From the NCBI GenBank assembly GCA_041674765.1, contig JBAYVE010000003.1, forward strand, positions 2,040 through 66,039: a DNA stretch of 64,000 bases, given 5' to 3'. The notes beneath the pieces were generated by a model. It did not search any database. It was not told where the DNA came from and saw only the letters and a program-made list of their open reading frames with translations. Shown here one piece after another: positions 1 through 64,000 of this stretch. Both the position numbers and the translations under genes were made by a program. Within the stretch, counting starts at the first letter, position 1; the number at the start of each line of letters is the position of its first letter. This stretch comes from Patescibacteria group bacterium (lineage in GTDB: Bacteria > Patescibacteriota > UBA1384 > XYA2-FULL-43-10 > 1-14-0-10-43-13).

Positions 1-213
1 ATCCATGTATTTGAGCAAAGACTGAATCGCTGGACGATCAAATAATCCACCGGAGATGCCTTCGTCGCGAAAAACGCTTTCAACCTGCAAGCCCAGAGAT
101 GCGGCATACTTTCTGCATCTATGTTCTTGGCTATCAAGGCCATTGCCTTCTTTAACTTGTTTCTCTGAAGATACTCGGCAATATATGAGTGCTTTTTTGT
201 ACTCTCCCTCCAT
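1..213 (-). CDS. serine recombinase (resolvase/invertase family), N-terminal portion; gene runs off the window start
   Basis: Reverse-complement of 1-213 translates MEGEYKKALIYCRVSSEKQVKEGNGLDSQEHRCRKYAASLGLQVESVFRDEGISGG... The YxRVSSxxQ and GLDSQ motifs are typical of serine recombinase catalytic domains. The ATG overlaps the stop of the upstream ORF (TAATG coupling). Confidence 0.7.
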   Translation of the reverse strand, partial: MEGEYKKALIYCRVSSEKQVKEGNGLDSQEHRCRKYAASLGLQVESVFRDEGISGGLFDRPAIQSLLKYMD

Positions 214-407
214 TAGTCAAACCTTTCTAGGTACCCGGTTATAATTGTATTAACAATACCAATCACACTATTTTTTATATCAGCGATCTGTTCTTTTGGT
301 AAATTATATTTTGCAAGATACTGCTGGCACTCTTCTTCGGTTATTAACCCATCAAGTTCCTGATTGATCTTTGATTTCTTTTTATGTGAGCTCATTTTTC
401 CCCTCAA
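213..407 (-). CDS. hypothetical 64-aa protein, last gene of the T4SS-like operon before the recombinase
   Basis: ORF in the track. Translationally coupled to the recombinase start. No recognisable motif. Confidence 0.35.
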   Translation of the reverse strand: MRGKMSSHKKKSKINQELDGLITEEECQQYLAKYNLPKEQIADIKNSVIGIVNTIITGYLERFD

Positions 408-516
408 TTTACTATCCTGATAGTGTTAGTATATATCCGTATAGTGTTGTTTGTCAAGAAAAAGCTCGATATATTTATCGAGAGATATGTAGTCCTATAA
501 ATGATAAATTGACAAG

Positions 517-1137
517 CTAGTTCTCAAGATTTCCACTCAAGAATACTCTCTGATTTACAGGTATTCCAAACACATTAATCTGCAAATGCAGATGAGGACC
601 AGTTGACCAGCCCGTATCGCCTCGAGTGCCGATAATAGTTCCTAATTCAACTTCTTGACCTTCTTCAACGGCTATCGAATCAAGATGAGCATAGATTGAG
701 GTAATATGATGACCGTTATCAATTTTTACATGCTTCCCGAAGCCGGTTGCTGTTTCGCCTGCATAGATGACTTTTCCTTTCATGAAAGCACCGACCGGAT
801 CGCCGGTATTGCCTGCGATATCGATTCCAGTATGAAATAATTGATAAGGCGAGAGTTGTCCGAATTCGAGTGAAATATTGCCAGTTGTCGGCCAGATTCT
901 TGGCTCCTCAATAACATCAATAACTGATCCGTCAGATGGGTCATAGATTTCAACTAATGAAGTTATTGGATTAATGTTTGCCAGAACATCGGAAACAAAA
1001 TTAAAGCCTGCCTGAGTTAGGATTATGACGGTAAAAACAGGCAGCAAACAGATAATAGCAATGGTCCAAAAGAAAAGTTTGATCTCCTTTTTCATTGAAA
1101 AAGCAGCAATGATCAGTTTTAATGTTTGCGGATTCAT
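517..1137 (-). CDS. M23-family metallopeptidase (cell-wall hydrolase, likely the T4SS-associated lytic enzyme)
   Basis: Motifs HTGIDIAG (HxxxD) and GPHLHLQI (HxH). N-terminal TM helix. Start overlaps the VirB4 stop (1134-1137). Confidence 0.8.
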   Translation of the reverse strand: MNPQTLKLIIAAFSMKKEIKLFFWTIAIICLLPVFTVIILTQAGFNFVSDVLANINPITSLVEIYDPSDGSVIDVIEEPRIWPTTGNISLEFGQLSPYQLFHTGIDIAGNTGDPVGAFMKGKVIYAGETATGFGKHVKIDNGHHITSIYAHLDSIAVEEGQEVELGTIIGTRGDTGWSTGPHLHLQINVFGIPVNQRVFLSGNLEN

Positions 1138-2924
1138 TTTCTTTTAGAAATAATCTCTGTTGGATCAGTGGTAATTAAAGGATGTTCTTGCTCTGAAGCG
1201 GTCACTTTAACGGCGACATGGTGCTGATCTGCGATAATAAGGGCTTCACCTCGCTCACAAGTTAGTAAAAATCTTTGCTCAAATTCACTTAGATGGAACT
1301 CTGAAGCGACACCTTTAATAGTTGTGGTATCTTGGCGCATTAATATTCTTAGAGAACTTTGAGAAGCTATTGCTCGGCCGTAGACATTGCCCAGAAAATC
1401 ATTTGCCTGTTGAGAGATGATACTTACTCCTAAATAATATTTTCTTGCTCGTCTGACTAATCCGGCAATAAATCTGGCACTTTCCTCATGTTCAAGCAAA
1501 AGCCACGCTTCATCGATCACTAAGATTCTCTTGCAAGGGTCTGATTTAACTTGGTTTTGAACGAATTGAGCAATGACCAAGTGCATGATTTGCCGCAGGG
1601 ACTCTGGTAGATCTTTGGTATCAAAGACTACCAATCTATTATCTAGTTCAATGTTCGTTTGGGTATCGAAGACCTTAGATAATGAACCGGTCGTGTACTT
1701 TTCTAGTCTTTGGCAGAGTTTAACCTGCTTCATGCTGCGGAGAGTGACATATAGATCATAAAGCTTTGGATACGTTCGGGCATTTTTCTTTTTAATTGAG
1801 TTCTTCTGTGTCCAGCCGGCTTTTTGGTAAGTCTTGATGATTGCCTTGTCTACCACAGATTTCTCTTCGGCACTCAAGCCCTCGGCCATGAGCGAGATAA
1901 TTTCTGTTAAAGATTGGACATGATCGGCGAAGCCTTTTTCCTCTGAAAAAGCATTGACTTCAAGATCGAATGGATTGATCTTTTCTTTAGAATGAACGGA
2001 CAATTTAATATATGTGCCGCCAACAGATTCTGCGAGTCTTTTGTATTCTCTCTCGGGATCGATAACGATTACTTTGGTGCCCTGCATGAGGTGTCTTAAA
2101 ATTTCGACTTTGGCGGTGTAGCTTTTGCCTGAACCTGATTGAGCGAAGAGAATACTGTTGGCATTAGGTAAACTGAATCGATCGAGAATAACCAGTGAGC
2201 TATTTGATCGGTTGATGCCATAAAGTACGCCTGATTCATGAACAAGTTCAGAAGAGATAAAAGGAAAGGTTAAGGCGGCACTCGAACTATCAAGGTTTCG
2301 CTTTTGGCAAAGCTGGTTATCACAACGGGGTAAGACTGATTGCAATCCTTCAATTTGCTGAAAGATAGCAGGCTTAGTATAGAAAAGCCTGGTTGCAAGG
2401 ACGGTATCTAAGAGTTTGATCGTTTTGTTGAGTTCAGCTAAAGAATCGGCCGATAGTGTGATATATAGGGAAACTTGAAAAAGATTCTCCTGCCCTCGTT
2501 GGATTTTGTCCCGCAGATCCATGGCTGAGTCGAGTGGATCGGTTAGCTCCGAACCAATGATCTTTCCGGCTCTCTCCATCGCTCTCTTGGTTGAGATTAG
2601 CTCGGTGATTTTTCTATTAAGCTTAGGTAAAGCAAGAGTCGCATCCACAGGCTCGATGTGGTAAGCGATGTCCACGTTGTAATTAAAATTGATGAGATGA
2701 TTTAGCCATCCGCTTGATGCAGTGTAGGGATAGCCGGAGATGAAAAGAGTTTTCACAAATCTGCCGTCAATCTCAAGATGATTTTGAAATTCTTCAAGTC
2801 CTGAATAGGTTATAAAATCGAGTTGGTCTTGGTCGCCAAGGTGGAAAGATAGAGCCAAGTCCTTTTCTTTCTGCTGAGGAGCATGCTTCTTTTTAGCTTT
2901 CTTTTTTGTTTTAGAGAAAATCAT
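1134..2924 (-). CDS. virB4: VirB4/TrbE-like conjugation ATPase (ATPase domain)
   Basis: Walker A AQSGSGKSYT and Walker B VIDEAWLLL. Size and neighbourhood (VirB6-like, pilin-like, hydrolase) fit a T4SS. Confidence 0.8.
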   Translation of the reverse strand: MIFSKTKKKAKKKHAPQQKEKDLALSFHLGDQDQLDFITYSGLEEFQNHLEIDGRFVKTLFISGYPYTASSGWLNHLINFNYNVDIAYHIEPVDATLALPKLNRKITELISTKRAMERAGKIIGSELTDPLDSAMDLRDKIQRGQENLFQVSLYITLSADSLAELNKTIKLLDTVLATRLFYTKPAIFQQIEGLQSVLPRCDNQLCQKRNLDSSSAALTFPFISSELVHESGVLYGINRSNSSLVILDRFSLPNANSILFAQSGSGKSYTAKVEILRHLMQGTKVIVIDPEREYKRLAESVGGTYIKLSVHSKEKINPFDLEVNAFSEEKGFADHVQSLTEIISLMAEGLSAEEKSVVDKAIIKTYQKAGWTQKNSIKKKNARTYPKLYDLYVTLRSMKQVKLCQRLEKYTTGSLSKVFDTQTNIELDNRLVVFDTKDLPESLRQIMHLVIAQFVQNQVKSDPCKRILVIDEAWLLLEHEESARFIAGLVRRARKYYLGVSIISQQANDFLGNVYGRAIASQSSLRILMRQDTTTIKGVASEFHLSEFEQRFLLTCERGEALIIADQHHVAVKVTASEQEHPLITTDPTEIISKRK

Positions 2925-3528
2925 ATTCTCCTGTTCTTTTTATAATTGCCTGAGCCAATGGTTGAATTTTCGCCTGTTCTGGTCGGTAGAAACTGTAAAA
3001 TAAATCAAGTATTTCGAGACTTGAGAGTTGTCTTGCAGTCATGCCAATTTTTTCTAAACCTTTAATGATGATTTCCTGTTCGAGCATAAGCTGTTCTTTC
3101 ACTGTAGGAAAATCAACCTTTCCCTTATTGTCATGAGGAATTACAAGGTAAAATTTTCGAGAGAGAATTTTATTGCCAGAAACGAGCTTTTTAATGAACT
3201 CTGAATAATTTTTAAGTTGATCCTTGTAGATTGTTTCGGTTTCATTCTTAAGTTTCCCCTCGAAGTCCTCGAGATAACGGTCAATATCAAGTTCTCTGAC
3301 TCGGACCAAGATTTGAATCGGCATTGTCAGGCTGTTTAAGAAAGCTTGAAAAGCGTCAACGATCACATCCTGTTCTTCCTCGCTTTGGAGTTCAAAGTTT
3401 AAAGAAGAGGTCGATAGAATTGTACGATAGCGATCATCCGGCAAGATTAGAATTCCGTCTCTTACCTCCTTGATCCCGATTTGAGTTCGAGCTGAGCCGT
3501 TAGTTTTCGGCTTTTTTGAGTTCAACAT
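2911..3528 (-). CDS. VirB4 N-terminal-domain-like protein (VirB4 appears split into two ORFs)
   Basis: 205 aa with IKEVRDGILILPDDRYRTILSTSSLNFELQSEEEQ, resembling the N-terminal region of Gram-positive-type VirB4 (PrgJ/TcpF). Overlaps the ATPase ORF by 14 nt. The downstream ATG has its own AGGAGA RBS. Confidence 0.45.
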   Translation of the reverse strand: MLNSKKPKTNGSARTQIGIKEVRDGILILPDDRYRTILSTSSLNFELQSEEEQDVIVDAFQAFLNSLTMPIQILVRVRELDIDRYLEDFEGKLKNETETIYKDQLKNYSEFIKKLVSGNKILSRKFYLVIPHDNKGKVDFPTVKEQLMLEQEIIIKGLEKIGMTARQLSSLEILDLFYSFYRPEQAKIQPLAQAIIKRTGEYDFL

Positions 3529-4006
3529 TTAAACCTCCTTTCTTTGATGGTTTAAAAGAAAGCCTTACCAAATTTTCATTGAATAGCTGATCAATCTTTA
3601 TCTGGTCATGCAAGCTGATTGTTTTGGTGTTCTTGCTTTCCACTTTAATTTCTGTTTTCTTTGCTTCAGTAACTTTTGGTTCTTTGATAATAATTTCTCG
3701 ATGGATTGGGTCGTTTTTGGTAAAGATGTATCGCCTTGGACGGGAGTTGAAACGAAGTAAAATGACTAGCCATTCACCCAAGATCTTGCCGTTAAATCGC
3801 AAAGATAAACCGCCAAAGAAGATGAACTCGATCGCAATCAAGGTCATCTTAATAGTACCAAAGTGCATCTTGGGCATGACAACGGCATAGATCAGAGCGC
3901 CTATTACCATAGACATTACAAGGAGTACGATCTGGGGCAATGTTAAATTTCCGGCGATTCTATCTTCAACGGTGGTGATTTGGGCTGGCACTACTGTAGT
4001 TTTCAT
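3500..4006 (-). CDS. small 2-TM membrane protein at the VirB3/PrgI-like position
   Basis: 168 aa with two hydrophobic helices, then a Lys/Glu-rich tail. Sits between the VirB6-like and VirB4 genes, overlapping both. Confidence 0.35.
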   Translation of the reverse strand: MKTTVVPAQITTVEDRIAGNLTLPQIVLLVMSMVIGALIYAVVMPKMHFGTIKMTLIAIEFIFFGGLSLRFNGKILGEWLVILLRFNSRPRRYIFTKNDPIHREIIIKEPKVTEAKKTEIKVESKNTKTISLHDQIKIDQLFNENLVRLSFKPSKKGGLNVELKKAEN

Positions 4007-5286
4007 CTGGCGCTTGCTCCTCTCTTAACAGTTTCCTTAACAACGGTGGTATTCTTGGCATTGGATACTGAAATTACATTCATGATCTGGCCGCCAAGCT
4101 TTTTCATCATATTTGAAGATCCGCTCATTAAGGCTAGTTGGATTGCTGTTCCTGTGCTCTTCAGGAGAATCGAGAACAAGGCAATACCGATAAGGATTGA
4201 AATGACCGGATTTGCTCCGACCTGTCCGGGGACTGTAAGGAAAGCGGAAGCAAGCTGAATTATGACTACATGGATAAAAACGGTAAAAATGGTGATGAAA
4301 TATGCCTTTGTTAGATTTGCGGCAAAATCTGCCATACTTGGGATTAGCGCAATTGCGCAGACAAGCGGAGAGATTACAGCACCGAAGGCAAGAATCATAA
4401 GGCGCGAGATGTAGAAAAGAAGTAAGACTGCTGCAAGGATGATGAAGATAATAACGAAGATTAAGGTAATGAGCGCAGTTGTGCCACTCAGAAAACTTGC
4501 CGGATCAAAAGCATTTAATATCCAAGCTGTACCTAATCCTCCAGTGGCATTTAAAATGGAATTAACTAATGTCTGGCAAAGCTGAATAACCCAATCAATC
4601 AAAAAGATTGAGGTGTTAGCTCCGACAAAAGCTAGGGCAACTTTGGGCCAAAGATCTTTCAAACTCACTTCTTCAAGGCCAAAGGTGCTTCCGCTCATCA
4701 CTCTAAAGCCAAGCAATGCAATGATGATCGCAAAGAGTGAATCTGTGATTCCGACCATGACTAACCAAAAATTAAAAACAACAGAATTTGAAGCTAATGA
4801 TGGAGTAGAAGTCAGAAACCAAGTTATGCCGTCAAGGACCGGTTTAGTGGCCGACTGGATGATATTTTGCAAGAAGCCAAAGATAGCATCAATAATGACT
4901 TGGGCTAAAGAGTTATCAGATTCTACTGGCTCAATCGGACTCATATTTAGAGCAGTTCCAGTTGCGTTATTGGCAGGCTGTGTCATCGCGCTATTTAGCA
5001 TTGAGCTAAAAACAAAAGCCCCAATAACGATTATTAAACCAATTAAGGCGTTTCTAATCGTTCTCTTTGCTTCATCGAGAGCAGCAGGATTGCCGGTTGA
5101 AGTGATATACAAATACCCGCCACGAACAAGGAAGAAAACCACAGCAACAGAAGCAAGACCGATCAAAGCGGTCATGGCGTCATGAGTGAAATTCTCAACC
5201 TCTGGATTGGAAGCGGCAAAGGCGATGGCGGGAGAAAACAGAATAGCGCAAAAGAGAATAATTTTAGTGATTACTCTTTTCATCAA
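4003..5286 (-). CDS. polytopic membrane protein, VirB6/TrbL-like, with an N-terminal pilin-like domain
   Basis: 427 aa with a signal peptide (AFAASNPE) and many TM helices. N-terminal segment RGGYLYITSTGNPAALDEAKRTIRNALIGLIIVIGAFV is paralogous to the adjacent 116-aa pilin-like protein (GGIGYITSSGNPENLDRSKKTLVYSSFGLAISIAAFV). Confidence 0.55.
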   Translation of the reverse strand: MMKRVITKIILFCAILFSPAIAFAASNPEVENFTHDAMTALIGLASVAVVFFLVRGGYLYITSTGNPAALDEAKRTIRNALIGLIIVIGAFVFSSMLNSAMTQPANNATGTALNMSPIEPVESDNSLAQVIIDAIFGFLQNIIQSATKPVLDGITWFLTSTPSLASNSVVFNFWLVMVGITDSLFAIIIALLGFRVMSGSTFGLEEVSLKDLWPKVALAFVGANTSIFLIDWVIQLCQTLVNSILNATGGLGTAWILNAFDPASFLSGTTALITLIFVIIFIILAAVLLLFYISRLMILAFGAVISPLVCAIALIPSMADFAANLTKAYFITIFTVFIHVVIIQLASAFLTVPGQVGANPVISILIGIALFSILLKSTGTAIQLALMSGSSNMMKKLGGQIMNVISVSNAKNTTVVKETVKRGASAR

Positions 5287-5290
5287 GGAA

Positions 5291-5641
5291 TTAGTTGAAT
5301 GCGTTCTTTGCTAAATCAGTAACAATGTTAGAAATAACGAAAGCAGCAATTGATATTGCTAAACCAAAACTTGAATAAACAAGTGTTTTCTTTGAACGAT
5401 CTAAATTCTCTGGATTGCCTGACGAAGTGATATATCCAATACCGCCTACTACAAAAAAACCGGCTGCTAATAGACCGGCAATGGTGACGAGGACTTGGAT
5501 AACGTTTTGTGCAAAGTTTTGTACTTTTGCGATATCGCCAGAATCAGCAAATGCCGGTGTTGCTGAAATTAATAGTACGATAAAGGAGAGACCAAGAGGC
5601 CGGAGACGTTGTAACATGATAACCCAACTTTCTCCCCTCAC
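5291..5641 (-). CDS. pilin-like protein (VirB2/TrbC-like), first gene of the T4SS-like operon
   Basis: 116 aa with a signal peptide ending ...PAFADSG and two hydrophobic helices. Shares a motif with the N-terminus of the next gene. Confidence 0.5.
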   Translation of the reverse strand: MRGESWVIMLQRLRPLGLSFIVLLISATPAFADSGDIAKVQNFAQNVIQVLVTIAGLLAAGFFVVGGIGYITSSGNPENLDRSKKTLVYSSFGLAISIAAFVISNIVTDLAKNAFN

Positions 5642-5804
5642 ATTTTATATTTAATTTACTAAGCGCTTGCTAACTATTTATTATTACCAATAAAAGGTTA
5701 AATAATTATTAAATTAATCTAAAGAAAAACTTAAGGTTGTTATGAAATTGTCATACCTTACTTTGAATATATGTAGCAATTGCTTGCTTGTCAAGAGGAC
5801 TATA

Positions 5805-6191
5805 TTACTTTGCCTTTTTTTCAACTAGTTCATTTATCCTGTTTACCAATTGTTCTGGCAAGATATCTATCTTCATAATATAATCATCGGCATCACCACT
5901 GATCCTGTTTTGATCTATAGGATTCAGGTTTAGTGCCGTGAGAACAACCACTACTATATCTTTTATTCGAGGATCTTTTCTAATTATCTTTAAGAGTTCA
6001 TCACCTTGCATTTTAGGAAGCATTAAGTCCAGGAGAATAGCATCTGGAAGGTATTCTTTATCTTTAAACATCTCAATCGCATCTTCGGCAGAATAAGCGA
6101 TTTTTACTTCCCATTTGGCAAATTCAAACCTCATTCGATATAAATCGCTACATCCCCAGTTATCATCAACAATAAGTAATTTTTTAGACAT
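5805..6191 (-). CDS. stand-alone response-regulator receiver domain (CheY-like)
   Basis: LLIVDDN acid pocket, LLDLMLP phospho-acceptor Asp region and a conserved Lys region. No output domain. Confidence 0.8.
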   Translation of the reverse strand: MSKKLLIVDDNWGCSDLYRMRFEFAKWEVKIAYSAEDAIEMFKDKEYLPDAILLDLMLPKMQGDELLKIIRKDPRIKDIVVVVLTALNLNPIDQNRISGDADDYIMKIDILPEQLVNRINELVEKKAK

Positions 6192-6239
6192 AAGCCTCCT
6201 CGCGGAGCAGTTGTATATTAAATTTTAATTAAGTAAACG

Positions 6240-7880
6240 TTAAAGAACTCTTAAATTCGTACCATCGGAGTGAATTCTCGTTGCCTGTCTTATTTCTTTA
6301 TACTCCAGTGGCAAGGAAAAGTAAAAAGTTGAACCCTTATCTTTATCCGATTCAAGCCACATATCACCACCATGAAGATTTATTATATTTTTAGAGATAT
6401 ATAGCCCGAGTCCTGATCCTTGCTGTTCTTGGGGATTCCTAGGGTCGAATCTGCCAGCTTGATAGAATTTTTCAAAGAGGTGTTTTTGATCTTCCTTTTC
6501 AATGCCGATACCTGTATCAGCCACAGAGATAACAACTTTATCATCCTTAAGCTTCGAAGTGACTGCGATCTTGCCATTATTGGTAAATTTATTGGCATTG
6601 TTAATTAAATTAGTTACGACTTCCCCAATTTTGCTTTGGTCAATTGTTAGTTTAGGAAGTGACCTGCTCATTGGAATATATGCAATTGAGTTGCCTTTTT
6701 CTTTGGTCTTAATTTCCAGACTGGAAACAATCTGTGAGATTAATGGATCAATATCTGTCTCAATAGGATTAATTGTTAATCTATGTTGATCAATTCGAGC
6801 AACATTAAGAACATCTTTTGATAGATGAGCCAGCCTCATTACTTGATCAAGTATCGGCTGAAAGTAGGCTTTCTGTTCATCATCTAATTTGCACATGTTT
6901 TCTCTAATAGCCATATCCATTCTACCTTGAATAGCTGTAATCGGAGTATTTAATTCGTGAGTAGCCATCTGAAGAAATTCATCTTTCATTCGATCAAGCT
7001 CAACAAGTTCTTTTTTATCATGTTCTAATTGTCTAGCCAATTTCTCGTTTTTTTCAGCATAAAGTATCTGCTGTTTATTTTTTTGAACTAACATGTTGGC
7101 AGCTACAATAGTTAGAATCTCCAGAAAGACCTTTATTACAAAACCAATTTCTTGGGTTGAAAATAATGCTAGACCCATCGAAATGACTATAAAATAAGCA
7201 ATTATTTCAACAGTCGCAGTTTTTAAGTCCATTAAATGTTCTTTCATAATTGCATACGCAGTTAAAAGAACTAGTACAATAGAACTTGGACTATCCAGGA
7301 CATTATATTTTGATATGCCCATCGAGGGCAAAACAAAACCTACAATCGACGATACTATAACAACGAAAGCCAAACCGATACCAAAAAGTTTGATTTGTTC
7401 TTTGTATTTTTTATCGCCCTTGTGATATCGCCAAATAAGTAAACCTAACAATCCCACAAAAAGGATAATCACATATATAGTATATATGCCGAAAAGAGGT
7501 CCGGTCTCGTAATGAGAATAATCAGTTATTGATCTAATCATGTCATTTGAAGTAAAGAATAAGACCACAAAGACTGATGCAATAAGAAGTGCCAAATAAT
7601 TAGCCGCCCTTATAATCCATCCGGAGAGCTGGCCTCCCAAAAGGTTGATAAAGTAGAATGCTGACATTATCAAAAATGGTGCAAGCGCATATATAACGTT
7701 TAACACCATCAAAGAATTGGTTGTTTGAAGAAAATAATTTAAGATTACCCACGTTCCTGTTAGAAACGTAAAAAGAGAAAACGATCTGGTTAATGGCTTT
7801 TTGTAACCAGATTTTATAACGTAAAAGCTGAGTATGTAATTAAATAGTGCTACGATTAAAATAAATTGCGACATAATCAC
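6240..7880 (-). CDS. sensor histidine kinase with a multi-TM N-terminal sensor
   Basis: H-box HELNTPITAI. HATPase_c G-boxes DTGIGI and GSGLGLYISKNII. About 7-8 N-terminal TM helices. Confidence 0.85.
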   Translation of the reverse strand: MIMSQFILIVALFNYILSFYVIKSGYKKPLTRSFSLFTFLTGTWVILNYFLQTTNSLMVLNVIYALAPFLIMSAFYFINLLGGQLSGWIIRAANYLALLIASVFVVLFFTSNDMIRSITDYSHYETGPLFGIYTIYVIILFVGLLGLLIWRYHKGDKKYKEQIKLFGIGLAFVVIVSSIVGFVLPSMGISKYNVLDSPSSIVLVLLTAYAIMKEHLMDLKTATVEIIAYFIVISMGLALFSTQEIGFVIKVFLEILTIVAANMLVQKNKQQILYAEKNEKLARQLEHDKKELVELDRMKDEFLQMATHELNTPITAIQGRMDMAIRENMCKLDDEQKAYFQPILDQVMRLAHLSKDVLNVARIDQHRLTINPIETDIDPLISQIVSSLEIKTKEKGNSIAYIPMSRSLPKLTIDQSKIGEVVTNLINNANKFTNNGKIAVTSKLKDDKVVISVADTGIGIEKEDQKHLFEKFYQAGRFDPRNPQEQQGSGLGLYISKNIINLHGGDMWLESDKDKGSTFYFSLPLEYKEIRQATRIHSDGTNLRVL

Positions 7881-7958
7881 CCTTATTTATTGCTTGACTT
7901 TAGTATAACAGAAACGAGCCCCGGAACAAGATGTTCTAGGGCTCGCTGATACGTGCAC

Positions 7959-9227
7959 TCATATTACGCCGAGAGTTCTCCCTGCATAAGCAAGTGCATC
8001 GAGCAATTGCTCGATTTTTGATTCGTCCTTTGCGATGGCATAACAGATATTAATCCGTACCATCGCCTCGTCGATTCCGACGGCAGGTGCGAAATACGCT
8101 GGTGCGAAAAGTCCGCGCTCAAGCAGAATCTCCGCTGCAGCCTTCGCCTTCTGCTCTTCAAAGAAACGGACAGGAAGGATTTGGGTTTCGCAACCCAAGG
8201 TGTCAAAACCCAGTTCTTTGAGACTGCTATTGATATTATCAGCAGCCTCAAGAACTTTCGTTCGGCGCCAAGGTTCCCGTTCAAGAAGATCGAAGACCTC
8301 GAGCAGAGCCGCCGCATTGCCTGGCGACATCGATGTTTGGTATACGTGTGTTCGGCACTGGACTCTCATTTCCTCGCAAAAGGCATGAGTGCCGGTAATG
8401 TACCCACCTTCAACACCGAAAGCCTTGCTTAAGGTACCAATGTTGAAATCAACGCCGTCTTCGACGCCAAAATGTTCGGCCGTGCCTGTTCCAGTGTGCC
8501 CGTACAAGCCAGCGCCATGTGCGTCATCGACGTAAACGGCAGCACCATAGTTATTCGCAAGTGCAACAATTTTGTCGAGGGGAGCCAAACGACCATGCAG
8601 AGAGAAGACTCCATCCGTCAAGATGATCTTGATTGGTGCGGTCGAACTCTGAAGTCTCTTTTCAAGATGATCCATATTGCGATGCTTGAAGCGATTGGCT
8701 TCGACAGCACCGCCGGAAAGTCGAGAAGTTGCCTGACGGATCCCGTCAATGATACTAGCGTGAACCAGCTCATCGAATATAAGATCCACAGGCTGATTGA
8801 TCGACTCCATAACAGTCGGATCCAGAAGACGGATCGCACTTCGAAGTGGTGGTGATGCCAAAGCGACAATAATGCCGATATTGGCAAGATAACCACTGGA
8901 GAATAGCACTGCGTCTTCGGTGCCCTTGAAACGGGCGATCCGTTGCTCGAGCTGTTGATGAAGACTGGTTGTCCCAGACGTAATCCGGGAACCGCCACTG
9001 CCTACACCTAAGAGTGAACTTGCAGCATTAGCTGCCGCAATCACTTTGGGGTGTTGACTGACAGAGAGATAGCTGTTTGTCGAAACATCCAAGCATTCTC
9101 TGTCATCGATAATTGCTGTCCCATCATTATCACGACTTATGATCGAATGATAATGTGGGTAGAATTTGCCTGCCTCAAGTGTTTGCTGGCTGGCATTCAA
9201 ACGGTTTTTCAGCGCTTCGCTAATCAT
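7959..9227 (-). CDS. PLP-dependent class-II aminotransferase of the alpha-oxoamine synthase family (AONS/KBL/SPT-like)
   Basis: GTLSKAFGVEGGYITG PLP-lysine motif and the DDAHGAG motif. The track start (TTG, 9242) was replaced by the ATG at 9227, which is preceded by GAAGGAGGA. GC content is about 50% against about 35% in the flanks. Confidence 0.85.
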   Translation of the reverse strand: MISEALKNRLNASQQTLEAGKFYPHYHSIISRDNDGTAIIDDRECLDVSTNSYLSVSQHPKVIAAANAASSLLGVGSGGSRITSGTTSLHQQLEQRIARFKGTEDAVLFSSGYLANIGIIVALASPPLRSAIRLLDPTVMESINQPVDLIFDELVHASIIDGIRQATSRLSGGAVEANRFKHRNMDHLEKRLQSSTAPIKIILTDGVFSLHGRLAPLDKIVALANNYGAAVYVDDAHGAGLYGHTGTGTAEHFGVEDGVDFNIGTLSKAFGVEGGYITGTHAFCEEMRVQCRTHVYQTSMSPGNAAALLEVFDLLEREPWRRTKVLEAADNINSSLKELGFDTLGCETQILPVRFFEEQKAKAAAEILLERGLFAPAYFAPAVGIDEAMVRINICYAIAKDESKIEQLLDALAYAGRTLGVI

Positions 9228-9396
9228 CTTGTCCTCCTTCAATCATCGACAAGGCGATAATGGCAATTTGACAGCAAATGCTGCCGATTTGATTGCCAGC
9301 CTCTACACAGTCTGTTCTCAGTATCTCAAGTTGCCTTATTATAGCGGCAGCTTGATTCACCTGAGTTTCAGAACACTCAAGCTTGTCTGCTGCCAT
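9220..9396 (-). CDS. 58-aa Cys-containing small protein translationally coupled to the alpha-oxoamine synthase
   Basis: ATG at 9396 is preceded by AAAGGAG. Product MAADKLECSETQVNQAAAIIRQLEILRTDCVEAGNQIGSICCQIAIIALSMIEGGQDD. Stop overlaps the AOS start (ATGATTAG). No DSL phosphopantetheine motif, so not a canonical ACP. Confidence 0.4.
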   Translation of the reverse strand: MAADKLECSETQVNQAAAIIRQLEILRTDCVEAGNQIGSICCQIAIIALSMIEGGQDD

Positions 9397-9640
9397 AGGC
9401 AACTCCTTTCAGTTTTCAATGTACTCTACGCTCATTGTATCATAGCGAGAGATGTTATATCTTACCATAATAGCGTTAGTTTGTCAATCGGTTGGGGATT
9501 GATTTGATCTGTTTCATGGCCATTGATCCCTCGCCATTGGAAGTTCTTACAAAAAAAGCTTGCATAAAGGAAGAAAATCTGGTATGGATTACAATAGTAG
9601 CATTTGCTAAGTACACAGACATCACCAACCGGAGGGAAAC

Positions 9641-10735
9641 ATGATCACTTGGCTTCCGCATCTAGCGCACGAACCGTTCCCTTATGATCCGGAATGCCAT
9701 CTTATGTTTGATCGCCACCGAGCTGAAAGTAATATTTCATACTTGGTCTCAACATTTGGCATGAACGATGAAAGGGTTGCTTATCTCTTGGATATATTTG
9801 CTGACTACTCAGAATCCATGTCTTTTGTTAGAAAAGCTGGTTTAATTCAAGAACAAGCCGAATTGTTGAGCATAGTGGATATGAACTATGCCGGTACGGT
9901 TAGTAACGAAAATGAATTCAATACTCTTATTAAAAGGACTATTGATATTCAAAAACCGACTGTCTTTCTCTCAGACACTCATTCGAGTACTGGATTAGTG
10001 CTTAGTGTTTACGAGAAGAACGTGAGGGGTAATACAAAATTTCGGACAGGGGTTGTATGTGTCGATTCACATGCTGACCTGTACGACCACTCACAACCAC
10101 TTTGGAAGGGTAATGTATTTTCGTCACTGATCCATGCCGGCACCGTTCAAGCGATGGTTATTGTCGGAGTACCTCATTTTCGTCAAATTAGTATCCGAAG
10201 TGAATTGACCAATAGTATGAATCAACGAGTGGTTATGCTTGAGGACTTAAATGACCGAGATGAGGTTAATCAAGCTATTGCTTGGCTGGGTGATCAGAAT
10301 ATCAATCAGGTTTTCTATTCGATCGATCTTGATGGTTTGACCACAAGAAAATTGCAGTTGACTGCAATGGAATATTGTCCTTTTCATATCTTGCTCAATC
10401 TTGCAAAATATGAATTGACAGGGCTAAACAAAGATCAGATCGATGAACATCTTGATGATATCATTCGTCCCCCCAGCCATCAGCAACTTGGACGACGAAA
10501 TTTGTTTCACATTGGTGATAACGGATTAAACACTGGAGAACTAATCAAATTTCTTGAAATTTGTTTTGGTTTCTTCAGTCATAAAGGAATCAATAACGGT
10601 ATTAAGGTCGATCGACATTCGATCGTCGGCGATATCGTTGAGCTTTTTGGCCCGGATGTCGGGTCAAGGACAGCGGTCGAAGTCGCTAAAATTGCGCAAG
10701 CATTATTAGTGAACTCTGCCAAATACTCGAAGTGA
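9641..10735 (+). CDS. arginase/ureohydrolase-fold metallohydrolase-like protein
   Basis: Degenerate arginase-family motifs in the canonical order: LSDTHSS (cf. GGDHS), VCVDSHADLYD (cf. DAHxD), YSIDLDGL (cf. SxDxDxxDP), VGDIVELFGPD (cf. DxVExnP). GC-rich, same island as the radical-SAM genes. Confidence 0.5.
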   Translation: MITWLPHLAHEPFPYDPECHLMFDRHRAESNISYLVSTFGMNDERVAYLLDIFADYSESMSFVRKAGLIQEQAELLSIVDMNYAGTVSNENEFNTLIKRTIDIQKPTVFLSDTHSSTGLVLSVYEKNVRGNTKFRTGVVCVDSHADLYDHSQPLWKGNVFSSLIHAGTVQAMVIVGVPHFRQISIRSELTNSMNQRVVMLEDLNDRDEVNQAIAWLGDQNINQVFYSIDLDGLTTRKLQLTAMEYCPFHILLNLAKYELTGLNKDQIDEHLDDIIRPPSHQQLGRRNLFHIGDNGLNTGELIKFLEICFGFFSHKGINNGIKVDRHSIVGDIVELFGPDVGSRTAVEVAKIAQALLVNSAKYSK

Positions 10736-10750
10736 AGAAAGGAGCAGCCG

Positions 10751-10825
10751 ATGAAGTCCATCTTCAAAGCCAAAGTCAAATCTTTGGTCGAAAAACCGAT
10801 TGCCTATAACTGTCGCCGGGGCTGA
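10751..10825 (+). CDS. 24-aa candidate precursor peptide MKSIFKAKVKSLVEKPIAYNCRRG
   Basis: Not in the 60-aa ORF track. ATG is 7 nt after an AAAGGAG RBS. Lies between the arginase-fold gene stop and the first radical-SAM/SPASM gene, and is followed by a GNRA-tetraloop hairpin. Confidence 0.4.
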   Translation: MKSIFKAKVKSLVEKPIAYNCRRG

Positions 10826-10868
10826 ACCGCGGTGAACGACTCATGAGAGTCATGGACTAGGGGGTGGC

Positions 10869-10890
10869 GAAAGCCGCCCCCTTCTTGCTA
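10869..10890 (+). promoter_or_regulatory. stable stem-loop (9-bp stem, GAAA tetraloop) between the candidate precursor peptide and the rSAM gene; no U-tract
   Basis: GGGGGTGGC-GAAA-GCCGCCCCC: 8 Watson-Crick pairs plus one G-U. Followed by the RBS GAGAGGAG of the rSAM gene. Geometry typical of precursor/enzyme stoichiometry attenuators in RiPP operons. Confidence 0.45.
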
Positions 10891-10907
10891 CAAGAGAGGA
10901 GACTGCT

Positions 10908-11975
10908 ATGGGAGAACTGAGTGTGATCGCAATCACCTTCACTAATCGTTGTAATCTCAGCTGCGTACATTGTGGCCGAGAACAGGATTTGTCTCACTGC
11001 ACAGAAAAAGATGCGGCCTTCTTTATCAACATATTGAAAGAAGGACGTACGCTTGGAGCAAATCAGGTCAACATAACCGGTGGCGAAATTTTCTGCCGCC
11101 ATGATTGCTTTGACTTGATCCAAGGTGCAATTGACCTCGGGTACTTCGTAAGTATTGAGTCAAATGGTACATTGATTACACAACCATCAATTGACCGTTT
11201 ATCGTCTTATGGCGACGCCATAAGAGTCTCAATCAGCGTTGATGGTCTGACCGCCGAGACTCACGATGCCATTCGCGGTACCGGAACCTTTGATGTCACT
11301 ATGGCTACTATTCAAGAATTGAAGAAAGCTGATGTGCCTACAAGGATAATCACGGTATTACACCGCCAAAACATCGGACAAATCCCTCAGATGGCCAGAC
11401 ACTTTGTCGATGATATGGGTCTGGGCTTTCGCTTGTTGCCAAATATTATGGAATATGGCAAGGGCGTATATGCCTGCAACACCTACGGCATTGAATTCGA
11501 TGAAGCAATGGCACTATTAGAGGGATTCTACTTCGATTTCCTGCGGGAAAAAGCATCGGACAATGTCACGCTGGAGATAAACGTGGCTTTGGCGCCGATG
11601 GATATCAATCAATTTTGTCTCTGTCCTTGGGGAAAGGCAATGGTTGGTATTGGTCCAACGGGAATTGTAAGCCTTTGTCACGTTTCATATCATGATGAGC
11701 GATTTGTTTTCGGCAATTTGGAAAATACTTCGCTTACGAAGATATGGAATGAAAGTACCATGCTGGATGCGTTCAGAAATCTGGACACCAATACCCTGAA
11801 AGGTGTCTGCGGCAACTGTCTTGCGCGAGAAATTTGCCGTGGTGGCTGCCGACTGCATGCTATTACGAAGTACGGAGATTTTCTCGCTCCCGATCCTTAC
11901 TGCCAGACGGTCTATGATCTCGGGAAATTCCCAGATTATGCCCTGGATAATGATGATAAGGATTGCTCTTTCTGA
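10908..11975 (+). CDS. radical SAM enzyme with a C-terminal SPASM domain (peptide-modifying maturase family)
   Basis: CNLSCVHCG (Cx3Cx2C). GGEIF SAM-binding motif. C-terminal CGNCLAREICRGGCRLHA and CPWG, plus a GNLENTSLTKIWN SPASM-like segment. Confidence 0.85.
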   Translation: MGELSVIAITFTNRCNLSCVHCGREQDLSHCTEKDAAFFINILKEGRTLGANQVNITGGEIFCRHDCFDLIQGAIDLGYFVSIESNGTLITQPSIDRLSSYGDAIRVSISVDGLTAETHDAIRGTGTFDVTMATIQELKKADVPTRIITVLHRQNIGQIPQMARHFVDDMGLGFRLLPNIMEYGKGVYACNTYGIEFDEAMALLEGFYFDFLREKASDNVTLEINVALAPMDINQFCLCPWGKAMVGIGPTGIVSLCHVSYHDERFVFGNLENTSLTKIWNESTMLDAFRNLDTNTLKGVCGNCLAREICRGGCRLHAITKYGDFLAPDPYCQTVYDLGKFPDYALDNDDKDCSF

Positions 11976-11988
11976 TAGGAGTATCAAG

Positions 11989-13335
11989 ATGTTAAGAATC
12001 TCACGATTCGTGCACTTCCTCCACGGAGGTCAAATTCTGTGGAATGCGCTCACCTTCTCAATGATTAAGAATGCCAATGGTCTCGGGAAAATGATTGACA
12101 TAAACAATCATGACCCAAAGCCCGATTCTTTTTGGCAAGAGATGCTTGGGGGAAAATTACCCCAGATGCTCTCCGGTGGCTTTCTGGTAACAGACCAGCA
12201 GGAAGACAACTTGCTGCAAAAAGCTACTGAGGAAGCATCGTCAAGAAGCATTCAGAATCTCTACTTGATCATGACAAATCGGTGCAATTTGGCCTGTTCC
12301 TACTGCCTTTACGGAACAAAGAACAGCCAAACGTTGGATTTGGAAAATCAAGCGATGTACATGTCAGAGCAAGTGGCCGGAAATGCCATTGAGTGCTTTG
12401 CTGAGATCACCAAGTCGAATCCTCACACTGATGGATACTGGCAGCAAATCACCTTCTATGGCGGCGAACCCCTGTTAAACGTCGACGCTTTAGAAGCATC
12501 TGTTGACGCGGTTCTTCGACTAAAGCGCAATGGATTACTCTGGGATGACACCAATTTGGTTATCAATACCAATGGTGTATTGATTAACGATCAGTCAATT
12601 GACTTGATCAAAAGGGGCAATATCGAAGTACAGATATCAATCGATGGCTTTGCAGACGTCCATGACAAAAATCGTTACATGCTCACCAGAGATGGTTCCA
12701 CTGGCAGTTTCGATTATGTGGTCAATGCGCTGCAAAGGTTGACTTGTGCTGGAATTTCAGTGACCCCGATGATTACTGTAACCGAGGACAATCTCGGCAC
12801 TCTCGATCAATTCGTGGTATGGCTCTGCAAGGAGTTCAGTATCAAATCATATGGGATGAGTATCCTTATGAGTGGAACTGGCAAAACAGCAGAAGATTAC
12901 CCCGAAAGAGCGGCAGAGATGATGTATAAAACGTATCTGGCCGCCTCGGGCTATGGAGCCTACGACTATGCGCTTCAAGACCAACTAGAAGGATTGTTTG
13001 GTCCACGAATCGCCAAGCAGGAGTGCGGTGCCGGTCGGAAATTAACAGTATTTCCGGACGGAATGCTACATACCTGCCAGGCACTTGAAGCAACAGGTCT
13101 GACGTCTGTTGGAAAATTGCCCGTATTCGAACAAGCAGAATCAAACTGGCAGAACTGGAGCCAGCGCTCACGTTTCCAGAATCCAGCTTGTCTGGAATGT
13201 CCTGTCCTGGGTGCTTGCGGAGGTGGCTGTGCGGCAGGATCGTTTCACTCCTCGGGTGATATCAATCAGATTGATCCCAACAAGTGTAATTGGACTAAGT
13301 CTCTTTTTAATCTGCGACTTTCCACTTGCACGTGA
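11989..13335 (+). CDS. second radical SAM/SPASM enzyme
   Basis: Start moved to ATG 11989 (RBS GGAG; the track ORF began inside the upstream gene). CNLACSYCLYG Cx3Cx2C. GGEPLL motif. C-terminal CLECPVLGACGGGCAAGS. Confidence 0.85.
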   Translation: MLRISRFVHFLHGGQILWNALTFSMIKNANGLGKMIDINNHDPKPDSFWQEMLGGKLPQMLSGGFLVTDQQEDNLLQKATEEASSRSIQNLYLIMTNRCNLACSYCLYGTKNSQTLDLENQAMYMSEQVAGNAIECFAEITKSNPHTDGYWQQITFYGGEPLLNVDALEASVDAVLRLKRNGLLWDDTNLVINTNGVLINDQSIDLIKRGNIEVQISIDGFADVHDKNRYMLTRDGSTGSFDYVVNALQRLTCAGISVTPMITVTEDNLGTLDQFVVWLCKEFSIKSYGMSILMSGTGKTAEDYPERAAEMMYKTYLAASGYGAYDYALQDQLEGLFGPRIAKQECGAGRKLTVFPDGMLHTCQALEATGLTSVGKLPVFEQAESNWQNWSQRSRFQNPACLECPVLGACGGGCAAGSFHSSGDINQIDPNKCNWTKSLFNLRLSTCT

Positions 13336-13341
13336 CAAACC

Positions 13342-13377
13342 GGCGCCGAGCTTACCACTCGGCGCCTTTGCTTTATC
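13342..13377 (+). terminator. rho-independent terminator closing the GC-rich island
   Basis: GGCGCCGAG-cttacca-CTCGGCGCC perfect 9-bp stem followed by TTTGCTTTATC. Confidence 0.6.
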
Positions 13378-13402
13378 AACTGAAAAATAGTACTATTTTT
13401 AT

Positions 13403-14320
13403 ATGAACGATATTTTATTGCCAAAAAAAATTTGTAAGGGTGATACCATCGGAATTATTGCTCCGTCCCGACCTGTTTATAATATTGAAGAAAAAATCAA
13501 AAAAGGCGCTGAAGTCCTTGAGGATATGGGATATAAAGTCGTATTTGGCAGGAATATAAAAAAACAGTTGTATTACTCTGCAGGCACGCCACAAGAAAGA
13601 GCCGATGATCTGAACGAAATGTTCTCCAATCCCAAGATTAGTATGATTTTGTGTGCAACAGGCGGCATTACCTCTAACCAATTACTACCATATATTGATT
13701 TTGATATTATCAAAAATAATCCTAAGCCATTTATAGGGTACAGTGATATTACAACCCTTCTTTTGGCAATTTATAAAAAAACAGGATTAGTAACATTCCA
13801 TGGTCCTGATTTAAGTGATATTGCCGGATTAAATAAAGACGCTCTCCAGTTCCTTTTTAACTTATTGTCTGGAGAAATTAAAAACAAGACCTTATCTCAG
13901 GATATAGAAATAATACAAGAAGGTACGGCCATCGGAAAGTTAATCGGTGGAAATATATACCTAATAAATGGACTTTTAGGAACTCCGTTTTCTCCATCCT
14001 TAGATGGCTCAATATTCTTTTGGGAAGAGACAGGTGTGCCACCAGCAATGGTTCATCAGGAACTTATGCATCTGAAACTTGCCGGAGCATTAGATGATAT
14101 CCGCGGAATAGTGATTGGTCATTTATCTGATTGCATTGATAATAAATACGAGAACGAAAATCGATCAATTAACGAGATAATCATTGAGGTGATAAATAAT
14201 AAAAATATACCCATCATAAAAGTCGACTCTTTTGGTCATGATATAAATGATTTCTATACATTTCCGATAGGACTCAATGCTGAGATCGACACAGTAAAAA
14301 AATATTTTTCATTGAAATAG
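13403..14320 (+). CDS. LD-carboxypeptidase (peptidase S66, LdcA/MccF family)
   Basis: GDTIGIIAPS N-terminal motif. GYSDITTLL Ser nucleophile motif. Length 305 aa. Confidence 0.8.
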   Translation: MNDILLPKKICKGDTIGIIAPSRPVYNIEEKIKKGAEVLEDMGYKVVFGRNIKKQLYYSAGTPQERADDLNEMFSNPKISMILCATGGITSNQLLPYIDFDIIKNNPKPFIGYSDITTLLLAIYKKTGLVTFHGPDLSDIAGLNKDALQFLFNLLSGEIKNKTLSQDIEIIQEGTAIGKLIGGNIYLINGLLGTPFSPSLDGSIFFWEETGVPPAMVHQELMHLKLAGALDDIRGIVIGHLSDCIDNKYENENRSINEIIIEVINNKNIPIIKVDSFGHDINDFYTFPIGLNAEIDTVKKYFSLK

Positions 14321-14377
14321 ATGATCTAAAAGTTAAATGCCCACCAGTCAATTGATGACTGATGGGCAAGTGTAGCA

Positions 14378-15991
14378 CTATCCGCCACATAGGCACCCCC
14401 TGGTGATCGTTAAGACACGATCAATGTTTGTATTACCAGTGAAGTCCTTGTCATGGCTGACAATGATGAGCGCTCCTTGATAGTTAATCAGAGCGTTTTT
14501 TAGAATTTCTCTTGACCGTGGGTCAAGATGGTTGGTCGGTTCATCGAGGAGGAGGCAATTGGCTCCACTTAGCATTATCTTGCATAAAGCCAATCTCGCT
14601 CGCTCGCCTCGACTCAAAGTGCCAACTTTTTGGTTAATCTGATCCTGGAAGAAAAGAAAGTGGGCTAACGCTGAACGGAGATTCTTTTCTTGAACATCCG
14701 AGTTCGCTAATCTTGCTTCCTGCAGAACTGTATTTCCATCATCAAGACCCTCCTGTTCCTGCTGATAGAAACCGATCGTGAGGTTGTGATTCCGCTTCAC
14801 CGTTCCAGAATCGGGCGAAAGCATTCCGGATAATATCCGGAGGAAAGTGGTCTTGCCAGCACCATTATCACCGTGCAATAGCAGACTTTCAGTTGGAGCA
14901 AGCTCCAGAGAGATATCCCTTAGGACAACTCTTGATCCATACGACTTCTTCACATTGCGGGCTTGAAATGCGGCACCGTTCAAAGATCGGGCAATAGGAA
15001 AGCTTATATCAAGTTTTTTCTGCTTTTGTTTTGCAGGCAACTTGGTTTTAAGCTTGGCTACAACCTTCTCTCTGTCATGTTTCATTCCAACTTTGCTCTG
15101 AGGCGCATTACGTATGAAACGTTCTAGTCGTTCGATCTCAGCAGAAATCGAGCCTCTTTCCTTGCCCTGTCTCTCCATCTCAGCCGTCCGCAATGATACG
15201 AACTTTGAGTAGTTGCCAGGGTAAGATTTTAGAACTCGGTCTGCTCCATCGAGATACAGAATTCTGTCGACTACCTGATCCAGCATCGCTGGTAAATGAG
15301 AGACGACAAGAATTGACTGTTGTACACGAGATAGATATTGGCAAAGCCACGAATAAGCGGCTTCGTCAATATGATTCGTTGGTTCGTCCATGACTAGCAA
15401 GTCAGACTGCTCATAGAGCATCCTGGCCAATGCCACCCGTGATTTCTGTCCGCCACTTAATGTCTTGACTAGCTGAAAAGGATCGACATCAGCTAATCCC
15501 ACACCGGAGAGCAATTCAAGGATATCGTTTTCAGATCGATATCCTTCACGCTCTGTATATCTTTCCTGTAGCTTGAAGTAGTCGGTTAGTAAAGAATCGT
15601 CAGGAATGAAGCCAGGAGATTCCATTGCCTTCTCGATCTCTTCGATTCTGGCGACAATCTTACGTAAACCTCTACCATCAAGCATGTAGGACAAGATATC
15701 CAAATTGGCCGAATTGCCATCTACAGATAGAAACTGTGGAATATATGAGTATGGTTTTGGTGAACCATGATTGGTGAACCTTACGGAGCCCTGGTCAGGC
15801 AGCAGTTCCTTGACAATCACCTTTAGAAGCGTTGTCTTACCAGCACCGTTATCACCTACAAGTCCCACCTTTTCGCCATCTCGTATATTCACAGAAACAT
15901 TTTGCAGAATGACTCTTTCTCCGAAAGATACAGAGACCTCTTTGACAATTAGCACCTCATTTACCTCCTTTGATCTGTATGAGAAGCGCAA
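14378..15991 (-). CDS. ABC-F family ATPase (two tandem ABC domains, no TM domain; EttA/Uup-like)
   Basis: Two Walker A motifs GDNGAGKTT and two signature motifs LSGGQKSRVALAR and LSRGERARLALC. 537 aa. Confidence 0.85.
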   Translation of the reverse strand: MRFSYRSKEVNEVLIVKEVSVSFGERVILQNVSVNIRDGEKVGLVGDNGAGKTTLLKVIVKELLPDQGSVRFTNHGSPKPYSYIPQFLSVDGNSANLDILSYMLDGRGLRKIVARIEEIEKAMESPGFIPDDSLLTDYFKLQERYTEREGYRSENDILELLSGVGLADVDPFQLVKTLSGGQKSRVALARMLYEQSDLLVMDEPTNHIDEAAYSWLCQYLSRVQQSILVVSHLPAMLDQVVDRILYLDGADRVLKSYPGNYSKFVSLRTAEMERQGKERGSISAEIERLERFIRNAPQSKVGMKHDREKVVAKLKTKLPAKQKQKKLDISFPIARSLNGAAFQARNVKKSYGSRVVLRDISLELAPTESLLLHGDNGAGKTTFLRILSGMLSPDSGTVKRNHNLTIGFYQQEQEGLDDGNTVLQEARLANSDVQEKNLRSALAHFLFFQDQINQKVGTLSRGERARLALCKIMLSGANCLLLDEPTNHLDPRSREILKNALINYQGALIIVSHDKDFTGNTNIDRVLTITRGCLCGG

Positions 15992-16141
15992 TCAAATAAA
16001 AACAAAAAAATGCAAGTTTGTCAAGGTTTTTGAAGAGAGAAACCGTCTTGACTAGTCGATAAGGATAATTGTGATATACTTATATATGAAATGATCGTTA
16101 AAATAAGTCATAACCAGCAATAGGATTATCGAATTTAAAAA

Positions 16142-16642
16142 ATGGAAACGAATTTTCGTAAACTGACAATCGAGGATCTACCACATCGAATAAAATGGCT
16201 CAATGATCCGGAGATAAATAAGCACCTTGGTACTAGGGTTAGAACTGGCACTGATGAAGAATTTCACAAGAAATGGTTTGAGTGTTATTTTAGTGATGAT
16301 TTCAGAGAGATATTTACAATTGAAGTGGATGGCAAGCCAGTTGGTCAGGTGGGACTGCTTGATATCAACCCACTGGATAAGAATGGCTGTCTATATATTA
16401 TAATCGGTGAAAAAAATTATTGGGGTAAGGGTATCGGATCGCAAGCAATGGAATTCATCCTTAATTATGGATTCGATACGCTAGGGCTTCACAAAATATG
16501 GCTAGAAGTTTATGCCAGTAACTCAGCAGCAATAAAGCTGTATAAAAAGTTTGGTTTTAATAATGAAGGTATATACAAGGATCAAGTTCTCTATCCAGAT
16601 GGATTCGTCGATGAAATAAGAATGGCTAAATTTCAAAATTAA
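16142..16642 (+). CDS. GNAT N-acetyltransferase, RimJ/RimL/MccE-C-terminal-domain type
   Basis: Acetyltransf_3-like layout: IGEKNYWGKGIGSQAMEFILNYGF...LHKIWLEVYASNSAAIKLYKKFGFNNEG. Confidence 0.75.
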   Translation: METNFRKLTIEDLPHRIKWLNDPEINKHLGTRVRTGTDEEFHKKWFECYFSDDFREIFTIEVDGKPVGQVGLLDINPLDKNGCLYIIIGEKNYWGKGIGSQAMEFILNYGFDTLGLHKIWLEVYASNSAAIKLYKKFGFNNEGIYKDQVLYPDGFVDEIRMAKFQN

Positions 16643-16656
16643 CGTCCATGTAAAAA

Positions 16657-17631
16657 ATGAGTCAGGAAAAAATATTAAATAAATTGAAACCAGGAAAACT
16701 ACTCTTAAGTATTGACCTTGATAATACCTTAGTGAATCGGGACAAGGGAGCAAATTTTGTTAAAAAAGAATCGCTCGATTTGCTTAAAAAGATTAAGGAA
16801 CTTTCTGATGTTAAATTACTCATAAATACCGGAAGAGAAAATTATGGATATCGTTCCTTTGCTTCTAGCCTGATTGATCCTAAAAACGCAATCATAGGCT
16901 CAGGAAGCGTAATAATTCATAACGGTGAATATTTTCTAAACGATAAATCATTGATTGATAAAGAACTTGTCGAGAAAATAATCGGATTGGTTAATGAAGG
17001 CAATCTAGAATTTGTTGATATGGCACATTTCTCTGACCGGTCAATTATTTCTAATCCTAGCTTTCGAGATAATGCTTTATACTTAGCTCAAAATCCTGTT
17101 GAGTGGTTTACCCAAGAATCCAGGAATGAAATACTCTTAGGAGGCAGATCATCTACCGATAAAGTATATAGAATCGAATATCCTGTTTATAAAGATAATA
17201 ACAAAGAATTTTTTAATGCTCTGCGGGATAAGCATCAAAACTGCATAAGATTTTTATCAAAAATTATCGGCTTTCCCCTTGATGAAAACAGATACACTTT
17301 AAAACGAAAAGCTCACTTTTGTGATCAATATAAAGGCAAAGTACTATTTGCAAGATTAGAAGTGTCAGAACAGATTGTTAATAAAGGCACCGGATTGCAT
17401 AAATGGTTTGAGATTGAAGGCGATAATAAAATCAACGTTTTACATATCGGAGATAGTGATAAAGGAATAGTTAACGATACGATTATAAAAAAGGAAATAC
17501 CTGAATCACTAATCGTTATGGTTGGTGAAAAGTTCGATAAGAGTAATCCATTTGTTGATGTCTATTTTGAGGGAGATGTAGATGAGGATGTATATCAGAT
17601 TTTGAAATTAGTATATGAAAGATATGCGTAA
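16657..17631 (+). CDS. HAD-superfamily hydrolase (Cof/sucrose-phosphatase-like)
   Basis: Motif I LSIDLDNTL (DxDxT), motif II LINTG, late GDSDKG motif. Confidence 0.6.
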   Translation: MSQEKILNKLKPGKLLLSIDLDNTLVNRDKGANFVKKESLDLLKKIKELSDVKLLINTGRENYGYRSFASSLIDPKNAIIGSGSVIIHNGEYFLNDKSLIDKELVEKIIGLVNEGNLEFVDMAHFSDRSIISNPSFRDNALYLAQNPVEWFTQESRNEILLGGRSSTDKVYRIEYPVYKDNNKEFFNALRDKHQNCIRFLSKIIGFPLDENRYTLKRKAHFCDQYKGKVLFARLEVSEQIVNKGTGLHKWFEIEGDNKINVLHIGDSDKGIVNDTIIKKEIPESLIVMVGEKFDKSNPFVDVYFEGDVDEDVYQILKLVYERYA

Positions 17632-17655
17632 TTAATTTTCATATTACTGGAAATA

Positions 17656-17994
17656 TTATTTAACTTTTATCCTTATACCGAGTGCTCCATATTGTTTTTC
17701 CTGCTCGCTGGAATAATATTTTCTAATTGTATTCAATAGTTCCTCTTTGTTGTCTGAGCCAAAGCTGATTGTAGGATGATCGTTTATTAAATCCTCAAAA
17801 GTATTAAATCTTAATAAACCGATTACTGATGTTTCTAAAAGTTTGGTTTTTTCTGGCTCTCTTTGGAAAGTTATTGTATCTCCAAGATCAATTAATTTTC
17901 TTTTCTCATCGAACAATCTGACTTCAATAATCTTGGAGCCCTCTTTTATTTTGTCGAAGGAATCAGAATTAAGTTTCATTAAATGATTTTGCAT
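17656..17994 (-). CDS. ASCH/PUA-like domain protein
   Basis: N-terminal MKLNSDSFDKIKEGSKIIEVRLFDEKR resembles the ASCH signature (M-K-L-x-F-x-x-I-x-x-G-x-K-x-I-E-x-R-L). Confidence 0.5.
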   Translation of the reverse strand: MQNHLMKLNSDSFDKIKEGSKIIEVRLFDEKRKLIDLGDTITFQREPEKTKLLETSVIGLLRFNTFEDLINDHPTISFGSDNKEELLNTIRKYYSSEQEKQYGALGIRIKVK

Positions 17995-18013
17995 TTTGTT
18001 CCTATGATATATA

Positions 18014-18805
18014 TCAGCGTATGTTGAAGATCTTTTTTGCGTTTACATTAAAAATCATCGCCTTTAATTCATGAGAGATTTTTAAATTATTAATTAGATC
18101 AATATGTTTTTTTGTGTCACACATAGGGTAATCTGTGCCGAATAAAAGGTTATTTGGTTTATCGATGATTGTCTTCTCTAAAATATCTACGACCTTTTCA
18201 ATTCCACCACTTAGCTCAATAACCTCATCATCAGCCATGACTGAAGTATCGAAATAAATATTTTTATAAGGTTTTGTTATCCCATAGCAATACTGCATCT
18301 TTGGCCAGAAATAATGGGCAATAACTATTTTTAAATCAGGGTACTTATTTGCAATTTCTGCGATATATTTAGGATCGTTGTATTCGGCGCATTCAAAATC
18401 GCCAGAATTAATACCGGTATGAATAACTACCGGAACATCATATTTCAGGCAAAGACTATAAATTGCATCACATCTTGGATCGGTGGGATAAAATGGATCA
18501 TGACCGGGAAAAAGCTTAAGGCCAATTATAGTCTTATTTTTTAATAGGTCATCAAAATATTTAACCTCATTTTCTCTTGGATTTAAAACATTAGGTGATC
18601 CGATTATAAAGATATTTTGATCTTTTTCAAATATTTTAATTAAAGTTTCGGTATCAGCACAATTAGTGCAAATGAGATTGTCTGCAATAACAAAAGCCGA
18701 AGAAATTTTATTCTCTGCAAAATTTGCGAGTAATCGCTTCTTGGCATTGTCAAAATTTTCTTCCGACTCTTCTTTTGTTAGATGTAAATGCGAATCAATA
18801 ATCAT
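18014..18805 (-). CDS. metal-dependent amidohydrolase (TIM-barrel, amidohydrolase-2-like)
   Basis: N-terminal MIIDSHLHL His-pair motif, internal HTGIN and HYFWP motifs. Confidence 0.6.
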   Translation of the reverse strand: MIIDSHLHLTKEESEENFDNAKKRLLANFAENKISSAFVIADNLICTNCADTETLIKIFEKDQNIFIIGSPNVLNPRENEVKYFDDLLKNKTIIGLKLFPGHDPFYPTDPRCDAIYSLCLKYDVPVVIHTGINSGDFECAEYNDPKYIAEIANKYPDLKIVIAHYFWPKMQYCYGITKPYKNIYFDTSVMADDEVIELSGGIEKVVDILEKTIIDKPNNLLFGTDYPMCDTKKHIDLINNLKISHELKAMIFNVNAKKIFNIR

Positions 18806-19053
18806 TGCTGTTAGTTTAACATAGCTCTAATTCATAAAAAAGATTATTCACTAATATAGATACAAAAAGGAATTTATTTTTTCTTCCCCCTGTCTTCTAA
18901 TTTTATAAAAAAATAGGCTTGCTTGCCTCAAGGTCGTTCATCTCGTCGGGTGCTCCACCTTGACCCAATCAATCCTATTTTTTTGAGTTCTAAACTAGAC
19001 AGGCGGGAAGGTCGATTCGCCGCATTTTATTAATTAAGAGAAAGGAAGTTAGT

Positions 19054-19368
19054 ATGATACTAACTAAAATTATTATGATCTCAATGTTAAATGATAAATT
19101 TAGAAAGAGCGGGTTCGGAGTTACCTTAACTTGCGGAGTGCAATCAGTCACTGATTTGAATGGCTTAATGAGAGCGATTCGAGAGTATGACAACTTTACA
19201 GAGGATAACGATCCGTACGGCGAGCACGACTTCGGTAAGCTAGATTGGAACGGCGATAAAGTCTTTTGGAAGATTGATTACTACAATGAGACATTCGACG
19301 CTTGGGAGGATCCGCTCACTGCTAAGTGCAGACGCGTGATGACTGTGATGCTCGCTGATGAATATTAG
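19054..19368 (+). CDS. small protein, DUF3768-like (NDPYGEHDFG / WKIDYYD / MLA.EY motifs)
   Basis: Recalled DUF3768 signature (NDPYGEHDFG...WKIDYY...TIMLAxEY). This family is mostly seen on plasmids and ICEs. The true start may be an internal Met (MISML or MLNDKF). Confidence 0.5.
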   Translation: MILTKIIMISMLNDKFRKSGFGVTLTCGVQSVTDLNGLMRAIREYDNFTEDNDPYGEHDFGKLDWNGDKVFWKIDYYNETFDAWEDPLTAKCRRVMTVMLADEY

Positions 19369-19377
19369 GTTACTTGG

Positions 19378-19416
19378 GCCTGGGAGTTTATAAGATTCTC
19401 AGGCCTTTTATTTTTC
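19378..19416 (+). terminator. rho-independent terminator after the first DUF3768-like gene
   Basis: GCCTGGGAG-tttataagatt-CTCAGGC stem with G-U pairs, followed by CTTTTATTTTTC. Confidence 0.55.
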
Positions 19417-19443
19417 ACTATAAATTAATAATATAAGGAGATT

Positions 19444-19761
19444 ATGAATCAAGAAGATAAATTTCAAGAAATGGCTAGAAGGAACGATGTCGCAAGGAAG
19501 TTGGGACTTGGACTTACGGTTACCAAGAAAGCAGCTGAACTTCCGGATTTAGAAGAGTTACTTTACGCAGTCCGATCATTTAACAAATTTAGTACGAAGG
19601 ATGACCCCTACGGTTGGCATGATCTGGGTAGGCTTGAATGGAGAGATCAAAGCGTTCTTTGGAAGATTGATTATTATGATCCGACACTTCACTATTTTGC
19701 AGATCCACTATCTGATGATTGCAAGAGAGTTATTACGGTGATGTTAGCTAGCGAGTACTAA
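19444..19761 (+). CDS. tandem paralog of the DUF3768-like protein (about 50% identity over the C-terminal 85 aa)
   Basis: DDPYGWHDLGRLEWRDQSVLWKIDYYDPTLHYFADPLSDDCKRVITVMLASEY aligns with the upstream paralog. RBS AAGGAG. Confidence 0.5.
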   Translation: MNQEDKFQEMARRNDVARKLGLGLTVTKKAAELPDLEELLYAVRSFNKFSTKDDPYGWHDLGRLEWRDQSVLWKIDYYDPTLHYFADPLSDDCKRVITVMLASEY

Positions 19762-19773
19762 GAATATTTTTAG

Positions 19774-19807
19774 CCCGGGAGTCATATCGATTCTCGGGCT
19801 TTTTTGT
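19774..19807. terminator. bidirectional rho-independent terminator (second copy of the same hairpin type)
   Basis: GCCCGGGAG-tcatatcgatt-CTCGGGC followed by TTTTTTG. Lies between convergent genes. Confidence 0.55.
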
Positions 19808-19809
19808 GT

Positions 19810-20451
19810 CTAGTTTGTGATTGACCATTTAGAATTAGGCTCGGTCGGCGGGTACAGATATACTGGTTTTGTTAATGCGGTATCCACCTCTAAAACAATC
19901 CATGTTTCTTTTGTCTCATTTGGTTGAATTAAGAGATCTCTATTATCAAAAGTATAACTTTCGCCGAGTTGTTTTACGTATTCATCGCCAGCAAACGGAT
20001 ATACATCGATTGCCTGTGCAGGGTTATCATTTGTAGCTAGCCAGCCCATTTTTCTACCGAAGTACTTATTGTCACCAGTATTGTTTGTTACTGAGAATTT
20101 CAGTCCAACAATATTTCTTTCATTTTCTTTCAGCAATCCGTTTTTATTATTTGATGGTAGCGTAGCAATGTTTTTCTCCTCGAGCAGTTTAAGCTTTAGG
20201 TCACCAAGATTCGCTTCATTGCCAACACCCTTTATATGTGACAAGTCAATTTTCAATGCATTTTGCTGAGCGGCAACTTCTTCGGTATGCTTTTTTGCAT
20301 CAATTTTTTGTCTTGTATCCTTAATTTTTGAATAACCCCAATATCCAGCTGCAACTAAAATTATTAAAAGGATGATTGTTAAGAAGATTAATAAAATACT
20401 TTTTATTAAAATGGTTACTTTTTTATCAACTGCGTCTAAGTCTTTTTTCAT
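19810..20451 (-). CDS. membrane-anchored secreted protein, DUF4352-like
   Basis: N-terminal TM (ILLIFLTIILLIILVAAGYWGY), then a likely beta-rich extracellular domain (tentative). 213 aa. Confidence 0.4.
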   Translation of the reverse strand: MKKDLDAVDKKVTILIKSILLIFLTIILLIILVAAGYWGYSKIKDTRQKIDAKKHTEEVAAQQNALKIDLSHIKGVGNEANLGDLKLKLLEEKNIATLPSNNKNGLLKENERNIVGLKFSVTNNTGDNKYFGRKMGWLATNDNPAQAIDVYPFAGDEYVKQLGESYTFDNRDLLIQPNETKETWIVLEVDTALTKPVYLYPPTEPNSKWSITN

Positions 20452-20481
20452 GCTTTCCTATCCTTTGTTGTTATTGCTTAA

Positions 20482-21246
20482 TTATAGAATAGTTGAAACA
20501 GAATTGCTAACAATATCATCCTTGGCAACAATAATTATTTTAATATTTTCCATTTCCTCATTTTCAGTAAGCATTCTTTTCGTGAACTTCCTGATTTGGG
20601 TTATTAATTCAATTTCACAGATTAAAATAACTATCGGGAAATCTTCGCCAGTATTATCTTCCCAGCTGTTTGAAAAGTAAAAATCAAAGTAATTTTTAAT
20701 TCTTTTTCTAATTGAGTATGTTGGCAAGTTAGATTCGAATAACTCAACGAGGTAATGTTTTCTTTTGCAACCTTCCGCTTTTTCAATCACTAGATCAAAA
20801 GTGGTTTCGGTTAAAAAATAGTAATCCGAGCTGAGACTAGAAAAGCCGGAACTCGTTGTTACTTTATATGATACATTCTCATCACTCTTATTCCTAAAAT
20901 TAATAAAAATATCGCCGATCAATTGGCATTTGGTGATACAAGAGTCTTTGCGATCTTTTTCCCGATGCAGTTTCTTGAGCTGCTCTTTAGAACAATCAAT
21001 TAATGTCTTAATGAGTTTTATTCCGTTTGGTCCCATGTAGTAAACAGCCGGTTTAGTTCTCTCTATATATTTTTCGCAATAGTTTCTGTTTAGGTATTCT
21101 TTTTCTGTTAGGTCTTTAAGCCATTCGTTTATTAGTCTGTAATCTTTGTGTTTTAGGAGAGCTTGAATTTGGATCCGGTTTAGGAATCTGAAGTGATAGA
21201 TATATTTAAGTATTTCTTGTTGTTTGTTTGTTATTTTAGGTATCAT
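20482..21246 (-). CDS. replication-relaxation family protein (conjugative/mobilisable-element associated wHTH protein)
   Basis: N-terminus ITNKQQEILKYIYHFRFLNRIQIQALL matches the recalled replication-relaxation family pattern (LTxRQxEILxxLxRFRFLTxxQIxxL). Confidence 0.5.
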   Translation of the reverse strand: MIPKITNKQQEILKYIYHFRFLNRIQIQALLKHKDYRLINEWLKDLTEKEYLNRNYCEKYIERTKPAVYYMGPNGIKLIKTLIDCSKEQLKKLHREKDRKDSCITKCQLIGDIFINFRNKSDENVSYKVTTSSGFSSLSSDYYFLTETTFDLVIEKAEGCKRKHYLVELFESNLPTYSIRKRIKNYFDFYFSNSWEDNTGEDFPIVILICEIELITQIRKFTKRMLTENEEMENIKIIIVAKDDIVSNSVSTIL

Positions 21247-21285
21247 ATTTTTTTTGAGGGAGCATTACTTTTTTATTTTCCCTTA

Positions 21286-21321
21286 CACCTACCATACCAT
21301 ATGTATATGTAATGGTAAGTG
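21286..21321. promoter_or_regulatory. imperfect inverted repeat around a CATATGTATATG core, upstream of the replication-relaxation gene
   Basis: CACCTACCATAC-CATATGTATATG-TAATGGTAAGTG; the arms are near-complementary (about 10 of 12). Confidence 0.35.
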
Positions 21322-21361
21322 GACAATATTTTGTAATTTTGATCTTAAAATAGGTCTCTTT

Positions 21362-21383
21362 TTATCCTAGCCTGCTAGGATAA
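21362..21383. repeat. perfect 10-bp inverted repeat TTATCCTAGC-CT-GCTAGGATAA overlapping the stop of the T4CP-like gene
   Basis: Read directly from the sequence. No U-tract on either strand, so unlikely to be a plain intrinsic terminator. Candidate protein-binding or oriT-like palindrome. Confidence 0.5.
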
Positions 21384-24044
21384 TTCTGCAAACTGATTAG
21401 TCTCTTTTGAGGAGACTTTCTGCGCCTTCTTTACAGCCTTTTTCTTTGTAGTTTTTACCTTAACCTCTGGCTTAGGTTTACTGGATTCATCCAGCCGACC
21501 AGTAAAGAGTTTGTCCAAATACTCTTCGACTTCTTGTCGAGGAGTAGCATTGTGTTTTCTGGAATGTTTCAGGACTTCTTCTTTTATGATTCTACTTGGT
21601 TCATTATCCAGTGGTACAGTCACGCCAGAAAAGGCATTCTCACTTTTCTCGTTCGTGAGCTTCATAAAGAAGCGGTATGGAGGGAGATTTACGATATCTC
21701 CCTTTTCAACTTCCGGCTCCATGAAGGGCAGGATAAACTTCTCGTCATCAGGACTGGCCTTGAGACAAATAATTGTATTTGCATTGCCGGCGACAACTTT
21801 TAGAATATGCTGGTCTTCGACTTGAGCAATGTTTTGGTGAGAAGCAATCAAAGAAACATGGTATTTTCTGCCTTCTGAGGTAATCTCCGAAAACCGAGGG
21901 GTAGCAAAGTTTTGAAACTCATCAACATAAAGAAAGAAATCTCTGCGTTCTTTCTCCGGTATCTTTGTTCTCTGATAAGCGGCCATCCAGATGAGGGAAG
22001 TCAAAACAGTACCAAAGAAGAAGCTCATATCCTCGCCCAGATCGCCCTTGGATAGGTTTACAAGCAATATCTTGCCTTCATCCATAATTTGGCTAACGCT
22101 GACCGTACTCTTCTCCTGCAAAAGAATGTGGCGAGACATTTTGGTAGTAATGAAATTGCCTAGTCTCTGGGTTAGTGGAGCAGTCACGCTTGATAACTGC
22201 ATCGTGCCCAAAAGGGCGAATTCCTTATTCCAAAACTGTTTTAATACTGGATCCTTTAGATTAGCGGCAACTTTCTTTTGATAGCCTTTATCAGTCAACA
22301 ATCTTTGCAATGTAAAAAGGCTTGGATTTTCGGTATGTAATGCCGTAAGAGTTGTATTCCTTAAGATATGCTCCATTCTCGGACCCCAATATTCTTTGGC
22401 AGTAATTTTGGCAAACACACCCAAGACCGAGCTTGTGATCCATTCCTGCTCATCCTCTTTATCGGTAAATTTGATGCCAGGGGCAAGAATATTCAAACCA
22501 ATCGGCCATTGTCGATCAGAGGGGTCGAAAACTATTACATCTTCCTTTCTGTTTTCTGGAATGATTTCTAGGAGTTCCTGCAAGAGATCGCCATGCGGAT
22601 CGAAAACGGCCAAGCCTTTGCCGTTTAGCATGTCCTGATAGATGGCGTTTTTAAGCAAGGTAGTTTTGCCCATGCCAGTTTTACCGATGATATACATGTG
22701 CTTTTGGCGCTGTTCTAGTGTTAAACCAATTGGGACATTACCGTTATCGTATTTGTTCACACCAAAGATTACATCGTAATTATTATCGGTTTGGCGAAGT
22801 GATAAAGGTGCTGGCAGTTCTCTGCTTTTCACTCTCATTAGGTCAGGTGTATCGGAATCAGCCCGAAATGGGAAATGATAGAGGGCCGATATCTCCGAAG
22901 TCGAAAGAATCATCGATGATGAAACAAGATGATATTTAAACTGCCATAGTCTAATCCTCTGGCTAATGTTGCCGAGCAAATTTATTTTAGTAGTTATACT
23001 TTGTCCAGTTGAGTGCCTGTAACAAGCAAACGAAGAGATTAGTCCTTTCTGTCTTTCTTTTAATTGATGCTTATTTGTCACAATCAACGCCCTGATTGAG
23101 GTCTCAAAGAGCGGTTGTGAAAGCTTGGTCTTCACAAAGCCTTCAATTTCTTTTGATTCTGGAGTGGATGCAATCTTTGTCTTTGATCTTTCCGGCAATT
23201 TGCCTTCATTCCCTGTCACAAATTCAGCAGCAACAAGCAAAGGCATTACAGCGATTTTGGCAACGCTATCTAAAATATTTGCCAACACTGAAAAGAGATC
23301 GATCTTACCCTTACCACTTAGCCATTCGACAAACCGATCGCGTTTGATCGAAAGTTTTATTTCTTGGATTTTATCCCTAGTTAATCGTTGTTCTATTCGA
23401 TTTAACGGTTTTAAGACTATTTGGATGACGGCGAGTTCATCCTCTTCAAGTTTGCCCATATTATTTACCATATATGCCAACGGGTCATGCTTTTTTAGAT
23501 CTTTGTGTTCGCCGATTGGAAAGGCAAAATGTTTAGAGAGCTTAAAATCTAAAACTTTCACCTCTTTTTTCTCGATATCGGTTTCGACTAGATAATCGGA
23601 TGTTTTCTTAATCTGGATGCCTGGTATATAAGTGCGTAAATTAGTTTCGAAAGAGTTAACTAAATCATCAGGCATTCGAATTAAAAACCGGATGCCTTTT
23701 TCTTTGGTAGAAACAATCTCAAATGATGCTATTATTTGCCTAAGCAAAATTTTATCAATCCATGAGTTATTGTCCAAAAGATCGTTGATGAGATTAAAGA
23801 GCTGAGTAGTCGAGATCGCTGTAATTTCAGTTTCTTTAGGAGGAGTAATCTCCAAGAAAACAGATGATTCTTTGAGCTGGCGAATCAGAATTATTAATTT
23901 AAAAATGACCGCAAGGACAATCCAGGCGGACACAATATATGCAAGATAAACTAGTACTTGAATTGCAATTTGATCGAAATGGTATCGATTAAAAAGTTGA
24001 GTGATCTGATCTAAAGTTGGTGTTTCTGTTGGCGCTAAATGCAC
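21375..24044 (-). CDS. type IV coupling protein-like ATPase (VirD4/TraD/TraG-like; AAA_10-type)
   Basis: N-terminal TM helix. Walker A IIGKTGMGKTTL followed by AVFDPHGDL (cf. T4CP DPKGD), Walker B FFLYVDEFQNF, and SLIASHQN. 889 aa. Confidence 0.55.
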   Translation of the reverse strand: MHLAPTETPTLDQITQLFNRYHFDQIAIQVLVYLAYIVSAWIVLAVIFKLIILIRQLKESSVFLEITPPKETEITAISTTQLFNLINDLLDNNSWIDKILLRQIIASFEIVSTKEKGIRFLIRMPDDLVNSFETNLRTYIPGIQIKKTSDYLVETDIEKKEVKVLDFKLSKHFAFPIGEHKDLKKHDPLAYMVNNMGKLEEDELAVIQIVLKPLNRIEQRLTRDKIQEIKLSIKRDRFVEWLSGKGKIDLFSVLANILDSVAKIAVMPLLVAAEFVTGNEGKLPERSKTKIASTPESKEIEGFVKTKLSQPLFETSIRALIVTNKHQLKERQKGLISSFACYRHSTGQSITTKINLLGNISQRIRLWQFKYHLVSSSMILSTSEISALYHFPFRADSDTPDLMRVKSRELPAPLSLRQTDNNYDVIFGVNKYDNGNVPIGLTLEQRQKHMYIIGKTGMGKTTLLKNAIYQDMLNGKGLAVFDPHGDLLQELLEIIPENRKEDVIVFDPSDRQWPIGLNILAPGIKFTDKEDEQEWITSSVLGVFAKITAKEYWGPRMEHILRNTTLTALHTENPSLFTLQRLLTDKGYQKKVAANLKDPVLKQFWNKEFALLGTMQLSSVTAPLTQRLGNFITTKMSRHILLQEKSTVSVSQIMDEGKILLVNLSKGDLGEDMSFFFGTVLTSLIWMAAYQRTKIPEKERRDFFLYVDEFQNFATPRFSEITSEGRKYHVSLIASHQNIAQVEDQHILKVVAGNANTIICLKASPDDEKFILPFMEPEVEKGDIVNLPPYRFFMKLTNEKSENAFSGVTVPLDNEPSRIIKEEVLKHSRKHNATPRQEVEEYLDKLFTGRLDESSKPKPEVKVKTTKKKAVKKAQKVSSKETNQFAELS

Positions 24045-24318
24045 AATATATCACTTTCTCCCCATCCAATTTAGCAATTCCTTCTTATATTAGGACTATC
24101 ATAATTTTTCATACATTGCAAAGATACTCAAAAAAGAGCTTGCAATACCTATTTATCACAAAAGATATTAAATATTACTTAAGTAAAAATTAATAAGTTT
24201 TTAACCTTTTTTTAATATACTATGACAAACGCTTATTTCTTTAAGAAAGTGTTTATTAACCAACCGCAAAGTGATATGCTAAAGTTAGAAAATTATAAAA
24301 ATATTTGAGGTAACAATC

Positions 24319-26103
24319 ATGCAAAAATATGCCGTCAATCAATACCTGATCGGGAATATCCTAAGCGATGTGCAAATGGGACAGATCGCTATTCCTGAAA
24401 TTCAGCGTCCTTTTGTCTGGGATTCTGTAAAAGTCCGCGATCTGATGGACTCACTATACAAAGGTTTTCCTGTTGGCTATATCATTGCTTGGAAGAACCC
24501 TGATGTTCGTCTTAAAGATGGAACAATCTCATCCGGTAAAAAAGTGTTGATTGATGGACAGCAGCGTGTCACGGCTCTCAGGGCTGCTATTCTTGGCGAA
24601 AAAGTAGTTGATAAGGATTACAAAGAAGTCCGAATCCAGATTGCCTTCAATCCTTTAACCGAAGAGTTTGCTACCGTTACTCCCGCTATCAAGAAAGATA
24701 TTCAGTGGATCCCTGATATCTCTAGCTTTTTAAAGTATGAAGATATCTTCACCGTTGTAGAAGACTATTGTGATAAAAATACCGAGGCAAATCGCAAGCA
24801 AATTGGCGAGCGATTTCAAAAATTGCTTTCTATAAAAAATAAACAGATTGGTTTTATCGAGCTTATGGAAAGCCTCGATATCGAAACAGTAACTGAGATT
24901 TTTATCAGAATTAACTCTAAAGGCGTTGTTCTATCTCAGGCAGATTTCGCTATGAGCAAGATTGCTTCATCTGGCGACTTTGGTGTTAATCTTCGAAAGT
25001 TAATTGATTACTTCTGCCACTTAGCTAGAGAACCAAAGTTTTTCAAACAGATCAGTGAAAATGACTCAGAATTCATCAATACCGGATACCTTGAAAAGAT
25101 TTCATGGCTGAAAGATGCAAACGATGATTTATACGATCCTGATTACTCCGATGTTATCCGCGTTGCTTTCACCAAGAACTTCGAACGTGGGAAACTATCG
25201 GATTTGGTCAGTCTTCTTTCTGGTAGGAACTTTGAGACAAGAGAGTATGAGGAAGCAATTATTAAATCCACTTTCCAAAAACTTGAGAAAGGGCTTCTTG
25301 ATTTTACCAATCAGGCCAACTTCGAAAAATTTGTGATGATCATTAAGTCAACTGGATTCTGTTCCTCAAGCTTGATTAATTCTCAGAATGCACTCAACTT
25401 TGCTTACGCACTATATCTAAAGATGAGAGATCAGAATATTCATCAGGGCATTATAGAAAAAGTTGTTAAGCGATGGTTTGTGATGTCTGTGTTAACAGGG
25501 CGCTATTCCGGCTCTGCAGAATCAACATTTGATTTTGATATCAAGAATATTGTTAAACATGGGGCCGAAGCCTATTTGAAGGAAATCGAAGATTCAACTC
25601 TTTCTGACGGTTTTTGGAATGTTGGCTTAGTCCAAGAATTAGATAAATCGAGTAACTCGAATCCATTCTTAAACGCTTTCTGGGCGGCTCAAATTTACTT
25701 TAACGACGAAGGCTTTCTCTCTAGTGATATTAAAGTCAAGGACATGATTGAATATCGAGGTGATATTCATCATCTTTTCCCGAGGGATTATATCCGCAGA
25801 ACATATTCCTCCAAGAGCGATTACAATCAAATCGCAAATTTTGTCTATCTTCAGCAAGAAATCAACATTGCTATTGGCAACAAATCGCCGAAGGAATACT
25901 TTGGCGAGATTCTAAATCAGATAGAAACCGGCAAACACAAATACGGCAATATTATGGATAGAGACCATCTCAAAGAAAATTTAGCAAAACATTGTATTCC
26001 CGAATTAATTTTTGATGCTACTTCTGATAATTACATGGATTTTCTTGTTGCTCGTCGTAAATTGATGGCTAAGAAAATTGAGAAATATTATAAGAGTCTA
26101 TAA
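24319..26103 (+). CDS. DUF262 (ParB-like DGQQR) plus DUF1524 (HNH/His-Me finger) protein, GmrSD/type-IV-restriction-like
   Basis: N-terminal IPEIQRPFVW...LIDGQQRVTAL. C-terminal DIHHLFPRDY...N..K motifs. Confidence 0.8.
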   Translation: MQKYAVNQYLIGNILSDVQMGQIAIPEIQRPFVWDSVKVRDLMDSLYKGFPVGYIIAWKNPDVRLKDGTISSGKKVLIDGQQRVTALRAAILGEKVVDKDYKEVRIQIAFNPLTEEFATVTPAIKKDIQWIPDISSFLKYEDIFTVVEDYCDKNTEANRKQIGERFQKLLSIKNKQIGFIELMESLDIETVTEIFIRINSKGVVLSQADFAMSKIASSGDFGVNLRKLIDYFCHLAREPKFFKQISENDSEFINTGYLEKISWLKDANDDLYDPDYSDVIRVAFTKNFERGKLSDLVSLLSGRNFETREYEEAIIKSTFQKLEKGLLDFTNQANFEKFVMIIKSTGFCSSSLINSQNALNFAYALYLKMRDQNIHQGIIEKVVKRWFVMSVLTGRYSGSAESTFDFDIKNIVKHGAEAYLKEIEDSTLSDGFWNVGLVQELDKSSNSNPFLNAFWAAQIYFNDEGFLSSDIKVKDMIEYRGDIHHLFPRDYIRRTYSSKSDYNQIANFVYLQQEINIAIGNKSPKEYFGEILNQIETGKHKYGNIMDRDHLKENLAKHCIPELIFDATSDNYMDFLVARRKLMAKKIEKYYKSL

Positions 26104-29043
26104 ATGAAGATAACCGATTATCACGCTAAATATTTTGCTTATGAGCTCACCAAACGGTGTGCTTCTGATAGTTTGGAAAAGCTATCATCAACGCTCTCAA
26201 ACGCTCAAGTCGATTTAAACCCACATCAAATAGAGGCAGCTCTTTTTGCCTTCAAATCACCTTTATCAAAAGGCGCGATTCTGGCCGATGAAGTTGGTCT
26301 CGGGAAAACAATTGAAGCTGGACTAGTTCTTTCGCAAAAATGGGCCGAGAGAAAAAGAAAGATACTTCTAATTGTGCCATCCAGTCTTAGAAAGCAGTGG
26401 AATTCAGAGCTCCAAGAAAAGTTTTTCCTTCCTTCAATCATTCTTGAGGCAAAATCATTTAATCAATATATCAAGGACGGTAATCTCAATCCTTTTGATC
26501 AAGATAGCGCCATTATAATTTGTTCCTATCATTTTGCTAAAGCGAAATCACCTTACATCAAGCAAACATCCTTTGATCTGGTTGTTATTGATGAGGCTCA
26601 TAGATTGCGCAATGTATATAAAACAAGCAATAAAATTGCCCGTGAAATAAAAGCGGCCGTTCAAGATTATCCAAAACTGTTACTGACGGCAACTCCGCTT
26701 CAAAACTCGTTACTTGAATTGTATGGATTAACTAGCATCATTGATGATCATATCTTCGGTGATATCAATAGTTTCAAGGCTAACTACGCCAAGGTCTCCA
26801 GAGAACAAGAGACTTACGAAAGCGAACTTGGCTTAGTTACACCTCGGCAAGAAATGTTTGAAGATTTACGAAATCGTCTTAAGCCGATTTGTATTCGCAC
26901 ACTTCGCAGACAGGTATTAGAATATATCAATTACCGTGATCGTAAACCAATTACACAAGACTACATTCCGACCGATCAAGAGATTAAATTGTATGACGGT
27001 ATGTCAGATTATTTGCAACGAGAAAAACTCTACGCTTTGCCATTCAGTCAGCGCCAACTCATGACTCTTATTTTGCGCAAACTTCTTGCATCGTCATCCT
27101 TCGCAATTGCCAGCACCTTGAATGGACTTGTTCATAAACTTGAGAGATTAGAGGATGAAATAAGAGCAGAGGCAGTTTCTCAAGATAGCGATATGACTTT
27201 AGGTCTTGAGGATAACTATGAAGCATATTCCGATACAGCTGATGAATGGATCGATGACGAAGAGGATGATGGTGATAGCGACGAAAAAGAAAAGACAAAA
27301 TTCACTACCAAAGATATTCCTGCCATTCGCGAAGAGAAAAAAGACTTGGAAAAATTCAGGGATCTAGCGAAAGCCATATTCAAGAACTCAAAGGGAGAAT
27401 CTTTGCTAATTGCCTTGGAAAAAGGCTTTGAGATGACCGAAACGCTCGGTGCACAGAAGAAAGCAGTAATTTTTACAGAATCTAAAATCACCCAAGACTA
27501 CCTTTGGAAACTATTATCGGATAGTGGCTACAAAGATAAAATTCTTCTGTTTAATGGCTCGAACAATGATCAGAAATCAAAAGATATTTACGCCGAATGG
27601 CTCAAGGCCAATCAAGTTAGTGATAAAATAACCGGCTCAAAAACAGCCGATCTTCGGGCGGCTCTCGTTGATTATTTCAAAACAGACGCAGAGATTATGA
27701 TTGCTACTGAGGCAGCAGCCGAAGGCATTAATTTACAATTCTGTTCACTCGTTATTAACTATGATCTTCCATGGAACCCGCAAAGAATCGAACAGAGAAT
27801 AGGCCGCTGTCATCGCTACGGCCAGAAACATGATGTTGTAGTTGTAAACTTCGTCAATCGTAAGAATGCCGCCGATCAAAGGGTTTACGAGCTTCTCGAT
27901 CAGAAATTCCAGCTTTTCAAAGGCGTGTTCGGAGCAAGCGATGAAGTACTTGGTTGCATTGAGTCAGGCGTAGACTTTGAAAAAAGAATTGCCGCAATTT
28001 ATCAATCTTGCCGCACCGAAGAAGAGATCAACTCGGCATTTGACGCGTTGCAATCTGAAATGGATGAATCAATTCAAGAAGGTATTCGTGGCGCAAAAGA
28101 AAAACTATTGGAAAACTTTGATGCCGATGTACATGAAAAACTAAAAATAAATTTGCGTGAAAGCAAGGCATTTCTGGAAACTTATGAAAAATGGCTTTGG
28201 GACATTTCTCAATATTATCTTGGCGATAAAGCAAATTATGCTGAGAACGAATACTCTTTCACACTTAAACAGAATCCTTTTCCAAGAGAAGAGATTGAGG
28301 AAGGTCCTTATAAAATTGGTAAAAATATAGATGATGCTCATATTTACCGCCCAGGTCATCCCCTCGCCGAAAGAATACTACGAGAAGTAAAATCGCGAGA
28401 GCTTTCTGATGCTGAGGTAACTTTTGATTATTCTAATCATGGTCAGATCATTTCCCCAATAAAAGAACTGGTCGGTACTAGTGGCATTATACAGGTGTCT
28501 GAATTATCAATTGATTCTTTTGAAACAGAAGACAATATTTTAGTTACTGCCGTGAAAGATAATGGTGATCTAATTGAAGAAGATATCGCTAAAAAATTAT
28601 TCCTTCTTGACGCTGAGATAAATAACAGCAATATAGATTTAGTAAACGATGGAATCGGTGATAAGGAACAAGAAAAGGCGAATACTCTCACGGCGAGTAT
28701 TGCAGAACGCAACAGCGAGTTCTTTGACGACGAGGTGGACAAGCTCGACAAATGGGCGGAAGATATAAAAAAGAGTCTTGAGATAGAACTTAAGCGTATG
28801 GATATCGATATTAAAGCAGCTAAAACGAATGCTAAAAAGGTTCTAAATCTTCAGGAAAAAATCAAAATCCAGCGTGAAATAAAGGATTCGGAAAAGAAAA
28901 GAAACGACTTACGGCAGAAGCTTTATCAGGCCCAAGATCAAGTGGACACCAAAAAAGAAGAACTACTTGAGAAAGTTGAGGCTCAACTGAAACAGAAAAC
29001 CACACTTACAAAATTATTCACTCTAAAATATAAGGTAATTTAA
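26104..29043 (+). CDS. SNF2-family helicase/ATPase with a C-terminal coiled-coil
   Basis: Motifs I LADEVGLGKTIEAG, II VVIDEAHRLRN, III LLTATPLQNSLLEL, V-VI ...NYDLPWNPQRIEQRIGRCHRYGQ. Start abuts the stop of the upstream gene. Confidence 0.85.
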   Translation: MKITDYHAKYFAYELTKRCASDSLEKLSSTLSNAQVDLNPHQIEAALFAFKSPLSKGAILADEVGLGKTIEAGLVLSQKWAERKRKILLIVPSSLRKQWNSELQEKFFLPSIILEAKSFNQYIKDGNLNPFDQDSAIIICSYHFAKAKSPYIKQTSFDLVVIDEAHRLRNVYKTSNKIAREIKAAVQDYPKLLLTATPLQNSLLELYGLTSIIDDHIFGDINSFKANYAKVSREQETYESELGLVTPRQEMFEDLRNRLKPICIRTLRRQVLEYINYRDRKPITQDYIPTDQEIKLYDGMSDYLQREKLYALPFSQRQLMTLILRKLLASSSFAIASTLNGLVHKLERLEDEIRAEAVSQDSDMTLGLEDNYEAYSDTADEWIDDEEDDGDSDEKEKTKFTTKDIPAIREEKKDLEKFRDLAKAIFKNSKGESLLIALEKGFEMTETLGAQKKAVIFTESKITQDYLWKLLSDSGYKDKILLFNGSNNDQKSKDIYAEWLKANQVSDKITGSKTADLRAALVDYFKTDAEIMIATEAAAEGINLQFCSLVINYDLPWNPQRIEQRIGRCHRYGQKHDVVVVNFVNRKNAADQRVYELLDQKFQLFKGVFGASDEVLGCIESGVDFEKRIAAIYQSCRTEEEINSAFDALQSEMDESIQEGIRGAKEKLLENFDADVHEKLKINLRESKAFLETYEKWLWDISQYYLGDKANYAENEYSFTLKQNPFPREEIEEGPYKIGKNIDDAHIYRPGHPLAERILREVKSRELSDAEVTFDYSNHGQIISPIKELVGTSGIIQVSELSIDSFETEDNILVTAVKDNGDLIEEDIAKKLFLLDAEINNSNIDLVNDGIGDKEQEKANTLTASIAERNSEFFDDEVDKLDKWAEDIKKSLEIELKRMDIDIKAAKTNAKKVLNLQEKIKIQREIKDSEKKRNDLRQKLYQAQDQVDTKKEELLEKVEAQLKQKTTLTKLFTLKYKVI

Positions 29044-29046
29044 GCC

Positions 29047-30822
29047 ATGACTAACAACAAACAAAAACTTGAACTAACATGGATCGGTAAAAATAATCCT
29101 GAGTATGATATCTCCAATATTGAGCCAAGAATATTGGAAGAAAATTCTGAACTTTCCAATTGCACGAATGATCCAAATACCGAAAACATGCTTATCCATG
29201 GCGATAACCTTTTGGCTCTCAAGGCGCTTCTCCCTGAATACGAAGGCAAGGTGAAGTGTATATACATTGATCCACCATACAACACTGGCAATGCTTTTGA
29301 ACATTATGACGATAGTGTTGAGCATAGCACATGGCTGTCGCTAATGAAGCCAAGATTGGAGTTACTAAAAATGCTTTTAAGGGAAGATGGTATTTTGTGT
29401 GTTCAGATAAATGATGAAGAACAAGCGTATTTAAAAGTTTTGCTTGATGAGATTTTTGGACGATCAAATTTAATTAATCAAGTAAGTGTAAAAATGAAAC
29501 AAACCTCCGGGGCAAGCGGAGGAGGTGAAGATAAACGCCTCAAGAAAAATATTGAGTTCATTTTAAATTACGCCAAGAATTACCAGGTATTCCCTAAGTT
29601 TAATGAGGTACTTGAAGAGGAAAATCTTTTTGAATTGATAAATGAAATGAGAGAAGAAGGTAAGAGCTGGAAATATACCAGAGTTATTATGTCTAGGGGG
29701 GATCGTTCATTTTTCTGTGAAGTCAAAGATGGTTCAGGGATGCCCATTAAGATTTATAAACATACTGATGTAAAGATAAATACCATTCCTGAATTAATGA
29801 AAAATGATGGACTAACCGAAGAGGAAACATATTTTAAATACTTCGACAACATATTCAGGGATACCAATGCTCAAAGCTCAATTAGAGCAAGAGTGATGGA
29901 AGCTACAAAAGGTGAAGGAGATTTCTTTAGTATTGAATATGTTCCTCGTTCTGGTAAGTCAAAAGGTCAGATTACTACATCGTTCTACAAAGGTAATAAC
30001 AGGGATTTGATTGCTTGGTTAAAAGATGTAGCAGTAAAGAAAAAAAATTCAATTGTAAAACTGGAAAAACTTGGAACATATTGGGATGGATTTCCATTAA
30101 ACAATTTAACCAAGGAGGGAGGGGTGCTATTCCCTAACGGCAAAAAACCAGAAGCACTAATTCAAAGAATATTAGAATTAACAACTCAAAAGGACGACTT
30201 GGTTATAGACTCCTTTCTCGGTTCTGGTACGACTGTTGCAGTAGCGCATAAGATGGGGCGAAAATATATAGGAATTGAAATGGGCAATCATGCTTATACC
30301 CACTGCAAAGTTCGACTTGATAAAGTAGTTGACGGTTCAGATCAAGGTGGTGTAAGCAAGGTGGTAGATTGGCGTGGCGGCGGAGCTTACAAATTTTATG
30401 AATTAGCGCCAAGTTTTATTATGAAAGATGAATTCGGTAATCCAGTAATTGATATTTTTTATAATGATGCAAAACTTGTTAAGGCTATGTGCAAGCTTAT
30501 GAATTTTACATATCAACCAAGCTCAACTGAATATTGGAAACACGGAATAGGCCAAGGCAAAAATTACTTATATGTTACAACTCAGCTTTTAACTAGCGGA
30601 ATGATTCAACAAATTGCTGCCCACCTTGCTGAAGGAGAGTCACTTATTGTCTGTCCTAAAAAGTTTGAGCCGGGTGCAGATAAAATTGATGACCGAATCA
30701 CGATCAAGAAGATACCACAGTCTATACTGAAAGCTTGCCATTTTGGAAAAAAGGAATATCTATTACCTATTAAAGAATCTGCTATAGAAGAAAATGAGTC
30801 AGAAGAAGAGGAGGTTGAATAA
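29047..30822 (+). CDS. mod: Type III restriction-modification methyltransferase (Mod), N6-adenine/N4-cytosine beta-class
   Basis: Motif IV IYIDPPYNTGN precedes motif I DSFLGSGTT. Overlaps or abuts the Res gene. Confidence 0.85.
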   Translation: MTNNKQKLELTWIGKNNPEYDISNIEPRILEENSELSNCTNDPNTENMLIHGDNLLALKALLPEYEGKVKCIYIDPPYNTGNAFEHYDDSVEHSTWLSLMKPRLELLKMLLREDGILCVQINDEEQAYLKVLLDEIFGRSNLINQVSVKMKQTSGASGGGEDKRLKKNIEFILNYAKNYQVFPKFNEVLEEENLFELINEMREEGKSWKYTRVIMSRGDRSFFCEVKDGSGMPIKIYKHTDVKINTIPELMKNDGLTEEETYFKYFDNIFRDTNAQSSIRARVMEATKGEGDFFSIEYVPRSGKSKGQITTSFYKGNNRDLIAWLKDVAVKKKNSIVKLEKLGTYWDGFPLNNLTKEGGVLFPNGKKPEALIQRILELTTQKDDLVIDSFLGSGTTVAVAHKMGRKYIGIEMGNHAYTHCKVRLDKVVDGSDQGGVSKVVDWRGGGAYKFYELAPSFIMKDEFGNPVIDIFYNDAKLVKAMCKLMNFTYQPSSTEYWKHGIGQGKNYLYVTTQLLTSGMIQQIAAHLAEGESLIVCPKKFEPGADKIDDRITIKKIPQSILKACHFGKKEYLLPIKESAIEENESEEEEVE

Positions 30823-30823
30823 T

Positions 30824-33673
30824 ATGAAACCAGATCAAGCATTGAAATATCTGAATGGTGCAATGAGTCTGAGAGAGCCACAGACAAAAAGCCTAGAACT
30901 TTTCGCCCGTTACCTAGAGTCATCTGCCGGCCAGAAGCTACTCGCACGGATGAAGTATAAAAATAAGGATGATATTACTAACCTATTGTCCGAAAGCAAA
31001 GACTACTTCAGCGCTATTCCTGAAGCACGAGAATTTGATGAATTTGAACGTGCCTTTCCGGCATATACTTTTGCACTCGCAACAGGCGTAGGAAAGACGA
31101 GACTTATGGGAGCTTTCGTCGCTTATCTGTATCTGGTTTATAATATTCAGCATTTTCTTATTGTTGCTCCCAACCTCACAATTTACCGGAAGCTCTTTGA
31201 TGATTTTAGTAAATCTAATAATCCGAAATATGTCTTCAAGGGTATTCAAGAGATAAATACAAACACGGCTAAAGTCATCACTACAGATAACTATACTCAG
31301 CAACGAAACGCTTCACTTTTCGGCAATCAAATTGAAATCAATATTTTTAATGTCCAACAATTTGCTCAAAAAGATATGACAAATGAGCGCGGAATTACTA
31401 AAGCATGGGAGACTGCAGGAGAGTCATACTTTGACTATCTAAAAGAACACGATGATTTGGTAGTAATGCTCGATGAAGCTCATCACTATCATGCAGACGC
31501 AGCTTTGGGCGCATTAGATATACTCAATCCTCTTTTTGGGTTAGAGATGACCGCAACTCCATACTTGGGCACCCAAGGAAATGGCGGCGGAAATGCACGC
31601 CAAATTAGAATGAAAAATGTTTTGTATTCCTATAATCTTGGTGATGCTATTCGTGGCAAACTAGTAAAAGACCCATGGGTCGGCACCGAGGCCGATGTCG
31701 ATTTTAGTCAGTTTGCGGCCGATTCCATAGAGACAGATGCACGGAAACTTCAACTTGCTGCCTTTTTTCATGAACGAGCTAAAGTTGCCTTAAAAGAATA
31801 TGCACTGGAAAATAACATGCCAGTCGTGAAGCCAGTTATGCTCGTAGTAGCAAAAGATACAACTCATGCCGGTGAATTACGAGCCTTGATAGATAGCGAT
31901 GATTTTCGCAGAGGAGAATTCAAAGGTAAAGTAATTGAGATACACACAAAACTCCGAGGAGACGAGGCTGATGATAATATTGAAAAGTTAATCTCTCTAG
32001 AACATCCCGATAATCTAGTCGAGATCGTTATCCATGTAAACATGCTTAAAGAGGGCTGGGATGTGACAAATGTTTACACTATTGTGCCTTTGCGCGAAGC
32101 TGCTGCCATGATTCTTACGGAACAAACGATCGGCCGTGGTTTGCGATTACCATACGGGGAGCGCACAGGTGTTCCGTTAGTGGACAGATTAGTGCTTGTC
32201 GCTCACGAACAATTTTCAAAGGTTGTTGCACTTGCGAAGGATTCACCGCTTATTCAAGGACAAGTAGAGCAGATTACCGGACAAGAGGTTAAAGAGATAA
32301 AAATACTCACAGAGATTCAACCAGTTGTTCTCGACACTGTCAGGGGTGAAATAGAGCACAACGAGATAGTGATGCAAGCTGTCTCAGAAAAAGTAGATGA
32401 AATTGTTTCTAAGCTTCCACAGATTGAAAGTATGGATGAATCTGTGAAGTCTAAGTTTATCGAAAATAAAAAAGAAGAAATCATCAACGACCTAGCTAAG
32501 GAAACAATTAAGAGTAATACCTTCTCTAATTTCCATGGACAAGAATCAAAAGCGCCAACAGAGCTATCGTTTGGTCCCGATACACTTTTTGGCTCGTTTA
32601 GCGCTGAGGCAAAAGACGAACTTTCTAAAATTGCCCAAGAATCCGCTAAAGTAATAGAAAAAAGAAACATCCCTATTCCCCGATTAATGCTCACCCCGCA
32701 TTTTGGCGAGCTCTTTATCGCAGACTTTGATCTTGACACTAGTATAGGAATATTGCGTACATACACAAATGAGCGTGCGATCCTCGAGGAACAGCTGCAA
32801 AACAACCCAGATCAGAATCTTTTTGGCGAAGAAGTTCCTGGCCGCAGGGTCACTGAAGTGACTAGAGTGAGTAGTTTTGGTTCTCAAAGTCGGCAGACTC
32901 CTCAGAGTACTCTTATAGCTGCTCTACTTGATTTTCCATTAGTAGATTATGACGATGTAGATCAAAAGCCTCTACTCTTGAAATTAGCGGATCAGGCAGT
33001 TGCATATTATCGCAAAAAAGCGATTGATGATGATAATTTAGCCCTGATAGTTGAAAGTAACGCGCACTCAATTGCCGGTGATATCTATAAGCAGATTTTG
33101 GCACATAAAGAGTTGCGATCAGAAAGCTATATTGAATCAGAAGTACGAGAACCCAAACCATACTTGGAGCAATACAATATCTCATTATCTTTTGGAGAAA
33201 AATCAGTTTCCCTTGATTCTCAACTGAACACTTTTAGCGCAAAGTTAGCATATGGCAACTTCCAAAAGGCATGTCATGCGATGTACCGCTTTGATTCTTC
33301 TGATGAAGTTCGTTTAGCCTATCTTCTCGATAATGATCAATCCATAGAAGATTGGCTTCGTCCGGCTCCAAATCAGTTTGAGGGTCTGTATTGGCGTGAT
33401 TCAGAAGGTAGATCCGATCACCGCTATGAACCAGATTTTGTCGTTGAACTCGAGAAAGAAATAGTGATGATTGAGGTAAAGCCTGACGCTGAAATCAGCA
33501 CGCCCGATGTACAAGCAAAGAAACAGACTGCTGAAAAATACTGTGATGTAGTGAATAGAAATATTGGCAAGTTTGGAATCGTAAAATCATGGCGTTATAT
33601 AATTGCTCCGACCAGTAGAATAACAATCCACTCAACAATCGATGGACTACTAAAAGACCAAAGTTCAATTTAG
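30824..33673 (+). CDS. res: Type III restriction endonuclease Res subunit (SF2 helicase plus C-terminal PD-(D/E)xK nuclease)
   Basis: Walker A ATGVGKTRLM, DEAH VVMLDEAHHY, C-terminal EPDFVVELEKEIVMIEVKP. Start set at ATG 30824 (RBS GAGGAGG) rather than the track's 30794. Confidence 0.8.
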   Translation: MKPDQALKYLNGAMSLREPQTKSLELFARYLESSAGQKLLARMKYKNKDDITNLLSESKDYFSAIPEAREFDEFERAFPAYTFALATGVGKTRLMGAFVAYLYLVYNIQHFLIVAPNLTIYRKLFDDFSKSNNPKYVFKGIQEINTNTAKVITTDNYTQQRNASLFGNQIEINIFNVQQFAQKDMTNERGITKAWETAGESYFDYLKEHDDLVVMLDEAHHYHADAALGALDILNPLFGLEMTATPYLGTQGNGGGNARQIRMKNVLYSYNLGDAIRGKLVKDPWVGTEADVDFSQFAADSIETDARKLQLAAFFHERAKVALKEYALENNMPVVKPVMLVVAKDTTHAGELRALIDSDDFRRGEFKGKVIEIHTKLRGDEADDNIEKLISLEHPDNLVEIVIHVNMLKEGWDVTNVYTIVPLREAAAMILTEQTIGRGLRLPYGERTGVPLVDRLVLVAHEQFSKVVALAKDSPLIQGQVEQITGQEVKEIKILTEIQPVVLDTVRGEIEHNEIVMQAVSEKVDEIVSKLPQIESMDESVKSKFIENKKEEIINDLAKETIKSNTFSNFHGQESKAPTELSFGPDTLFGSFSAEAKDELSKIAQESAKVIEKRNIPIPRLMLTPHFGELFIADFDLDTSIGILRTYTNERAILEEQLQNNPDQNLFGEEVPGRRVTEVTRVSSFGSQSRQTPQSTLIAALLDFPLVDYDDVDQKPLLLKLADQAVAYYRKKAIDDDNLALIVESNAHSIAGDIYKQILAHKELRSESYIESEVREPKPYLEQYNISLSFGEKSVSLDSQLNTFSAKLAYGNFQKACHAMYRFDSSDEVRLAYLLDNDQSIEDWLRPAPNQFEGLYWRDSEGRSDHRYEPDFVVELEKEIVMIEVKPDAEISTPDVQAKKQTAEKYCDVVNRNIGKFGIVKSWRYIIAPTSRITIHSTIDGLLKDQSSI

Positions 33674-33683
33674 GAGTTTTTAT

Positions 33684-34001
33684 ATGAGTGAAACAGTAGT
33701 AGAAGGTGAATCCGATGATGAAGAGGAAGACGACTATTGGCCAAAAACTAAAGATGAGGCTATAGAATCATTCATGTGTTTAGATTTTACCGATAGAGAT
33801 TTTGAGATTATTGAGGAATGTGCCAAGAAAAATATTGATAAGATTCTGCCTGATTTTGAGGAATCAATAAGATTGGCCTGTGGGTTTGATTCTGGAAATA
33901 AAAAATTATTAGAAGTATGCGGTGATGCAAACATGGACCCACATGATGCTTCACGAGTTATAATGCTCGCAATTTGGGATTACTTTCATTTCACGCAATA
34001 A
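33684..34001 (+). CDS. small highly acidic protein (N-terminus ESDDEEEDDYW), unknown function
   Basis: 105 aa starting 11 nt after the res stop. Very Asp/Glu-rich. Confidence 0.4.
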   Translation: MSETVVEGESDDEEEDDYWPKTKDEAIESFMCLDFTDRDFEIIEECAKKNIDKILPDFEESIRLACGFDSGNKKLLEVCGDANMDPHDASRVIMLAIWDYFHFTQ

Positions 34002-34009
34002 GGATCAAA

Positions 34010-34249
34010 ATGACAGAAAATATGATGGAAAAGATCAATAAATCAAGGAATAAGAATTATAAATACAGAGTAGAAGAATGTGACTGCTATTCTTCTCATA
34101 TTGATCATGACGATATGGCACTTATCAATGATTTGGATATAGCAAAATTAATCGCCGACAAACTGCAACAGAGTGCAAAATCATATCAGGACTATACTGT
34201 TTTTGATGATGAAGGAAAAATGATTTACTCGGCAAAATATAAGAAATAG
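34010..34249 (+). CDS. hypothetical 79-aa protein
   Basis: ATG 34010 with an AAGGA RBS, straight after the previous stop. No recognisable motif. Confidence 0.35.
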   Translation: MTENMMEKINKSRNKNYKYRVEECDCYSSHIDHDDMALINDLDIAKLIADKLQQSAKSYQDYTVFDDEGKMIYSAKYKK

Positions 34250-34258
34250 AGAGGTTGA

Positions 34259-34579
34259 ATGGATAAAGAATTAGAGAAAAAACTTGATTCTATAACTGCT
34301 GAGTTATCTAGAGTTAACGGCGTTTTAGAAAGAATAAATGAGCAAGTATATGGAAAGTATTATTCTGAGACACCAGAAGGAAGCTTTGATGTGCTTTTGG
34401 ATGATGCCAAAAAGCTAGCAGAAGAGGCCGGTTATGTCTCTCCTGGACTATTCCAACGCAAATTTAGGATTGGGTATGCTCGTTCTGCTTCATTACTTGA
34501 TTTATTAATTGAGAAAAAAATTGTTGAGCCACGGGACGGCGCAAAACCATGTAAATATATTATGGGCCAGGAAGAATAA
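34259..34579 (+). CDS. coiled-coil plus FtsK-gamma-like winged-helix DNA-binding protein
   Basis: C-terminal SPGLFQRKFRIGYARSASLLDLLIEKKIVEPRDGAKPCKYI, compared with the FtsK gamma consensus LLQRRLRIGYNRAARLIEQME..GIVS...GSKPREVL. Confidence 0.5.
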   Translation: MDKELEKKLDSITAELSRVNGVLERINEQVYGKYYSETPEGSFDVLLDDAKKLAEEAGYVSPGLFQRKFRIGYARSASLLDLLIEKKIVEPRDGAKPCKYIMGQEE

Positions 34580-34581
34580 AT

Positions 34582-37500
34582 ATGGAAATGATACTTTCTA
34601 CAAAAATTAAACTTCCTGAAAACAATGTTGAAATTAAGAAGATTGGGAAGAATAAGATCTTTCAGATTGCTCAAAGGGAAGAAATTATTGATGTGAAAGT
34701 CTATCAGTTCAGGCAAAATGTTTACCTTCTTAGAGACAAGGTCGGAAGAGAATATTATCTCAGAAAATTTAATTCACGAGAATCTCTAGTTGGTAATAAC
34801 ATCCTAAGGCTAAAGGAATCTATAGATATTTTAAATTTAGATGTAGACAGCAAGCTTTTATGGCAAAAGCATTCACTGTTTACCGATATTAGAATACCTG
34901 AGGACATAATTAGTACTTGGAAAAATTCATTTTCATTTAGACTTGGTGATGATTTAAATCCTGGCTTACGCAAGCCTCAACTGGGGGCAATACATTCCAT
35001 AGCTTCACATTGGTCTGTTAATAAAGACTGTGGAACCATTGTTATGCCAACTGGCACAGGAAAAACGGAAACAATGCTTTCCAGTTTGGTTTATCAGCAA
35101 TGTCAGAAGATTTTAGTTTTGGTTCCAAGCAAAGCGCTAAGATCGCAAGTTTCTAAAAAGTTTCTTTCATTAGGCTGTTTACGTGAAATTGGAGTTCTAA
35201 ACTATCAGGCATTAAATCCAAGAGTCGCGGTGATTGAACATGGGGTAAAAGATATATTAGAAGCAATTGATCTGCTTAATAATGCAAACGTTATTGTCAC
35301 AACCACTGCAGCTCTGAATAAGTTTCCGGACGACATAAAACAAGAAATTGCAAAAGGATGCACTCATCTTTTTATTGATGAAGCCCACCATGTACCGGCA
35401 CAAACTTGGAGTGACATTAAAGGACTTTTTTCTGATAAAAAAATACTGCAATTTACTGCCACTCCGTTCCGAAGGGACGGAAAAGAAATTGACGGGAAAA
35501 TTATCTTTAATTATCCATTGGGAATGGCTCAGAAGGATGAATATTTTAAAAGTATCAACTTAATCGAAATTCAAGAATTTGATGATACAAAAGCAGACGA
35601 AAGGATAGCTGAATCGGCGATTGCTGTCTTGAAAAAAGACTTATCAAGGAGCAGAAAAAAAGATCATATATTAATGGCTCGGTGCAAGGATAAAACGAGA
35701 GCAAAAGAGATTGTTAAGATATATGAAAGATTAGCTACTGAATACAATCCAATTATTATAGATTCAAGCTTATCGGATAGACAATATAAGGATTCAATTG
35801 AAAAAATTGAACAAAGAAAATCTAGGATTATTGTTTGCGTAAACATGCTTGGGGAGGGGTATGATTTGCCAAATTTGAAAATTGCCGCAATCCATGACAC
35901 ACATAAAAGCTTGGCTATTACACTCCAGTTCATCGGACGTTTTACGCGTATATCTGGCAATAAAGTTGGCGATGCTACTGCAATAATCAATATTAGTGAT
36001 CCTCAAGTAAACAAAGAACTGGAAGAACTTTATGCTCAAGGTGCCGATTGGAACAGTCTACTGAGGCAAAAAAGTGAATCTGTAATACAAAAAGAAATAG
36101 ATTTTCAGGACTTTATTAATGGTTTCTCTGGAGAGCTTTCAAAACATCTCTCTCTTTGGAACCTAAGGCCTGCTTTCTCAACCCTTGTTTACGAGACAAA
36201 GTGTAAAAATTGGCATCCTAAAAAATTTATTGAGGCTATCCCCAAAAATTATCAGTACCTCCACGCGATTAATGAACGTGAAAAAATATTGGTCATATTG
36301 ATCAGCAAAGATGATGAAGTGACTTGGGGTAAGTACAAGAATATCAGAAACCACAATTTTGAGCTTTGTGTAGCTCATTGGGATGAAAAGCATAATGCAC
36401 TATTTCTTCAGTGCAGTGATTATGATGCACTCAATTGTACAAAGTTGTCAAAATTAATTTGTGGCGATCAAGCAAAATTAAAAAACGGCCAAAAAGTGTT
36501 TAATATATTTTCTGGAGTCGAGCGAGTTCTGGCTAGAAATCTAGGCGTTTCTACGATAGGAACGATCTCGTATACTATGCATTTCGGAAGTGATATAACA
36601 ACCGGACTTTCTAAGCTTGACAAGTCAGTTGGTGTCTTGAATAACATTTTTGGCTGGGGTTACGAGGAAGGCGTTAGAGTAGCTGAAGGATGCTCGGCAA
36701 AGCGTGGCAAAATATGGGCCATAGGTGGCGGCCCTATAACATCATGGAAAAAATGGTGCCTTAAAATCGCGGATAAAATATTCGATAATAAGATTAAAGA
36801 AAATAAAATAATTCAGGATTTTCTGAGACCGCAGGAATTGACAACAAGATATCGGTCAATCCCATTGTTGGCACAATGGAGTGAAAATATTTTAGTGACA
36901 CCAGAAGAAAATGTTTTTGTTTATTTTGGCAATAAGGAATACAAACTACATGATATTGACCTAGAGATTACCGATCATAGCCAGTCAGGCCCTATATTTT
37001 TTAAGATTATCTCTGAAACAGAGTCGTCGACTTATAAAATCTCTTTTTTCAGGACTAGGTGTAAATATTCACTTGTTGATGGTCAGGAGATCAGGTTAAG
37101 GAGAAATAATGGGGAGCCCATCTCTCTCGTCGATTATATGGAGCAAGATCCAATAACTGTAATTTATTCTGACGGCTCGTTCTCATATAATAATTTTCAT
37201 GTTCCCACACCTAAACTTAATACCTTTTTTAGTAAGGAAAAAATAATTTCTTTTGACTGGACTGGAACAAATATTAAAGCAGAGTCGATGGGTAAAGAGA
37301 ATAAAACTGAAAGTATACAGTACAAGATGTCCGAATATTTAAAGGACGATTATGAAATTATATTCAATGATGACTCTTCTGGCGAGGCAGGAGATTTAAT
37401 AGCAATAAGGCAGGAATCAGTAGATAGTTTTAAATTGCATCTTATCCATTGCAAATATTCATCTAACAAAAACCCAGGGGCACGAATTGATGATTTTTAT

Positions 37501-37815
37501 GCTCTCTGCGGGCAAGCACAAAAATGTATAAGATGGAAACATAATGGAATGGATTATCTTTCAAACCACATGAAAAAGAGAGATGAGACATGGCTCAATG
37601 AAGGAAAAACGAGATTCATCAAGGGAAATATAGCTGATTTAAATAAGCTAAAAAAGTTTTCCAGATTTGCAACAAATTTTATTTTTGAGGTATCTATTGT
37701 CCAGCCAGGGTTGTCGAAGGATAAGATAACTGACGATATTATGCAGCTTTTAGGTAGTACTGAAGACTATCTACTTAAAACTTCTGGGGCAAAATTTAAT
37801 GTTATCTGTTCATAA
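34582..37815 (+). CDS. 1077-aa SF2 (ResIII/DEAH-type) helicase with a roughly 550-aa C-terminal extension carrying a PD-(D/E)xK-like segment
   Basis: LRKPQLGAIHS (Q-motif-like), Walker A VMPTGTGKTETM, DEAH LFIDEAHHV, motif VI QFIGRFTRI. C-terminal GEAGDLIAIRQ...KLHLIHCKYS. Confidence 0.75.
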   Translation: MEMILSTKIKLPENNVEIKKIGKNKIFQIAQREEIIDVKVYQFRQNVYLLRDKVGREYYLRKFNSRESLVGNNILRLKESIDILNLDVDSKLLWQKHSLFTDIRIPEDIISTWKNSFSFRLGDDLNPGLRKPQLGAIHSIASHWSVNKDCGTIVMPTGTGKTETMLSSLVYQQCQKILVLVPSKALRSQVSKKFLSLGCLREIGVLNYQALNPRVAVIEHGVKDILEAIDLLNNANVIVTTTAALNKFPDDIKQEIAKGCTHLFIDEAHHVPAQTWSDIKGLFSDKKILQFTATPFRRDGKEIDGKIIFNYPLGMAQKDEYFKSINLIEIQEFDDTKADERIAESAIAVLKKDLSRSRKKDHILMARCKDKTRAKEIVKIYERLATEYNPIIIDSSLSDRQYKDSIEKIEQRKSRIIVCVNMLGEGYDLPNLKIAAIHDTHKSLAITLQFIGRFTRISGNKVGDATAIINISDPQVNKELEELYAQGADWNSLLRQKSESVIQKEIDFQDFINGFSGELSKHLSLWNLRPAFSTLVYETKCKNWHPKKFIEAIPKNYQYLHAINEREKILVILISKDDEVTWGKYKNIRNHNFELCVAHWDEKHNALFLQCSDYDALNCTKLSKLICGDQAKLKNGQKVFNIFSGVERVLARNLGVSTIGTISYTMHFGSDITTGLSKLDKSVGVLNNIFGWGYEEGVRVAEGCSAKRGKIWAIGGGPITSWKKWCLKIADKIFDNKIKENKIIQDFLRPQELTTRYRSIPLLAQWSENILVTPEENVFVYFGNKEYKLHDIDLEITDHSQSGPIFFKIISETESSTYKISFFRTRCKYSLVDGQEIRLRRNNGEPISLVDYMEQDPITVIYSDGSFSYNNFHVPTPKLNTFFSKEKIISFDWTGTNIKAESMGKENKTESIQYKMSEYLKDDYEIIFNDDSSGEAGDLIAIRQESVDSFKLHLIHCKYSSNKNPGARIDDFYALCGQAQKCIRWKHNGMDYLSNHMKKRDETWLNEGKTRFIKGNIADLNKLKKFSRFATNFIFEVSIVQPGLSKDKITDDIMQLLGSTEDYLLKTSGAKFNVICS

Positions 37816-37837
37816 TAATAATAAAACTACAATAACC

Positions 37838-38386
37838 ATGATTGATTTAAATAATACAAATTGGAAAAACATTGAAAGTGGATTGTCAAAGTATCTGCAT
37901 ATTATGCATTTGTTCATGGATACAAACGTTCAAACGAATAGCGAATTTCAGCGACTCTTTAATGGATTTTACAAAATCAGACAGCGACCAAAAGAATTTT
38001 ATCAAGCATTATATGACTATCTCGAGCAGAATAAAAACAAAAAAGCATCTTTCGCTCAGACATTATCGTTTTTTTACGAAAAATTAAACCGCTTTGAACC
38101 ATCTTTTTCAAGCAAAATTGTGGCAACAATAAATCCGGGATATCCTGTGTGGGATTCCGTGGTTCTTAAACGATTGAACTTGAAATCACCAGTATATAGC
38201 TCAAACAGGGATATCAGACTTAATAAAATGAATCAGATTTATGAGGATATTATTAATTGGTACTCTATTTTCTTAACAACAGAGGAGGCGGAAAAAATGC
38301 TAATAACTTTTGATGCGAAGATGGGGTCGGTAAATATCTCCGATATTAAGAAAATCGATCTGATACTTTGGCAGACTAGGAGTTAA
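37838..38386 (+). CDS. hypothetical 182-aa protein
   Basis: ATG 37838 lies 23 nt after the helicase stop. No motif recognised. Confidence 0.4.
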   Translation: MIDLNNTNWKNIESGLSKYLHIMHLFMDTNVQTNSEFQRLFNGFYKIRQRPKEFYQALYDYLEQNKNKKASFAQTLSFFYEKLNRFEPSFSSKIVATINPGYPVWDSVVLKRLNLKSPVYSSNRDIRLNKMNQIYEDIINWYSIFLTTEEAEKMLITFDAKMGSVNISDIKKIDLILWQTRS

Positions 38387-38391
38387 CAAAT

Positions 38392-39867
38392 ATGCAAATA
38401 TCAAAATCAGACTACATGCTTTTTCTTCGCCATCCGGCTTGGCTGTGGCTCAAGAAACATGACAAAGACAAATTACCGCCGGTTGATGATGATACTCAAG
38501 CGATTTTTGACGCTGGTTTTCTGTTTGAATCATATGCCGAGCAGTTATTTTCTGACACAATCAAACTGGGATTTGATGGTTATGGAGAATATTTATCCCT
38601 TACCCGAAGAACCAAAGAAGCGATTGATAGTGGGGCTAAAACAATTATACAGGCCAGATTCGAAGCTGGAGAGATTACCTGTATTTGTGATGTGCTAGTT
38701 AAAGTTGATTATAATACTTTCGATCTATATGAAATTAAATCAAGTACCAGTGCGAAACCTGAGCATCTTCCTGATTTAGCCTTTCAAAAAGAAGTCATCA
38801 CTCGAAGTGGTTACAAAGTGAATAGGATATTTGTTGTTCATGTTAATTATGAGTATGTGAAAGACGGAGAGATCAAAGCTTGTGATCTTTGCAAGAGCTG
38901 TGATGTTACAGATCAAGTGAACGAGCTTGAGGAGGCAACTCGTGAGAATATCAAAAAAGCGCTTGAGATTGTTAATCAACGAAAATGTCCCGATCTGTCA
39001 CCTAGTCACTGTAAACTTGGTGCTTTTGGCGATTGGCTTTCGATATACAAAACTCTGTCAGATATCGATGAGTATAGTATTTATCATCTGTGTTCGCCTG
39101 GAGCCCAACGAATAGGTGGTCTTGAAGAGTTAGGTATAAGACGTCTTCATGAGATCCCGGATGATTTTGCTTTAACCGAAAAACAACAGCGGCAAGTGCT
39201 GGCAACGAAGACCGACTGTGTGATTGCAGATAAAGCCAAAATCAAAGAATTCCTTACCGAACTACAGTTCCCTTTATATTTTCTCGATTATGAAACTCTT
39301 TCAAGTGTTGTGCCGTATTTTGATGGCTTGGGACCTTATAAGCAACTGCCCTTCCAATATTCTTTGCATGTTTTAGATTCCCCCGATGCCAAGATAAAAC
39401 ATTTCGAATATTTACATAGCGATAATTCGAATCCAGTCAAACCACTGACCGAAGCATTGAAATCACAAATCGGAACCGAAGGTACTGTGCTCGTCTGGTT
39501 TGAAGGCTTTGAAAAGACTTGCAACGAATTGATGGGCAAAATCATTCCGAAATACGCTGACTTTTATCAATCTATAAACGAACGAGTCGTTGATTTGATG
39601 AAACCATTCGCAGATGGCCATTATGTCCATAAAGACTTCTTTGGTAGCGCTTCAATCAAAAAAGTTTTGCCAGTGCTAATCCCTGAGTTATCATACAAAG
39701 AACTAGATATTCACGCTGGTGGTGCAGCTCAAAGACTCTGGACGGAAGCTGTCCTTGACGGAAAAAGAGCTGACGAAAAAGACAAAATTTTGAGTGACTT
39801 ACTTAAGTATTGCGAGCTTGATACTCTGGCCATGGTTAGGATTTATCAATTTCTAGCCGATTTATAA
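38392..39867 (+). CDS. DUF2779-like protein: Cas4/RecB-like PD-(D/E)xK nuclease N-domain plus DEDD-like exonuclease C-domain
   Basis: N-terminus ISKSDYMLFLRHPAWLWLKKH matches the recalled DUF2779 start (LSKS.F..G.QC.K.LWL). Cys clusters CDLCKSC and CPDLSPSHC. Mid-protein YFLDYETLS resembles an Exo-I DxE motif. Confidence 0.55.
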   Translation: MQISKSDYMLFLRHPAWLWLKKHDKDKLPPVDDDTQAIFDAGFLFESYAEQLFSDTIKLGFDGYGEYLSLTRRTKEAIDSGAKTIIQARFEAGEITCICDVLVKVDYNTFDLYEIKSSTSAKPEHLPDLAFQKEVITRSGYKVNRIFVVHVNYEYVKDGEIKACDLCKSCDVTDQVNELEEATRENIKKALEIVNQRKCPDLSPSHCKLGAFGDWLSIYKTLSDIDEYSIYHLCSPGAQRIGGLEELGIRRLHEIPDDFALTEKQQRQVLATKTDCVIADKAKIKEFLTELQFPLYFLDYETLSSVVPYFDGLGPYKQLPFQYSLHVLDSPDAKIKHFEYLHSDNSNPVKPLTEALKSQIGTEGTVLVWFEGFEKTCNELMGKIIPKYADFYQSINERVVDLMKPFADGHYVHKDFFGSASIKKVLPVLIPELSYKELDIHAGGAAQRLWTEAVLDGKRADEKDKILSDLLKYCELDTLAMVRIYQFLADL

Positions 39868-39891
39868 ATTGAAGAAAAGGGAGAAATATAA

Positions 39892-40440
39892 TTGAACAAA
39901 AAACATCACAATGAGAACACAAACTATTTCCTTCGTACTCTGGGTTGTATTGGTAATAGTAATATATTAAGTAATCATATTAAAATAATATATGACCGGC
40001 TATCGCATAAAGGCAGTAATTTTACTGCTGAAAATGATACTGATTATTATAGCTGGTTGACTTTAAACGTTATTTCCATTTCACAGGAACTTGAACACAA
40101 ATATTATAGACACAACCCTAATCATTCGCCAGAAAACAACCAGCTACTGTATAAAAATATTATTGATTATTTTAAGATTCACCTTGATTTAGAAAACAAG
40201 AACAAATTGCATTACGTTTATAGCACTATGGAATTAAGACATCGGATAATACATCTTGGTGTCCCAAATTTGATAATAAATGTTAAGAATAAAAAGTTTA
40301 TTCAAAATGTGCTTGATGGTGATTATAAGCTTGCCGAAAAGTACTTTCAGAAAGCCATGACATTGTTATGGATAATTCCCGATCCAATTGCCGAACTCCC
40401 TGGAATATGCCAGATTGGTACTTACTTAGAAAATAACTGA
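39892..40440 (+). CDS. hypothetical 182-aa protein
   Basis: ORF in an operon-like array. No motif recognised. Confidence 0.4.
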   Translation: MNKKHHNENTNYFLRTLGCIGNSNILSNHIKIIYDRLSHKGSNFTAENDTDYYSWLTLNVISISQELEHKYYRHNPNHSPENNQLLYKNIIDYFKIHLDLENKNKLHYVYSTMELRHRIIHLGVPNLIINVKNKKFIQNVLDGDYKLAEKYFQKAMTLLWIIPDPIAELPGICQIGTYLENN

Positions 40441-40447
40441 TAACTGT

Positions 40448-41752
40448 ATGCAACTTAATTCTGATCAAAAAGGTAAAATTGGAGAGAAATTTATACATGA
40501 TATGGCATATCAGTCATTTTTAAAGTACTGGTGTTATCCCAATCCAAAAGACGAGAAAGGTGATAAAAAAGAAATTTGTGATCTACTAATACTCTTTAAA
40601 GATACTCTGATTATCATTTGTGTTAAAAATCTAGAATTTAAAGGGAATTACGATAGATATTTTCGAAAATCAATTGAGAAGGATATTAAGCAGGTTTATG
40701 GCGCAGAGCGCAAGCTAACAAACAAAGAAATCGAGACGTTTATTAAACACCCTGATCGAGAGATCGAAAAAATTAACAAAAAAAGCATAAACAAAATAAT
40801 ACGCTTAGTTGTTCATCTTGGAGATGACATTCAGTTTTACCCAATATTTGATTTATCAAAAAATCAAGAATTCGTTAACATTTTTGATAAAGATACTTTT
40901 TTCACACTTGTCTCAGAGCTTGATACAATACCAGACTTTATTGACTATCTTGAAAAGAGAGAACAAATATTTCAAAAAACTGACGCAATAATTTTACCGA
41001 AAGAAGAGTATGACTTCGACGAAGAAACAGCATTGCAATTTTTTGATTATGACTCACAAAAACCATCCCCTGCCGATAAGAAACACATTTTGATTTCTGG
41101 TTCTGAATGTGATTTATTGGCATATTATTTAATGAATAATCGTCAATTTATTGAGCATTTGTCATCAAAAGAACTTAATAGTCTCTCTTTGCAAATTGAT
41201 GGCAAATGGAAAGAGTTTATTAAAAATAAGCAACTTCTTGCCAAGAAAAATTTAGACAAGGTTAGTTATTTTATAGATGAATTTGTTAGAAAAGAGATAC
41301 TTGCTTGCCAAAATCCTAAATCAGTCAGAATGGCCCAGGAATTACTGTCTTTTAATAGGTTTGAGCGCCGAATTATTTCCAAATCGTTTTTTGAGTTTTA
41401 TGATCGATATAAAGATAGTCATGGATATAAAATTGGCAGAAGATTCGGTGAAGTTAATGGAGTTGGAATTGTTTTTATATTCTATTCTTCGGACATGAAA
41501 GAAGAGCATGTTAATCAATCATTATCTTTAGCAATGGATAGTTTTTGCATATATAATGGATATAAAAATAATAAAATGATCCTGATAGCAACAACTAATA
41601 ATCTTAGCCAATTTAAATATGGTTTAGTCGAGAATATAGTTCCATTTGATAGAGTTACGGAAAAAGCGATAATGGAAGATGCGAAACAACTTGGCTGGTT
41701 TACACAATTACAATATATTAATTGGCATGAAAAGGAATATCCGGATTGTTAG
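40448..41752 (+). CDS. NERD-like (nuclease-related domain) protein, 434 aa
   Basis: N-terminus GKIGEKFIHD...EICDLLILFKDTLIIICVKN fits the NERD pattern (GxxGE ... EIDxLlI...gIfVIEVKN). Confidence 0.45.
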   Translation: MQLNSDQKGKIGEKFIHDMAYQSFLKYWCYPNPKDEKGDKKEICDLLILFKDTLIIICVKNLEFKGNYDRYFRKSIEKDIKQVYGAERKLTNKEIETFIKHPDREIEKINKKSINKIIRLVVHLGDDIQFYPIFDLSKNQEFVNIFDKDTFFTLVSELDTIPDFIDYLEKREQIFQKTDAIILPKEEYDFDEETALQFFDYDSQKPSPADKKHILISGSECDLLAYYLMNNRQFIEHLSSKELNSLSLQIDGKWKEFIKNKQLLAKKNLDKVSYFIDEFVRKEILACQNPKSVRMAQELLSFNRFERRIISKSFFEFYDRYKDSHGYKIGRRFGEVNGVGIVFIFYSSDMKEEHVNQSLSLAMDSFCIYNGYKNNKMILIATTNNLSQFKYGLVENIVPFDRVTEKAIMEDAKQLGWFTQLQYINWHEKEYPDC

Positions 41753-41783
41753 GTAATTAGTAATAAATGAGATTATCAAGAAA

Positions 41784-42251
41784 ATGAAAGTTCAAGAATT
41801 TGATAAAAATGACAAAGTATCAACTTTCTTCATCGATCGCTGGGGATGCGATTTTATAGTTTCAGGTGAAGAGAAATTATATGGCAAAGATTTGCCTGGT
41901 TTTGCAGTGTACGGAGACAATAAAATTATTGGCTTGTTGACCTATCATCTTAAAAACAATGAGTGCGAGATTGTAACGCTTGATTCGATTGAACTAAATA
42001 GTGGAATCGGATCTGCTCTGCTCAATGCTATGGTTAAAAAAGCAATTGATAATAAATACTCAAGACTCTGGTTAATGACTACTAATGATAATATTGATGC
42101 AATGCGTTTTTATCAGAAACGAGGTTTTGTTTTTAGTGGGATTAACATAGATGCAATTCAAAAAAGCCGTGACCTGGGGCAAGAAATACCAGAGACGGGT
42201 CATTATAATATACCTATTAGAGACGAGATTGAGCTTGAATATCAATTATAG
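41784..42251 (+). CDS. GNAT acetyltransferase
   Basis: LDSIELNSGIGSALLNAMVK and RFYQKRGF motifs. Confidence 0.65.
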   Translation: MKVQEFDKNDKVSTFFIDRWGCDFIVSGEEKLYGKDLPGFAVYGDNKIIGLLTYHLKNNECEIVTLDSIELNSGIGSALLNAMVKKAIDNKYSRLWLMTTNDNIDAMRFYQKRGFVFSGINIDAIQKSRDLGQEIPETGHYNIPIRDEIELEYQL

Positions 42252-42259
42252 TAAAAAAT

Positions 42260-42748
42260 ATGATTTACCATCCAGAATTATTTTATCTTCAAGACACAAA
42301 AAACTTTCCGCTTAAGAAAGCACTTTTAGCGACTGCGAAAGCAGTTTCGACCTTTTCTTATGATTATTATTCTGAGCTCATTACTCCTAAAAAAGGAATC
42401 AAGGATAAAATTCGGCAAGGCACATTACCTCAAGATAAAGCAGCAAGAGAAAAATTGATTGAAGAAATATTTGATTGGATCACGGACAATTCGGAATGCT
42501 GGGATTTATTTGCTTTATTTTTATATGGAAACCCTCGGAATACTAAGCGGGATGAGTGCGATAAATTTGACCATCATGATGATACTTGTTGCTGGGTATT
42601 AAACCTATCAGAAGAAGAGTTTTTAAAAGTTCAAAAAGTCTGGCAAGGAAATGGTCTGCCATCTGATTTATTTTATAATCGAGATCTAGGTGTTCAAAAG
42701 GGTTGGCGATATTATTCGCCGAAACGATGGGAAGCTCGTAATAAATAA
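42260..42748 (+). CDS. hypothetical 162-aa protein
   Basis: ORF between two GNAT genes. No motif recognised. Confidence 0.4.
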   Translation: MIYHPELFYLQDTKNFPLKKALLATAKAVSTFSYDYYSELITPKKGIKDKIRQGTLPQDKAAREKLIEEIFDWITDNSECWDLFALFLYGNPRNTKRDECDKFDHHDDTCCWVLNLSEEEFLKVQKVWQGNGLPSDLFYNRDLGVQKGWRYYSPKRWEARNK

Positions 42749-42780
42749 ACGCTTATTAACTTATTACAAAAGAGATACGT

Positions 42781-43317
42781 ATGAAAGAATTAAACCTAAG
42801 GGCTCTTAATAAAAACGATGAGGTTGCTCACACATTATTCATTAGTGAAATGATGGAAGCCGACGGTAGAATTGTGCCAACAGCTATGGAAATTATGGAG
42901 AGTGATCAATTATTTGAAAATTGGTTAGAACGTAAGAGCAACGAATCAAAAGGTATCGGTCTACCAGAAGGAAAAGTGCCTGCAACGCTATTGTGCTTGT
43001 TTGGAGAAGGTGAAAGTAAAATACTTGGTGCGGTACATATTAGACATGAATTAAATGAGCATTTATTGCTTCATGGTGGAAATATTGGTTATGGAGTCAC
43101 ACCATCTGAACGCAAAAAGGGTTATGCAAATGCAATGCTTTCAATGGCTTTAGATTTTTGTAAGAATTTAGGACTGGATAAAACTTTAGTTACTTGTGAT
43201 AAGGACAACATTGGCTCTGCTAAAACTATTCAGAAAAATGGTGGCGTGCTATGGGATGAATTTGTCAGCGAGCGAGATGGAAAATTAACTCAAAGATATT
43301 GGATTAGCCTTAAGTAA
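42781..43317 (+). CDS. GNAT acetyltransferase
   Basis: HGGNIGYGVTPSERKKGYANAML and QKNGGV motifs. Confidence 0.65.
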   Translation: MKELNLRALNKNDEVAHTLFISEMMEADGRIVPTAMEIMESDQLFENWLERKSNESKGIGLPEGKVPATLLCLFGEGESKILGAVHIRHELNEHLLLHGGNIGYGVTPSERKKGYANAMLSMALDFCKNLGLDKTLVTCDKDNIGSAKTIQKNGGVLWDEFVSERDGKLTQRYWISLK

Positions 43318-43569
43318 TTCTTTCTGGGCTTTTTTAATTGCTGCTTTGATTTTCTCTTTATCGTTTGGCTTTACGGTAATCATAGTTTTGACACCGGTAT
43401 TTGTATCAATAATTATATGCGGGTCATCGCTCCACGGTAGATAATTTATTTCTGTAATCTGCTTAACCGGAATCACCGTTTTGTCCATTCCTCGGAAAAT
43501 TGAGAATTTCTCCTCGGTAATTCGAATCTCGCCACCTTTTGGGATCTTTGTTTGAAATAATGTTTCCAT
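43285..43569 (-). CDS. hypothetical 94-aa protein
   Basis: ORF only. Overlaps the GNAT 3' end on the opposite strand, so the call is weak. Confidence 0.3.
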   Translation of the reverse strand: METLFQTKIPKGGEIRITEEKFSIFRGMDKTVIPVKQITEINYLPWSDDPHIIIDTNTGVKTMITVKPNDKEKIKAAIKKAQKELLKANPISLS

Positions 43570-43616
43570 TTTTTCCCCTTGTTAATTAATATTTAACTTC
43601 CTTGATAATAAAAAAG

Positions 43617-43696
43617 GACAACCACTAGGTTGTCGAGACCAACAACAGGTTGTGCCTATTGCTTATTGTGGTTGCCCTTATTTCAAGCACAACCAC
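43617..43696. other. cluster of hairpins built on a repeated ACAACCAC/GGTTGT core (possible small structured RNA or protein-binding site)
   Basis: GACAACC-acta-GGTTGTC, ACAAC-ag-GTTGT, GTGGTTG-15nt-CAACCAC. The 9-mer ACAACCACT occurs twice. Confidence 0.3.
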
Positions 43697-43829
43697 TCTG
43701 GCCAAAAAAATGACTTGAGTAAAAATACCTTTTTGTTGATCTCGACGTGATTATCTTATCAGTTGGAGTAAAAAGATTCAATGTCTAGTACGTGTCTAAT
43801 ACGTGTTCAAAAAAAGCGAATTGAAGGAG

Positions 43830-44237
43830 TTACTTTAAGTATTTTTGAATAATACTGTTTGTTTGGTTTGCGATTCTTTTCTTGGCAACTGGGATGAGTT
43901 CTGAAACAGAAGATCTAGTCTTTTCGAAGGCCTCTTCTAAAGTAATTCCGTTATTATAATGCTCTTTTTCATATACTTGCACCTCCTTTGCCATTTCTTC
44001 GGTAACCGATTCTGGGTTCTTTAATCCTCTTTCAACTTTGATCCACCAGGCCAATTCGTTTCTTAGTTTGGTAAATTCGATCGCATCTTCTCTCTCCATC
44101 AAAAAACCAAACCGGTTCTTTACTTTTTGAATCGATTTCCCAATCTCTTTGTCGTTTGGCTCTTGGACTTCTGGTCCCAATTTAGCATTATCTTTATTCA
44201 TAGCATTTCCTTCTTTTTTAATTGAATAACAAACCAA
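43830..44237 (-). CDS. hypothetical protein co-operonic with the PLD-like gene
   Basis: Overlaps the PLD-like gene by 20 nt on the same strand. The true start may be MNKDNAK at 44201. Confidence 0.4.
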   Translation of the reverse strand: MVCYSIKKEGNAMNKDNAKLGPEVQEPNDKEIGKSIQKVKNRFGFLMEREDAIEFTKLRNELAWWIKVERGLKNPESVTEEMAKEVQVYEKEHYNNGITLEEAFEKTRSSVSELIPVAKKRIANQTNSIIQKYLK

Positions 44238-44943
44238 TCAGTGACGCAATCGTCACAGTACTTTTCAATAATAGCACTAAAAAATGAATTGCAAAAATTA
44301 TCACAATTACAACAGCTGGGGAAGCAGCGCAAATAATTATAAGCAATGCCTTTTTTCTGTTTTTCTCTCGTATGCTTATGACGAGTCCTTGGTACATTTT
44401 TTCATACAATTTCTTGTACTCGGCAACCAACATCTTGTTGAGGCCTAAAAACTCAAGCATTTTTAAGCTCGTTGTTTCATCATCTATTCTTCTCATTATC
44501 TCTCTACTTTGTCTTTGTGAAAGGATGTTTAGACTGCCTTCCCACAATATTTTACGATCAATCACAGCCATTTTTTGATGGATAAAGCCTGGCAGATAAA
44601 TAATCGTTGCTCCGTATTCCTCGTACTCTCTCAAGGCGCAGGATATTTCACTTTTTGCAAAGTATTCGTGCTCTTCTAGTGGTCTCGTAAAGATGAATAT
44701 TGGTATATTTCTTTGCCGAAGCTTGATAAATGTATCTTTGAAGAAACTGGATCGAAATTTGGATATAAATGGGCAATGAATAACAACTTCCTTTTGCGCT
44801 GATAATAAATCTTTGACAAACGCTTTGTAAAAAGTCTTTTCGTTAAACAGCTCAAGCTTGCTGATCCTTTCATAGGTCTCAAGATCGACTTCCTGCTGTT
44901 TTTTTGCTAGATACCTTTGATAAGATGGCGTTAAAACTGGCAT
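44218..44943 (-). CDS. PLD-family (HKD-motif) nuclease/phosphodiesterase-like protein with a C-terminal TM anchor
   Basis: HQKMAVID...EGSLNILSQ single HxKxxxxD...GSxN motif. C-terminal ALLIIICAASPAVVIVIIFAIHFLVLLL. Confidence 0.6.
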   Translation of the reverse strand: MPVLTPSYQRYLAKKQQEVDLETYERISKLELFNEKTFYKAFVKDLLSAQKEVVIHCPFISKFRSSFFKDTFIKLRQRNIPIFIFTRPLEEHEYFAKSEISCALREYEEYGATIIYLPGFIHQKMAVIDRKILWEGSLNILSQRQSREIMRRIDDETTSLKMLEFLGLNKMLVAEYKKLYEKMYQGLVISIREKNRKKALLIIICAASPAVVIVIIFAIHFLVLLLKSTVTIASLIGLLFN

Positions 44944-44987
44944 TTCTTCCTCCTTTATTATTTTATTAAGCTGGAAATTTTCGTTAA

Positions 44988-45007
44988 TTGTGATATATTT
45001 GTGATAT
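44988..45007. promoter_or_regulatory. direct repeat TTGTGATAT x2 at 11-bp spacing overlapping the XRE start codon (candidate operator or -10 elements)
   Basis: TTGTGATATATTTGTGATATG read directly. Lies in the divergent intergenic region between the PLD-like and XRE genes. Confidence 0.3.
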
Positions 45008-45221
45008 GAACAAGAAACAAAGCGAAGATATATTCAAAGATTTGGGTGTGAAGCTCAGGGGTTTTCGCGAGAAAACTGGAATGACCCAAGCGGAAGTGGC
45101 TGAACAGGCCGGAATTCATGTAAATTATTATGCTCGGATTGAGAGAGGCGAAGAGAATCCTACATATGAAGTGCTTCTCAAAATCAAGAGCGCACTAAAA
45201 ATAAAGTCAGATCTCGTCTAA
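45006..45221 (+). CDS. XRE-family HTH transcriptional regulator
   Basis: MTQAEVAEQAGIHVNYYARIERGEENPTYEVLLKI. Confidence 0.8.
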   Translation: MNKKQSEDIFKDLGVKLRGFREKTGMTQAEVAEQAGIHVNYYARIERGEENPTYEVLLKIKSALKIKSDLV

Positions 45222-45406
45222 CTCCTTTTGTTCTTTGTAAATTTCCCTTAATTTAGGCTCCCAATCCAGAACTATATCGAAAAAGGTGTTCCATGTTTCA
45301 AGATTAAGGTCCACCAATAAAAAGATTAGTCCTAGACTAGTCTTTTTATTATACCTGTAGCGAATAATAGAACCCTGCCTTAAAAAGAAGGAGGGCCAGC
45401 GTGCAG

Positions 45407-46411
45407 CTAGCCCTTGGGGTTGAACGAGGGGTAGGGAAATTTGGAGTTCAATTTCCCACAGAATCTGAGGATGGCATCTCGAGGAGTTTGTAGCAACGAC
45501 AGTGCTTGCAGCAAGGCAACGACTCGCTGTGGTGCTAAGGTGATCCAACTTGGAATGATATAGCACCAGATCGAGCATCCTTGGCAGAATGCATGCTTGC
45601 CCTGCATTTTCATCGCCTTTAAACGATGAGATGAGTTTACCGCTTCGCGAAGATTCAAGTCGTCGAGCGATATACTGCCCACTTCCCGATGGAAACAAGG
45701 CAGAACCAGGCGGTTGTCAGACGAGATTGTAAGAACCGAACTAACAGCCTTGCAGGTGGGGTTTTGAATATTATTTCCACCTCGTGCAATAAATCTCAAC
45801 TTACCGCGACTTGTTTGAACATCGGCCTGTTTCGCAAACCAGAGCAACAACTCCATCTCATCTGAACTGAACTCTGAATCAAACAGTGGATTTACATTGA
45901 TCATTACGCCAAATTCTCTCGCTAAACGCAGAACATCACAGAATATTTCAGATCTTATATTACCTTTTTCTCCAGGCATTACAGTAAAAAGCAATTGAGT
46001 TGGTCTATTCTGTCTCACTGAACGAGCCAGTTCCAATCCATGGAGAATACTGGGGTAAAAACCATGTCCATGGTGATTGTGATAAGACTCATCACCATCA
46101 ATCGAAAAGCGAAGAATTGTTGGTAAGCCGATTAATTCTTCGCCTCGTCTGGCAATCATCGGTCCACTGACGGTAAGTGAACTGACTTGATCCAGACGGT
46201 TTGATAACTTCAATGCTTCTCCTAGCCAATCGCAGAGCAATGGATTGCCACCTGTGAAATCGACATAAGGAATTCGAAGTTCTTTGATCTGGAGCAAAAG
46301 GCCTGCAATCTTGTCGAAATCAGCATCTCCAGGATAGGAGGAGCGAACTCGGCAGAAACTGCAGACATGATCACACCTTGTAGTGCAATACAGTTGAACT
46401 GCCGAGAGCAT
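45407..46411 (-). CDS. radical SAM enzyme with a C-terminal Cys-rich auxiliary-cluster region, in a second small GC-rich island
   Basis: Start set at ATG 46411 (RBS AAAGGAG). CDHVCSFC Cx3Cx2C, FTGGNPLL motif, C-terminal C..C...C (HAFCQGCSIWC). About 50% GC against about 35% in the flanks. Confidence 0.75.
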   Translation of the reverse strand: MLSAVQLYCTTRCDHVCSFCRVRSSYPGDADFDKIAGLLLQIKELRIPYVDFTGGNPLLCDWLGEALKLSNRLDQVSSLTVSGPMIARRGEELIGLPTILRFSIDGDESYHNHHGHGFYPSILHGLELARSVRQNRPTQLLFTVMPGEKGNIRSEIFCDVLRLAREFGVMINVNPLFDSEFSSDEMELLLWFAKQADVQTSRGKLRFIARGGNNIQNPTCKAVSSVLTISSDNRLVLPCFHREVGSISLDDLNLREAVNSSHRLKAMKMQGKHAFCQGCSIWCYIIPSWITLAPQRVVALLQALSLLQTPRDAILRFCGKLNSKFPYPSFNPKG

Positions 46412-46579
46412 CTCGATCTCCTTTCTGGAAGATAAGACGACAATAACAAAAATGTAGTAATATGACAATTTAATGAGCTTAAGTTTCATTTCGAACCGTT
46501 ACACTTTAAAAAAAGACATCCCAACCTGTTTCCTTGTAATATGGTAGTACCAGCTAACATATACTAGGAGGGAATTAGA

Positions 46580-46717
46580 ATGTCTTACACTTATCTTACC
46601 AGAGATGATCGAATTAGTTTAAGTGCACTTTTGAAGGAGGGCTTGAATCTTTTTTTAAGCATTTTTTATTGTAGAAAAACCTCGAAAATGATATTGTTAC
46701 TCATGAAGAAGCAATAA
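46580..46717 (+). mobile_element. 45-aa ORF whose first ~23 aa resemble the N-terminal HTH of IS30-family transposases; likely a remnant
   Basis: AGGAGG RBS, then MSYTYLTRDDRISLSALLKEGLN (cf. IS30-family M-S-Y-T-H-L-T-x-E-E-R-x-x-I-E-x-L-L-K-x-G). The ORF then diverges and stops. No downstream transposase body in any frame. Confidence 0.3.
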
Positions 46718-46809
46718 GGTGTTGGATCCCCGGGTCATGGTGTTGCCCGTTCGACTTTCACTCAGGGCAAGCTCTATCCGAGGATGACACTATTTATTAG
46801 AGGATCCAG

Positions 46810-49800
46810 ATGGCAAAAGAATATGATTTTAAGACAATCGAAAGAAAGTGGCAAGATTATTGGGATAAAATTAGTTACGGCAAGTCCGAGGATTTTTCTG
46901 ATAAGCCCAAGAGCTATCAGCTAGTTGAATTCCCCTACCCTTCAGGCTATGGTCTCCATGTCGGTCATTGCATGGGTTATGGCGCTTCGGATATATATTC
47001 CAGAATGCTTCGGATGCAGGGATTCAACGTGATGTATCCGATGGGTTGGGACGCTTTTGGCTTGCCTACGGAGAATTTTGCAATCAAAACCAAGCAGAAA
47101 CCTCAGATAATTACCGAGCAGGCCGTTAAGACTTTTAAAACGCAGATGAAATCTCTTGGTTATTCATTTGATTGGGACAGAGAAATCAATACGACTGATC
47201 CTGACTATTATAAATGGACTCAATGGGTATTTTTGCAATTTTATAAACACTCATACCAAAATGGTAGATTAGTACCCGTCGCTGACGATGACAGGACAAC
47301 ACCCAGACTTGCTTTCCAGGCAGAAATGCCGGTCAATTGGTGTCCTTCTTGTAAAATTGTTTTAGCAAACGAGGAAGTCGTTGCCGGCGCTTGTGAGAGA
47401 TGCAAAACCGAGGTGTCTAAGAAATCTCAGAAGCAGTGGATGCTTCGAATTACCGCCTATGCCGATAGATTGATCAAGGATTTGGATACTGTTGATTATT
47501 TGGACAAAATTAAGACTCAGCAGATCAATTGGATTGGTAGAAGTGAAGGCACGGAAATAGAATTCAAGATTCAAAAAAATAAGGAATTCAATTCCGAAAT
47601 TACATACACCCCACCTAGCCTCCCCTCTAAAAGGGGAGGAAATGAGTTCGAGGATGACACTATTTTATTCAATGGCAAGAAGAAGGTTATCAAGGTTTTT
47701 ACGACTCGAGCAGATACACTTTTTGGTTGTACTTATGTTGTTTTATCGCCAGAATGCACTTTGTTGCAGGAACTGAAACCTCAAATAACAAATTGGGATG
47801 AGATCGTCGCCTATGTTGAAAATGCTGCAAAGAAATCTGACTTAGAACGGATGGAATTGGAAAAAGATAAAACCGGTGTAGAATTGGCTGGAATTAAGGC
47901 AGTAAATCCAATTAATGGCGAAGAAGTACCTGTTTTTGTGGCGGATTATGTCTTAGCGAGCTATGGAACGGGTGCTGTGATGGCTGTGCCGGCTCATGAT
48001 GACCGGGATTTTGAATTTGCTAAGAAGTATCATTTACCAATAAAGCAAGTCGTAATTCCGGTTTTTGGTGAAAAACATGAAAATGAAGAAACAAGAAATA
48101 CAATTACTGCTGTTGTTAAGAGGAAAAGTGATGGTAAATTTTTGTTAATATCTTGGAAAGGTTTCGGTTGGTATTCAACTGTGGTTGGTGGTATCGAGCT
48201 GGACGAAACACCAGAAGAAGCCGCTGAGCGGGAGGTTTTAGAGGAAACTGGTTACAAAGTCAATGCGATCGAAAAGATTGGTGGAATTACTGAAGCTCAT
48301 TTCTATCATGATGGCAAAAAAATCTGGCGAAAGCGTTTTGACCAACCAGTCTTTTGCGAACTGATTGATGAGAAACTTATTCAGAAGGCAGAAATTGATA
48401 AGCATGCCCCTCTTTGGCTTGACGGGAAAGAGGCATTAGAGAAAATAACTCATTATGATAATAAGATTGGACTGGCCAGATACTTGAACGGTAATTATTC
48501 AAACACAGACTATGGTATTCTAATAAATTCCGATGGTTACGATGGTTTAAGCTCAGCAGATGCCAAGAGAAAAATCACCGAAAAGCTGAAAGAAATTGGC
48601 GCTGGCGATTTTACTATCAATTTCAAGTTGCGTGACTGGATTTTCTCCCGCCAGCATTATTGGGGTGAACCGATTCCGATCGTTCACTGTGATCCGCAAG
48701 CTGGCGGATGCGGAGTTGTGCCTTTGGGTGAGAAGGATTTACCGTTGACCCTACCGGATGTTGAAAACTATGAGCCGACAGAAACCGGCGAATCCCCTCT
48801 TGCAAAGATTACTGATTGGGTCGAAACAACCTGTCCGAAATGTGGCGGGAAAGCTATGCGCGAGACAGATACAATGCCAAACTGGGCTGGCTCATCTTGG
48901 TACTTCATCGCTTATGCTCTAAATCAAAACTTAAAACTCAAAAGTCAAAAAGAAGGAAATCTATTTGATGATAATAGCAAAGAAGTCGATTATTGGATGC
49001 CGGTAGACTTATATAATGGCGGAATGGAACATACAACCCTTCATCTGCTATATTCCCGTTTCTGGCATAAATTTCTGTACGATTTGGGGAAAGTGCCCGG
49101 AGCAGAGCCTTATTCTAAGCGTATTGCTCACGGCATAATTTTGGGACCCGATGGCAGGAAGATGAGCAAATCTTTTGGCAATGTGATCAATCCAGATGAT
49201 ATCGTTAAACAATTTGGTGCGGATACTTTGAGAGCTTATATTGCTTTTATTGGTCCGTACGATCAGGAATCGGCCTGGAGTACCGCTGGTGTTCAGGGAG
49301 TATTTCGCTGGCTGAAACGGCTTTGGAATAATATTGATAAAGTTGACGACTTCAAAGATGAAGATCAGCTGCTAGTTAAGCTAAATCAAACTATCGTCGG
49401 CGTGACCGATGATATCAGAGAGTTTCGTCTAAATACAGTAATTTCCAAGCTGATGGAGATGAATAATATGATCGAAAAAACAGGTAAAATTTCTCGTGAT
49501 TTATACAATAAATATTTGAGGTTGCTTTACCCGGCCGTGCCTCACATCGCCTCAGAATTGTGGGAGATAGCTCAATTTGAGGGAAAAATTGAAGAACAAG
49601 AATGGCCAGAGGCAGATACTAAATATTTGATCTCGGAAACTATTGAAATCGTTGTTCAAATCAATGGTAAGGTGCGGGATAAATTAACCGTTTCTTCAGA
49701 AATTACCGAAGAGGAAATGAAAAAAGAAGCATTGAATTTGGAAAAAGTTCAACAGTTTGTGCAAGGCAAAGAGATTGTAAAAACAATAGTAGTGCCAAAG

Positions 49801-49827
49801 AAGCTTGTTAGTATCGTAATCAAATAG
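46810..49827 (+). CDS. leuS: leucyl-tRNA synthetase with two insertions (about 30 aa near residue 265; about 150-aa Nudix-box domain after the editing domain)
   Basis: HIGH as HVGHCMGY, KMSKS present, TTRADTLFG editing domain, AVPAHDDRDFEFAKKY, FKLRDWIFSRQHYWGEPIP. 1005 aa against roughly 860 aa typical. Confidence 0.95.
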   Translation: MAKEYDFKTIERKWQDYWDKISYGKSEDFSDKPKSYQLVEFPYPSGYGLHVGHCMGYGASDIYSRMLRMQGFNVMYPMGWDAFGLPTENFAIKTKQKPQIITEQAVKTFKTQMKSLGYSFDWDREINTTDPDYYKWTQWVFLQFYKHSYQNGRLVPVADDDRTTPRLAFQAEMPVNWCPSCKIVLANEEVVAGACERCKTEVSKKSQKQWMLRITAYADRLIKDLDTVDYLDKIKTQQINWIGRSEGTEIEFKIQKNKEFNSEITYTPPSLPSKRGGNEFEDDTILFNGKKKVIKVFTTRADTLFGCTYVVLSPECTLLQELKPQITNWDEIVAYVENAAKKSDLERMELEKDKTGVELAGIKAVNPINGEEVPVFVADYVLASYGTGAVMAVPAHDDRDFEFAKKYHLPIKQVVIPVFGEKHENEETRNTITAVVKRKSDGKFLLISWKGFGWYSTVVGGIELDETPEEAAEREVLEETGYKVNAIEKIGGITEAHFYHDGKKIWRKRFDQPVFCELIDEKLIQKAEIDKHAPLWLDGKEALEKITHYDNKIGLARYLNGNYSNTDYGILINSDGYDGLSSADAKRKITEKLKEIGAGDFTINFKLRDWIFSRQHYWGEPIPIVHCDPQAGGCGVVPLGEKDLPLTLPDVENYEPTETGESPLAKITDWVETTCPKCGGKAMRETDTMPNWAGSSWYFIAYALNQNLKLKSQKEGNLFDDNSKEVDYWMPVDLYNGGMEHTTLHLLYSRFWHKFLYDLGKVPGAEPYSKRIAHGIILGPDGRKMSKSFGNVINPDDIVKQFGADTLRAYIAFIGPYDQESAWSTAGVQGVFRWLKRLWNNIDKVDDFKDEDQLLVKLNQTIVGVTDDIREFRLNTVISKLMEMNNMIEKTGKISRDLYNKYLRLLYPAVPHIASELWEIAQFEGKIEEQEWPEADTKYLISETIEIVVQINGKVRDKLTVSSEITEEEMKKEALNLEKVQQFVQGKEIVKTIVVPKKLVSIVIK
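47619..47639 (+). repeat. perfect GC-rich hairpin CCTCCCCT-ctaaa-AGGGGAGG inside leuS coding sequence (encodes PPSLPSKRGGNE within an insertion)
   Basis: Read directly. Sits in an approximately 30-codon stretch with no counterpart in the E. coli LeuRS alignment as recalled. Confidence 0.5.
48060..48460 (+). other. Nudix-hydrolase-like domain inserted in LeuRS between the CP1/editing domain and the catalytic core
   Basis: Perfect Nudix box GGIELDETPEEAAEREVLEETGY (Gx5Ex7REUxEExGU). Flanked by KYHLPIKQVV (end of editing domain) and GILINSDGYDGL (resumption of canonical LeuRS). Confidence 0.7.
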
Positions 49828-50089
49828 TCGGATAGCCTTGCCGTGATTCGGACACCCTTTAATTATCTTGTCTTATTGTTCGAACCTGTCGAGAACTCTG
49901 TCATAAGTAGTACTACAACAAACTTCTCGACTCCAAGAACATCGCTCGAAGAATAACGGTACTGTCTAGGTTTTCGAAAAGCACGGATAAACTTGGAGTT
50001 GATATTTTGTGCTAAATGTGCAATAATAAGCCTACCGAAAAATTTTTGATTAATTTGTCAAAATAACTAATAACCAATCTAGGAATACA

Positions 50090-50275
50090 ATGGCCGAACC
50101 AAAGAAACGAACGAATAACTCAAAGCAGGGTATGCGGAGAATGCACGACAAAATCGCTAAACCAAGCCTCACTTTTTGCGAGAAATGTCATGAACCGAAG
50201 TTACCTCATGTGGTCTGTTATAACTGCGGAACTTACGCAAAAAAACAGGTCTTGAGTGTCGACTCCAGCAAATAG
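50090..50275 (+). CDS. rpmF: 50S ribosomal protein L32
   Basis: MAEPKKRTNNSKQGMRRMHDKIAKPSLTFCEKCHEPKLPHVVCYNCGTY, a typical bL32 with a Cys4 knuckle. Confidence 0.85.
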   Translation: MAEPKKRTNNSKQGMRRMHDKIAKPSLTFCEKCHEPKLPHVVCYNCGTYAKKQVLSVDSSK

Positions 50276-50303
50276 TATATAACTTTATCACAAAGCGAGG
50301 AAT

Positions 50304-50723
50304 ATGAACCGGCATCTTTCAAGAATGATTGCAATGCAAACTCTCTATGAATGGCAATTTCGTGATGGCTCTGATCTGTCGGAGATTGAAGAGAGAAATT
50401 CGGGCGAGTATGAGGAGAAATGTGAGCGTGAGTTTATTCACGAGGTTGTCAGTGGTGTGTCGAAGGATCTACCCGAGCTTATAAAGATTCTTGATGAATC
50501 AGCGCCCGAGTGGCCAGTCGATCAAATTTCCCTTATCGACAAAACGATCCTGTATATTTCTATCTACGAGCTTTTAAAATTGAAGGATGTGCCGCCAAAG
50601 GTCTCAATCAACGAAGCGGTTGAACTATCAAAGCAATTTGGAGGCGAGAATTCGTCCAAGTTTGTAAACGGAGTCCTTGGGACTGTCTTTAAAAAGTATG
50701 AGAAGGAGATTGAAAATAAATGA
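50304..50723 (+). CDS. nusB: transcription antitermination factor NusB
   Basis: [14 protein letters not shown]-terminal signature. About 139 aa. Confidence 0.8.
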
Positions 50724-51442
50724 ATAATGAATGGAAAACTCAGGATCTATCTGAGTTTGAAAAAATAATTGGGGTACAATTTAAGGATAAATCACTTCTA
50801 GAGACAGTATTTATTCACAGATCGTATCTCAACGAACACAAGTCCTTGGGACTTGAGCAGAATGAAAGACTCGAATTTTTGGGCGATGCAGTTTTAGAGC
50901 TTGCAGCGACTAGATTTCTGTATGAAAATTATGACCGTCCGGAAGGTGAATTGACGAACTGGAGAAGCGCACTTGTCAAAGGCGAATCTCTCTCCGAAGA
51001 AGCTAAGAGGATCGGAATGGATCCCTATATTAAAACTTCTCGTGGTGAGTCGAAAAATATCGGTAAAGCCAGAGATATTATACTCGCGAATGCTTTCGAA
51101 GCTCTGATCGGAGCTATCTATCTTGACCGAGGAATGGATATCGCGTCAGAATTTGTCCTTAAGAATATATGTTATAAGCTGGAAGATATTTTAGAAGCTG
51201 GCGCTTATCAAGATGCTAAAAGCAAATTCCAGGAGAATTCTCAGGAACAATTCGGTATTACACCGACATATCAGGTTCTAAAAGAAGAAGGTCCTGATCA
51301 CTCAAAAATATTTACTGTTGGCGCATATCTAAATCAAAAAAAGGTTAGTGAAGGCTCAGGTCCTTCAAAACAAAGAGCTCAGATTGATGCCGCAGCGAAT
51401 GCAATTGATCATTGGGGCGAGATCGAAGACCAGATAAGATAG
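50720..51442 (+). CDS. rnc: ribonuclease III
   Basis: [20 protein letters not shown] RNase III signature. C-terminal dsRBD. Confidence 0.9.
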
Positions 51443-51555
51443 TCTGATGGTCTGATGGTCTATTGGTCCAAGAGTCAGACGGTCATATAGTGGGAAAGTC
51501 TAATAGTCTTGATGAGAAAAATAGTTTTGACATCAATATAGATTGAGGTGATAAA
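51443..51555. repeat. low-complexity degenerate repeat block (GTCTGATGGTC-type units) upstream of the four-helix-bundle gene
   Basis: AGTCTGATGGTCTGATGGTCTATTGGTCC...GTCAGACGGTCATATAGTG...AGTCTAATAGTCT. Shares the 12-mer GTCTAATAGTCT (51498-51509) with the downstream flank (51970-51981). Confidence 0.5.
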
Positions 51556-51912
51556 TTGACCATAAGTAATTTCGAAGAACTTAAGGTTTGGCAAGAATCT
51601 ATTGATTTAGCATCATTTTGTTATAGAACGCTTAAAGATTGCAGAGATTATAGTTTCAAGGATCAGCTTTGTCGTGCAGTTGTGTCTATCTCGAATAACA
51701 TAGCTGAAGGTTTTGCAAGACAAGGAGATAAAGAATTTAAGCAATTCCTTTATATTGCAAAAGGATCATGCGCCGAAGTGAGGTCTATGTCTTTCCTGGC
51801 AAAAGACTTAGGGTATATATCAGTAGAGCAATATGACATTATCCAAGAGAAAACTTTATTAATAACTAAAATGCTCTCAAAGCTGATTACTTACCTAAGA
51901 AATTCCAAATAA
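51556..51912 (+). CDS. four-helix-bundle protein of the 23S rRNA intervening-sequence protein family (PF05635-like)
   Basis: TTG start with GAGGTGA RBS. FEELKVWQESIDLASFCYRTLKDCRDYSFKDQLCRAVVSISNNIAEGFARQGDKEFKQFLYIAKGSCAEVRS matches the family pattern (VWQ...QL.RA..SI..NIAEG..R....E..RF...A.GS..E). Confidence 0.75.
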   Translation: MTISNFEELKVWQESIDLASFCYRTLKDCRDYSFKDQLCRAVVSISNNIAEGFARQGDKEFKQFLYIAKGSCAEVRSMSFLAKDLGYISVEQYDIIQEKTLLITKMLSKLITYLRNSK

Positions 51913-52033
51913 CTCAACTCGCAATAACCTGTCCAACAGTCCAGTGGTCAATTTGTCTACAGTCCATTGGTCTAATAGTCTAACTGACTAACAGACCATG
52001 CGACTGTCCTGACTATCAGACTATCCGACTATT
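51913..52033. repeat. second degenerate repeat block of GTC/ATGGTC-type units downstream of the four-helix-bundle gene, with imperfect palindromes
   Basis: CAGTCCAGTGGTCAATTTGTCTACAGTCCATTGGTCTAATAGTCTAACTGACTAACAGACCATGCGACTGTCCTGACTATCAGACTATCCGACTAT. Confidence 0.5.
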
Positions 52034-52993
52034 TTATCTTGGCCAAATTATATTCTGCCAACCCCAATCAAGCAGCTTTCTGGACTCCTCGGCAGAGGCC
52101 GAAGGAGTGTCGGCATTTGTCTTTAATACTATCGAAATAAGAGTATGGCCATTTCTGGTGGCCGCACCGACTAGACAGTGACCGGCCTCGGGCATATAGC
52201 CAGTTTTGACGCCAATTGCGCCAGAATAATCCCACTCATTTACCAACCGATTTGAATTGTTGAGTTCATGCCAGATTTTGCCCGTAATATCCCTAACTGA
52301 GGTTTGCTTTATTTGAACTATTTCAGCGAAAATGGGCTTTTTTAGCGCATATTTTGTAATCAGATAAAGGTCGAAGGCCGATGAGTATCCGGTTACATCT
52401 AGTCCTGCCGGATCATGATATTCCGTGTCATTCATCCCAAGCTCTTTGGCCTTGGCGTTCATTTTTGAATTAAACTTTGCGATACCGGTTTCGCCAGGCT
52501 TATTCATATATTCAGCCAAAGCAATAGCCGCCCCGTTTGCAGATTTTATCAGCAGACATTTGAGTAAATCTCCTACAGTCATCTGTTCGCCTATAACAAG
52601 ATTTGCGCTAGCACCGATAGTGCTGGCTGCTTCTTTTGAAATAGTAACAACTTCATCTAAGTCGTAATTTTCTAGTACCACAACAGCCGTCATAATCTTG
52701 GTTGTAGAAGCGATTGGCACTCTCTGTTTTGCGGCTTTATTGGCAATAATCGTGCCTGATTCAGAATCTACCAGGATATAATTCTGTGCATAAATCAGAG
52801 GCTTCGCTGCAAATTCCTTGGTTTTCGGCGGTTCTTTGATCTCTGGCAGAGGTAAATTGATTGCTTCCGCCAATGCACTCTCTTGAGAACTGGCTGACTT
52901 TTGAATAATATCCCGGTCTATATTCAAAGAAGCCCCCGAAAATCCGAAGGTATTAAATATAATTGAAAAAATGATTAGTAACTTTTCGGTCAT
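52034..52993 (-). CDS. D-alanyl-D-alanine carboxypeptidase (serine-type, PBP5/6-like, S11)
   Basis: SxxK motif ASTTKIMT. Signal peptide. 319 aa. Confidence 0.8.
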   Translation of the reverse strand: MTEKLLIIFSIIFNTFGFSGASLNIDRDIIQKSASSQESALAEAINLPLPEIKEPPKTKEFAAKPLIYAQNYILVDSESGTIIANKAAKQRVPIASTTKIMTAVVVLENYDLDEVVTISKEAASTIGASANLVIGEQMTVGDLLKCLLIKSANGAAIALAEYMNKPGETGIAKFNSKMNAKAKELGMNDTEYHDPAGLDVTGYSSAFDLYLITKYALKKPIFAEIVQIKQTSVRDITGKIWHELNNSNRLVNEWDYSGAIGVKTGYMPEAGHCLVGAATRNGHTLISIVLKTNADTPSASAEESRKLLDWGWQNIIWPR

Positions 52994-53715
52994 ACTATCC
53001 GTGATTTGGTAATTTCCATATATCCGCCATGCTTTAAATTCAAGTCGGCCAATTTCAGTTTACCAATCCTCGTACGTGTTAACTTAATTACGTTTAAACC
53101 AATTTTATCACACATCCGTCTGATCTGTCGATTATAGCCAGTGTGGAGAACCAAGCTGAAAGCAGAAAGCGGAAAGCTTAAGGCAGGGCTTTTGATTGAT
53201 CTAGCGACGTCGGCAATCATCAAATGACCATCAATCATAAAGCCGTTCTCGAACATCTTTGTAATTTCTTCGGGGCTTTTAGCTTTTTGCTTTGTGCTTT
53301 TAACTATAATTTCATACTCCTTTTCGTGCTCGAAGCTAGGATGAGTCAGATGGTTTGTTAGATCTCCGTCATTTGTCAAAATTATCAAACCTTCTGAGTC
53401 CGCATCGAGCCGGCCGACGGGATAAACTCTTGGTTCTTTCGGCACAAAGTCAAGCACCGTTTGCCTGCCGAGCTCGTCCTTGGCAGTAGAAACAACGCCT
53501 TTTGGCTTGTATAGAGCATAATACGTATATGCTGTCTGCAATTTGATAATCTTGCCTTTATATTCGACAATATCATGGTCTGGCTCTATTTTAGTCCCCA
53601 TCTCTGTTACCGGATTGCCATTGACTGTAATTTCGCCAGCCAAAATATGCTCGTCGGCTTCTCGACGAGAGAACAAACCTGCATCCGCTAAAAATTTATT
53701 CAAACGAATTAGCAT
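52990..53715 (-). CDS. pseudouridine synthase, RsuA/RluB family (S4 domain plus catalytic domain)
   Basis: N-terminal S4 RLNKFLADAGLFSRREADEHI. Catalytic GRLDADSEGLIILTNDG. Confidence 0.85.
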   Translation of the reverse strand: MLIRLNKFLADAGLFSRREADEHILAGEITVNGNPVTEMGTKIEPDHDIVEYKGKIIKLQTAYTYYALYKPKGVVSTAKDELGRQTVLDFVPKEPRVYPVGRLDADSEGLIILTNDGDLTNHLTHPSFEHEKEYEIIVKSTKQKAKSPEEITKMFENGFMIDGHLMIADVARSIKSPALSFPLSAFSLVLHTGYNRQIRRMCDKIGLNVIKLTRTRIGKLKLADLNLKHGGYMEITKSRIV

Positions 53716-53719
53716 AGAA

Positions 53720-54046
53720 TCAACCTATGTATTCAAATTTTATGCCTGAGCTAAGGACATTGGCACCATTTGGTAATTCAATCAGATTATCGTGATCTTC
53801 ACGCGTTCCTTGGATTTTTATCTCGAAGTTGCTTCCTGATTCGCCAAATGCTTTCAGTCCAATCATGGCCGCGTCTGGATTGCTTGAGGTTAGAATATCG
53901 GTCGCATTCAAATTAACAAGAACAGAAGCTTCTTTCTTGAGTTGGCGCTTGAATTCCATCCATTCGATTCCATTCAATTCACCCTTTATATGACGAAGAT
54001 ATTCATCACTAATATCTTTTGGCGATATTGGTACAAATTCCGACAT
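53720..54046 (-). CDS. hypothetical 108-aa protein
   Basis: ORF in a compact same-strand array. No motif recognised. Confidence 0.4.
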   Translation of the reverse strand: MSEFVPISPKDISDEYLRHIKGELNGIEWMEFKRQLKKEASVLVNLNATDILTSSNPDAAMIGLKAFGESGSNFEIKIQGTREDHDNLIELPNGANVLSSGIKFEYIG

Positions 54047-54073
54047 AATTCTCCTTATATTTTCTACAAAATG

Positions 54074-55507
54074 TTAATCTCCGATAACTGTATCGGCACC
54101 TTTGATCTCTTTACCCTCGGCTTCTTTGCGGAGAGAGATATGAACGTCCTTCAGCTGCTGTTCTGAGACTCTGGAAGGGGCACCCATCATCAAGTCTTTG
54201 GCGTCTCCTGTCTTTGGGAACGGGATTACTTCGCGGATTGCATCTTCCTGAGCCAAAATAGCGCATATCCGGTCGACGCCGCCGGCAATACCGCCATGAG
54301 GAGGTGCACCATATTCAAAAGCTTCAAGCATATGGCCGAAGCGGCGCTTCTTTTCTTCTTCTGAAACGCCAAGTAGGTCGAATATTTTGTTCTGAATTTC
54401 CCTCTTATGAATTCGGATAGAACCGCCAAAGATCTCACTGCCGTTTAGTGCTAGGTCGTAAGCATAAGCTCGAACTTTTTCAGGGGCAGTATCTAGCAGA
54501 TGCAAGTCCTCTTTTCGAGGCATTGTAAACGGATGATGGCTTGAAACCAGCTTTTTATCAGTTTTTGAATACTTGAATAGCGGCGCGTCGATAATCCAGC
54601 AGAAAGCGAATTCCTTTTTGTCATTCTTATCCTCGCGAAGATCCGGTTTGTCTGTACCATATTTTTCCATTGCTTCAGCGTAAGTCATTCTGGGAAATGG
54701 CTTCTTGGTGATTTTGCCATCTGGAACCAGCATCTCTGTCATCTCGATCATCATCGGCTCGATCAGCTCCCAAATATCTTCTTGCGACACAAAGCTCATC
54801 TCAATATCAAGTTGGGTGAACTCGGGCTGACGATCCCCTCTTTGATCCTCGTCGCGGAAGCATTTGGGCAACTGAAAATATTTCTCCATTCCGGCGACCA
54901 TATAGAGCTGCTTGAATTGCTGTGGGCTTTGTGGCAACACATAAAATTCACCAGGATAGAGTCTGGAAGGCACTACAAACTCTCTGGCGCCTTCGGGTGT
55001 CGATTTGGTTAGAAACGGCGTCTCAAGCTCCTTGAAGTCTTTCTCCCAGAGATACTTCCTCATAAATTTCATCGCATTATCTCTGAGTTTGATATTTTTC
55101 TGCATTCGCTCGCTTCGAAGATCCAGATAGCGGTATTTCAGTCTTAATTCTTCGTCGATACCGGCAGTGTTTTTGTCTACCTCAAAAGGAGCGGTTTTGG
55201 CTTCGTTTAGGACTTCCATATCGACAGCTTCCATTTCGACGGTGCCGGAAACCATATTCGGGTTAACCATCTTCTCGGGGCGAGCCTTGATGAGGCCGGT
55301 AATCGAGACTACCCATTCAGGACGGACGGCCGCGATCTTCTCGTAAGCTTTAGATCCGGGCACGAACACTATTTGAAGAAGTCCTGTCCGGTCTCTAAGA
55401 TCAATAAAAATAATTTTGCCATGATCTCTTCGTGTATGAACCCAGCCCATGACAGTTATCTCGGTGCCTACTTTTCTGACTGTATCCTCAATAGTTGTAC
55501 GTTTCAT
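54074..55507 (-). CDS. aspS: aspartyl-tRNA synthetase, short archaeal/non-discriminating type (no GAD insertion)
   Basis: OB-fold N-terminus. FRDEDQRGDRQPEFTQLDIEMSF motif 2. GGSIRIH and GAPPHGGIAGGVDR motif 3. 477 aa. Confidence 0.9.
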   Translation of the reverse strand: MKRTTIEDTVRKVGTEITVMGWVHTRRDHGKIIFIDLRDRTGLLQIVFVPGSKAYEKIAAVRPEWVVSITGLIKARPEKMVNPNMVSGTVEMEAVDMEVLNEAKTAPFEVDKNTAGIDEELRLKYRYLDLRSERMQKNIKLRDNAMKFMRKYLWEKDFKELETPFLTKSTPEGAREFVVPSRLYPGEFYVLPQSPQQFKQLYMVAGMEKYFQLPKCFRDEDQRGDRQPEFTQLDIEMSFVSQEDIWELIEPMMIEMTEMLVPDGKITKKPFPRMTYAEAMEKYGTDKPDLREDKNDKKEFAFCWIIDAPLFKYSKTDKKLVSSHHPFTMPRKEDLHLLDTAPEKVRAYAYDLALNGSEIFGGSIRIHKREIQNKIFDLLGVSEEEKKRRFGHMLEAFEYGAPPHGGIAGGVDRICAILAQEDAIREVIPFPKTGDAKDLMMGAPSRVSEQQLKDVHISLRKEAEGKEIKGADTVIGD

Positions 55508-55523
55508 TGTTACCTTTACCTAT

Positions 55524-55556
55524 TAATTTCTAATTTCAAATTTCTAATTTCTAATC
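55524..55556. repeat. tandem 7-mer repeat (TAATTTC x about 4.5) in the pheT-aspS intergenic region, with an inverted copy (GAAATTAG) about 45 nt downstream
   Basis: TAATTTCTAATTTCAAATTTCTAATTTCTAATC. Inverted partner TTAGAAATTAGG at about 55596-55608. Confidence 0.5.
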
Positions 55557-55617
55557 AAATTCTCAAATTTCCATTTTTTAGGTTAATTAGGTCAATTAGA
55601 AATTAGGTTAGTTTTAT

Positions 55618-57870
55618 CTAGCTTCTTAATTTTGCTTTGAATTTATCTTCTATCTCTTTGACTATTTTATCAATTATGCTATCTGCCTCAGTATCTGTCA
55701 TCGTTCGATCAAGTGATTGAAGGTAGATATGAAAGGCTACATTTTTCTTGCCTTTACCGAATTTGTCAGAAGCAAATTCGTCAAATAATTCAACCCTGTT
55801 AACCAGCTCCGAGACTTCATAGAGCTTATCGGCAATAATATTGGCATCCTTTTCCTTATCGACTATAAATGCCAAGTCTCTGGTAATTGATGGATATTTG
55901 GATATCGGCCTGTAGCAGCTTTTTTTAGCAGTCTTGATCAATTCCAGGTCAGAGTTTTCGAAGGAAGCTAGCGAGAGAAGGTCATTAATGGCCAGTTCGA
56001 TAACGAAACATTCGGATTTGCGGATTTTATAGATATCTAGCACTTCACGATCTATCTTATCAATATTTTGATTAAAATCTACGCCCAATACTGTTTTTAG
56101 GCTTGATACAGCTTCCTCCATCGACTTCTGACTACTCTTTCCGGCAGTAATAATGGATAGCGTCGTCTTTTCTTCAATGCCAGAAAAGACGTGTCCGATT
56201 TCAAATAAACTAATCGGATCAAAGGTCGGGTTCTTCGCGATGTCCTTCAAAAGTCCAGGGACAAGCGAATTTCTTAAATATTTATTTTCAGGTTGGAGAG
56301 GATTTGCAACTTCCAAAAGTATTTCTTTGTTGATTTTTGCGAGATTGGTTTCCTTCTCTGAAAGAAAAATGTAGTTGATAACCTCAGAAAAACCAAGATT
56401 TACAAGAAGGTCCTTGATATATTCTTTTTTGTAATAGATTGTTTTTTTGGGGACGCGACTTTCAGGTAATTTACGATCGTTGAGCTTGCTGTAACCATAA
56501 ATTCGGCCGATCTCTTCAGCTAAATCTTCAGTGATTTCGATGTCATGCCGCCATAAAGGCGCTACAACGCTTTTATTCTTACTCTCAAAGCCCAACTGGG
56601 AAAGGATTCCAACCATTTCCGCTTCTGAAATTTCGGCTCCAAGAATACCATTTATCTTACTGCACTCGAGAGGAATCAGTTTCGGCTCGAACTTTCTGCT
56701 TTGTCCGGTAATCTTGGCTACTATTTCGCCGCCGGCAGCTTCTACGATGAGGTTTGCAGCCTTCTTGAGTGCATTGGCTACGTTGCCCGAGTCGATACCA
56801 CGTTCGAAACGATAGCTGGCATCACTATTTAAATTTAAGAGTTTTGTCGATCTTTTGATCGATTTGGCATCAAATTCAGCAGCTTCTAATATGATATCGA
56901 CGGTATCAATATCAATTTCTGAATTGGCTCCGCCCATTATGCCGGCAATGGCGATCGGTCCTGCAGTGTCGGCGATCACGAGATTGGCGGGGGATATTTT
57001 CCGCACTGCGCCATCCAATGTTTTGATTTCTTCGTTTTCTCTGCCGTTGCGGATTATGATTTTTCCGTCAGTTACCTTTTTTGCATCAAACGCGTGGAGA
57101 GGTTGACCCAAATCAAGCATAATATAATTTGTAACGTCGACAATATTGTTGATCGATTTTTGCCCAAGCCGTTCCAGTCTATCTCTGAGCCACTTCGGTG
57201 AATCACCGGTCTTTATGCCCTCGATCTTCAAAACATAGTATTGAGGGCAAAGTTCTTGATTCTCTACTTCGATTTCGACACCTTTTCCACTTTTTTCTTT
57301 GATTGAATATCGAACAGATTCCAGTCCCCTGTCGACGATGGCTGCAAGATCACGGGCAAAGCCAAGATGAGAAAGAATATCTCCTCTATTCGGTGTTACA
57401 TCTATATCGAATATGGTGTCTGACTCCAGGATTTCGTTTACCTTGCGGCCTACGGCTTCATTTTCGGAAAGAATAATGATGCCAGAATGGTCATCGCCTA
57501 TCCCCAATTCATCAAAAGCGCAGAGCATACCCTCTGACATCTCGCCCCTGATCTCACTTTCCTTAATAAGAAGACCACTTGAAAGGAGTGTGCCAGTCTT
57601 TGCAAGGGGAACTTTTTGACCAACTGCGATATTTGGGGCACCGCATACTATCTTCAATTTGTTTCTTCCATCGTTAATCTCTGCAATTTGCAGCCTATCA
57701 GCATTTGGGTGCTTTCTGATAGACAAAATCTCCGCTACTACAACGGTATCGGGAATTGTTTTTGTAAACTCATCGACGGGACAAGAAGAAGCAGTGAACT
57801 TTTCTGCTAGTTCCTCGTCGCTGATTTTTGTATCAATGTAATCTTTTAGCCAACTTTTTAATATTTTCAT
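55618..57870 (-). CDS. pheT: phenylalanyl-tRNA synthetase beta subunit
   Basis: N-terminal MKILKSWLKDYID, tRNA-binding, B3/4, GIMGG and C-terminal FDX-ACB-like regions. 750 aa. Confidence 0.9.
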   Translation of the reverse strand: MKILKSWLKDYIDTKISDEELAEKFTASSCPVDEFTKTIPDTVVVAEILSIRKHPNADRLQIAEINDGRNKLKIVCGAPNIAVGQKVPLAKTGTLLSSGLLIKESEIRGEMSEGMLCAFDELGIGDDHSGIIILSENEAVGRKVNEILESDTIFDIDVTPNRGDILSHLGFARDLAAIVDRGLESVRYSIKEKSGKGVEIEVENQELCPQYYVLKIEGIKTGDSPKWLRDRLERLGQKSINNIVDVTNYIMLDLGQPLHAFDAKKVTDGKIIIRNGRENEEIKTLDGAVRKISPANLVIADTAGPIAIAGIMGGANSEIDIDTVDIILEAAEFDAKSIKRSTKLLNLNSDASYRFERGIDSGNVANALKKAANLIVEAAGGEIVAKITGQSRKFEPKLIPLECSKINGILGAEISEAEMVGILSQLGFESKNKSVVAPLWRHDIEITEDLAEEIGRIYGYSKLNDRKLPESRVPKKTIYYKKEYIKDLLVNLGFSEVINYIFLSEKETNLAKINKEILLEVANPLQPENKYLRNSLVPGLLKDIAKNPTFDPISLFEIGHVFSGIEEKTTLSIITAGKSSQKSMEEAVSSLKTVLGVDFNQNIDKIDREVLDIYKIRKSECFVIELAINDLLSLASFENSDLELIKTAKKSCYRPISKYPSITRDLAFIVDKEKDANIIADKLYEVSELVNRVELFDEFASDKFGKGKKNVAFHIYLQSLDRTMTDTEADSIIDKIVKEIEDKFKAKLRS

Positions 57871-57944
57871 AATCTTTCAATACTAATTGTGGATAGAGCA
57901 AATGCTGCATTAGCTTAATTAGCCTTTTTTGCCATTGGCATTAG

Positions 57945-58628
57945 TCAAAATTGTTTCAAAAATCGTAAGTCACCGGAACGGTAATGTCTTATGTCATCAA
58001 TAGAATATTTTAGTGCCACCATCCGGTCAATTCCAAGGCCAAATGCAAAACCTCTATAAAATTCCGGGTCTAAATTCATATTTCTAATAACATTTGGATG
58101 GACCATGCCGGCACCCAAAAGCTCCAACCACTTACCATTATATAGTACATCGACTTCAAAACTCGGCTCAGTGAAGGGAAAATAGCTTGGACGAAACCGG
58201 AGTTTCGTTTCCTCGCCATACAATTCTTTGAAAAAGATATTGAGCGTCCAGAACAAATGACCGACAGTTACATCTTTATCAATATATAAACCTTCCATTT
58301 GATAAATATTTGTTTCATGTTTGAAATCAGTCGCCTCGTTTCTATAAACTTGTCCCGGGAAGACGGCACGGATAGGCGGTTTTTTATTCTCAGCATACCG
58401 AACTTGGCCGTTTGAGGTATGGGTACGAAGCAATCTTTTATCCGTTAACCAGAAAGTATCTTGCATCTCTCGCGCAGGGTGATCAGATGGAAAATTCAAA
58501 GCATCAAAGTTGTACCAGACATTATCTACTTCCGGACCTTCATACACGTCGAAACCAAGCGCCTCAAAAATAGAGATAGCTTGCCTTAAAAATTGAGAAA
58601 TCGGATGCAAAGTGCCACTTTTAATCAT
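57945..58628 (-). CDS. pheS: phenylalanyl-tRNA synthetase alpha subunit (short form lacking the N-terminal coiled-coil)
   Basis: HPISQFLRQAISIFEALGF...HPAREMQDTF...class II motifs. GLGIDRMVAL motif 3. 227 aa. Confidence 0.9.
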   Translation of the reverse strand: MIKSGTLHPISQFLRQAISIFEALGFDVYEGPEVDNVWYNFDALNFPSDHPAREMQDTFWLTDKRLLRTHTSNGQVRYAENKKPPIRAVFPGQVYRNEATDFKHETNIYQMEGLYIDKDVTVGHLFWTLNIFFKELYGEETKLRFRPSYFPFTEPSFEVDVLYNGKWLELLGAGMVHPNVIRNMNLDPEFYRGFAFGLGIDRMVALKYSIDDIRHYRSGDLRFLKQF

Positions 58629-59008
58629 ATTTTCACCTGTTTCTTAGTTTGAAAAAATAATTCAAGCAAAACAACTACGATGATGACCGATGCGCCGATC
58701 ATCCAATCAAGAATTCTAAAACCCCGCAGCATCAGAATGGTGGTAAGGCCGGCGGAGAGAAGGAATGCTTGCCTTACAGATGGCCAAAAGTGATGAGTGT
58801 AGGTTTCAATTTTATTCGACTTTACTTTGAGTACAAAGATTATTAGAGCCAGAGTTCCTAATATCCCGGCAAAAAAAGAGGTATAGAAGTTTGCAAATTC
58901 AGAAAGGCCGGCTTTTTCAGGATTATAGTTGAAAATGTCTAGGATAACCGATGTTATACCAAAAACAGTAAAAGCAAAAAGGAAAAATAAATTTCGGGTC
59001 AGTTTCAT
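58625..59008 (-). CDS. small 4-TM membrane protein, unknown function
   Basis: 127 aa, hydrophobic throughout. Overlaps the pheS start and the rbfA stop by 4 nt each. Confidence 0.45.
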   Translation of the reverse strand: MKLTRNLFFLFAFTVFGITSVILDIFNYNPEKAGLSEFANFYTSFFAGILGTLALIIFVLKVKSNKIETYTHHFWPSVRQAFLLSAGLTTILMLRGFRILDWMIGASVIIVVVLLELFFQTKKQVKI

Positions 59009-59328
59009 TTCTTGATTTCCTCTAGGAGCTTATCAATTCGTTCCGCTTTTTCTTCGGTTTTATCGGCTACAAAGTAAAGACTTGGCACTCTGCGAGCCAC
59101 AATTCTCTTTGAAAGTACCATGCGGATATCCTTTGCTTGCAATTGGAACTCTTTGACTAGTCCGTCGATATCATTTACGGCGCTGACCCAAATTTTCGCG
59201 AATGACAGATCTTTTGAAACATGAACCTGTGTTAACGAAAAAAATCTGTCCGGAAATCTTTCCCGCAATTCGTTGGCCAATTCACGCGTGACTAACTCAT
59301 CAAATTTTTGCATTCGGTTGGTTACCAT
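59005..59328 (-). CDS. rbfA: ribosome-binding factor A
   Basis: Start chosen at internal Met (MVTNRMQKFDELVTRELANEL...). C-terminal KRIVARRVPSLYFVADKTEEKAERIDKLL matches RbfA (LRxxPxLxFxxDxSxExgxrIxxLL). Confidence 0.7.
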   Translation of the reverse strand: MVTNRMQKFDELVTRELANELRERFPDRFFSLTQVHVSKDLSFAKIWVSAVNDIDGLVKEFQLQAKDIRMVLSKRIVARRVPSLYFVADKTEEKAERIDKLLEEIKK

Positions 59329-59569
59329 AGACAGACTATAACACAAACTGCTTAATAATTCTATTCCATTTTTTGTATCTTTGTAGACTGACATGCAAAC
59401 TATCTATCAATTTGACGATGTTGACTAAGCTTTAAGTAATACCCGTGATGGTGCGACTGTGTTTGCCGGCTAAAGAACTCTATTACTATAACAATATTGA
59501 GACTACTCTTCCGGCAAAAATTAGTGTATAGATAACGCTTTTATCAAAAAAATAGCAATAGTTGTAACA

Positions 59570-59599
59570 CAAAAAACCTGCCGATGAGGCAGGTTTTTC
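59570..59599 (-). terminator. bidirectional intrinsic terminator downstream of rpsI
   Basis: AAAAAA-CCTGCC-gatga-GGCAGG-TTTTT: an A-tract and a T-tract flank a 6-bp GC stem. Confidence 0.55.
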
Positions 59600-59671
59600 T
59601 ATGAGTTTTAAATATACTGATAACTTTATATTTCGGGATAGATTCGAGCGCTCAGGATGACAGGGCAAGTG

Positions 59672-60058
59672 TTAGCGTTTTGCCCATTGAGGAGCTCTGC
59701 GTGCGCCACGAAGACCCGGCTTCTTTCTTTCTTTTTCACGAGGATCACGGGTCAAAAAGCCAGCTTTTTTCAAAGATGTGCGGAATTCAGGATCAAACTT
59801 CTCCAAGGCTCTGGAAATTCCAAGTCGAATTGCATCTGATTGACTCTCCTTACCACCGCCAAGCACTTTGGCAATAACACCAAAACTACCTTTTTTACCG
59901 ACGAGCTCAAATGGTGTAACTGTTGCGTCATCTAACTCAACTTTTGAGCCGTTTATTTCAGAGGTTTTTAGGCCTAAGAAAATCTTAACAACAGCAACAG
60001 CAGTCTTTCTTCTGCCTACGCCCAACCAATATTCTTTTTTGGAGTCTTTTTCAGTCAT
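59672..60058 (-). CDS. rpsI: 30S ribosomal protein S9
   Basis: GRRKTAVAVV near the N-terminus. C-terminal ...GLRGARRAPQWAKR. Confidence 0.9.
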   Translation of the reverse strand: MTEKDSKKEYWLGVGRRKTAVAVVKIFLGLKTSEINGSKVELDDATVTPFELVGKKGSFGVIAKVLGGGKESQSDAIRLGISRALEKFDPEFRTSLKKAGFLTRDPREKERKKPGLRGARRAPQWAKR

Positions 60059-60063
60059 ATGGA

Positions 60064-60474
60064 TTAGCCTTGATTTTTAAATTTAATGTTTTGGTGAGGA
60101 TGCTCGGAACCAGAATAAACCTTTAGCCTGGATAAAAATTGGTCTCTTAGCTTATTGGAAGGAAGCATCCCTGTTACTGCATGCTTTAAAATTTCGCCTG
60201 GTTTGCTCTTTTTTAGCTCAGGAACAGTAAATGTTTTGAGATTGCCAAGATAGCCGGTGTGTTTATAATAGCGCTTCTGGTCTTCTTTACGGCCCGTCAA
60301 AATGAATTTATCGGCGTTTAGCACAACAACATAATCACCGTTATCAGCATTGTTGCTGAAATTTGGTTTGTTTTTACCTCGAAGAATATCTGCAATTTCA
60401 GTGCAGGCACGCCCGAGGACTCTGTCCTTCAGGTCTATTATATACCAATCTTTATTTTCACTCGATGTTTGCAT
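60064..60474 (-). CDS. rplM: 50S ribosomal protein L13
   Basis: WYIIDLKDRVLGRACTEIADILRGKNKP typical of L13. Immediately upstream of rpsI. Confidence 0.9.
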   Translation of the reverse strand: MQTSSENKDWYIIDLKDRVLGRACTEIADILRGKNKPNFSNNADNGDYVVVLNADKFILTGRKEDQKRYYKHTGYLGNLKTFTVPELKKSKPGEILKHAVTGMLPSNKLRDQFLSRLKVYSGSEHPHQNIKFKNQG

Positions 60475-60482
60475 TCTGTACC

Positions 60483-60920
60483 TTATTTAGTATTTTCTTC
60501 CTTGTTTTTTTGAGGCTTTGTTGTTTCTTCTGCTTTAACATTTTTGCTTTTGTCTTCCTTGGACTCATCGACGAATACTTTCTTGTCGATTAGTTCTAGG
60601 CGCATCATTTCTGAATTGTCGCCCAGTCTGTTCTTTAGATGGTAGCTTTTGATAAAGCCGCTATTTCTCGTTGTATATCGGGGAACTAGCTCTTTGATAA
60701 TTTTATCTACTGCATTTTTATCGAAGAATATCTTGTGAAGCTTCCGAATAGCATTTAAGTCGCCTTTTTTGGATCTTGCTATGACACGTTCAACATAACT
60801 CTTGATTTCTTTTGCTTTTGGCATTGTTGTATCAATAGTTTCATATAACACCAATGAAGTAGCCAAGTTTCTTAGCATATGTTCACGATGAGCTTTTTTT
60901 CTGCCGAATTTACGATTCAT
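60483..60920 (-). CDS. rplQ: 50S ribosomal protein L17 (with Lys/Glu-rich C-terminal extension)
   Basis: MNRKFGRKKAHREHMLRNLATSLVLYETIDTTMPKAKE. Follows rpoA. Confidence 0.9.
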   Translation of the reverse strand: MNRKFGRKKAHREHMLRNLATSLVLYETIDTTMPKAKEIKSYVERVIARSKKGDLNAIRKLHKIFFDKNAVDKIIKELVPRYTTRNSGFIKSYHLKNRLGDNSEMMRLELIDKKVFVDESKEDKSKNVKAEETTKPQKNKEENTK

Positions 60921-60922
60921 TA

Positions 60923-61864
60923 CTAACCTATAATTGCTTTAATTTCATCAATTCCCTTTTTTCCCAAACCTTTGATCTCTTCAATCTTCAAAGGGGTCAG
61001 TCTCTTTAATCCCCCTATTGTCTTTATGCCTGAATTTAAAAGGGCGTTCATTGTCCTGGAAGAAAGGTTTAAATCTTCAACCTTTGTTTTGTTGCCCAAG
61101 TCTTCTTCGACAGCTGCTTCTGAAGTATCACCTTCATCATCGGACTGACTATCACTAACTTCGACTTCTGAGGTATCGCCCTCGATATCTTGACCAATAA
61201 ATGACTGAAAATGTTCAACCAAGACTGCTGAGGCCTCGTCCAAAGCTTCTTTTGGAGTAATGGTGCCGTTTGTATAAACATCAAGGGTCAATTTATCATA
61301 GTTGGTCATCTGTCCGACTCGAGTGTCCTCGATAGCGATTGAAACTCTCTCAACAGGAGAAAACATTGTATCGACTGCAATGCGGCCGATCTCGTTTTTA
61401 TCGCCGGTAGCTACGCTGACTGATTTAAAACCACGTCCTTTTTCGACGGTAACTTCCATATAGAAATCAGCACCTTTGTCCAAAGTGATGATATGAACTT
61501 CGGGATTAGTAATCTCAACGTTACTGTTAGCCTTGAAATCCTTGGCGGTAACTTCGGAAGGGCCTTTCTTCGAAAGCTCAAGAACAACAGGCTCGTCAGA
61601 GAATGATTTGAATGAAATTCCCTTAAGATTCATCATTAATTCGACGACATCTTCTTTGGCATGAGGAATAGCTGTAAATTCATGACTGACACCCTCAATT
61701 TTGAATGAAGTAGCAGATGTACCAGTGATTGATGACAATAAAACTCTTCTCAAAGAGTTGCCTATTGTTGCGCCATATCCTGGATAAAGCGGCTCGATGA
61801 CAAATTTGGAGTGCTTGCTATCGATCTTCTCTTCTATAGTTTTGGGAAGCCCAATTTTTTCCAT
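60923..61864 (-). CDS. rpoA: DNA-directed RNA polymerase alpha subunit
   Basis: GNSLRRVLLSSITG N-terminal motif. C-terminal alpha-CTD (NALLNSGIKTIGGL). Confidence 0.9.
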   Translation of the reverse strand: MEKIGLPKTIEEKIDSKHSKFVIEPLYPGYGATIGNSLRRVLLSSITGTSATSFKIEGVSHEFTAIPHAKEDVVELMMNLKGISFKSFSDEPVVLELSKKGPSEVTAKDFKANSNVEITNPEVHIITLDKGADFYMEVTVEKGRGFKSVSVATGDKNEIGRIAVDTMFSPVERVSIAIEDTRVGQMTNYDKLTLDVYTNGTITPKEALDEASAVLVEHFQSFIGQDIEGDTSEVEVSDSQSDDEGDTSEAAVEEDLGNKTKVEDLNLSSRTMNALLNSGIKTIGGLKRLTPLKIEEIKGLGKKGIDEIKAIIG

Positions 61865-61878
61865 ATAACTCCTTAAAA

Positions 61879-62472
61879 TTATCGAGAATAGAACTCAATT
61901 ATTAAACTTGCATTAACTTGTGTGTCAATTTCATCTTTCGTTGGAAGATGAAGAACCTCGCCAGATACTTTCTTTTGATCCATTTCAACCCATGAAAGTG
62001 ATTTATTAAGGTCAACTTCTTGGAACTTCTCAGGTTTCTTTGGAGAAATGATGGATCCTGGTTTGACCTGGTATGAAGCAATAGTAACTTTGTGACCGTT
62101 TACAGTAAATAAACCATGTGAGACATATTGTCTTGATTCTGATCTGGAAGAAGCATATCCCATTCGAAAAACAACATTATCGAGTCTTGATTCAAGCAAG
62201 ATAAGCAAGTTCTCGATACTATCGCCGGCCATTTCGGATGATTTCTTGGCATAGTTGCGAAATTGAGATTCGCTAATTCCATACATTCTTCTTGCTTTTT
62301 GCTTTTCACGAAGCTGCCGTCCGTATTCACTCATCTTACTTCTAAAACCCTGACCATGTTCCCCAGGGGCATATGATCGTCTGACTACGGAACATTTTGC
62401 AGACAAACAACGCTCACCTTTCAAGAGGAGCTTTTCACCTTCGCGTCTGCATTTTTTACAAGCTTTTAACAT
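61879..62472 (-). CDS. rpsD: 30S ribosomal protein S4 (Zn-ribbon type)
   Basis: CKKCRREGEKLLLKGERCLSAKC, then an S4 domain. Confidence 0.9.
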   Translation of the reverse strand: MLKACKKCRREGEKLLLKGERCLSAKCSVVRRSYAPGEHGQGFRSKMSEYGRQLREKQKARRMYGISESQFRNYAKKSSEMAGDSIENLLILLESRLDNVVFRMGYASSRSESRQYVSHGLFTVNGHKVTIASYQVKPGSIISPKKPEKFQEVDLNKSLSWVEMDQKKVSGEVLHLPTKDEIDTQVNASLIIEFYSR

Positions 62473-62515
62473 GATATGTTGTCCTAATTCCTAATGTTCT
62501 TATATTTAAACTGTT

Positions 62516-62923
62516 TTAGACTCTACGAGCTTTTTTCGGCCGACATCCATTGTGAGCAAGAGGGGTAACATCTTTGATAATTCCTGCTTCTATGCTGGTA
62601 TTGCCGAGTGCTCTGACAGCAGCATCTCTGCCTGGACCGACACCTGACACATAAATATTCGCCTTGTTAAAACCACGCATTTTTGCTTTCTCAACAACGG
62701 CAGCAACAGCAAGCTGAGCAGCATAAGGCGTTGACTTCTTGGCCCCCTTGAAGCCCAGAGCGCCAGCCGAAGATTGGGCTATTGATCCGCCTTTGTCATC
62801 GGTGATGGTAATAATCGTGTTGTTGAAAGTTGATTGAATATAAATGCTGCCTGAATGAACAGGGGTTTTCGCGCGTTTTTTAACAATCTTTTTCTTGTCA
62901 GTTTTTGCTGCTTGTTTGGCCAT
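62516..62923 (-). CDS. rpsK: 30S ribosomal protein S11
   Basis: ...GSIYIQSTFNNTIITITDDKGGSIAQSSAG...HNGCRPKKARRV. Confidence 0.9.
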   Translation of the reverse strand: MAKQAAKTDKKKIVKKRAKTPVHSGSIYIQSTFNNTIITITDDKGGSIAQSSAGALGFKGAKKSTPYAAQLAVAAVVEKAKMRGFNKANIYVSGVGPGRDAAVRALGNTSIEAGIIKDVTPLAHNGCRPKKARRV

Positions 62924-62957
62924 AATTTCGTATTGAAGTATTTAAATATTATGCGAT

Positions 62958-63341
62958 TTATTTTTTATCAAGACTTCTGCGTCCGGAGCCGACAGTTACC
63001 TTCTTGCCTCTTTTTGTGCGGGCGTTTGTTTTTGTGCGTTGACCATGCACAGGCAATCCTTTGGTATGACGGACTCCTCTGTATGTATTGATGTCCTTCA
63101 GTCTTTTGATATTTTGAGAAACTTCCGAACGAAGATCACCTTCGACCTTGAAGGTCTTTCCAATGAATTGTCTAATCTTCTCGGCGTCACTTTCGTCTAA
63201 GTCTTTGGCTCTAGTGTTTGGATCAATCTTCAACTCGGCCAAAATTTTCTGGCTTCGTGAAAGGCCTACGCCAAAAAGGTAGGTTAACGCGATTTCTATT
63301 CTTTTTTCATTCGGTAGATTGATACCTGCGATACGAGCCAT
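62958..63341 (-). CDS. rpsM: 30S ribosomal protein S13
   Basis: [26 protein letters not shown]. Confidence 0.9.
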
Positions 63342-63396
63342 TATCTTCTCCGGTTTGTATATTTATGCTAATAACTAATGAAATAGGCTGACTTGA

Positions 63397-63543
63397 TTAG
63401 CCCTGTCTCTGTTTGTGCTTTGGATTCTCGCATAGAACAAAAAGTCGGCGCTTAGTACCGGTTCGAGAGGATTTACCTTTCTTACTTCGGATAACCACCT
63501 TGCATTTATCACATATTTTCTTGACTGAAGCCTGAACTTTCAT
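63397..63543 (-). CDS. rpmJ: 50S ribosomal protein L36 (48 aa, about 10-aa internal extension)
   Basis: Below the track length cutoff. RC translates [48 protein letters not shown], with the bL36 hallmarks MKV.ASVKK.C..CK and [11 protein letters not shown]. Confidence 0.8.
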
Positions 63544-63594
63544 TGAATAACAACCTCTAATAGTTAACAAATAAAAACGCCCCTTATTTCGATC

Positions 63595-63837
63595 TTACGC
63601 GGCTTTCGGATTTTGGGGCTGATTGAATCTTCGTATGACTCTCCCCTTGGCCAGATCGTAAGGTGTCAGCTCTACAAGGACGCTATCACCCTGTGTTACT
63701 GAGATCCGGTGTTGTTTCATTTTACCGGAAAGATAACCAAGGACGATATGACCATTTTCAAGCTGGACACGATATTTGGAGTCAGGCAAAACTTCAATTA
63801 CTTTGCCGGTAATTTCGATAACGTCGTTTTTTGTCAT
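63595..63837 (-). CDS. infA: translation initiation factor IF-1
   Basis: Start at Met MTKNDVIEITGKVIEVLPDSKYRVQLENGHIVLGYLSGKMKQHRISVTQGDSVLVELTPYDLAKGRVIRRF. The track ORF begins earlier at a non-ATG codon. Confidence 0.9.
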   Translation of the reverse strand: MTKNDVIEITGKVIEVLPDSKYRVQLENGHIVLGYLSGKMKQHRISVTQGDSVLVELTPYDLAKGRVIRRFNQPQNPKAA

Positions 63838-64000
63838 ATTTACATTATTAAATTTAACATAATTCACTGTCCAAGTCAACACTTTCAGCTAAAGACATAA
63901 TGGCAGGACGAGAAGCATAGATGATAGAAGGTGACGGAGGTTTTTGACAATGTCATATCCACTCTAATGATACTCAACTATTTGTTACAACTAGCGGTTT

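Follow-up and report, generated by a model that had tools for sequence, protein, structure and literature searches.

The eight closely packed ORFs that follow a Type III restriction operon in this Patescibacteria MAG are very probably a mosaic of separately inherited pieces, lying in a defence island whose cargo slot is swappable, and not one machine. The window, that is, the whole stretch of 64,000 nucleotides analysed, holds a chromosomal defence island at about 24.3–46.5 kb; a high density of defence systems has been reported for CPR bacteria (PMC12259885). At least four pieces make up the eight ORFs: ORF1, which goes with the island backbone; the cargo, ORF2 to ORF5; ORF6; and ORF7 together with ORF8. 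The active gene of the cargo would be ORF4, a putatively self-sufficient, single-polypeptide enzyme.

A sequence-only reading had taken the eight ORFs to be one undescribed multi-gene system for defence or DNA processing, with its components acting together. Much of what it described is correct. The ORFs all lie on the + strand with inter-ORF gaps of −17 to +24 nt, every motif that it quoted is found in the translations, and its failure to match a named system agrees with PADLOC 2.0, none of whose models spans the whole length of any of the eight. Every recognisable domain is a DNA-acting one, and no + strand terminator-like site was found between the ORFs. However, the tight same-strand packing spans 15 ORFs, from 24319 to 43317, that are at most 32 nt apart. 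Since it continues just as tightly upstream, through the RM genes, and downstream, into the GNAT genes, it mirrors a compact genome, not a unit. Promoter-like sites across the eight ORFs do not outnumber those in shuffled sequence. All eight genes may be co-transcribed and, with no internal terminator-like site, could thus still cooperate functionally in this particular genome. Against a joint system stands the gene-neighbourhood check, in which the genes show no co-conservation across 83 loci of the ORF4 helicase, 80 loci of ORF8 and about 27 loci of DUF2779, the family of ORF6. In addition, a sister island (L172) has exchanged ORF2–ORF5 for a different defence gene and kept the rest, and the block contains at least four levels of divergence. 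A single eight-gene system is extremely unlikely, and the proposed anti-phage or DNA-processing role is plausible for individual genes.

The defence-island setting holds up, with GmrSD_N, SNF2, N6_N4 methyltransferase and ResIII genes upstream of the eight ORFs. On the + strand, the upstream backbone (24319–33673) comprises a GmrSD_N protein (24319–26103; Pfam), a DrmD-like SNF2 ATPase (26104–29043; Pfam; PADLOC DrmD, 685 bits), a Type III Mod (29047–30822; Pfam; PADLOC MTase_III, 452 bits), and a Type III Res (30794–33673; Pfam; PADLOC REase_III, 409 bits). This backbone is kept in L172, with amino-acid identities of 98% for SNF2 and 94% for Res. The res gene ends at 33673, and ORF1 (33684–34001, +) begins 10 nt further on. 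ORF1 encodes a 105-residue protein that is acidic, as first described, with a pI of 4.1 and 29 D and E residues against 10 K and R. Homologs in the same relative position occur in L172 (93%) and a third island, L167 (78%), and in no others among 179 fetched loci. The ORF1 genes of the window and L172 differ by 30 synonymous and 6 non-synonymous codons, the pattern expected for a real gene under purifying selection. ORF1 is part of the island backbone with the GmrSD, DrmD-like SNF2 and Type III Mod-Res genes, and not of the cargo.

The cargo segment (34001–38395, +) is delimited by the blastn breakpoints against L172 and by the gene content of L172, whose genes were searched with Pfam and PADLOC. 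L172 retains SNF2-Mod-Res, ORF1, DUF2779, ORF7, and ORF8. In place of ORF2–ORF5 it carries an FtsK-gamma gene and a Ppl-like PHP-ATPase gene (PADLOC Ppl, 5e-27), so that the helicase segment is exchanged for a Ppl-like gene between flanks that are 88–99% identical to the window at the DNA level. In L167, an ORF1-like gene is followed by a Dsr1-like gene (1.4e-24) and then DUF2779, the Dsr1-like gene occupying the same slot. The cargo slot of the window is equivalent to the slots holding the Ppl-like and Dsr1-like genes, and the best reading of the three loci is an island with a swappable cargo slot, occupied in the window by the solo helicase-nuclease ORF4. Sliding-window nucleotide identity to L172 is 88–92% in SNF2 and Res, 73–86% in ORF1, nil across the cargo segment, 70–85% in the DUF2779 gene, and 98–99.5% in ORF7–ORF8. 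Such jumps along the block, from about 70% to about 90% to 99%, indicate a recombination mosaic.

Two of the smaller cargo genes are orphans. ORF2 (34010–34249, +) has 79 codons from an ATG, or 91 from a TTG at 33974, and has no family match in Pfam, PADLOC, NCBIfam, or PHROGs. ORF5 (37799–38386, +), with 195 residues, or 182 from the second Met, shares its first 17 nt with the end of the helicase gene and has no match in the same four collections or in the PDB. Neither has a homolog in the 179 fetched loci, and both are missing from L172. ORF3 (34259–34579, +) begins with a coiled coil and continues into an FtsK-gamma winged helix, as had been recognised by eye (Pfam FtsK_gamma, 52.5 bits against a cut-off of 30.6, E 4e-14). 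It is 66% identical to the 137-residue FtsK-gamma protein encoded just ahead of the Ppl-like gene of L172, its only homolog among the 179 loci, and is missing at all other helicase loci. This small protein probably serves the cargo slot as a DNA-binding adaptor or regulator; most likely it would bind DNA and regulate the slot locally.

ORF4 (34582–37815, +) encodes 1077 residues. An SF2 DEAH helicase core at residues ~125–505 (Pfam ResIII, DEAD, and Helicase_C) is followed by a β-rich middle region with TBP-like elements (~505–905) and a predicted PD-(D/E)xK-fold nuclease domain (~912–1077; nt ~37315–37815; tail model pLDDT 85), and thus both the helicase and the nuclease-like tail of the first description are supported. 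Full-length homologs, 41–71% identical, occur in many phyla, with K161 and D266-E267-A268-H269 invariant in the helicase and D930, D931, E935, D938, H956, K958, Q978, and Q980 invariant in the nuclease tail. In the (D/E)xK motif, His replaces the canonical acidic residue (H956-C-K958), so catalytic competence is not guaranteed. The 580-residue tail defines 648 clusters (50% identity, E ≤ 1e-30) and is nearly always found at residues ~500–1090 of proteins of 1,000–1,120 residues.

ORF4 is inherited solo. It is the sole gene family common to the 83 non-redundant loci, which come from many phyla and were taken from more than 567 species-level genomes; ORF1, 2, 3, 5, 7, and 8 were found within 10 kb in none of them. 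A close same-strand upstream ORF is present in only 22 of 80 helicase loci, and these ORFs are mutually unrelated. Even the nearest homologs (67–70% identity) have wholly different neighbours, and on plasmids the gene occurs singly, flanked by IS5 elements, next to gamma-mobile-trio recombinases, or following Type I RM genes. Might ORF4 instead be a housekeeping DNA-repair helicase-nuclease of the RadD/XPB kind? The best partial matches of its core are RadD, XPB, UvrB, RecG, and PriA, but they fall far under the family cut-offs (RadD, 46.7 bits against 720). The 648 clusters worldwide are patchily distributed, the gene is carried by plasmids and by a gamma-mobile-trio element or is found between IS elements, beside integrases, and after RM operons, and in the sister islands its slot is taken by Ppl-like and Dsr1-like genes. 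A housekeeping role is very unlikely. The ORF4 family (~1,090 residues) is, rather, a widespread candidate for single-gene defence, undescribed in PADLOC 2.0, a release of 2023, since when it may have received a published name; its genomic contexts make an anti-phage activity plausible.

It is tempting to propose that the XPB/RadD/ResIII-type SF2 ATPase core loads onto foreign DNA and translocates along it, and that the C-terminal PD-(D/E)xK domain would then cleave that DNA. The middle region of ~400 residues could act as a sensor or DNA clamp that restricts activity to foreign DNA or infection-specific DNA structures. The proposed logic is like that of Nhi and of the Type ISP and Type III Res enzymes. 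It also resembles that of Hna, to which ORF4 is, however, not homologous.

ORF6 (38392–39867, +) belongs to DUF2779, as proposed (Pfam, 134 bits against a cut-off of 23.3), with weak matches to RNase_H_2 (Pfam), Cas4 (PADLOC), and the TM0106 RecB-like family (NCBIfam). It is a predicted dual nuclease (PMC13621843, PMC3985635), with a Cas4/RecB-like PD-(D/E)xK N-terminal half and a DEDDy 3′–5′ exonuclease C-terminal half. Both predicted active sites are intact, with D100, E114, and K116, and D299, E301, D401, Y473, and D477 invariant. The nuclease N-domain and DEDD-like motif of the earlier description thus stand, but its Cas4-type cysteine cluster is not conserved across the DUF2779 family.

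DUF2779 recurs beside restriction and defence genes, a context that makes an anti-phage role plausible. Homologs 72–85% identical to ORF6 lie beside differing defence genes in other Patescibacteria. In six of six such loci, DUF2779 is downstream of known or candidate defence genes on the same strand: Ppl, Dsr1-like, PDC-S06 with AbiV-HEPN, OLD/AriA-like, PDC-S11, and PDC-S41. This recurrence would fit a modular cassette in three parts: a small DNA-binding protein with an FtsK-gamma domain, a large effector that can be exchanged (the helicase-nuclease, a Ppl-like protein, or another), and a shared downstream DUF2779 dual nuclease for DNA processing. In both the window and L172, the large effector has FtsK-gamma directly before it and DUF2779 after it, and these two end genes, with amino-acid identities of 66% and 84% (70–85% nucleotide), have diverged further than the outer flanks. 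DUF2779 also directly adjoins distant helicase homologs in L063 (same strand, 12-nt gap) and L049 (convergent), and this adjacency in two of 83 loci exceeds random placement. However, the other 81 lack it, and no FtsK-gamma gene is present at the five further DUF2779 loci or at any helicase locus other than that of the window. Elsewhere, the gene order differs, with DUF2779 homologs next to GmrSD and SNF2-Mod-Res genes or upstream of them. Ppl and Dsr1 are described as single-gene systems, in agreement with the PADLOC models. We consider the cassette unlikely.

DUF2779 might instead be tied functionally to the restriction module (GmrSD, DrmD-like SNF2, and Type III Mod-Res), for example in post-restriction degradation or recycling of DNA, the cargo being merely inserted between Res and DUF2779. 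SNF2-Mod-Res and DUF2779 occur together not only in the window and L172 but also in a distant IMG/VR locus, L189, there in the order DUF2779-SNF2(69%)-Mod-Res on one strand. Mod-Res-like genes lie two genes upstream of DUF2779 in L182, and GmrSD adjoins it in L187 (GmrSD-DUF2779, 4-nt overlap) and L193 (DUF2779-GmrSD). IMG/VR homologs also adjoin Type I RM genes, and the near neighbours at 19 IMG/VR loci, 67 in all, belong most often to the families ResIII (5), GmrSD_N (3), SWI2_SNF2, N6_N4_Mtase, and HSDR_N. This comparison is of a small sample of loci, in part from related lineages; moreover, the RM trio is missing from most DUF2779 loci examined. In the minimal cell JCVI-syn3.0 the family is also quasi-essential, suggesting a role in housekeeping DNA processing (PMC13621843). 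A functional tie to restriction is thus a minor possibility.

Returning to the mosaic, the segment at 39795–41479 (+) that is 98–99.5% identical to L172 at the DNA level covers ORF7 and ORF8, a recently exchanged block that, to judge from these identities, differs in history from the adjacent DUF2779 gene. ORF7 (39892–40440, +) is a lineage-restricted protein of 182 residues with no family match in Pfam, PADLOC, NCBIfam, or PHROGs; among the 179 loci, its homolog is in L172 only (97% amino-acid identity). ORF8 (40448–41752, +), with 434 residues, belongs to a family of ~433-residue proteins, ~50% identical, in Bacteroidota and other phyla. It had been called NERD-like. The NERD profile scores below threshold (13.1 bits; cut-off 22.1; weak in 11 of 23 members), but the N-terminal domain has a predicted PD-(D/E)xK restriction-endonuclease fold (model pLDDT 84.7). 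Ser or Cys stands for the canonical acidic residue of its (D/E)xK motif, so that here, too, competence is not guaranteed. In 80 loci ORF8 has no conserved neighbour, and ORF1–3 and ORF5–7 are absent from all of them; its homologs adjoin TIR, AbiE, and SMODS genes. ORF8 is thus inherited solo, in defence contexts that make an anti-phage role plausible.

A separate observation concerns the comparison of the window with L172, in which the FtsK-gamma and DUF2779 genes diverge more than the outer flanks do, perhaps because they travel with the cargo.

The eight plus-strand ORFs, ORF1 to ORF8, lie at 33684-41752, as first read from the sequence, and every motif quoted in that sequence-only reading is found in the ORF translations. 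Their spacing ranges from a 17-nt overlap to a 24-nt gap, and the stop codon of the Type III res gene is 10 nt from the ORF1 start. ORF2 has 79 residues from the ATG at 34010 and 91 from an upstream TTG; ORF5 has 195, or 182 from its second Met. Because tight packing spans 15 plus-strand ORFs (24319-43317, all spaced by 32 nt or less), extending beyond the eight, and consensus scans give no plus-strand terminator between the eight genes and fewer promoter-like sites in the block than in shuffled sequence, the limits of the "operon" are arbitrary; the promoter and terminator scan itself carries no weight on operon structure. Patescibacteria genomes are very compact, and in a CPR genome of such compactness close packing on one strand is not evidence for a functional unit.

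Comparison with a sister island, locus L172, is decisive for the structure of the block, splitting it into modules. At the amino-acid level, the two islands are 98% identical in the SNF2 protein, 94% in Res, 93% in ORF1, 84% in the DUF2779 protein (ORF6), 97% in ORF7 and 99% in ORF8. Sliding nucleotide identity is 88-92% over SNF2 and Res, 73-86% over ORF1, 70-85% over the DUF2779 gene, and 98-99.5% over ORF7-ORF8, from 39795 on. Since these values differ by segment, the block has several histories. For window positions 34001-38395 (ORF2-ORF5), the only counterpart in L172 is a 236-nt stretch of the FtsK-gamma gene, 71% identical. There, a 137-aa FtsK-gamma protein (66% identical to ORF3) overlaps the start of a 1004-aa protein, a PHP + ABC-type ATPase with a match to the PADLOC Ppl model. 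A third island, L167, retains ORF1 at 78% and DUF2779 at 81% identity together with the PLD/HTH pair downstream; a Dsr1-like gene sits between ORF1 and DUF2779. The block is thus a recombination mosaic that lies in a defence island and has a cargo slot bounded by ORF1 and DUF2779. Around the swapped segment, the only repeats are short ones at chance level, and no tRNA integration site was found. The slot could be mined for further single-gene systems in Patescibacteria.

The ORFs bordering and entering the slot have their own features. Between the ORF1 genes of the window and L172 there are 30 synonymous and 6 non-synonymous codon differences, a pattern that shows purifying selection. A strongly acidic small protein of the ORF1 type (pI 4.1) occurs in three islands (window 33684-34001, L172 6202-6510, L167 1552-1848), where a res or T5orf172 gene immediately precedes it and the variable slot follows; its charge recalls that of DNA-mimic proteins. 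The FtsK-gamma assignment of ORF3 is upheld, with PF09397 matching residues 44-98 at 52.5 bits, above the cut-off of 30.6; a scan of viral contigs found no relatives of ORF3. Because an FtsK-gamma gene precedes two unrelated effectors, ORF3 probably serves the slot as a DNA-binding regulator or adaptor. ORF1, ORF2, ORF5 and ORF7 have no match in Pfam, PADLOC, NCBIfam or PHROGs, and sequence searches of the PDB gave no useful match for ORF1, ORF5, ORF7, the ORF8 family or the DUF2779 family. ORF2 and ORF5 are orphans.

The helicase, ORF4, has relatives in more than 567 genomes (each species being represented by a single genome in the scan), from which 80 loci with 10-kb flanks were fetched; 83 non-redundant loci were analysed. 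Three methods agree (tblastn, clustering of the called neighbours all against all, and phmmer on six-frame ORFs) that the helicase is the sole family common to these 83 loci. No homologs of ORF1, 2, 3, 5, 7 or 8 lie near the helicase homologs in them. The only other block gene that recurs is DUF2779, which directly adjoins the helicase in two loci (L063 and L049). The sequence-only reading had proposed that the eight ORFs form one system and had itself named co-conservation elsewhere as a point on which this would turn. The genes are not co-conserved, either in the 83 helicase loci or in 80 ORF8 loci, and by the criterion of that reading a single eight-gene system is therefore refuted. A smaller functional unit, a cassette of FtsK-gamma gene, effector and DUF2779 gene, is an unlikely alternative. 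The arrangement is present in both the window and L172, and DUF2779 is recurrently downstream of defence genes; however, the FtsK-gamma gene is absent at all other loci, and DUF2779 is missing from 81 of the 83 helicase loci.

No neighbour family has a fixed position beside the helicase, save hsdRMS, which is immediately upstream in four gammaproteobacterial loci. In gammaproteobacterial loci among L004-L006, L010, L012, L015 and L203, the helicase homolog starts 6-14 nt past the Type I RM hsdS gene. The homolog on the Vibrio plasmid p337 is also downstream of a Type I RM operon, with two further genes intervening after hsdS, and in Pectobacterium an AAA_15/AAA_21 ATPase gene is downstream of the homolog. 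PADLOC output for 102 immediate helicase neighbours was dominated by redundant Type I S-subunit models. A same-strand ORF within 150 nt upstream of the helicase was found in 22 of 80 loci. A conserved small upstream partner was considered and rejected, these ORFs being mutually unrelated and mostly absent.

ORF4 homologs number in the thousands. The best 120 of these are mostly full length (~1,070-1,130 aa), share 41-71% identity with ORF4, and come from Patescibacteria, Bacteroidota, Proteobacteria, Firmicutes, Planctomycetes and others. The nearest (67-70%) have as neighbours an AlwI RM system, a PycTM gene with recombinases, and a Tle1-like lipase. When the whole block was compared with plasmids by megablast, no match was found. 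The ORF4 family is present on 70 plasmids, including an E. coli IncF plasmid, and homologs are also found on Agrobacterium plasmids. One E. coli plasmid homolog is WP_028132769.1 (NZ_CP010123.1). On Klebsiella plasmids, the homolog stands alone between IS5 copies; on an Acinetobacter plasmid, it adjoins gamma-mobile-trio recombinases. A housekeeping repair role does not fit, because the distribution of ORF4 is patchy and mobile.

The Pfam domains of ORF4 are ResIII, DEAD and Helicase_C, and the solved structures nearest to its core are XPB, RadD and SauUSI. The 578 residues past the helicase core were modelled from an alignment of 14 family members (pLDDT 85.4, pTM 0.79). This tail falls into 648 clusters (50% identity, E<=1e-30), almost all with the tail at residues ~500-1090 of 1,000-1,120-aa proteins. 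Residues D930, D931, E935, D938, H956, K958, Q978 and Q980 are invariant in 23 homologs of 41-71% identity, and the acidic position of the (D/E)xK motif is a histidine. The core is that of an XPB/RadD-like SF2 helicase and the nuclease is FokI/HamA-like PD-(D/E)xK. For the ~400-aa middle region between them, no significant solved counterpart was found.

As the earlier reading had it, no named system matches the block: PADLOC 2.0 (2023 release) has no full-length model for any of the eight proteins, and full-length matches to components of Gabija, DISARM, Druantia, Zorya, Nhi, Shedu, Pbe, Dpd and others were not found with it. Its only matches to named systems are to the ORF4 helicase core (PbeA, 60 bits; DinG, GajB and Cas3, below 27 bits). 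One system close in kind is Hna, a single-protein helicase-nuclease abortive-infection system of Sinorhizobium meliloti (PMC13381803). Like Hna, ORF4 carries a C-terminal PD-(D/E)xK nuclease on the same polypeptide. However, Hna is an 845-aa protein with a DinG/XPD-like core and without a long middle region (PMC13381803), whereas ORF4 has an XPB/RadD/ResIII-like core followed by the extra ~400-aa region. A PDB search with the ORF4-family profile did not find the Hna chain at E<=1, and the DinG/XPD-like core of Hna is not shared. ORF4 is thus not Hna but belongs to a different helicase clade.

Unlike Type III Res and Type ISP (LlaBIII) enzymes, ORF4 in most loci lacks a methyltransferase, whether as a partner or fused to it. 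The PADLOC REase_III model does not match ORF4 at E<=0.1; the true Res upstream scores 409 bits. The reading that ORF4 serves the Mod encoded upstream as another Res subunit was rejected, since its homologs are mostly without an adjacent methyltransferase. Hachiman consists of two genes, the HamA nuclease (DUF1837) and the HamB helicase. ORF4 matches HamB at only 18.5 bits over residues 150-196, and no DUF1837 gene was found in the block, so Hachiman does not apply. Neither DUF4263 in Pfam nor the Shedu (SduA) model in PADLOC was matched.

The single-gene systems Ppl and Dsr1 hold the same position in the sister islands as ORF4 does in the window, from ORF1 (with the FtsK-gamma gene) to DUF2779. 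Their domains are unrelated to those of ORF4 (PHP + ABC-type ATPase in Ppl, a SIR2-family C-terminal region in Dsr1), and the resemblance is positional, not one of homology. In its working, ORF4 would resemble Hna, Nhi or a restriction motor; its different helicase clade, its extra middle region and the absence of a sequence match set it outside those families. We suggest that ORF4 may be a self-contained effector, in which ATP-driven translocation would be coupled to PD-(D/E)xK cleavage of foreign DNA. Since there is no methyltransferase, plausible triggers would be modified DNA, by a Type IV-like preference, or phage replication products, sensed in an Hna-like manner.

ORF4 is a candidate single-gene anti-phage system, by virtue of its solo inheritance, its mobile and defence neighbourhoods, and its slot equivalence with the Ppl-like and Dsr1-like genes, whose place it holds in the window. 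The family is outside the defence libraries used (PADLOC 2.0, 2023), with its 648 clusters and its presence on E. coli, Klebsiella, Acinetobacter and Agrobacterium plasmids. Single-gene helicase-nucleases are already known as a kind, of which the ORF4 family would be a variant. What is new here is this uncharacterised helicase-nuclease family, as a candidate, together with the link of DUF2779 to defence neighbourhoods. A literature search on the E. coli homolog accession found no papers, and one on single-gene helicase-nuclease systems found papers on Hna, Snf2-nuclease, YprA and Shedu, and none on the ORF4 family. The joint proposal is a tentative one, to which we give somewhat less than even credence: that the ~1,090-aa ORF4 family (XPB/RadD-like helicase, ~400-aa middle region without a solved counterpart, FokI/HamA-like nuclease) is an undescribed, widespread single-gene anti-phage or anti-plasmid system, ranging from Patescibacteria to E. 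coli plasmids, and that the Patescibacteria slot, from ORF1 with or without the FtsK-gamma gene to DUF2779, exchanges such systems, DUF2779 itself being a defence-associated nuclease.

ORF6 matches DUF2779 (PF11074) at 134.4 bits, against a cut-off of 23.3, with weak matches to RNase_H_2, Cas4 and a TM0106 RecB-like family. Residues D100, E114 and K116 (Cas4-like) and D299, E301, D401, Y473 and D477 (DEDD) are invariant in 20 sequences. The proposed combination of a Cas4-type Cys-rich N-domain with a DEDD-like exonuclease therefore stands as to DUF2779 and both active sites, but the cysteine cluster of Cas4 is not conserved in the DUF2779 alignment. ORF6 as Cas4 proper was rejected, as the four-cysteine Fe-S cluster is not conserved and cas1/cas2 are not nearby; none of the loci examined has cas genes. 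These features of ORF6 are in line with HHpred analyses published for the family (PMC13621843, PMC3985635). The two-domain architecture and the catalytic residues of both halves are shared with MMSYN1_0389, a quasi-essential protein of the minimal cell from a Cas4-related nuclease lineage (PMC13621843). There, however, the protein was treated on its own, whereas the window and ~25 other loci place DUF2779 in restriction/defence neighbourhoods.

Patescibacteria DUF2779 homologs (72-85% identity) differ in their surroundings; in every case the genes upstream share their strand and are known or candidate defence genes. The upstream genes encode a Dsr1-like protein in L167, an OLD/AriA-like ATPase in L168, PDC-S11 and a PD-Lambda-3_B-like HEPN protein in L170, the Ppl-like PHP-ATPase in L172, PDC-S06 and an AbiV-type HEPN protein in L173, and a PDC-S41/Nhi-like protein in L175. 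Among 67 near neighbours in 19 IMG/VR DUF2779 loci, the commonest are ResIII, GmrSD_N, SWI2_SNF2, N6_N4_Mtase and HSDR_N. DUF2779 genes of Patescibacteria and IMG/VR contigs (L167-L175, L182-L200) are nearly always beside restriction/defence genes. Two of the copies, L189 and L193, share one 55-kb IMG/VR contig and are separated by 17 kb. In L189, the order is DUF2779-SNF2(69%)-Mod-Res on one strand, and in L187 GmrSD overlaps DUF2779 by 4 nt. Four loci, in what is a small sample, support a possible functional tie of DUF2779 to the GmrSD/SNF2/Type III module. The recurrence beside restriction/defence genes of a nuclease that is quasi-essential in the minimal cell is a lead in its own right.

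The NERD assignment of ORF8 (434 aa) is partly sustained. The predicted fold is PD-(D/E)xK, as in NERD, but residues 8-93 align to positions 1-94 of the 111 of PF08378 at only 13.1 bits, below the Pfam cut-off of 22.1. Weak NERD matches occur in the same N-terminal 90 residues of 11 of 23 family members (best E 0.015), and one homolog is named NERD domain-containing protein in UniRef. ORF8 differs from NERD in having Ser or Cys in place of the ExK glutamate ("IISVKN") and in a ~300-aa C-terminal part without a match. The ~433-aa family reaches ~50% identity in Bacteroidota. In 80 metagenome ORF8 loci (53 with at least four genes), no homologs of ORF1-3 or ORF5-7 were found, and the largest neighbour cluster comprises five loci in which positions differ. 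Two genome contexts place ORF8 beside a TIR protein, and between AbiEi/AbiEii and SMODS + S_4TM genes. One of the 80 loci, L137, has a helicase homolog (1991-4948, 36%) and an ORF8 homolog (10001-11236, 40%), 5 kb apart. Like ORF6, ORF8 is a nuclease gene in its own right, and both are met repeatedly in defence neighbourhoods.

The defence-island setting of the block is borne out by its surroundings. The island is chromosomal, being flanked by T4SS-like genes upstream and aminoacyl-tRNA synthetase genes downstream. The former (1134-2924, 4003-5286, 21375-24044) encode a TraG/VirB4-type ATPase, a T4SS pilin and a TrwB/TraD-type coupling protein. GC content is 0.31-0.40 across ~16-46 kb and 0.43-0.46 at 8-16 kb, which fits acquired DNA. 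Against the DISARM DrmD model, the SNF2 protein scores 685 bits; its partners are GmrSD_N and Type III Mod/Res, not drmA/B/C. The SNF2-Mod-Res trio (window 26104-33673, L172 1-6180) recurs in an IMG/VR contig (L189 9535-16763; 69%, 39-52% and 37% identity), so that a distinct Type III variant assisted by SNF2 is possible. The middle of the Mod gene (~29380-30145 of 29047-30822) cannot be aligned to the sister island, the ends aligning at 71-79% amino-acid identity, which fits a target-recognition-domain swap and so a changed specificity. At 43830-45221, the far side of the island backbone is marked by a minus-strand PLD-family gene (weak MkoC/DrmC-like matches), a small partner and a divergent HTH gene. 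All three are shared with L167 (9854-11540; 58%, 31% and 47% identity), where a large serine recombinase comes next. Further downstream, the leucyl-tRNA synthetase (46810-49827) has a NUDIX domain inserted at residues 433-542, just past the editing domain.

Follow-up and report, generated by a model that had tools for sequence, protein, structure and literature searches.

A Nudix hydrolase domain inserted in the CP1 editing domain of leucyl-tRNA synthetase in ultra-small bacteria and archaea

Extra catalytic domains in aminoacyl-tRNA synthetases (aaRS) are thought to be mainly a eukaryotic feature. Why, then, would the leucyl-tRNA synthetase (LeuRS) of a Patescibacteria group bacterium contain a Nudix hydrolase? 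The question was raised by a sequence-only reading of a 64,000-nt stretch of DNA, the whole of which we refer to as the window. That reading reported a Nudix box with flanking Nudix-like sequence interrupting LeuRS and proposed that the built-in enzyme polices leucyl-AMP or Ap4A.

Identity, fold and insertion site of the Nudix domain

To place the insert we begin with its host. The leuS gene is complete (46810..49827, forward strand, like all parts of the gene given below; 1005 aa plus stop in the ORF list) and encodes a bacterial-type LeuRS with a Nudix insert. The protein matches TIGR00396 (leuS_bact) with 894 bits against a cut-off of 548.4, in three stretches broken by the insert, and phmmer pairs it with Thermus thermophilus LeuRS (Tt; 1H3N) at E = 1e-192. 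The N-terminal half of the catalytic (Rossmann) core, including the zinc-binding module (46810..47574, aa 1–255, aligned to Tt 3–237), carries the HIGH motif as HVGH (nt 46957–46968, aa 50–53). It is followed by a short, lineage-specific linker with no Tt counterpart (47575..47670, aa 256–287) that is predicted to be disordered: pLDDT falls below 50 at aa 261–289 of the full-length AF2 model. Then come the main body of the CP1 editing domain (47671..48054, aa 288–415; PF13603 positions 19–140, E = 1e-46), the inserted Nudix domain (48055..48513, aa 416–568), identified by Pfam, exact box, AF2 and Foldseek, and the C-terminal remainder of CP1, which leads the chain back to the core (48514..48609, aa 569–600, aligned to Tt from residue 379). 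The second half of the core (48610..49368, aa 601–853) holds KMSKS (nt 49159–49173, aa 784–788), and the protein ends with an anticodon-binding and C-terminal domain (49369..49824, aa 854–1005; PF08264 at aa 854–966) aligned to the Tt C-terminus.

This layout, with a core bearing HIGH and KMSKS, a zinc module, CP1 with its Thr-rich motif and the conserved Asp of its hydrolytic site, and anticodon-binding and C-terminal domains, follows the domain order of T. thermophilus (1H3N, 2BYT) and E. coli (4AQ7) LeuRS. Compared with T. thermophilus, a 153-aa Nudix domain replaces a 16-residue CP1 loop (Tt363–378), an extra 32-aa disordered linker precedes CP1, and the leucine-specific domain (Tt 580–636) is absent, the alignment jumping from q779 to q784 where Tt runs from 579 to 637. 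CP1, which as a whole matches PF13603 at E = 4e-55, contains the Thr-rich TTRADT (aa 298–303) and AVPAHDDRD (aa 392–400, including HDDRD at aa 396–400), which we take to correspond to E. coli T247/T248/T252 and D342/D345. The TTRADT and HDDRD residues, HIGH and KMSKS are all invariant in an alignment of 70 relatives. The intact HIGH and KMSKS motifs, which the earlier reading had already recognised, are thus joined by the editing motifs and the anticodon-binding domain. With these motifs intact and a full-length model (pLDDT 84.8) that superposes on E. coli LeuRS (TMt 0.84), the host enzyme looks functional.

The insert itself is a Nudix domain by motif, profile and fold, as had been proposed. 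Its box, GGIELDETPEEAAEREVLEETGY (aa 460–482, nt 48187–48255), fits GX5EX7REUXEEXGU exactly; the six frames of the 64-kb window hold no second strict box, and neither further Nudix genes nor tRNA genes were found within it. Pfam NUDIX (PF00293) matches aa 433–542 at E = 3.5e-12 (46.9 bits against a cut-off of 21.1), and weak, sub-threshold NCBIfam matches point to NudB, MutT, YtkD, NudE and RppH. Modelled in isolation with AF2, the domain reaches pLDDT 90.3 and pTM 0.85, with the box on a helix at residues 53–65 of the domain. It is also confident inside the full-length LeuRS model, so the check by structure prediction that had been suggested gave a domain that folds independently. A Foldseek search with the model of the domain had a probability of 1.00, reached TM 0.75 to 2AZW and returned 549 PDB matches at E ≤ 1e-3; among the 50 matches listed, all were Nudix proteins.

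Alignment to 1H3N, also suggested at the outset, sets the borders of the insert at aa 416–568, q415 pairing with Tt362 and q567 with Tt379. The span first proposed, 48060–48460, covers most of the domain and is refined here to nt 48055–48513. Its location had been given as between the end of CP1 and the core, which is incorrect: the seat is a surface loop inside CP1, and PF13603 is split by the insert, with positions 19–140 before it and positions 156–184 (aa 565–593) after it. At the same position insert-free close relatives have a loop of 12–30 aa.

Could the insert be an artefact? The sequence-only reading had itself named a chance box in an ordinary LeuRS insertion and an assembly error as ways in which it might be wrong, and we found neither. 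The identical protein is encoded on a 135-kb ENA contig and in an independent Logan assembly, the DNA being 100% identical, which rules against an assembly chimera. A frameshift fusion of two genes was rejected on the single continuous ORF, with LeuRS in frame on both sides, and a chance motif on the significant Pfam match, the fold and the fact that this is the only strict box in the window. The LeuRS-Nudix architecture is common to dozens of diverged homologues (75 in the survey below), and the probability that any of these artefacts accounts for it is negligible. A mobile-element or intein-like insertion was likewise rejected: the DNA on either side of the insert shows no direct or inverted repeats, no compositional break marks it, a profile search detected no splicing domain in the LeuRS protein, and every homologue retains the domain in frame. 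The insert does lead automatic annotation to under-name the gene: the NCBI name of the window protein (P0164; found in NCBI, JGI, ENA and Logan) is 'class I tRNA ligase family protein'.

Coupling of the Nudix clade to LeuRS

To assess how far the insert extends beyond this genome, related LeuRS were surveyed, as the first reading had recommended. A Nudix domain occupies the same site in 75 of the 120 closest LeuRS, and the box is strict in 71 of those 75 and in 141 of 160 in-CP1 Nudix domains. At the identical site, the insert is carried by ~20 species representatives in GTDB, which span many CPR phyla and DPANN, and the LeuRS-Nudix combination recurs in hundreds of ultra-small bacteria and archaea. 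Overall, CPR bacteria and DPANN archaea present at least three insertion sites and one to three Nudix copies per LeuRS. Across 61 aligned fusions the box residues E466, R474, E475, E478, E479 and G481 are all invariant, the signature of an active hydrolase whose catalysis is under selection. Also invariant are the family-specific R429, W454, K503, R507 and W536, whose combination of basic and aromatic side chains would suit the binding of a nucleotide polyphosphate. The invariance of the catalytic residues argues against a non-catalytic sensor or spacer, in which the Nudix fold would act as an NrtR-like allosteric modulator of LeuRS on binding a nucleotide such as ADP-ribose, Ap4A or ppGpp. 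Such a role would suit an insert seated in the mobile CP1 domain, and would suit the minority of degenerate boxes (4 of 75 close relatives, 19 of 160 in-CP1 domains), but we hold it to be very improbable.

An exhaustive search of 1.84 billion proteins with the Nudix domain alone gave a consistent picture. When the best 150 cluster representatives were classified, 94 proved to be LeuRS, as were 79 of the 80 matches of at least 400 aa; none of these 80 long matches had another aaRS or other abundant protein as the carrier. Judged from these matches, the Nudix clade is mainly a LeuRS module, and the fusion is its dominant architecture in CPR and DPANN.

The same partnership is seen in trans. In some DPANN archaea a separate Nudix gene follows leuS directly, in the same orientation and after a gap of 10–98 nt (5 of 9 informative loci: L003, L005, L023, L086 and L087), whereas LeuRS was found within 5 kb of generic Nudix genes at 0 of 56 control loci. 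The stand-alone proteins (P0001–P0009) are orthologues of the insert, N-terminal VFGxxHEG strand included, and free-standing Nudix proteins are 50–60% identical to the window insert over their full length; in an unbootstrapped NJ tree the DPANN proteins fall beside the Nudix subclass of the window. Unlike the insert, they are separate proteins of 157–170 aa encoded downstream of an insert-free leuS. One copy, P0009, is truncated (143 aa), and one DPANN stand-alone protein is annotated 'RNA pyrophosphohydrolase [uncultured archaeon]' (GCA_902385225.1). Members of this clade are nearly always physically coupled to LeuRS, whether as an insert or as the product of the next gene after leuS. Fusion of the domains and the conserved pairing of the genes are two independent lines of genomic evidence, and both suggest that LeuRS and nucleotide-polyphosphate hydrolysis are functionally linked.

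Coupling of this kind might also arise by hitch-hiking. The Nudix domain would then be a general house-cleaning or alarmone pyrophosphatase (a MutT-like NTP sanitiser or an ApnA/ppGpp hydrolase) with no catalytic tie to LeuRS, and LeuRS, which is essential, abundantly expressed and tolerant of insertions, would be the scaffold that secures expression of accreted hydrolases in minimal genomes. Related LeuRS do carry other, unrelated hydrolase inserts, Ser_hydrolase (PF06821) and HAD_2, at the same permissive sites, and the pre-CP1 site (equivalent to aa 256–287) holds Ser_hydrolase, HAD or Nudix domains in relatives. The variation in insertion site and copy number is also consistent with hitch-hiking, as are close syntenic relatives that have neither the insert nor an adjoining Nudix gene. 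These relatives show that the Nudix domain is dispensable for LeuRS itself and that any coupled function is facultative. Moreover, identity is unimodal for the LeuRS backbone (62–73%) and bimodal for the Nudix domain (46–59% versus 27–38%), a pattern that points to swapping of modules and not to tight co-evolution. Hitch-hiking leaves unexplained, however, why the long matches are LeuRS with a single exception and never another aaRS or abundant protein, and why the archaeal stand-alone orthologues directly follow leuS when control Nudix genes never do. We consider it a rather unlikely account. 

At one locus (L015) the LeuRS-Nudix gene is followed, 5 nt on, by a HAD_2 gene. The idea that HAD is a conserved third partner was rejected, and we regard this gene as a solitary case: its product has no close relationship to the HAD insert that P0018 carries, and none of the other 31 family loci was found to have it beside leuS.

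Candidate substrates

What might the domain hydrolyse? The characterised proteins that match it best are polyphosphate-type Nudix enzymes: mycobacterial MutT1/Rv2985 (a diadenosine polyphosphatase), the Aquifex Ap4A hydrolase 3I7U, the Thermus Ap6A hydrolase Ndx1 (1VC8), DR1025 and DIPPs; E. faecalis 2AZW is a further top match. Such enzymes resemble the insert in box, alpha/beta/alpha fold and size (TM 0.69–0.75, E = 1e-9 to 1e-11). They differ from it in sequence (18–25% identity), R429, W454, K503, R507 and W536 being the insert family's own, and only the insert family is embedded in, or encoded beside, LeuRS. RppH, MutT-like, NudB, CDP-choline and ADP-ribose enzymes score slightly worse, by about one to four E-value orders at 12–25% identity, and with scores this close the ranking barely discriminates between ApnA hydrolases and the other classes. 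Dunn and colleagues reportedly described, in 1999, an aromatic residue (Tyr) ~16–18 residues after the box as a specificity marker of ApnA hydrolases. The window protein has F498 and Y499 at +16 and +17 after the box; F498 is conserved in 91% of fusions, but position 499 is mostly F in relatives.

The presence of RppH and of mRNA-decapping Nudix effectors among the structural and profile matches is compatible with an RNA-end pyrophosphohydrolase. In this case an RppH/NudC-like enzyme, held by CP1 at the acceptor end, would strip 5'-triphosphates or NAD/Np4A caps from tRNA-Leu or other RNAs. In LeuRS-tRNA structures such as 4AQ7, CP1 binds the 3' end of the tRNA, which neighbours the 5' end, and some DPANN relatives make leaderless 5'-ppp tRNAs. 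However, the RppH-type matches do not surpass those to ApnA hydrolases, and both the separate-gene form and insertion sites that lie far apart in sequence oppose a geometry-dependent action on bound tRNA. Nor would specificity for tRNA-Leu find an explanation, and an RNA-end substrate strikes us as improbable.

Another set of substrates would be adenylates: as a resistance or editing module, the domain would destroy released non-cognate aminoacyl-adenylates, Leu-AMP or natural antibiotics that mimic leucyl-adenylate and act against LeuRS. Its occurrence as cis domain or trans gene mirrors that of known aaRS editing modules, which occur fused or as free genes (ProRS INS and YbaK/ProXp; the AlaRS editing domain and AlaX). 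IleRS with GNAT (NF040702) likewise shows that a class I aaRS can have an appended enzymatic domain that modifies small molecules, and LeuRS is a known target of an adenylate mimic, TM84 of agrocin 84 (PDB 3zgz). The targets of the ProRS, AlaRS and IleRS modules, unlike those of a Nudix domain, are aminoacyl-tRNA or amino groups. What Nudix enzymes break are pyrophosphate linkages; aminoacyl-AMP, an acyl-phosphate, is a substrate of HIT-family enzymes and, like the sulfamoyl and phosphoramidate mimics, has no pyrophosphate bond. The Leu-AMP role initially proposed is therefore chemically unlikely. We found no sequence evidence in support of the adenylate role as a whole, and give it little credence.

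Policing of Ap4A seems the most plausible reading of that original proposal. Synthetases make Ap4A and Ap4N from the aminoacyl-adenylate, and Nudix enzymes cleave Ap4A asymmetrically to ATP and AMP (PMC13627108). The main Ap4A producer named in the same source is LysRS, not LeuRS, and the Ap4A idea thus leaves the choice of LeuRS as carrier unexplained. We nevertheless infer a clean-up role for the LeuRS-tethered Nudix domain. A Nudix protein would have been acquired as a whole-protein module and spliced into the variable CP1 surface loop of an otherwise ordinary LeuRS. If ATP or another NTP, rather than tRNA, reacts with the aminoacyl-adenylate, the synthetase makes Ap4A, Ap3A or Ap4N; the tethered domain would hydrolyse this by-product of the leucine-activation site and, its likeliest substrates being dinucleoside polyphosphates, would return them to ATP and AMP. 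Given the variable insertion site and the separate-gene form, what would count is that the domain is co-localised or co-expressed with LeuRS, rather than any fixed geometry or substrate channel. Our tentative preference, held at somewhat less than even confidence, is for a catalytically competent whole-protein Nudix module in a functional CPR LeuRS that serves as an accessory clean-up enzyme for a nucleotide-polyphosphate by-product, most likely ApnN. A broader alternative, possible though doubtful, is a dedicated and so far unrecognised LeuRS accessory hydrolase system in CPR and DPANN, in which Nudix and sometimes HAD or alpha/beta-hydrolase domains, in cis or in trans, would clear away a nucleotide-linked by-product or inhibitor that is specific to LeuRS.

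Implications for synthetase biology in minimal cells

The fusion had been put forward as undescribed. A full-text literature search on Nudix with LeuRS, aaRS or CPR found no description of it, nor of a Nudix pyrophosphohydrolase as a cis or trans accessory module of an aaRS; one paper (PMC7159879) names Nudix, aminoacyl-tRNA synthetase and candidate phyla radiation together, in unrelated contexts only. Public databases, however, already contain the fusion, unremarked, and it is not a one-off. An active-looking pyrophosphatase has been recruited to one synthetase repeatedly, at different positions, in both great radiations of symbiotic prokaryotes of ultra-small size. A dedicated accessory system, if real, would add a new layer of aaRS quality control or by-product clearance, distinct from aminoacyl-tRNA editing. 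If the substrate is Ap4A or ApnN, this would be the first aaRS with its own alarmone-clearing activity and would show how such by-products are controlled in minimal cells; if it is something else, the domain would reveal a new side reaction of LeuRS or a new threat to it.

A Nudix domain inside the editing domain of LeuRS

The leuS gene of the window is a single forward-strand ORF (46810..49827) encoding a bacterial-type LeuRS of 1005 aa, P0164, which scores 894 bits against the NCBIfam equivalog TIGR00396 (cut-off 548). Pfam finds in it the class I catalytic domain, the editing domain CP1 (PF13603), the anticodon-binding domain and, at aa 433–542, a NUDIX domain (PF00293; E=3.5e-12, 46.9 bits against a cut-off of 21.1). 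The Nudix box, GGIELDETPEEAAEREVLEETGY (aa 460–482, nt 48187–48255, + strand), matches GX5EX7REUXEEXGU exactly and is the sole strict box in any frame of the 64-kb window. HVGH (the HIGH motif, aa 50–53) and KMSKS (aa 784–788) are present, and the editing motifs TTRADT (aa 298–303) and AVPAHDDRD (aa 392–400) are intact too and do not vary in 70 relatives. Every membership test that was run, whether for the Nudix superfamily or bacterial-type LeuRS, was positive. Since the Pfam match, the exact and unique box, and the LeuRS profile and motifs are all found in one protein, the Nudix domain is confirmed, far beyond chance; the sequence-only reading was right about the exact box and about intact HIGH and KMSKS. 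In NCBI the protein is named 'MAG: class I tRNA ligase family protein [Patescibacteria group bacterium]'. Several other insert-bearing LeuRS also go by 'class I tRNA ligase family protein' there, whereas insert-free relatives with an NCBI name are called 'leucine--tRNA ligase'; automatic naming appears to fail on account of the insert.

Alignment with insert-free relatives delimits an insert of 153 residues (aa 416–568, nt 48055–48513, + strand). These residues are extra with respect to the nearest insert-free proteins (P0204, P0208, P0225 and others), which share 65–73% backbone identity with the window LeuRS and have a variable loop of 12–30 residues between '...IKQV(I/V)' and '(F/Y)TDYG.LINS'. 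In alignment to T. thermophilus (Tt) LeuRS, structure 1H3N, residues 415 and 567 stand opposite Tt362 and Tt379, respectively. The proposed placement between the end of CP1 and the catalytic core does not hold: PF13603 positions 19–140 are matched N-terminal of the insert and positions 156–184 (of 185) resume C-terminal of it, at aa 565–593, so the Nudix domain lies in a loop inside CP1. Compared with the Thermus enzyme, the window LeuRS also has an extra, lineage-specific 32-aa linker before CP1 (aa 256–287, nt 47575–47670, + strand; predicted disordered, pLDDT below 50) and is without the leucine-specific domain of ~57 residues that Tt LeuRS has just before KMSKS (Tt 580–636), which is missing at window 49140–49180 (aa 779–784, + strand). 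In relatives, Ser_hydrolase, HAD or Nudix domains occupy the position of the linker, which may be a remnant of, or landing pad for, insertions.

The insert is confidently predicted to fold as a Nudix domain, in agreement with the sequence-only reading. AlphaFold2 on the domain and 11 homologues gave a pLDDT of 90.3 and a pTM of 0.85 and placed the box on a helix; the full-length model, for which 70 sequences were used (pLDDT 84.8, pTM 0.74; Nudix region ~88–94), superposes on E. coli LeuRS with a TMt of 0.84. Foldseek matched the Nudix model to Nudix structures with probability 1.0, the top match being E. faecalis 2AZW (TM 0.75) and the other best ones mycobacterial MutT1/Rv2985 (a diadenosine polyphosphatase), Aquifex Ap4A hydrolase, Thermus Ndx1 (an Ap6A hydrolase), DR1025 and RppH. 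No flanking repeats and no compositional break were found at the insert. An assembly artefact is ruled out: a 135-kb ENA contig and an independent Logan assembly of 5.5 kb encode exactly this LeuRS and match the window at 100% identity.

Recurrence and turnover of the inserted module

In a collection of 5.8 billion proteins, a Nudix domain occupies the same site in 75 of the 120 closest LeuRS, and 71 of these have a strict box. A phmmer search of 1.84 billion cluster representatives with the 153-aa Nudix domain alone gave 542 matches, and LeuRS made up 94 of the best 150 and 79 of the 80 that were at least 400 aa long. LeuRS insertion is the common state of the whole Nudix clade. The window's architecture is the commonest among Nudix-bearing LeuRS; alternatives place one or two Nudix domains ahead of CP1, or another after about residue 673, up to three copies in total. 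An identical insertion site is found in about 20 loci (GTDB species representatives), labelled Buchananbacteria, Saccharibacteria, Parcubacteria, Dojkabacteria, Peribacteria, SR1, Absconditabacterales, Nomurabacteria and Taylorbacteria among bacteria, and Pacearchaeota, Woesearchaeota and an 'archaeon' bin among archaea. Of the three loci with archaeal labels, two also have genes of archaeal type nearby (an RpoD-like subunit; a GluRS with archaeal/eukaryal anticodon domains).

The catalytic residues E466, R474, E475, E478, E479 and G481 do not vary in the 61 fusions aligned, and neither do R429, W454, K503, R507 and W536, the pattern expected of an active enzyme binding nucleotide polyphosphate. 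The LeuRS is intact, and so is the Nudix catalytic module that it carries, which is under selection. A non-catalytic sensor role conflicts with the invariance of the catalytic residues, and we consider it highly improbable.

The syntenic leuS locus reads PLD-like, HTH ... leuS, rpmF, nusB, rnc, peptidase S11, and close relatives sharing it lack both the insert and any adjacent Nudix gene; the module is therefore gained or lost over short evolutionary scales, and LeuRS can do without it. Downstream of leuS, rpmF, nusB and rnc lies a '23S rRNA intervening sequence protein' family gene (PF05635; 51556–51912, + strand), found on the opposite strand in the syntenic block of related loci L091 and L092 and absent from L089 and L090. 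Local GC rises to 0.48–0.49 at 45350–45800, against about 0.38–0.41 in the surroundings; a radical-SAM gene (45407–46489, − strand), overlapped by a 163-aa ORF (45207–45698), contains the rise. ARAGORN found no tRNA or tmRNA genes in the whole 64-kb window.

Relative to the window, LeuRS backbones show a unimodal distribution of identity (62–73%) and Nudix domains a bimodal one (46–59% in 10 sequences versus 27–38% in 50). In a rough, unbootstrapped NJ tree, archaeal free-standing genes fall beside the window's Nudix subclass and pre-CP1 copies are scattered. The bimodality and the scatter suggest module replacement and several independent insertions, with either two Nudix lineages in one CP1 loop or a module replaced by recombination. 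Ser_hydrolase (PF06821) and HAD_2 domains occur in related LeuRS as well, before CP1 or near residues 630 and 680. Such additional inserts in CPR LeuRS (PF06821 or PF00561 alpha/beta hydrolases, HAD_2) occur before CP1 in P0166, P0029, P0280 and P0110, near window aa 630 in P0060 and near aa 680 in P0018, often together with Nudix; P0280 has an alpha/beta hydrolase and no Nudix. A few permissive loops of LeuRS seem to collect hydrolase modules in these lineages. The co-occurring HAD and alpha/beta-hydrolase inserts fit the view that LeuRS is a permissive scaffold for housekeeping hydrolases, a possibility that we regard as real but rather unlikely.

Free-standing Nudix genes beside leuS

The nearest relatives of the window's Nudix domain are free-standing proteins of 157–170 aa, not other inserts, with 50–60% identity over their whole length. 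In five of the nine loci with available context, the free-standing gene lies directly downstream of a bacterial-type, insert-free leuS on the same strand: L003 (10-nt gap; genes for TFIIB and ribosomal protein S8e are on the same contig), L005 (98-nt gap), L023, L087 and L086, where the upstream fragment is a LeuRS C-terminus. L004 shares the downstream synteny of L003 but has an IS66 transposase upstream. The same scan found LeuRS within 5 kb of generic Nudix genes in 0 of 56 control loci, so the fused and the leuS-adjacent forms are independent pointers to a Nudix-LeuRS link. The link is to LeuRS specifically, exists in cis as well as in trans and does not rest on a single geometry.

Bacterial-type LeuRS (PF13603) occur on DPANN contigs (L003, 3328–6483; L005, 1657–4912; L012; L015; L024) with TFIIB, S8e and RpoD-like neighbours and with Nudix inserted in LeuRS or as the next gene, which implies that leuS(-nudix) has been transferred as a unit between CPR bacteria and DPANN archaea. 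In L015 a HAD_2-family hydrolase gene (6962–7615; beta-phosphoglucomutase/phosphatase-like, with weaker PpaX-type pyrophosphatase matches) starts 5 nt after the LeuRS-Nudix gene; none was seen beside leuS in other loci of the family.

Candidate functions

To our knowledge, dinucleoside polyphosphates (ApnN) are the only well-established aaRS by-products with a pyrophosphate linkage cleavable by Nudix enzymes. By structure and sequence, the nearest characterised neighbours of the window's domain are polyphosphate-substrate enzymes. For both reasons we tentatively rank first the clearance of ApnN by a LeuRS-tethered Nudix: aminoacyl-adenylate at LeuRS would react with ATP or another NTP, as such compounds arise (PMC13627108), and the tethered domain would remove the product, splitting Ap4A to ATP and AMP as Nudix enzymes do (PMC13627108). 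A weakness is that the main Ap4A producer named is LysRS, not LeuRS (PMC13627108); another is the presence of HAD and alpha/beta-hydrolase inserts, which suit a permissive scaffold. Similarity ranking hardly separates the Nudix classes, the ApnA-hydrolase subgroup included. Removal of 5'-end pyrophosphates or caps from RNA or tRNA is doubtful, and hydrolysis of aminoacyl-adenylates or adenylate-mimic antibiotics, chemically awkward for a Nudix enzyme, is no more probable; like the sensor role, both are less likely than ApnN clearance or a permissive scaffold.

A fused or neighbouring accessory hydrolytic module resembles aaRS editing modules such as INS/YbaK and AlaRS/AlaX. As the sequence-only reading supposed, no described LeuRS-Nudix fusion, nor any Nudix as an accessory aaRS module, was found in full-text literature searches. 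The function is our inference, and the architecture would surprise aaRS specialists; it is abundant in sequence databases, the window protein being one member of a large uncharacterised group.

What the first reader, a model, noticed from the sequence alone, without database searches (positions are those of the whole stretch)
51443..52033. Four-helix-bundle 23S-IVS-family gene with TTG start, embedded in degenerate GTC/ATGGTC repeat blocks with a 12-bp direct repeat, immediately downstream of RNase III
PF05635-like proteins are classically encoded inside 23S rRNA intervening sequences whose flanking inverted repeats are excised by RNase III. Here the gene sits right after rnc. It is flanked on both sides by unusual low-complexity repeat blocks (AGTCTGATGGTCTGATGGTCTATTGGTCC... 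and ...GTCCATTGGTCTAATAGTCTAACTGACTAACAGACCATG...) that contain imperfect palindromes. Both flanks share the exact 12-mer GTCTAATAGTCT, 472 bp apart. This looks like a small selfish cassette, or an RNase III-processed structured transcript, inserted between rnc and the dac gene.
Basis: partly seen in the sequence, partly recalled or inferred. Interest (0 to 1): 0.55.

Follow-up and report, generated by a model that had tools for sequence, protein, structure and literature searches.

The report
IVS-type gene reading its own repeats
A small four-helix-bundle gene of the kind known from ribosomal-RNA intervening sequences sits here between two housekeeping genes, flanked by arrays of 8-base repeats that its own protein appears to read base by base; the same rule holds in over 100 relatives and gives this long-orphan protein family a testable function.

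Summary
ORF 51556-51912 (TTG start, 118 aa) is a PF05635 four-helix-bundle protein. It is flanked by 8-nt periodic RGTC units: 9 upstream, then 7 forward and 6 inverted downstream. The outer arms are predicted to form a 30-bp closing helix.

This is not a local oddity. About 160 homologous loci from many phyla, including a true 23S rRNA IVS (Azospirillum), carry 7-9-nt repeat arrays. They are usually purine-rich upstream and complementary downstream. ORF-less hairpins made of the same units also occur.

The key result is a covariation. Protein residue 58, the N-cap of helix 3, is Asp wherever the units read GTC (42/42) and Asn wherever they read GTT (63/63). It is the only strong residue-base pair among 6324 tested. 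It replicated in an independent metagenome set and is not explained by GC content or by a single clade. The window has D58 with GTC. The cassette at the same site in a relative has N with GTT.

The protein therefore most likely binds its own flanking repeats. By homology with DGR Avd, the target is probably an RNA helix with periodic mismatches. RNase III processing is inferred only. Adjacency to rnc is lineage-specific (0/80 other loci).

The parts
50720..51442 (+). rnc (RNase III), upstream co-directional neighbour. Context only; its last 3 codons and stop lie in the 5' arm of the closing helix.
   Evidence: Pfam PF14622/PF00636/PF00035; helix coordinates
51430..51460 (+). 5' arm of the predicted long-range closing helix
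   Evidence: MFE of 51425-52045: 30 bp, 51430-51460 paired with 52011-52042, 3 G-U pairs; inverted repeat I1
51438..51509 (+). Upstream forward array F1: 9 units of 8 nt, NNNRGTCN (one unit is GTG)
   Evidence: Register print and GTC positions; TRF period 8; 0 expected by chance
51545..51551 (+). Shine-Dalgarno-like GAGGTGA, 4 nt before the TTG start. No sigma-70-like promoter lies between the array and the ORF.
   Evidence: Sequence; promoter scan
51556..51912 (+). PF05635/TIGR02436 four-helix-bundle protein gene (118 aa, TTG start)
   Evidence: AlphaFold pLDDT 95.9, helices 10-25, 32-54, 58-84, 90-116; TM 0.85 to 2gsc, 0.79 to bAvd 4dwl
51727..51729 (+). Codon GAT = Asp58, the specificity-linked residue (N-cap of helix 3). 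Asp goes with GTC units and Asn with GTT units across the family.
51931..51981 (+). Downstream forward array F2: 7 GTC units (period 8, one -1 slip). It holds the second copy of the 12-mer.
   Evidence: (D2)
51986..52033 (+). Downstream inverted array R: 6 GAC units, the reverse complement of the forward units
   Evidence: D3, I1-I4
51959..52007 (+). Local F2:R hairpin (19 bp), equivalent to the ORF-less 'solo' hairpins seen in other genomes
   Evidence: solos in L036, L067, L072, L075
52011..52042 (+). 3' arm of the closing helix. It overlaps the stop and last codons of dac on the other strand.
52034..52993 (-). dac (S11 D-Ala-D-Ala carboxypeptidase), convergent neighbour; context only
   Evidence: Pfam PF00768

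Best explanation
This is a free-standing IVS-type cassette. It is a promoterless PF05635 four-helix-bundle gene lodged in the rnc-dac spacer and transcribed by read-through from nusB-rnc. It is flanked by arrays of short periodic repeats that are the cognate binding sites of its own protein. The forward units (RGTC, 8-nt period) upstream and the inverted units downstream pair into a long helix. That helix consists of roughly 6-7-bp cores interrupted by a recurrent mismatch in each unit. The protein is presumably a basic homopentamer like XCC0516 and Avd. It reads the units one after another through the helix2-helix3 end of the bundle, and residue 58 specifies the base after GT (Asp for C, Asn for T/U). 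By homology with Avd, the target is most likely RNA. The closing helix is then also an RNase III substrate, as in rRNA IVSs, so the cassette RNA would be cut out of the operon transcript. Protein binding could modulate that cleavage and/or its own translation. Shown computationally: family membership, the arrays, the predicted helix, and the residue-base covariation. Inferred: the pentamer, RNA rather than DNA as the ligand, RNase III cleavage, and any autoregulation.
For: Family and fold. Arrays in the window. Closing helix: 30 bp, fold z -4.6; flank duplex -81 kcal/mol, z -7.8. Family-wide arrays: AAAGT is 14.5x enriched upstream and ACTTT 12.8x downstream; unit spacings are 7, 8 or 9 nt (384 of 386). 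Whole-cassette MFE has at least 15 upstream:downstream pairs in 72/84 loci (median 36), against 44/84 with a foreign 3' flank and 32/84 with a shuffled one. The same architecture occurs in distant members and in a true 23S rRNA IVS (L099, LSU rRNA 2529 bits), and Coxiella's IVS has heptamer repeats (PMC4990558). Covariation: GTC goes with D58 in 42/42 and GTT with N58 in 63/63 among 132 unique proteins, p=1e-26, with the next-best pair at 7e-8. In the first set alone it was the only pair of 4368 to pass Bonferroni. It replicated in an independent metagenome set: 22 D/C, 32 N/T, no D/T or N/C. At least 14 D<->N switches are needed on the protein tree. GC content does not differ between the D and N groups (p=0.20). 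Both arms obey the rule separately. The window (D, GTC) and the same-site cassette L007 (N, GTT) differ as predicted. Per-unit complementarity is 0.83-0.90 in the core and drops to 0.54 at +3, next to the specificity base. Precedent: the Avd pentamer binds an RNA stem-loop with all five protomers, and flipped-out bases sit in crevices between protomers (bioRxiv 10.1101/2023.10.23.563531). The proteins are basic: median pI 9.1, net charge +4. Read-through expression: the upstream neighbour is co-directional in 71/80 loci, the median stop-to-start distance is 58 nt, and there is no promoter hit.
Against: There is no excess of G-U-compatible over A-C mismatches on the sense strand (131 vs 143), so RNA-level selection is not demonstrated. 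Among loci with the same core type, own-arm complementarity is only modestly better than cross-locus (38 vs 30, p=0.009; not significant for the GTC type). Some loci have unequal spacing in the two arms. A few have arrays in direct rather than inverted orientation (L017, L048, L071, L182, L186). This shows the motif array matters more than a perfect stem, and it fits a DNA-binding reading equally well. Array length is broad (mode 3-5 units, up to 18) with no peak at five. Asp and Asn are also generic helix N-cap residues. No experiment bears on binding, on cleavage, or on the oligomeric state of this protein.
Confidence: 0.6

Rival explanations
1. The protein still recognises the repeats, but at the DNA level. 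The arrays are inward-pointing multi-site binding arrays on double-stranded DNA or on extruded or single-stranded hairpins. The protein would then act as a transcriptional autoregulator, or as the element-encoded factor that synapses or marks the ends for recombination or mobility. This would resemble subterminal repeats of transposons, or REP sequences around RAYT genes.
For: On duplex DNA both arrays are the same motif in inverted orientation, which by itself explains why both arms follow the D/N rule. There is no G-U bias. Fixed inward polarity holds even for ORF-less hairpins (5/5 solos run forward then reverse). L067's solo shares 29 nt with the cassette's 3' arm, which suggests copying within a genome. 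The cassette is present or absent among relatives. The ORF is AT-richer than its neighbours in 78/78 loci.
Against: No transposase, integrase or target-site duplication is associated with the cassette. A variable 7-9-bp spacing is awkward for phasing on B-DNA. The only homologue with a known ligand (Avd) binds RNA. The rRNA-embedded members are demonstrably RNA elements cut by RNase III (PMC4990558). Many cassettes sit at conserved positions across genera, so mobility is slow.
Confidence: 0.25
2. The element is a passive selfish hairpin. The flanking repeats only provide an RNase III-cleavable stem that makes the insertion harmless. The protein would then have an unrelated function or none.
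For: The closing helix is predicted in 86% of loci. For Coxiella, the authors argue that the RNA matters more than S23p, which seems untranslated there (PMC4990558). ORF-less hairpins exist.
Against: It cannot explain the 105/105 match between residue 58 and the repeat base, replicated in a second dataset. It does not explain the conserved purine-rich-upstream polarity, or the strong conservation of the ORF: 68% identity between the two same-site cassettes, while the Rnc C-terminal segments flanking them are 57% identical.
Confidence: 0.06
3. The cassette is functionally coupled to the adjacent rnc gene, for example as an RNase III regulator or a dedicated substrate placed in the rnc operon.
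For: It lies immediately 3' of rnc here and in L007, and the closing helix includes rnc's last codons.
Against: None of 80 other family loci has an rnc homologue within 2.5 kb. Five relatives with 70-76% identical Rnc have no cassette at this site.
Confidence: 0.04
4. The gene is an Avd accessory gene of a diversity-generating retroelement, or a remnant of one.
For: The fold resembles bAvd (TM 0.79), and DGRs are common in CPR bacteria (established knowledge).
Against: No reverse transcriptase lies in the 20 kb around the gene. Sequence identity to Avd is only 11-15%. The gene belongs to the free-standing TIGR02436 group.
Confidence: 0.02

Closest known systems
ORF-containing 23S rRNA intervening sequences (Coxiella burnetii, Leptospira; here also Azospirillum lipoferum L099)
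   Same: The protein family is the same (S23p/PF05635). The ORF is enclosed by complementary termini. Short tandem repeats of 7-8 nt lie in the 5' arm just upstream of the ORF: GACAGAT x3 in Coxiella (PMC4990558) and GGACAGA-like in L099.
   Different: The window cassette is not in an rRNA gene; it lies in an mRNA intergenic spacer between rnc and dac. RNase III excision has been shown for rRNA IVSs but not here. In the papers I could search, the repeats had been noted only as a strain-variable oddity in Coxiella, not as a family-wide protein-linked feature.
DGR accessory protein Avd bound to its RNA (PDB 4dwl, 8ub7)
   Same: Both have the four-helix-bundle fold. Avd is a basic pentamer. All five protomers contact an RNA stem-loop, and the same residues from different protomers read flipped-out bases. 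Here a helix with a periodic mismatch in each unit is predicted.
   Different: Identity is only 11-15%. There is no reverse transcriptase partner. The ligand here is a long periodic array on both sides of the gene rather than one 11-bp stem-loop. No structure or binding data exist for the free-standing proteins.
Ring-shaped RNA-binding oligomers that read periodic repeats, such as TRAP (11 G/UAG triplets with 2-3-nt spacers)
   Same: The logic would be one repeat unit per subunit, with tolerated variation in spacer length (7-9 nt here). This comparison rests on established knowledge and is an analogy only.
   Different: The folds are unrelated. TRAP regulates other genes in response to tryptophan, whereas here the sites flank the protein's own gene and come as complementary pairs.
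REPtrons (RAYT transposase genes flanked by inverted REP sequences, with dispersed REP/BIME copies)
   Same: A small gene is flanked by inverted copies of a short structured repeat. ORF-less copies of the same repeat occur elsewhere in the genome.
   Different: The protein is not an HUH/Y1 transposase and has no recognisable catalytic motif. The repeats are tandem arrays of 7-9-nt units rather than single palindromes. No solo copy was found in this 64-kb window.
Type III toxin-antitoxin systems (ToxIN)
   Same: A protein gene is preceded by a tandem array of short repeats whose RNA is bound by the oligomeric protein.
   Different: ToxI repeats are 36 nt long, direct only, and processed by the toxin itself. 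There is no evidence of toxicity or nuclease activity here, and PADLOC gave no hit.

Membership tests
PF05635 / TIGR02436 four-helix-bundle ('23S rRNA IVS protein', S23p) family | Profile score above the curated cut-off | tested here: met
   PF05635 116.3 bits vs 33.8; TIGR02436 110.9 bits vs 24
PF05635 / TIGR02436 four-helix-bundle ('23S rRNA IVS protein', S23p) family | Conserved helix-2 motif R-x3-S-x3-N-x2-E (part of GxxRxxxSxxxNxxE, quoted in PMC3936711) | tested here: met
   R40, S44, N48 and E51 are present. S44, N48 and E51 are invariant and R40 is at least 90% conserved in the 42-sequence alignment.
PF05635 / TIGR02436 four-helix-bundle ('23S rRNA IVS protein', S23p) family | Up-down four-helix bundle like XCC0516 / BT_0352 | tested here: met
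   pLDDT 95.9 with four helices; TM 0.85 to 2gsc and 0.79 to 2rld; phmmer E 4e-14 to 2gsc
PF05635 / TIGR02436 four-helix-bundle ('23S rRNA IVS protein', S23p) family | Homopentameric toroid | not testable with these tools
   Only a monomer was predicted. 2gsc and 2rld each have 5 chains.
Classical 23S rRNA intervening sequence (IVS) | Inserted in a 23S rRNA gene (helix 25 or 45) | tested here: not met
   There is no rRNA in the window (Rfam). The cassette lies between rnc and dac.
Classical 23S rRNA intervening sequence (IVS) | Complementary termini forming a stem that encloses the element | tested here: met
   30-bp closing helix 51430-51460: 52011-52042; inverted repeat of 29 nt at 86%
Classical 23S rRNA intervening sequence (IVS) | Excision from the precursor by RNase III | not testable with these tools
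   This needs RNA end mapping with and without rnc. It has been shown for Coxiella (PMC4990558).
Diversity-generating retroelement (Avd component) | Adjacent reverse transcriptase gene | tested here: not met
   No RVT-family gene is among the called genes within 10 kb on either side.
Diversity-generating retroelement (Avd component) | Template/variable repeat pair differing at adenines | not tested
   Only the 900-nt region around the gene was scanned for repeats, and none of that kind was seen there.
DNA transposon / MITE | Element-encoded or genomic transposase acting on the terminal inverted repeats | tested here: not met
   The only ORF is PF05635, and no transposase is in the 20-kb neighbourhood.
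DNA transposon / MITE | Target-site duplication flanking the inverted repeats | tested here: not met
   The 12-mer direct repeat lies inside arrays F1 and F2, not outside the arms. No flanking duplication appears.
DNA transposon / MITE | Multiple dispersed copies in the genome | tested here: inconclusive
   There is no second array or second PF05635 gene in the 64-kb window. ORF-less hairpins of the same units occur in other genomes' loci.

The most novel reading that the evidence does not exclude
PF05635 proteins are oligomeric, sequence-programmable readers of short periodic repeats. One residue at the start of helix 3 sets one base of the site (Asp for C, Asn for T/U, possibly Arg for G-rich units). 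Together with their arrays and the ORF-less hairpin derivatives, they would form a widespread class of self-recognising genetic elements with autonomous and non-autonomous forms. The classical rRNA intervening sequences would be just the special case that landed in rRNA.
Probability: 0.3. Interest if true: 0.85.

Novelty: new variant of a known kind. Interest (0 to 1): 0.72.

Why it matters
The S23p/IVS protein family has had no known function since the early 1990s, yet it is large: 30,445 50%-identity cluster representatives match the profile. It is scattered through housekeeping operons, cas loci and rRNA genes of many phyla. The data show that every branch sampled carries cognate repeat arrays, and that one residue predicts one base of the repeat. 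The question 'what does this protein do?' therefore becomes a simple, falsifiable binding experiment. The result links free-standing genes, rRNA IVSs and DGR Avd proteins under one idea: a pentameric bundle gripping a structured, periodic nucleic acid. It accounts for the unexplained heptamer repeats in the Coxiella IVS. It also offers a mundane explanation for the reported 'CRISPR association' of this family, since cassettes with their own short repeat arrays insert between cas genes. Finally, it hints at a compact protein scaffold with a readable specificity code. I found no description of any of this in the searchable literature, but that library is incomplete.

Tried and rejected
1. Rfam: nothing at gathering threshold in the window, only noise at E<=10 on the cassette, and nothing but tRNAs in 40 related loci.
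2. A dedicated sigma-70 promoter for the ORF: none found upstream.
3. A functional link to rnc: rejected, since 0/80 other loci have rnc nearby.
4. The 12-mer as a target-site duplication: rejected, because it is two consecutive units shared by arrays F1 and F2.
5. A G-U vs A-C mismatch asymmetry test, meant to prove sense-RNA pairing: no bias (131 vs 143).
6. Mirror-order of unit spacings between the arms: uninformative (0.79 vs 0.77 shuffled).
7. 'Five units per array' as a pentamer signature: not seen; the distribution is broad.
8. GC content as a confound of the Asp/Asn-C/T rule: rejected (p=0.20).
9. A single-clade artefact: rejected (at least 14 switches), although the tree of a 115-aa protein is noisy.
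10. DGR membership: no RT nearby.
11. Anti-phage defence libraries: no PADLOC hit.
12. Viral contigs: only 3 distant hits, without clear arrays.
13. A clean empty site in relatives: not obtained. Relatives carry a different small membrane/coiled-coil ORF in the rnc-dac spacer, so I could not distinguish insertion from replacement or loss.
14. Second-tier residue-base associations (E54 with A at -2/-3; residues 14, 102, 108-113 with -1/-2; p 1e-5 to 1e-7). They cluster at the same end of the bundle but may reflect sub-clades, so I treat them as leads only.
Full report
**What is in the window**

The contig is from a Patescibacteria (CPR) metagenome-assembled genome. The local gene order is rpmF-nusB-rnc on the plus strand, then the ORF in question, then a convergent dac-rluB-...-aspS block.

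ORF 51556-51912 starts with TTG, 4 nt after a GAGGTGA Shine-Dalgarno sequence. It encodes 118 aa that score 116 bits on PF05635 and 111 bits on TIGR02436. Its N-terminus coincides with the family consensus, which supports the TTG start. AlphaFold gives a confident up-down four-helix bundle (pLDDT 95.9; helices 10-25, 32-54, 58-84, 90-116). The best structural matches are the pentameric XCC0516 (2gsc, TM 0.85), BT_0352 (2rld) and the DGR protein Avd (4dwl/8ub7, TM about 0.75-0.79).

**The repeats in the window**

- Upstream array F1 (51438-51509): nine 8-nt units, NNNRGTCN.
- Downstream forward array F2 (51931-51981): seven forward units.
- Downstream inverted array R (51986-52033): six inverted units (GAC).

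Four GTC at 8-nt spacing occur nowhere else in 64 kb and in none of 100 shuffles. The exact 12-mer at 51498 and 51970 is two consecutive units shared by F1 and F2. It is not an insertion scar.

The minimum-free-energy fold of 51425-52045 (-174 kcal/mol, z -4.6) contains three elements:
- a 30-bp closing helix, 51430-51460 : 52011-52042, which reaches into the last codons of rnc and dac;
- a local 19-bp F2:R hairpin;
- a 14-bp pairing of the SD/start region with F2.

No promoter-like site precedes the ORF. No Rfam family matches.

**The repeats are a property of the family**

I fetched 80 loci encoding relatives (45-57% identity) from species-representative genomes. They cover CPR lineages, Bacteroidota, Desulfocapsa, Ignavibacteria, Leptospiraceae and Nitrospirae. 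Nearly all show an upstream array of units such as ATAAAGTTC or AAAGTCT and a downstream array of the reverse complement.

The numbers:
- AAAGT is 14.5-fold enriched in the 100 nt upstream, and ACTTT 12.8-fold downstream.
- Successive cores are 7, 8 or 9 nt apart in 384 of 386 cases.
- Chains of at least 3 units occur in 58/80 loci, against 15/299 control windows.
- The flanks of a locus pair better with each other than with shuffled flanks (z<-2 in 57/79) or with another locus's flanks (63/79).
- Folding whole cassettes gives at least 15 upstream:downstream base pairs in 72 of 84 loci (median 36). The figures are 44/84 with a foreign 3' flank and 32/84 with a shuffled one.

More distant members (30-43% identity) on cyanobacterial, Riemerella and Gemmatirosa replicons have the same layout with other units: GGGAAAA, GGGAACA, TAGGGAG, ACAGGTGA, AAGGTTYA.

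One hit, Azospirillum lipoferum AZO_p2, lies inside a 23S rRNA gene (Rfam LSU 2529 bits). It is flanked by GGACAGA-like units upstream and their complement downstream. The Coxiella IVS paper describes GACAGAT heptamers just upstream of its S23p ORF (PMC4990558). Free-standing genes and classical IVSs therefore share one architecture.

**Context of the cassettes**
- None of 40 loci scanned is in rRNA.
- The upstream neighbour is co-directional in 71/80 loci, with a median of 58 nt between its stop and the ORF start. These are promoterless, operon-embedded genes.
- The ORF is AT-richer than its neighbours in 78/78 loci (0.326 vs 0.418), but its GC tracks host GC.
- ORF-less hairpins made of a forward array followed directly by an inverted array occur in the same genomes (L036 twice, L067, L072, L075). 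All have the same polarity. One shares 29 nt with the resident cassette's 3' arm. The window's F2:R hairpin is of this kind.
- Several genomes carry tandem paralogues, each with its own loop sequence and its own array type.

**The site in relatives**

Five relatives have 64-68% identical Dac, and four of them have 70-76% identical Rnc. They keep the convergent rnc/dac arrangement but have no PF05635 gene and no arrays. A small membrane/coiled-coil ORF on the dac strand fills the spacer instead.

One short contig (L007) has a cassette at exactly this site. Its protein is the closest homologue of the window's protein among 5.8 billion sequences (68% identity). However, the Rnc and Dac fragments on that contig are not closer to the window than those of the cassette-free relatives. 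The cassette is therefore an accessory unit at this locus. I cannot say whether it was gained, lost or exchanged.

**The decisive result: residue 58 covaries with one repeat base**

I anchored units on their GT core and took the majority base at each unit position. I then tested every protein alignment column against every unit position.

In the genome set only one pair passes Bonferroni correction among 4368 tests: residue 58 (window numbering) against the base after GT. GTC goes with Asp in 21/21 loci and GTT with Asn in 33/33 (p=3e-14; next best 2e-4).

An independent set of 80 loci from JGI metagenomes reproduced it: 22 Asp/C, 32 Asn/T, one Asp/A, and no Asp/T or Asn/C. Pooled over 132 unique proteins the counts are 42/42 and 63/63 (p=1e-26).

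Checks on the association:
- At least 14 Asp<->Asn switches are needed on a neighbour-joining tree built without that column.
- GC content does not differ between the two groups.
- Each arm obeys the rule on its own.
- The more distant Riemerella protein (Asn, GGTT) also fits.
- The window has Asp58 (GAT, 51727-51729) with GTC/GAC units. L007, at the same site, has Asn with GTT/AAC units.

Residue 58 is the first residue of helix 3, directly after the conserved R55 and before K59-E60-F61. Weaker associations involve residues 4, 14, 54, 102 and 108-113, most of which lie at the same end of the bundle. I treat these as leads only.

Cyanobacterial and Gemmatirosa members with G-rich units have Arg, Lys or Thr at this position. 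This is anecdotal.

**What kind of nucleic acid is read?**

Across 92 loci, complementarity between the arms is 0.83-0.90 at unit positions -2 to +1 and 0.78 at the specificity base +2. It falls to 0.54 at +3. The predicted helix is thus a string of short cores separated by a recurrent mismatch next to the base that residue 58 tracks.

This resembles the only homologue with a known ligand. In the DGR ribonucleoprotein all five Avd protomers contact an RNA stem-loop, and the same residues from different protomers hold flipped-out bases in crevices between protomers. The family is mildly basic (median pI 9.1).

These points favour RNA. The RNA case is not proven, for three reasons:
- Mismatches show no G-U bias on the sense strand (131 vs 143).
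- Locus-specific complementarity beyond the core is modest.
- A few loci have arrays in direct orientation.

A DNA-level reading, with inward-pointing binding arrays as at transposon ends or around RAYT genes, explains the two-arm covariation equally well. I give it about one chance in four.

**Mechanism I commit to**

The cassette is transcribed as part of the nusB-rnc message. Its arrays pair and close the ORF in a long, periodically mismatched helix. The encoded oligomer binds that structure unit by unit, with residue 58 setting the C/U preference. As in rRNA IVSs, the helix is a substrate for RNase III, which would release the cassette RNA from the host transcript. Binding could tune cleavage or translation; here the start codon is predicted to be sequestered.

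Supported by computation: family membership, the arrays, the predicted helix, and protein-repeat co-evolution. Inferred: pentamer formation, RNA as the ligand, RNase III cleavage, and any regulatory outcome.

**Comparison with what is known, and novelty**

It works like an rRNA IVS and like Avd on its stem-loop. It is a member of PF05635/TIGR02436. It is not a 23S rRNA IVS by location, not a DGR component (no RT within 10 kb), and not a recognisable transposon.

Earlier reports placed this family inside cas loci (PMC3936711; PMC10910872). I saw the cassette, with its own arrays, between cas6 and cas4 in Anabaena and Pseudanabaena. This fits passive insertion into operons.

I found no paper that describes the flanking arrays of free-standing genes or the residue-base rule. 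The library is incomplete, so the novelty claim is provisional.

I rate the finding a new variant of a known kind. It has high interest because it makes the function of a large orphan family directly testable.

Noticed in passing
window 46810-49827 (+): The leucyl-tRNA synthetase (1005 aa) carries a NUDIX hydrolase domain (PF00293) inserted between the editing domain and the rest of the enzyme. The same architecture is listed for the LeuRS of relatives L089-L091.
   Followed up: no
L088 3598-3873, L089 3558-3839, L091 1429-1842 (rnc-dac spacer of relatives): Relatives without the cassette carry a small ORF (91-137 aa, no Pfam hit) in the same spacer. It has an N-terminal hydrophobic segment and a coiled-coil-like sequence, and it lies on the dac strand. 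A terminator-like hairpin follows rnc.
   Followed up: partly
L098 (Anabaena sp. 90 pANA02) and L182 (Pseudanabaena galeata pPg_01): A PF05635 cassette sits between cas6 and cas4 of a type I-D locus, with its own short repeat arrays: ACAGGTGA/TCACCTGT in Anabaena and AAAAGCT/AAAAGCC in Pseudanabaena. In the latter the arrays are in direct orientation. This may explain the published 'CRISPR association' of 23S_rRNA_IVP as passive insertion.
   Followed up: partly
window 51550-51563 and 51944-51957: The end of the SD and the TTG start (GATAAATTGACCA) are complementary to part of array F2 (TGGTCAATTTGTC) and are paired in the MFE structure. This could sequester the start codon. I did not check it in other loci.
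   Followed up: no
78 related loci; window 51556-51912: The PF05635 ORF has lower GC than its flanking genes in 78/78 loci (mean 0.326 vs 0.418; window 0.336 vs 0.398 for rnc and 0.425 for dac). Its GC still correlates with host GC (rho 0.75).
   Followed up: partly
L036 1-110 and 1265-1380; L067 1220-1360; L072 1835-1955; L075 585-730: ORF-less hairpins made of a forward array followed by an inverted array lie in intergenic spacers just before start codons. In two CPR genomes the hairpin lies upstream of a full cassette that directly precedes a gene starting MERDYPLEKV..., which looks like EF-G (fusA).
   Followed up: partly
L009, L035, L041, L056, L058: Two or three PF05635 paralogues lie within 5 kb, each with a different helix2-helix3 loop and a different array type. 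L035's first copy has reversed polarity: pyrimidine-rich units upstream and purine-rich units downstream.
   Followed up: partly
L026, L029, L038 (Bacteroidales, same upstream gene): Cassettes at an orthologous position differ strongly in copy number: up to about 14 downstream units in L026. Upstream units alternate 9- and 7-nt spacing while downstream units are all 9 nt. The two arms therefore expand independently, like microsatellites.
   Followed up: no
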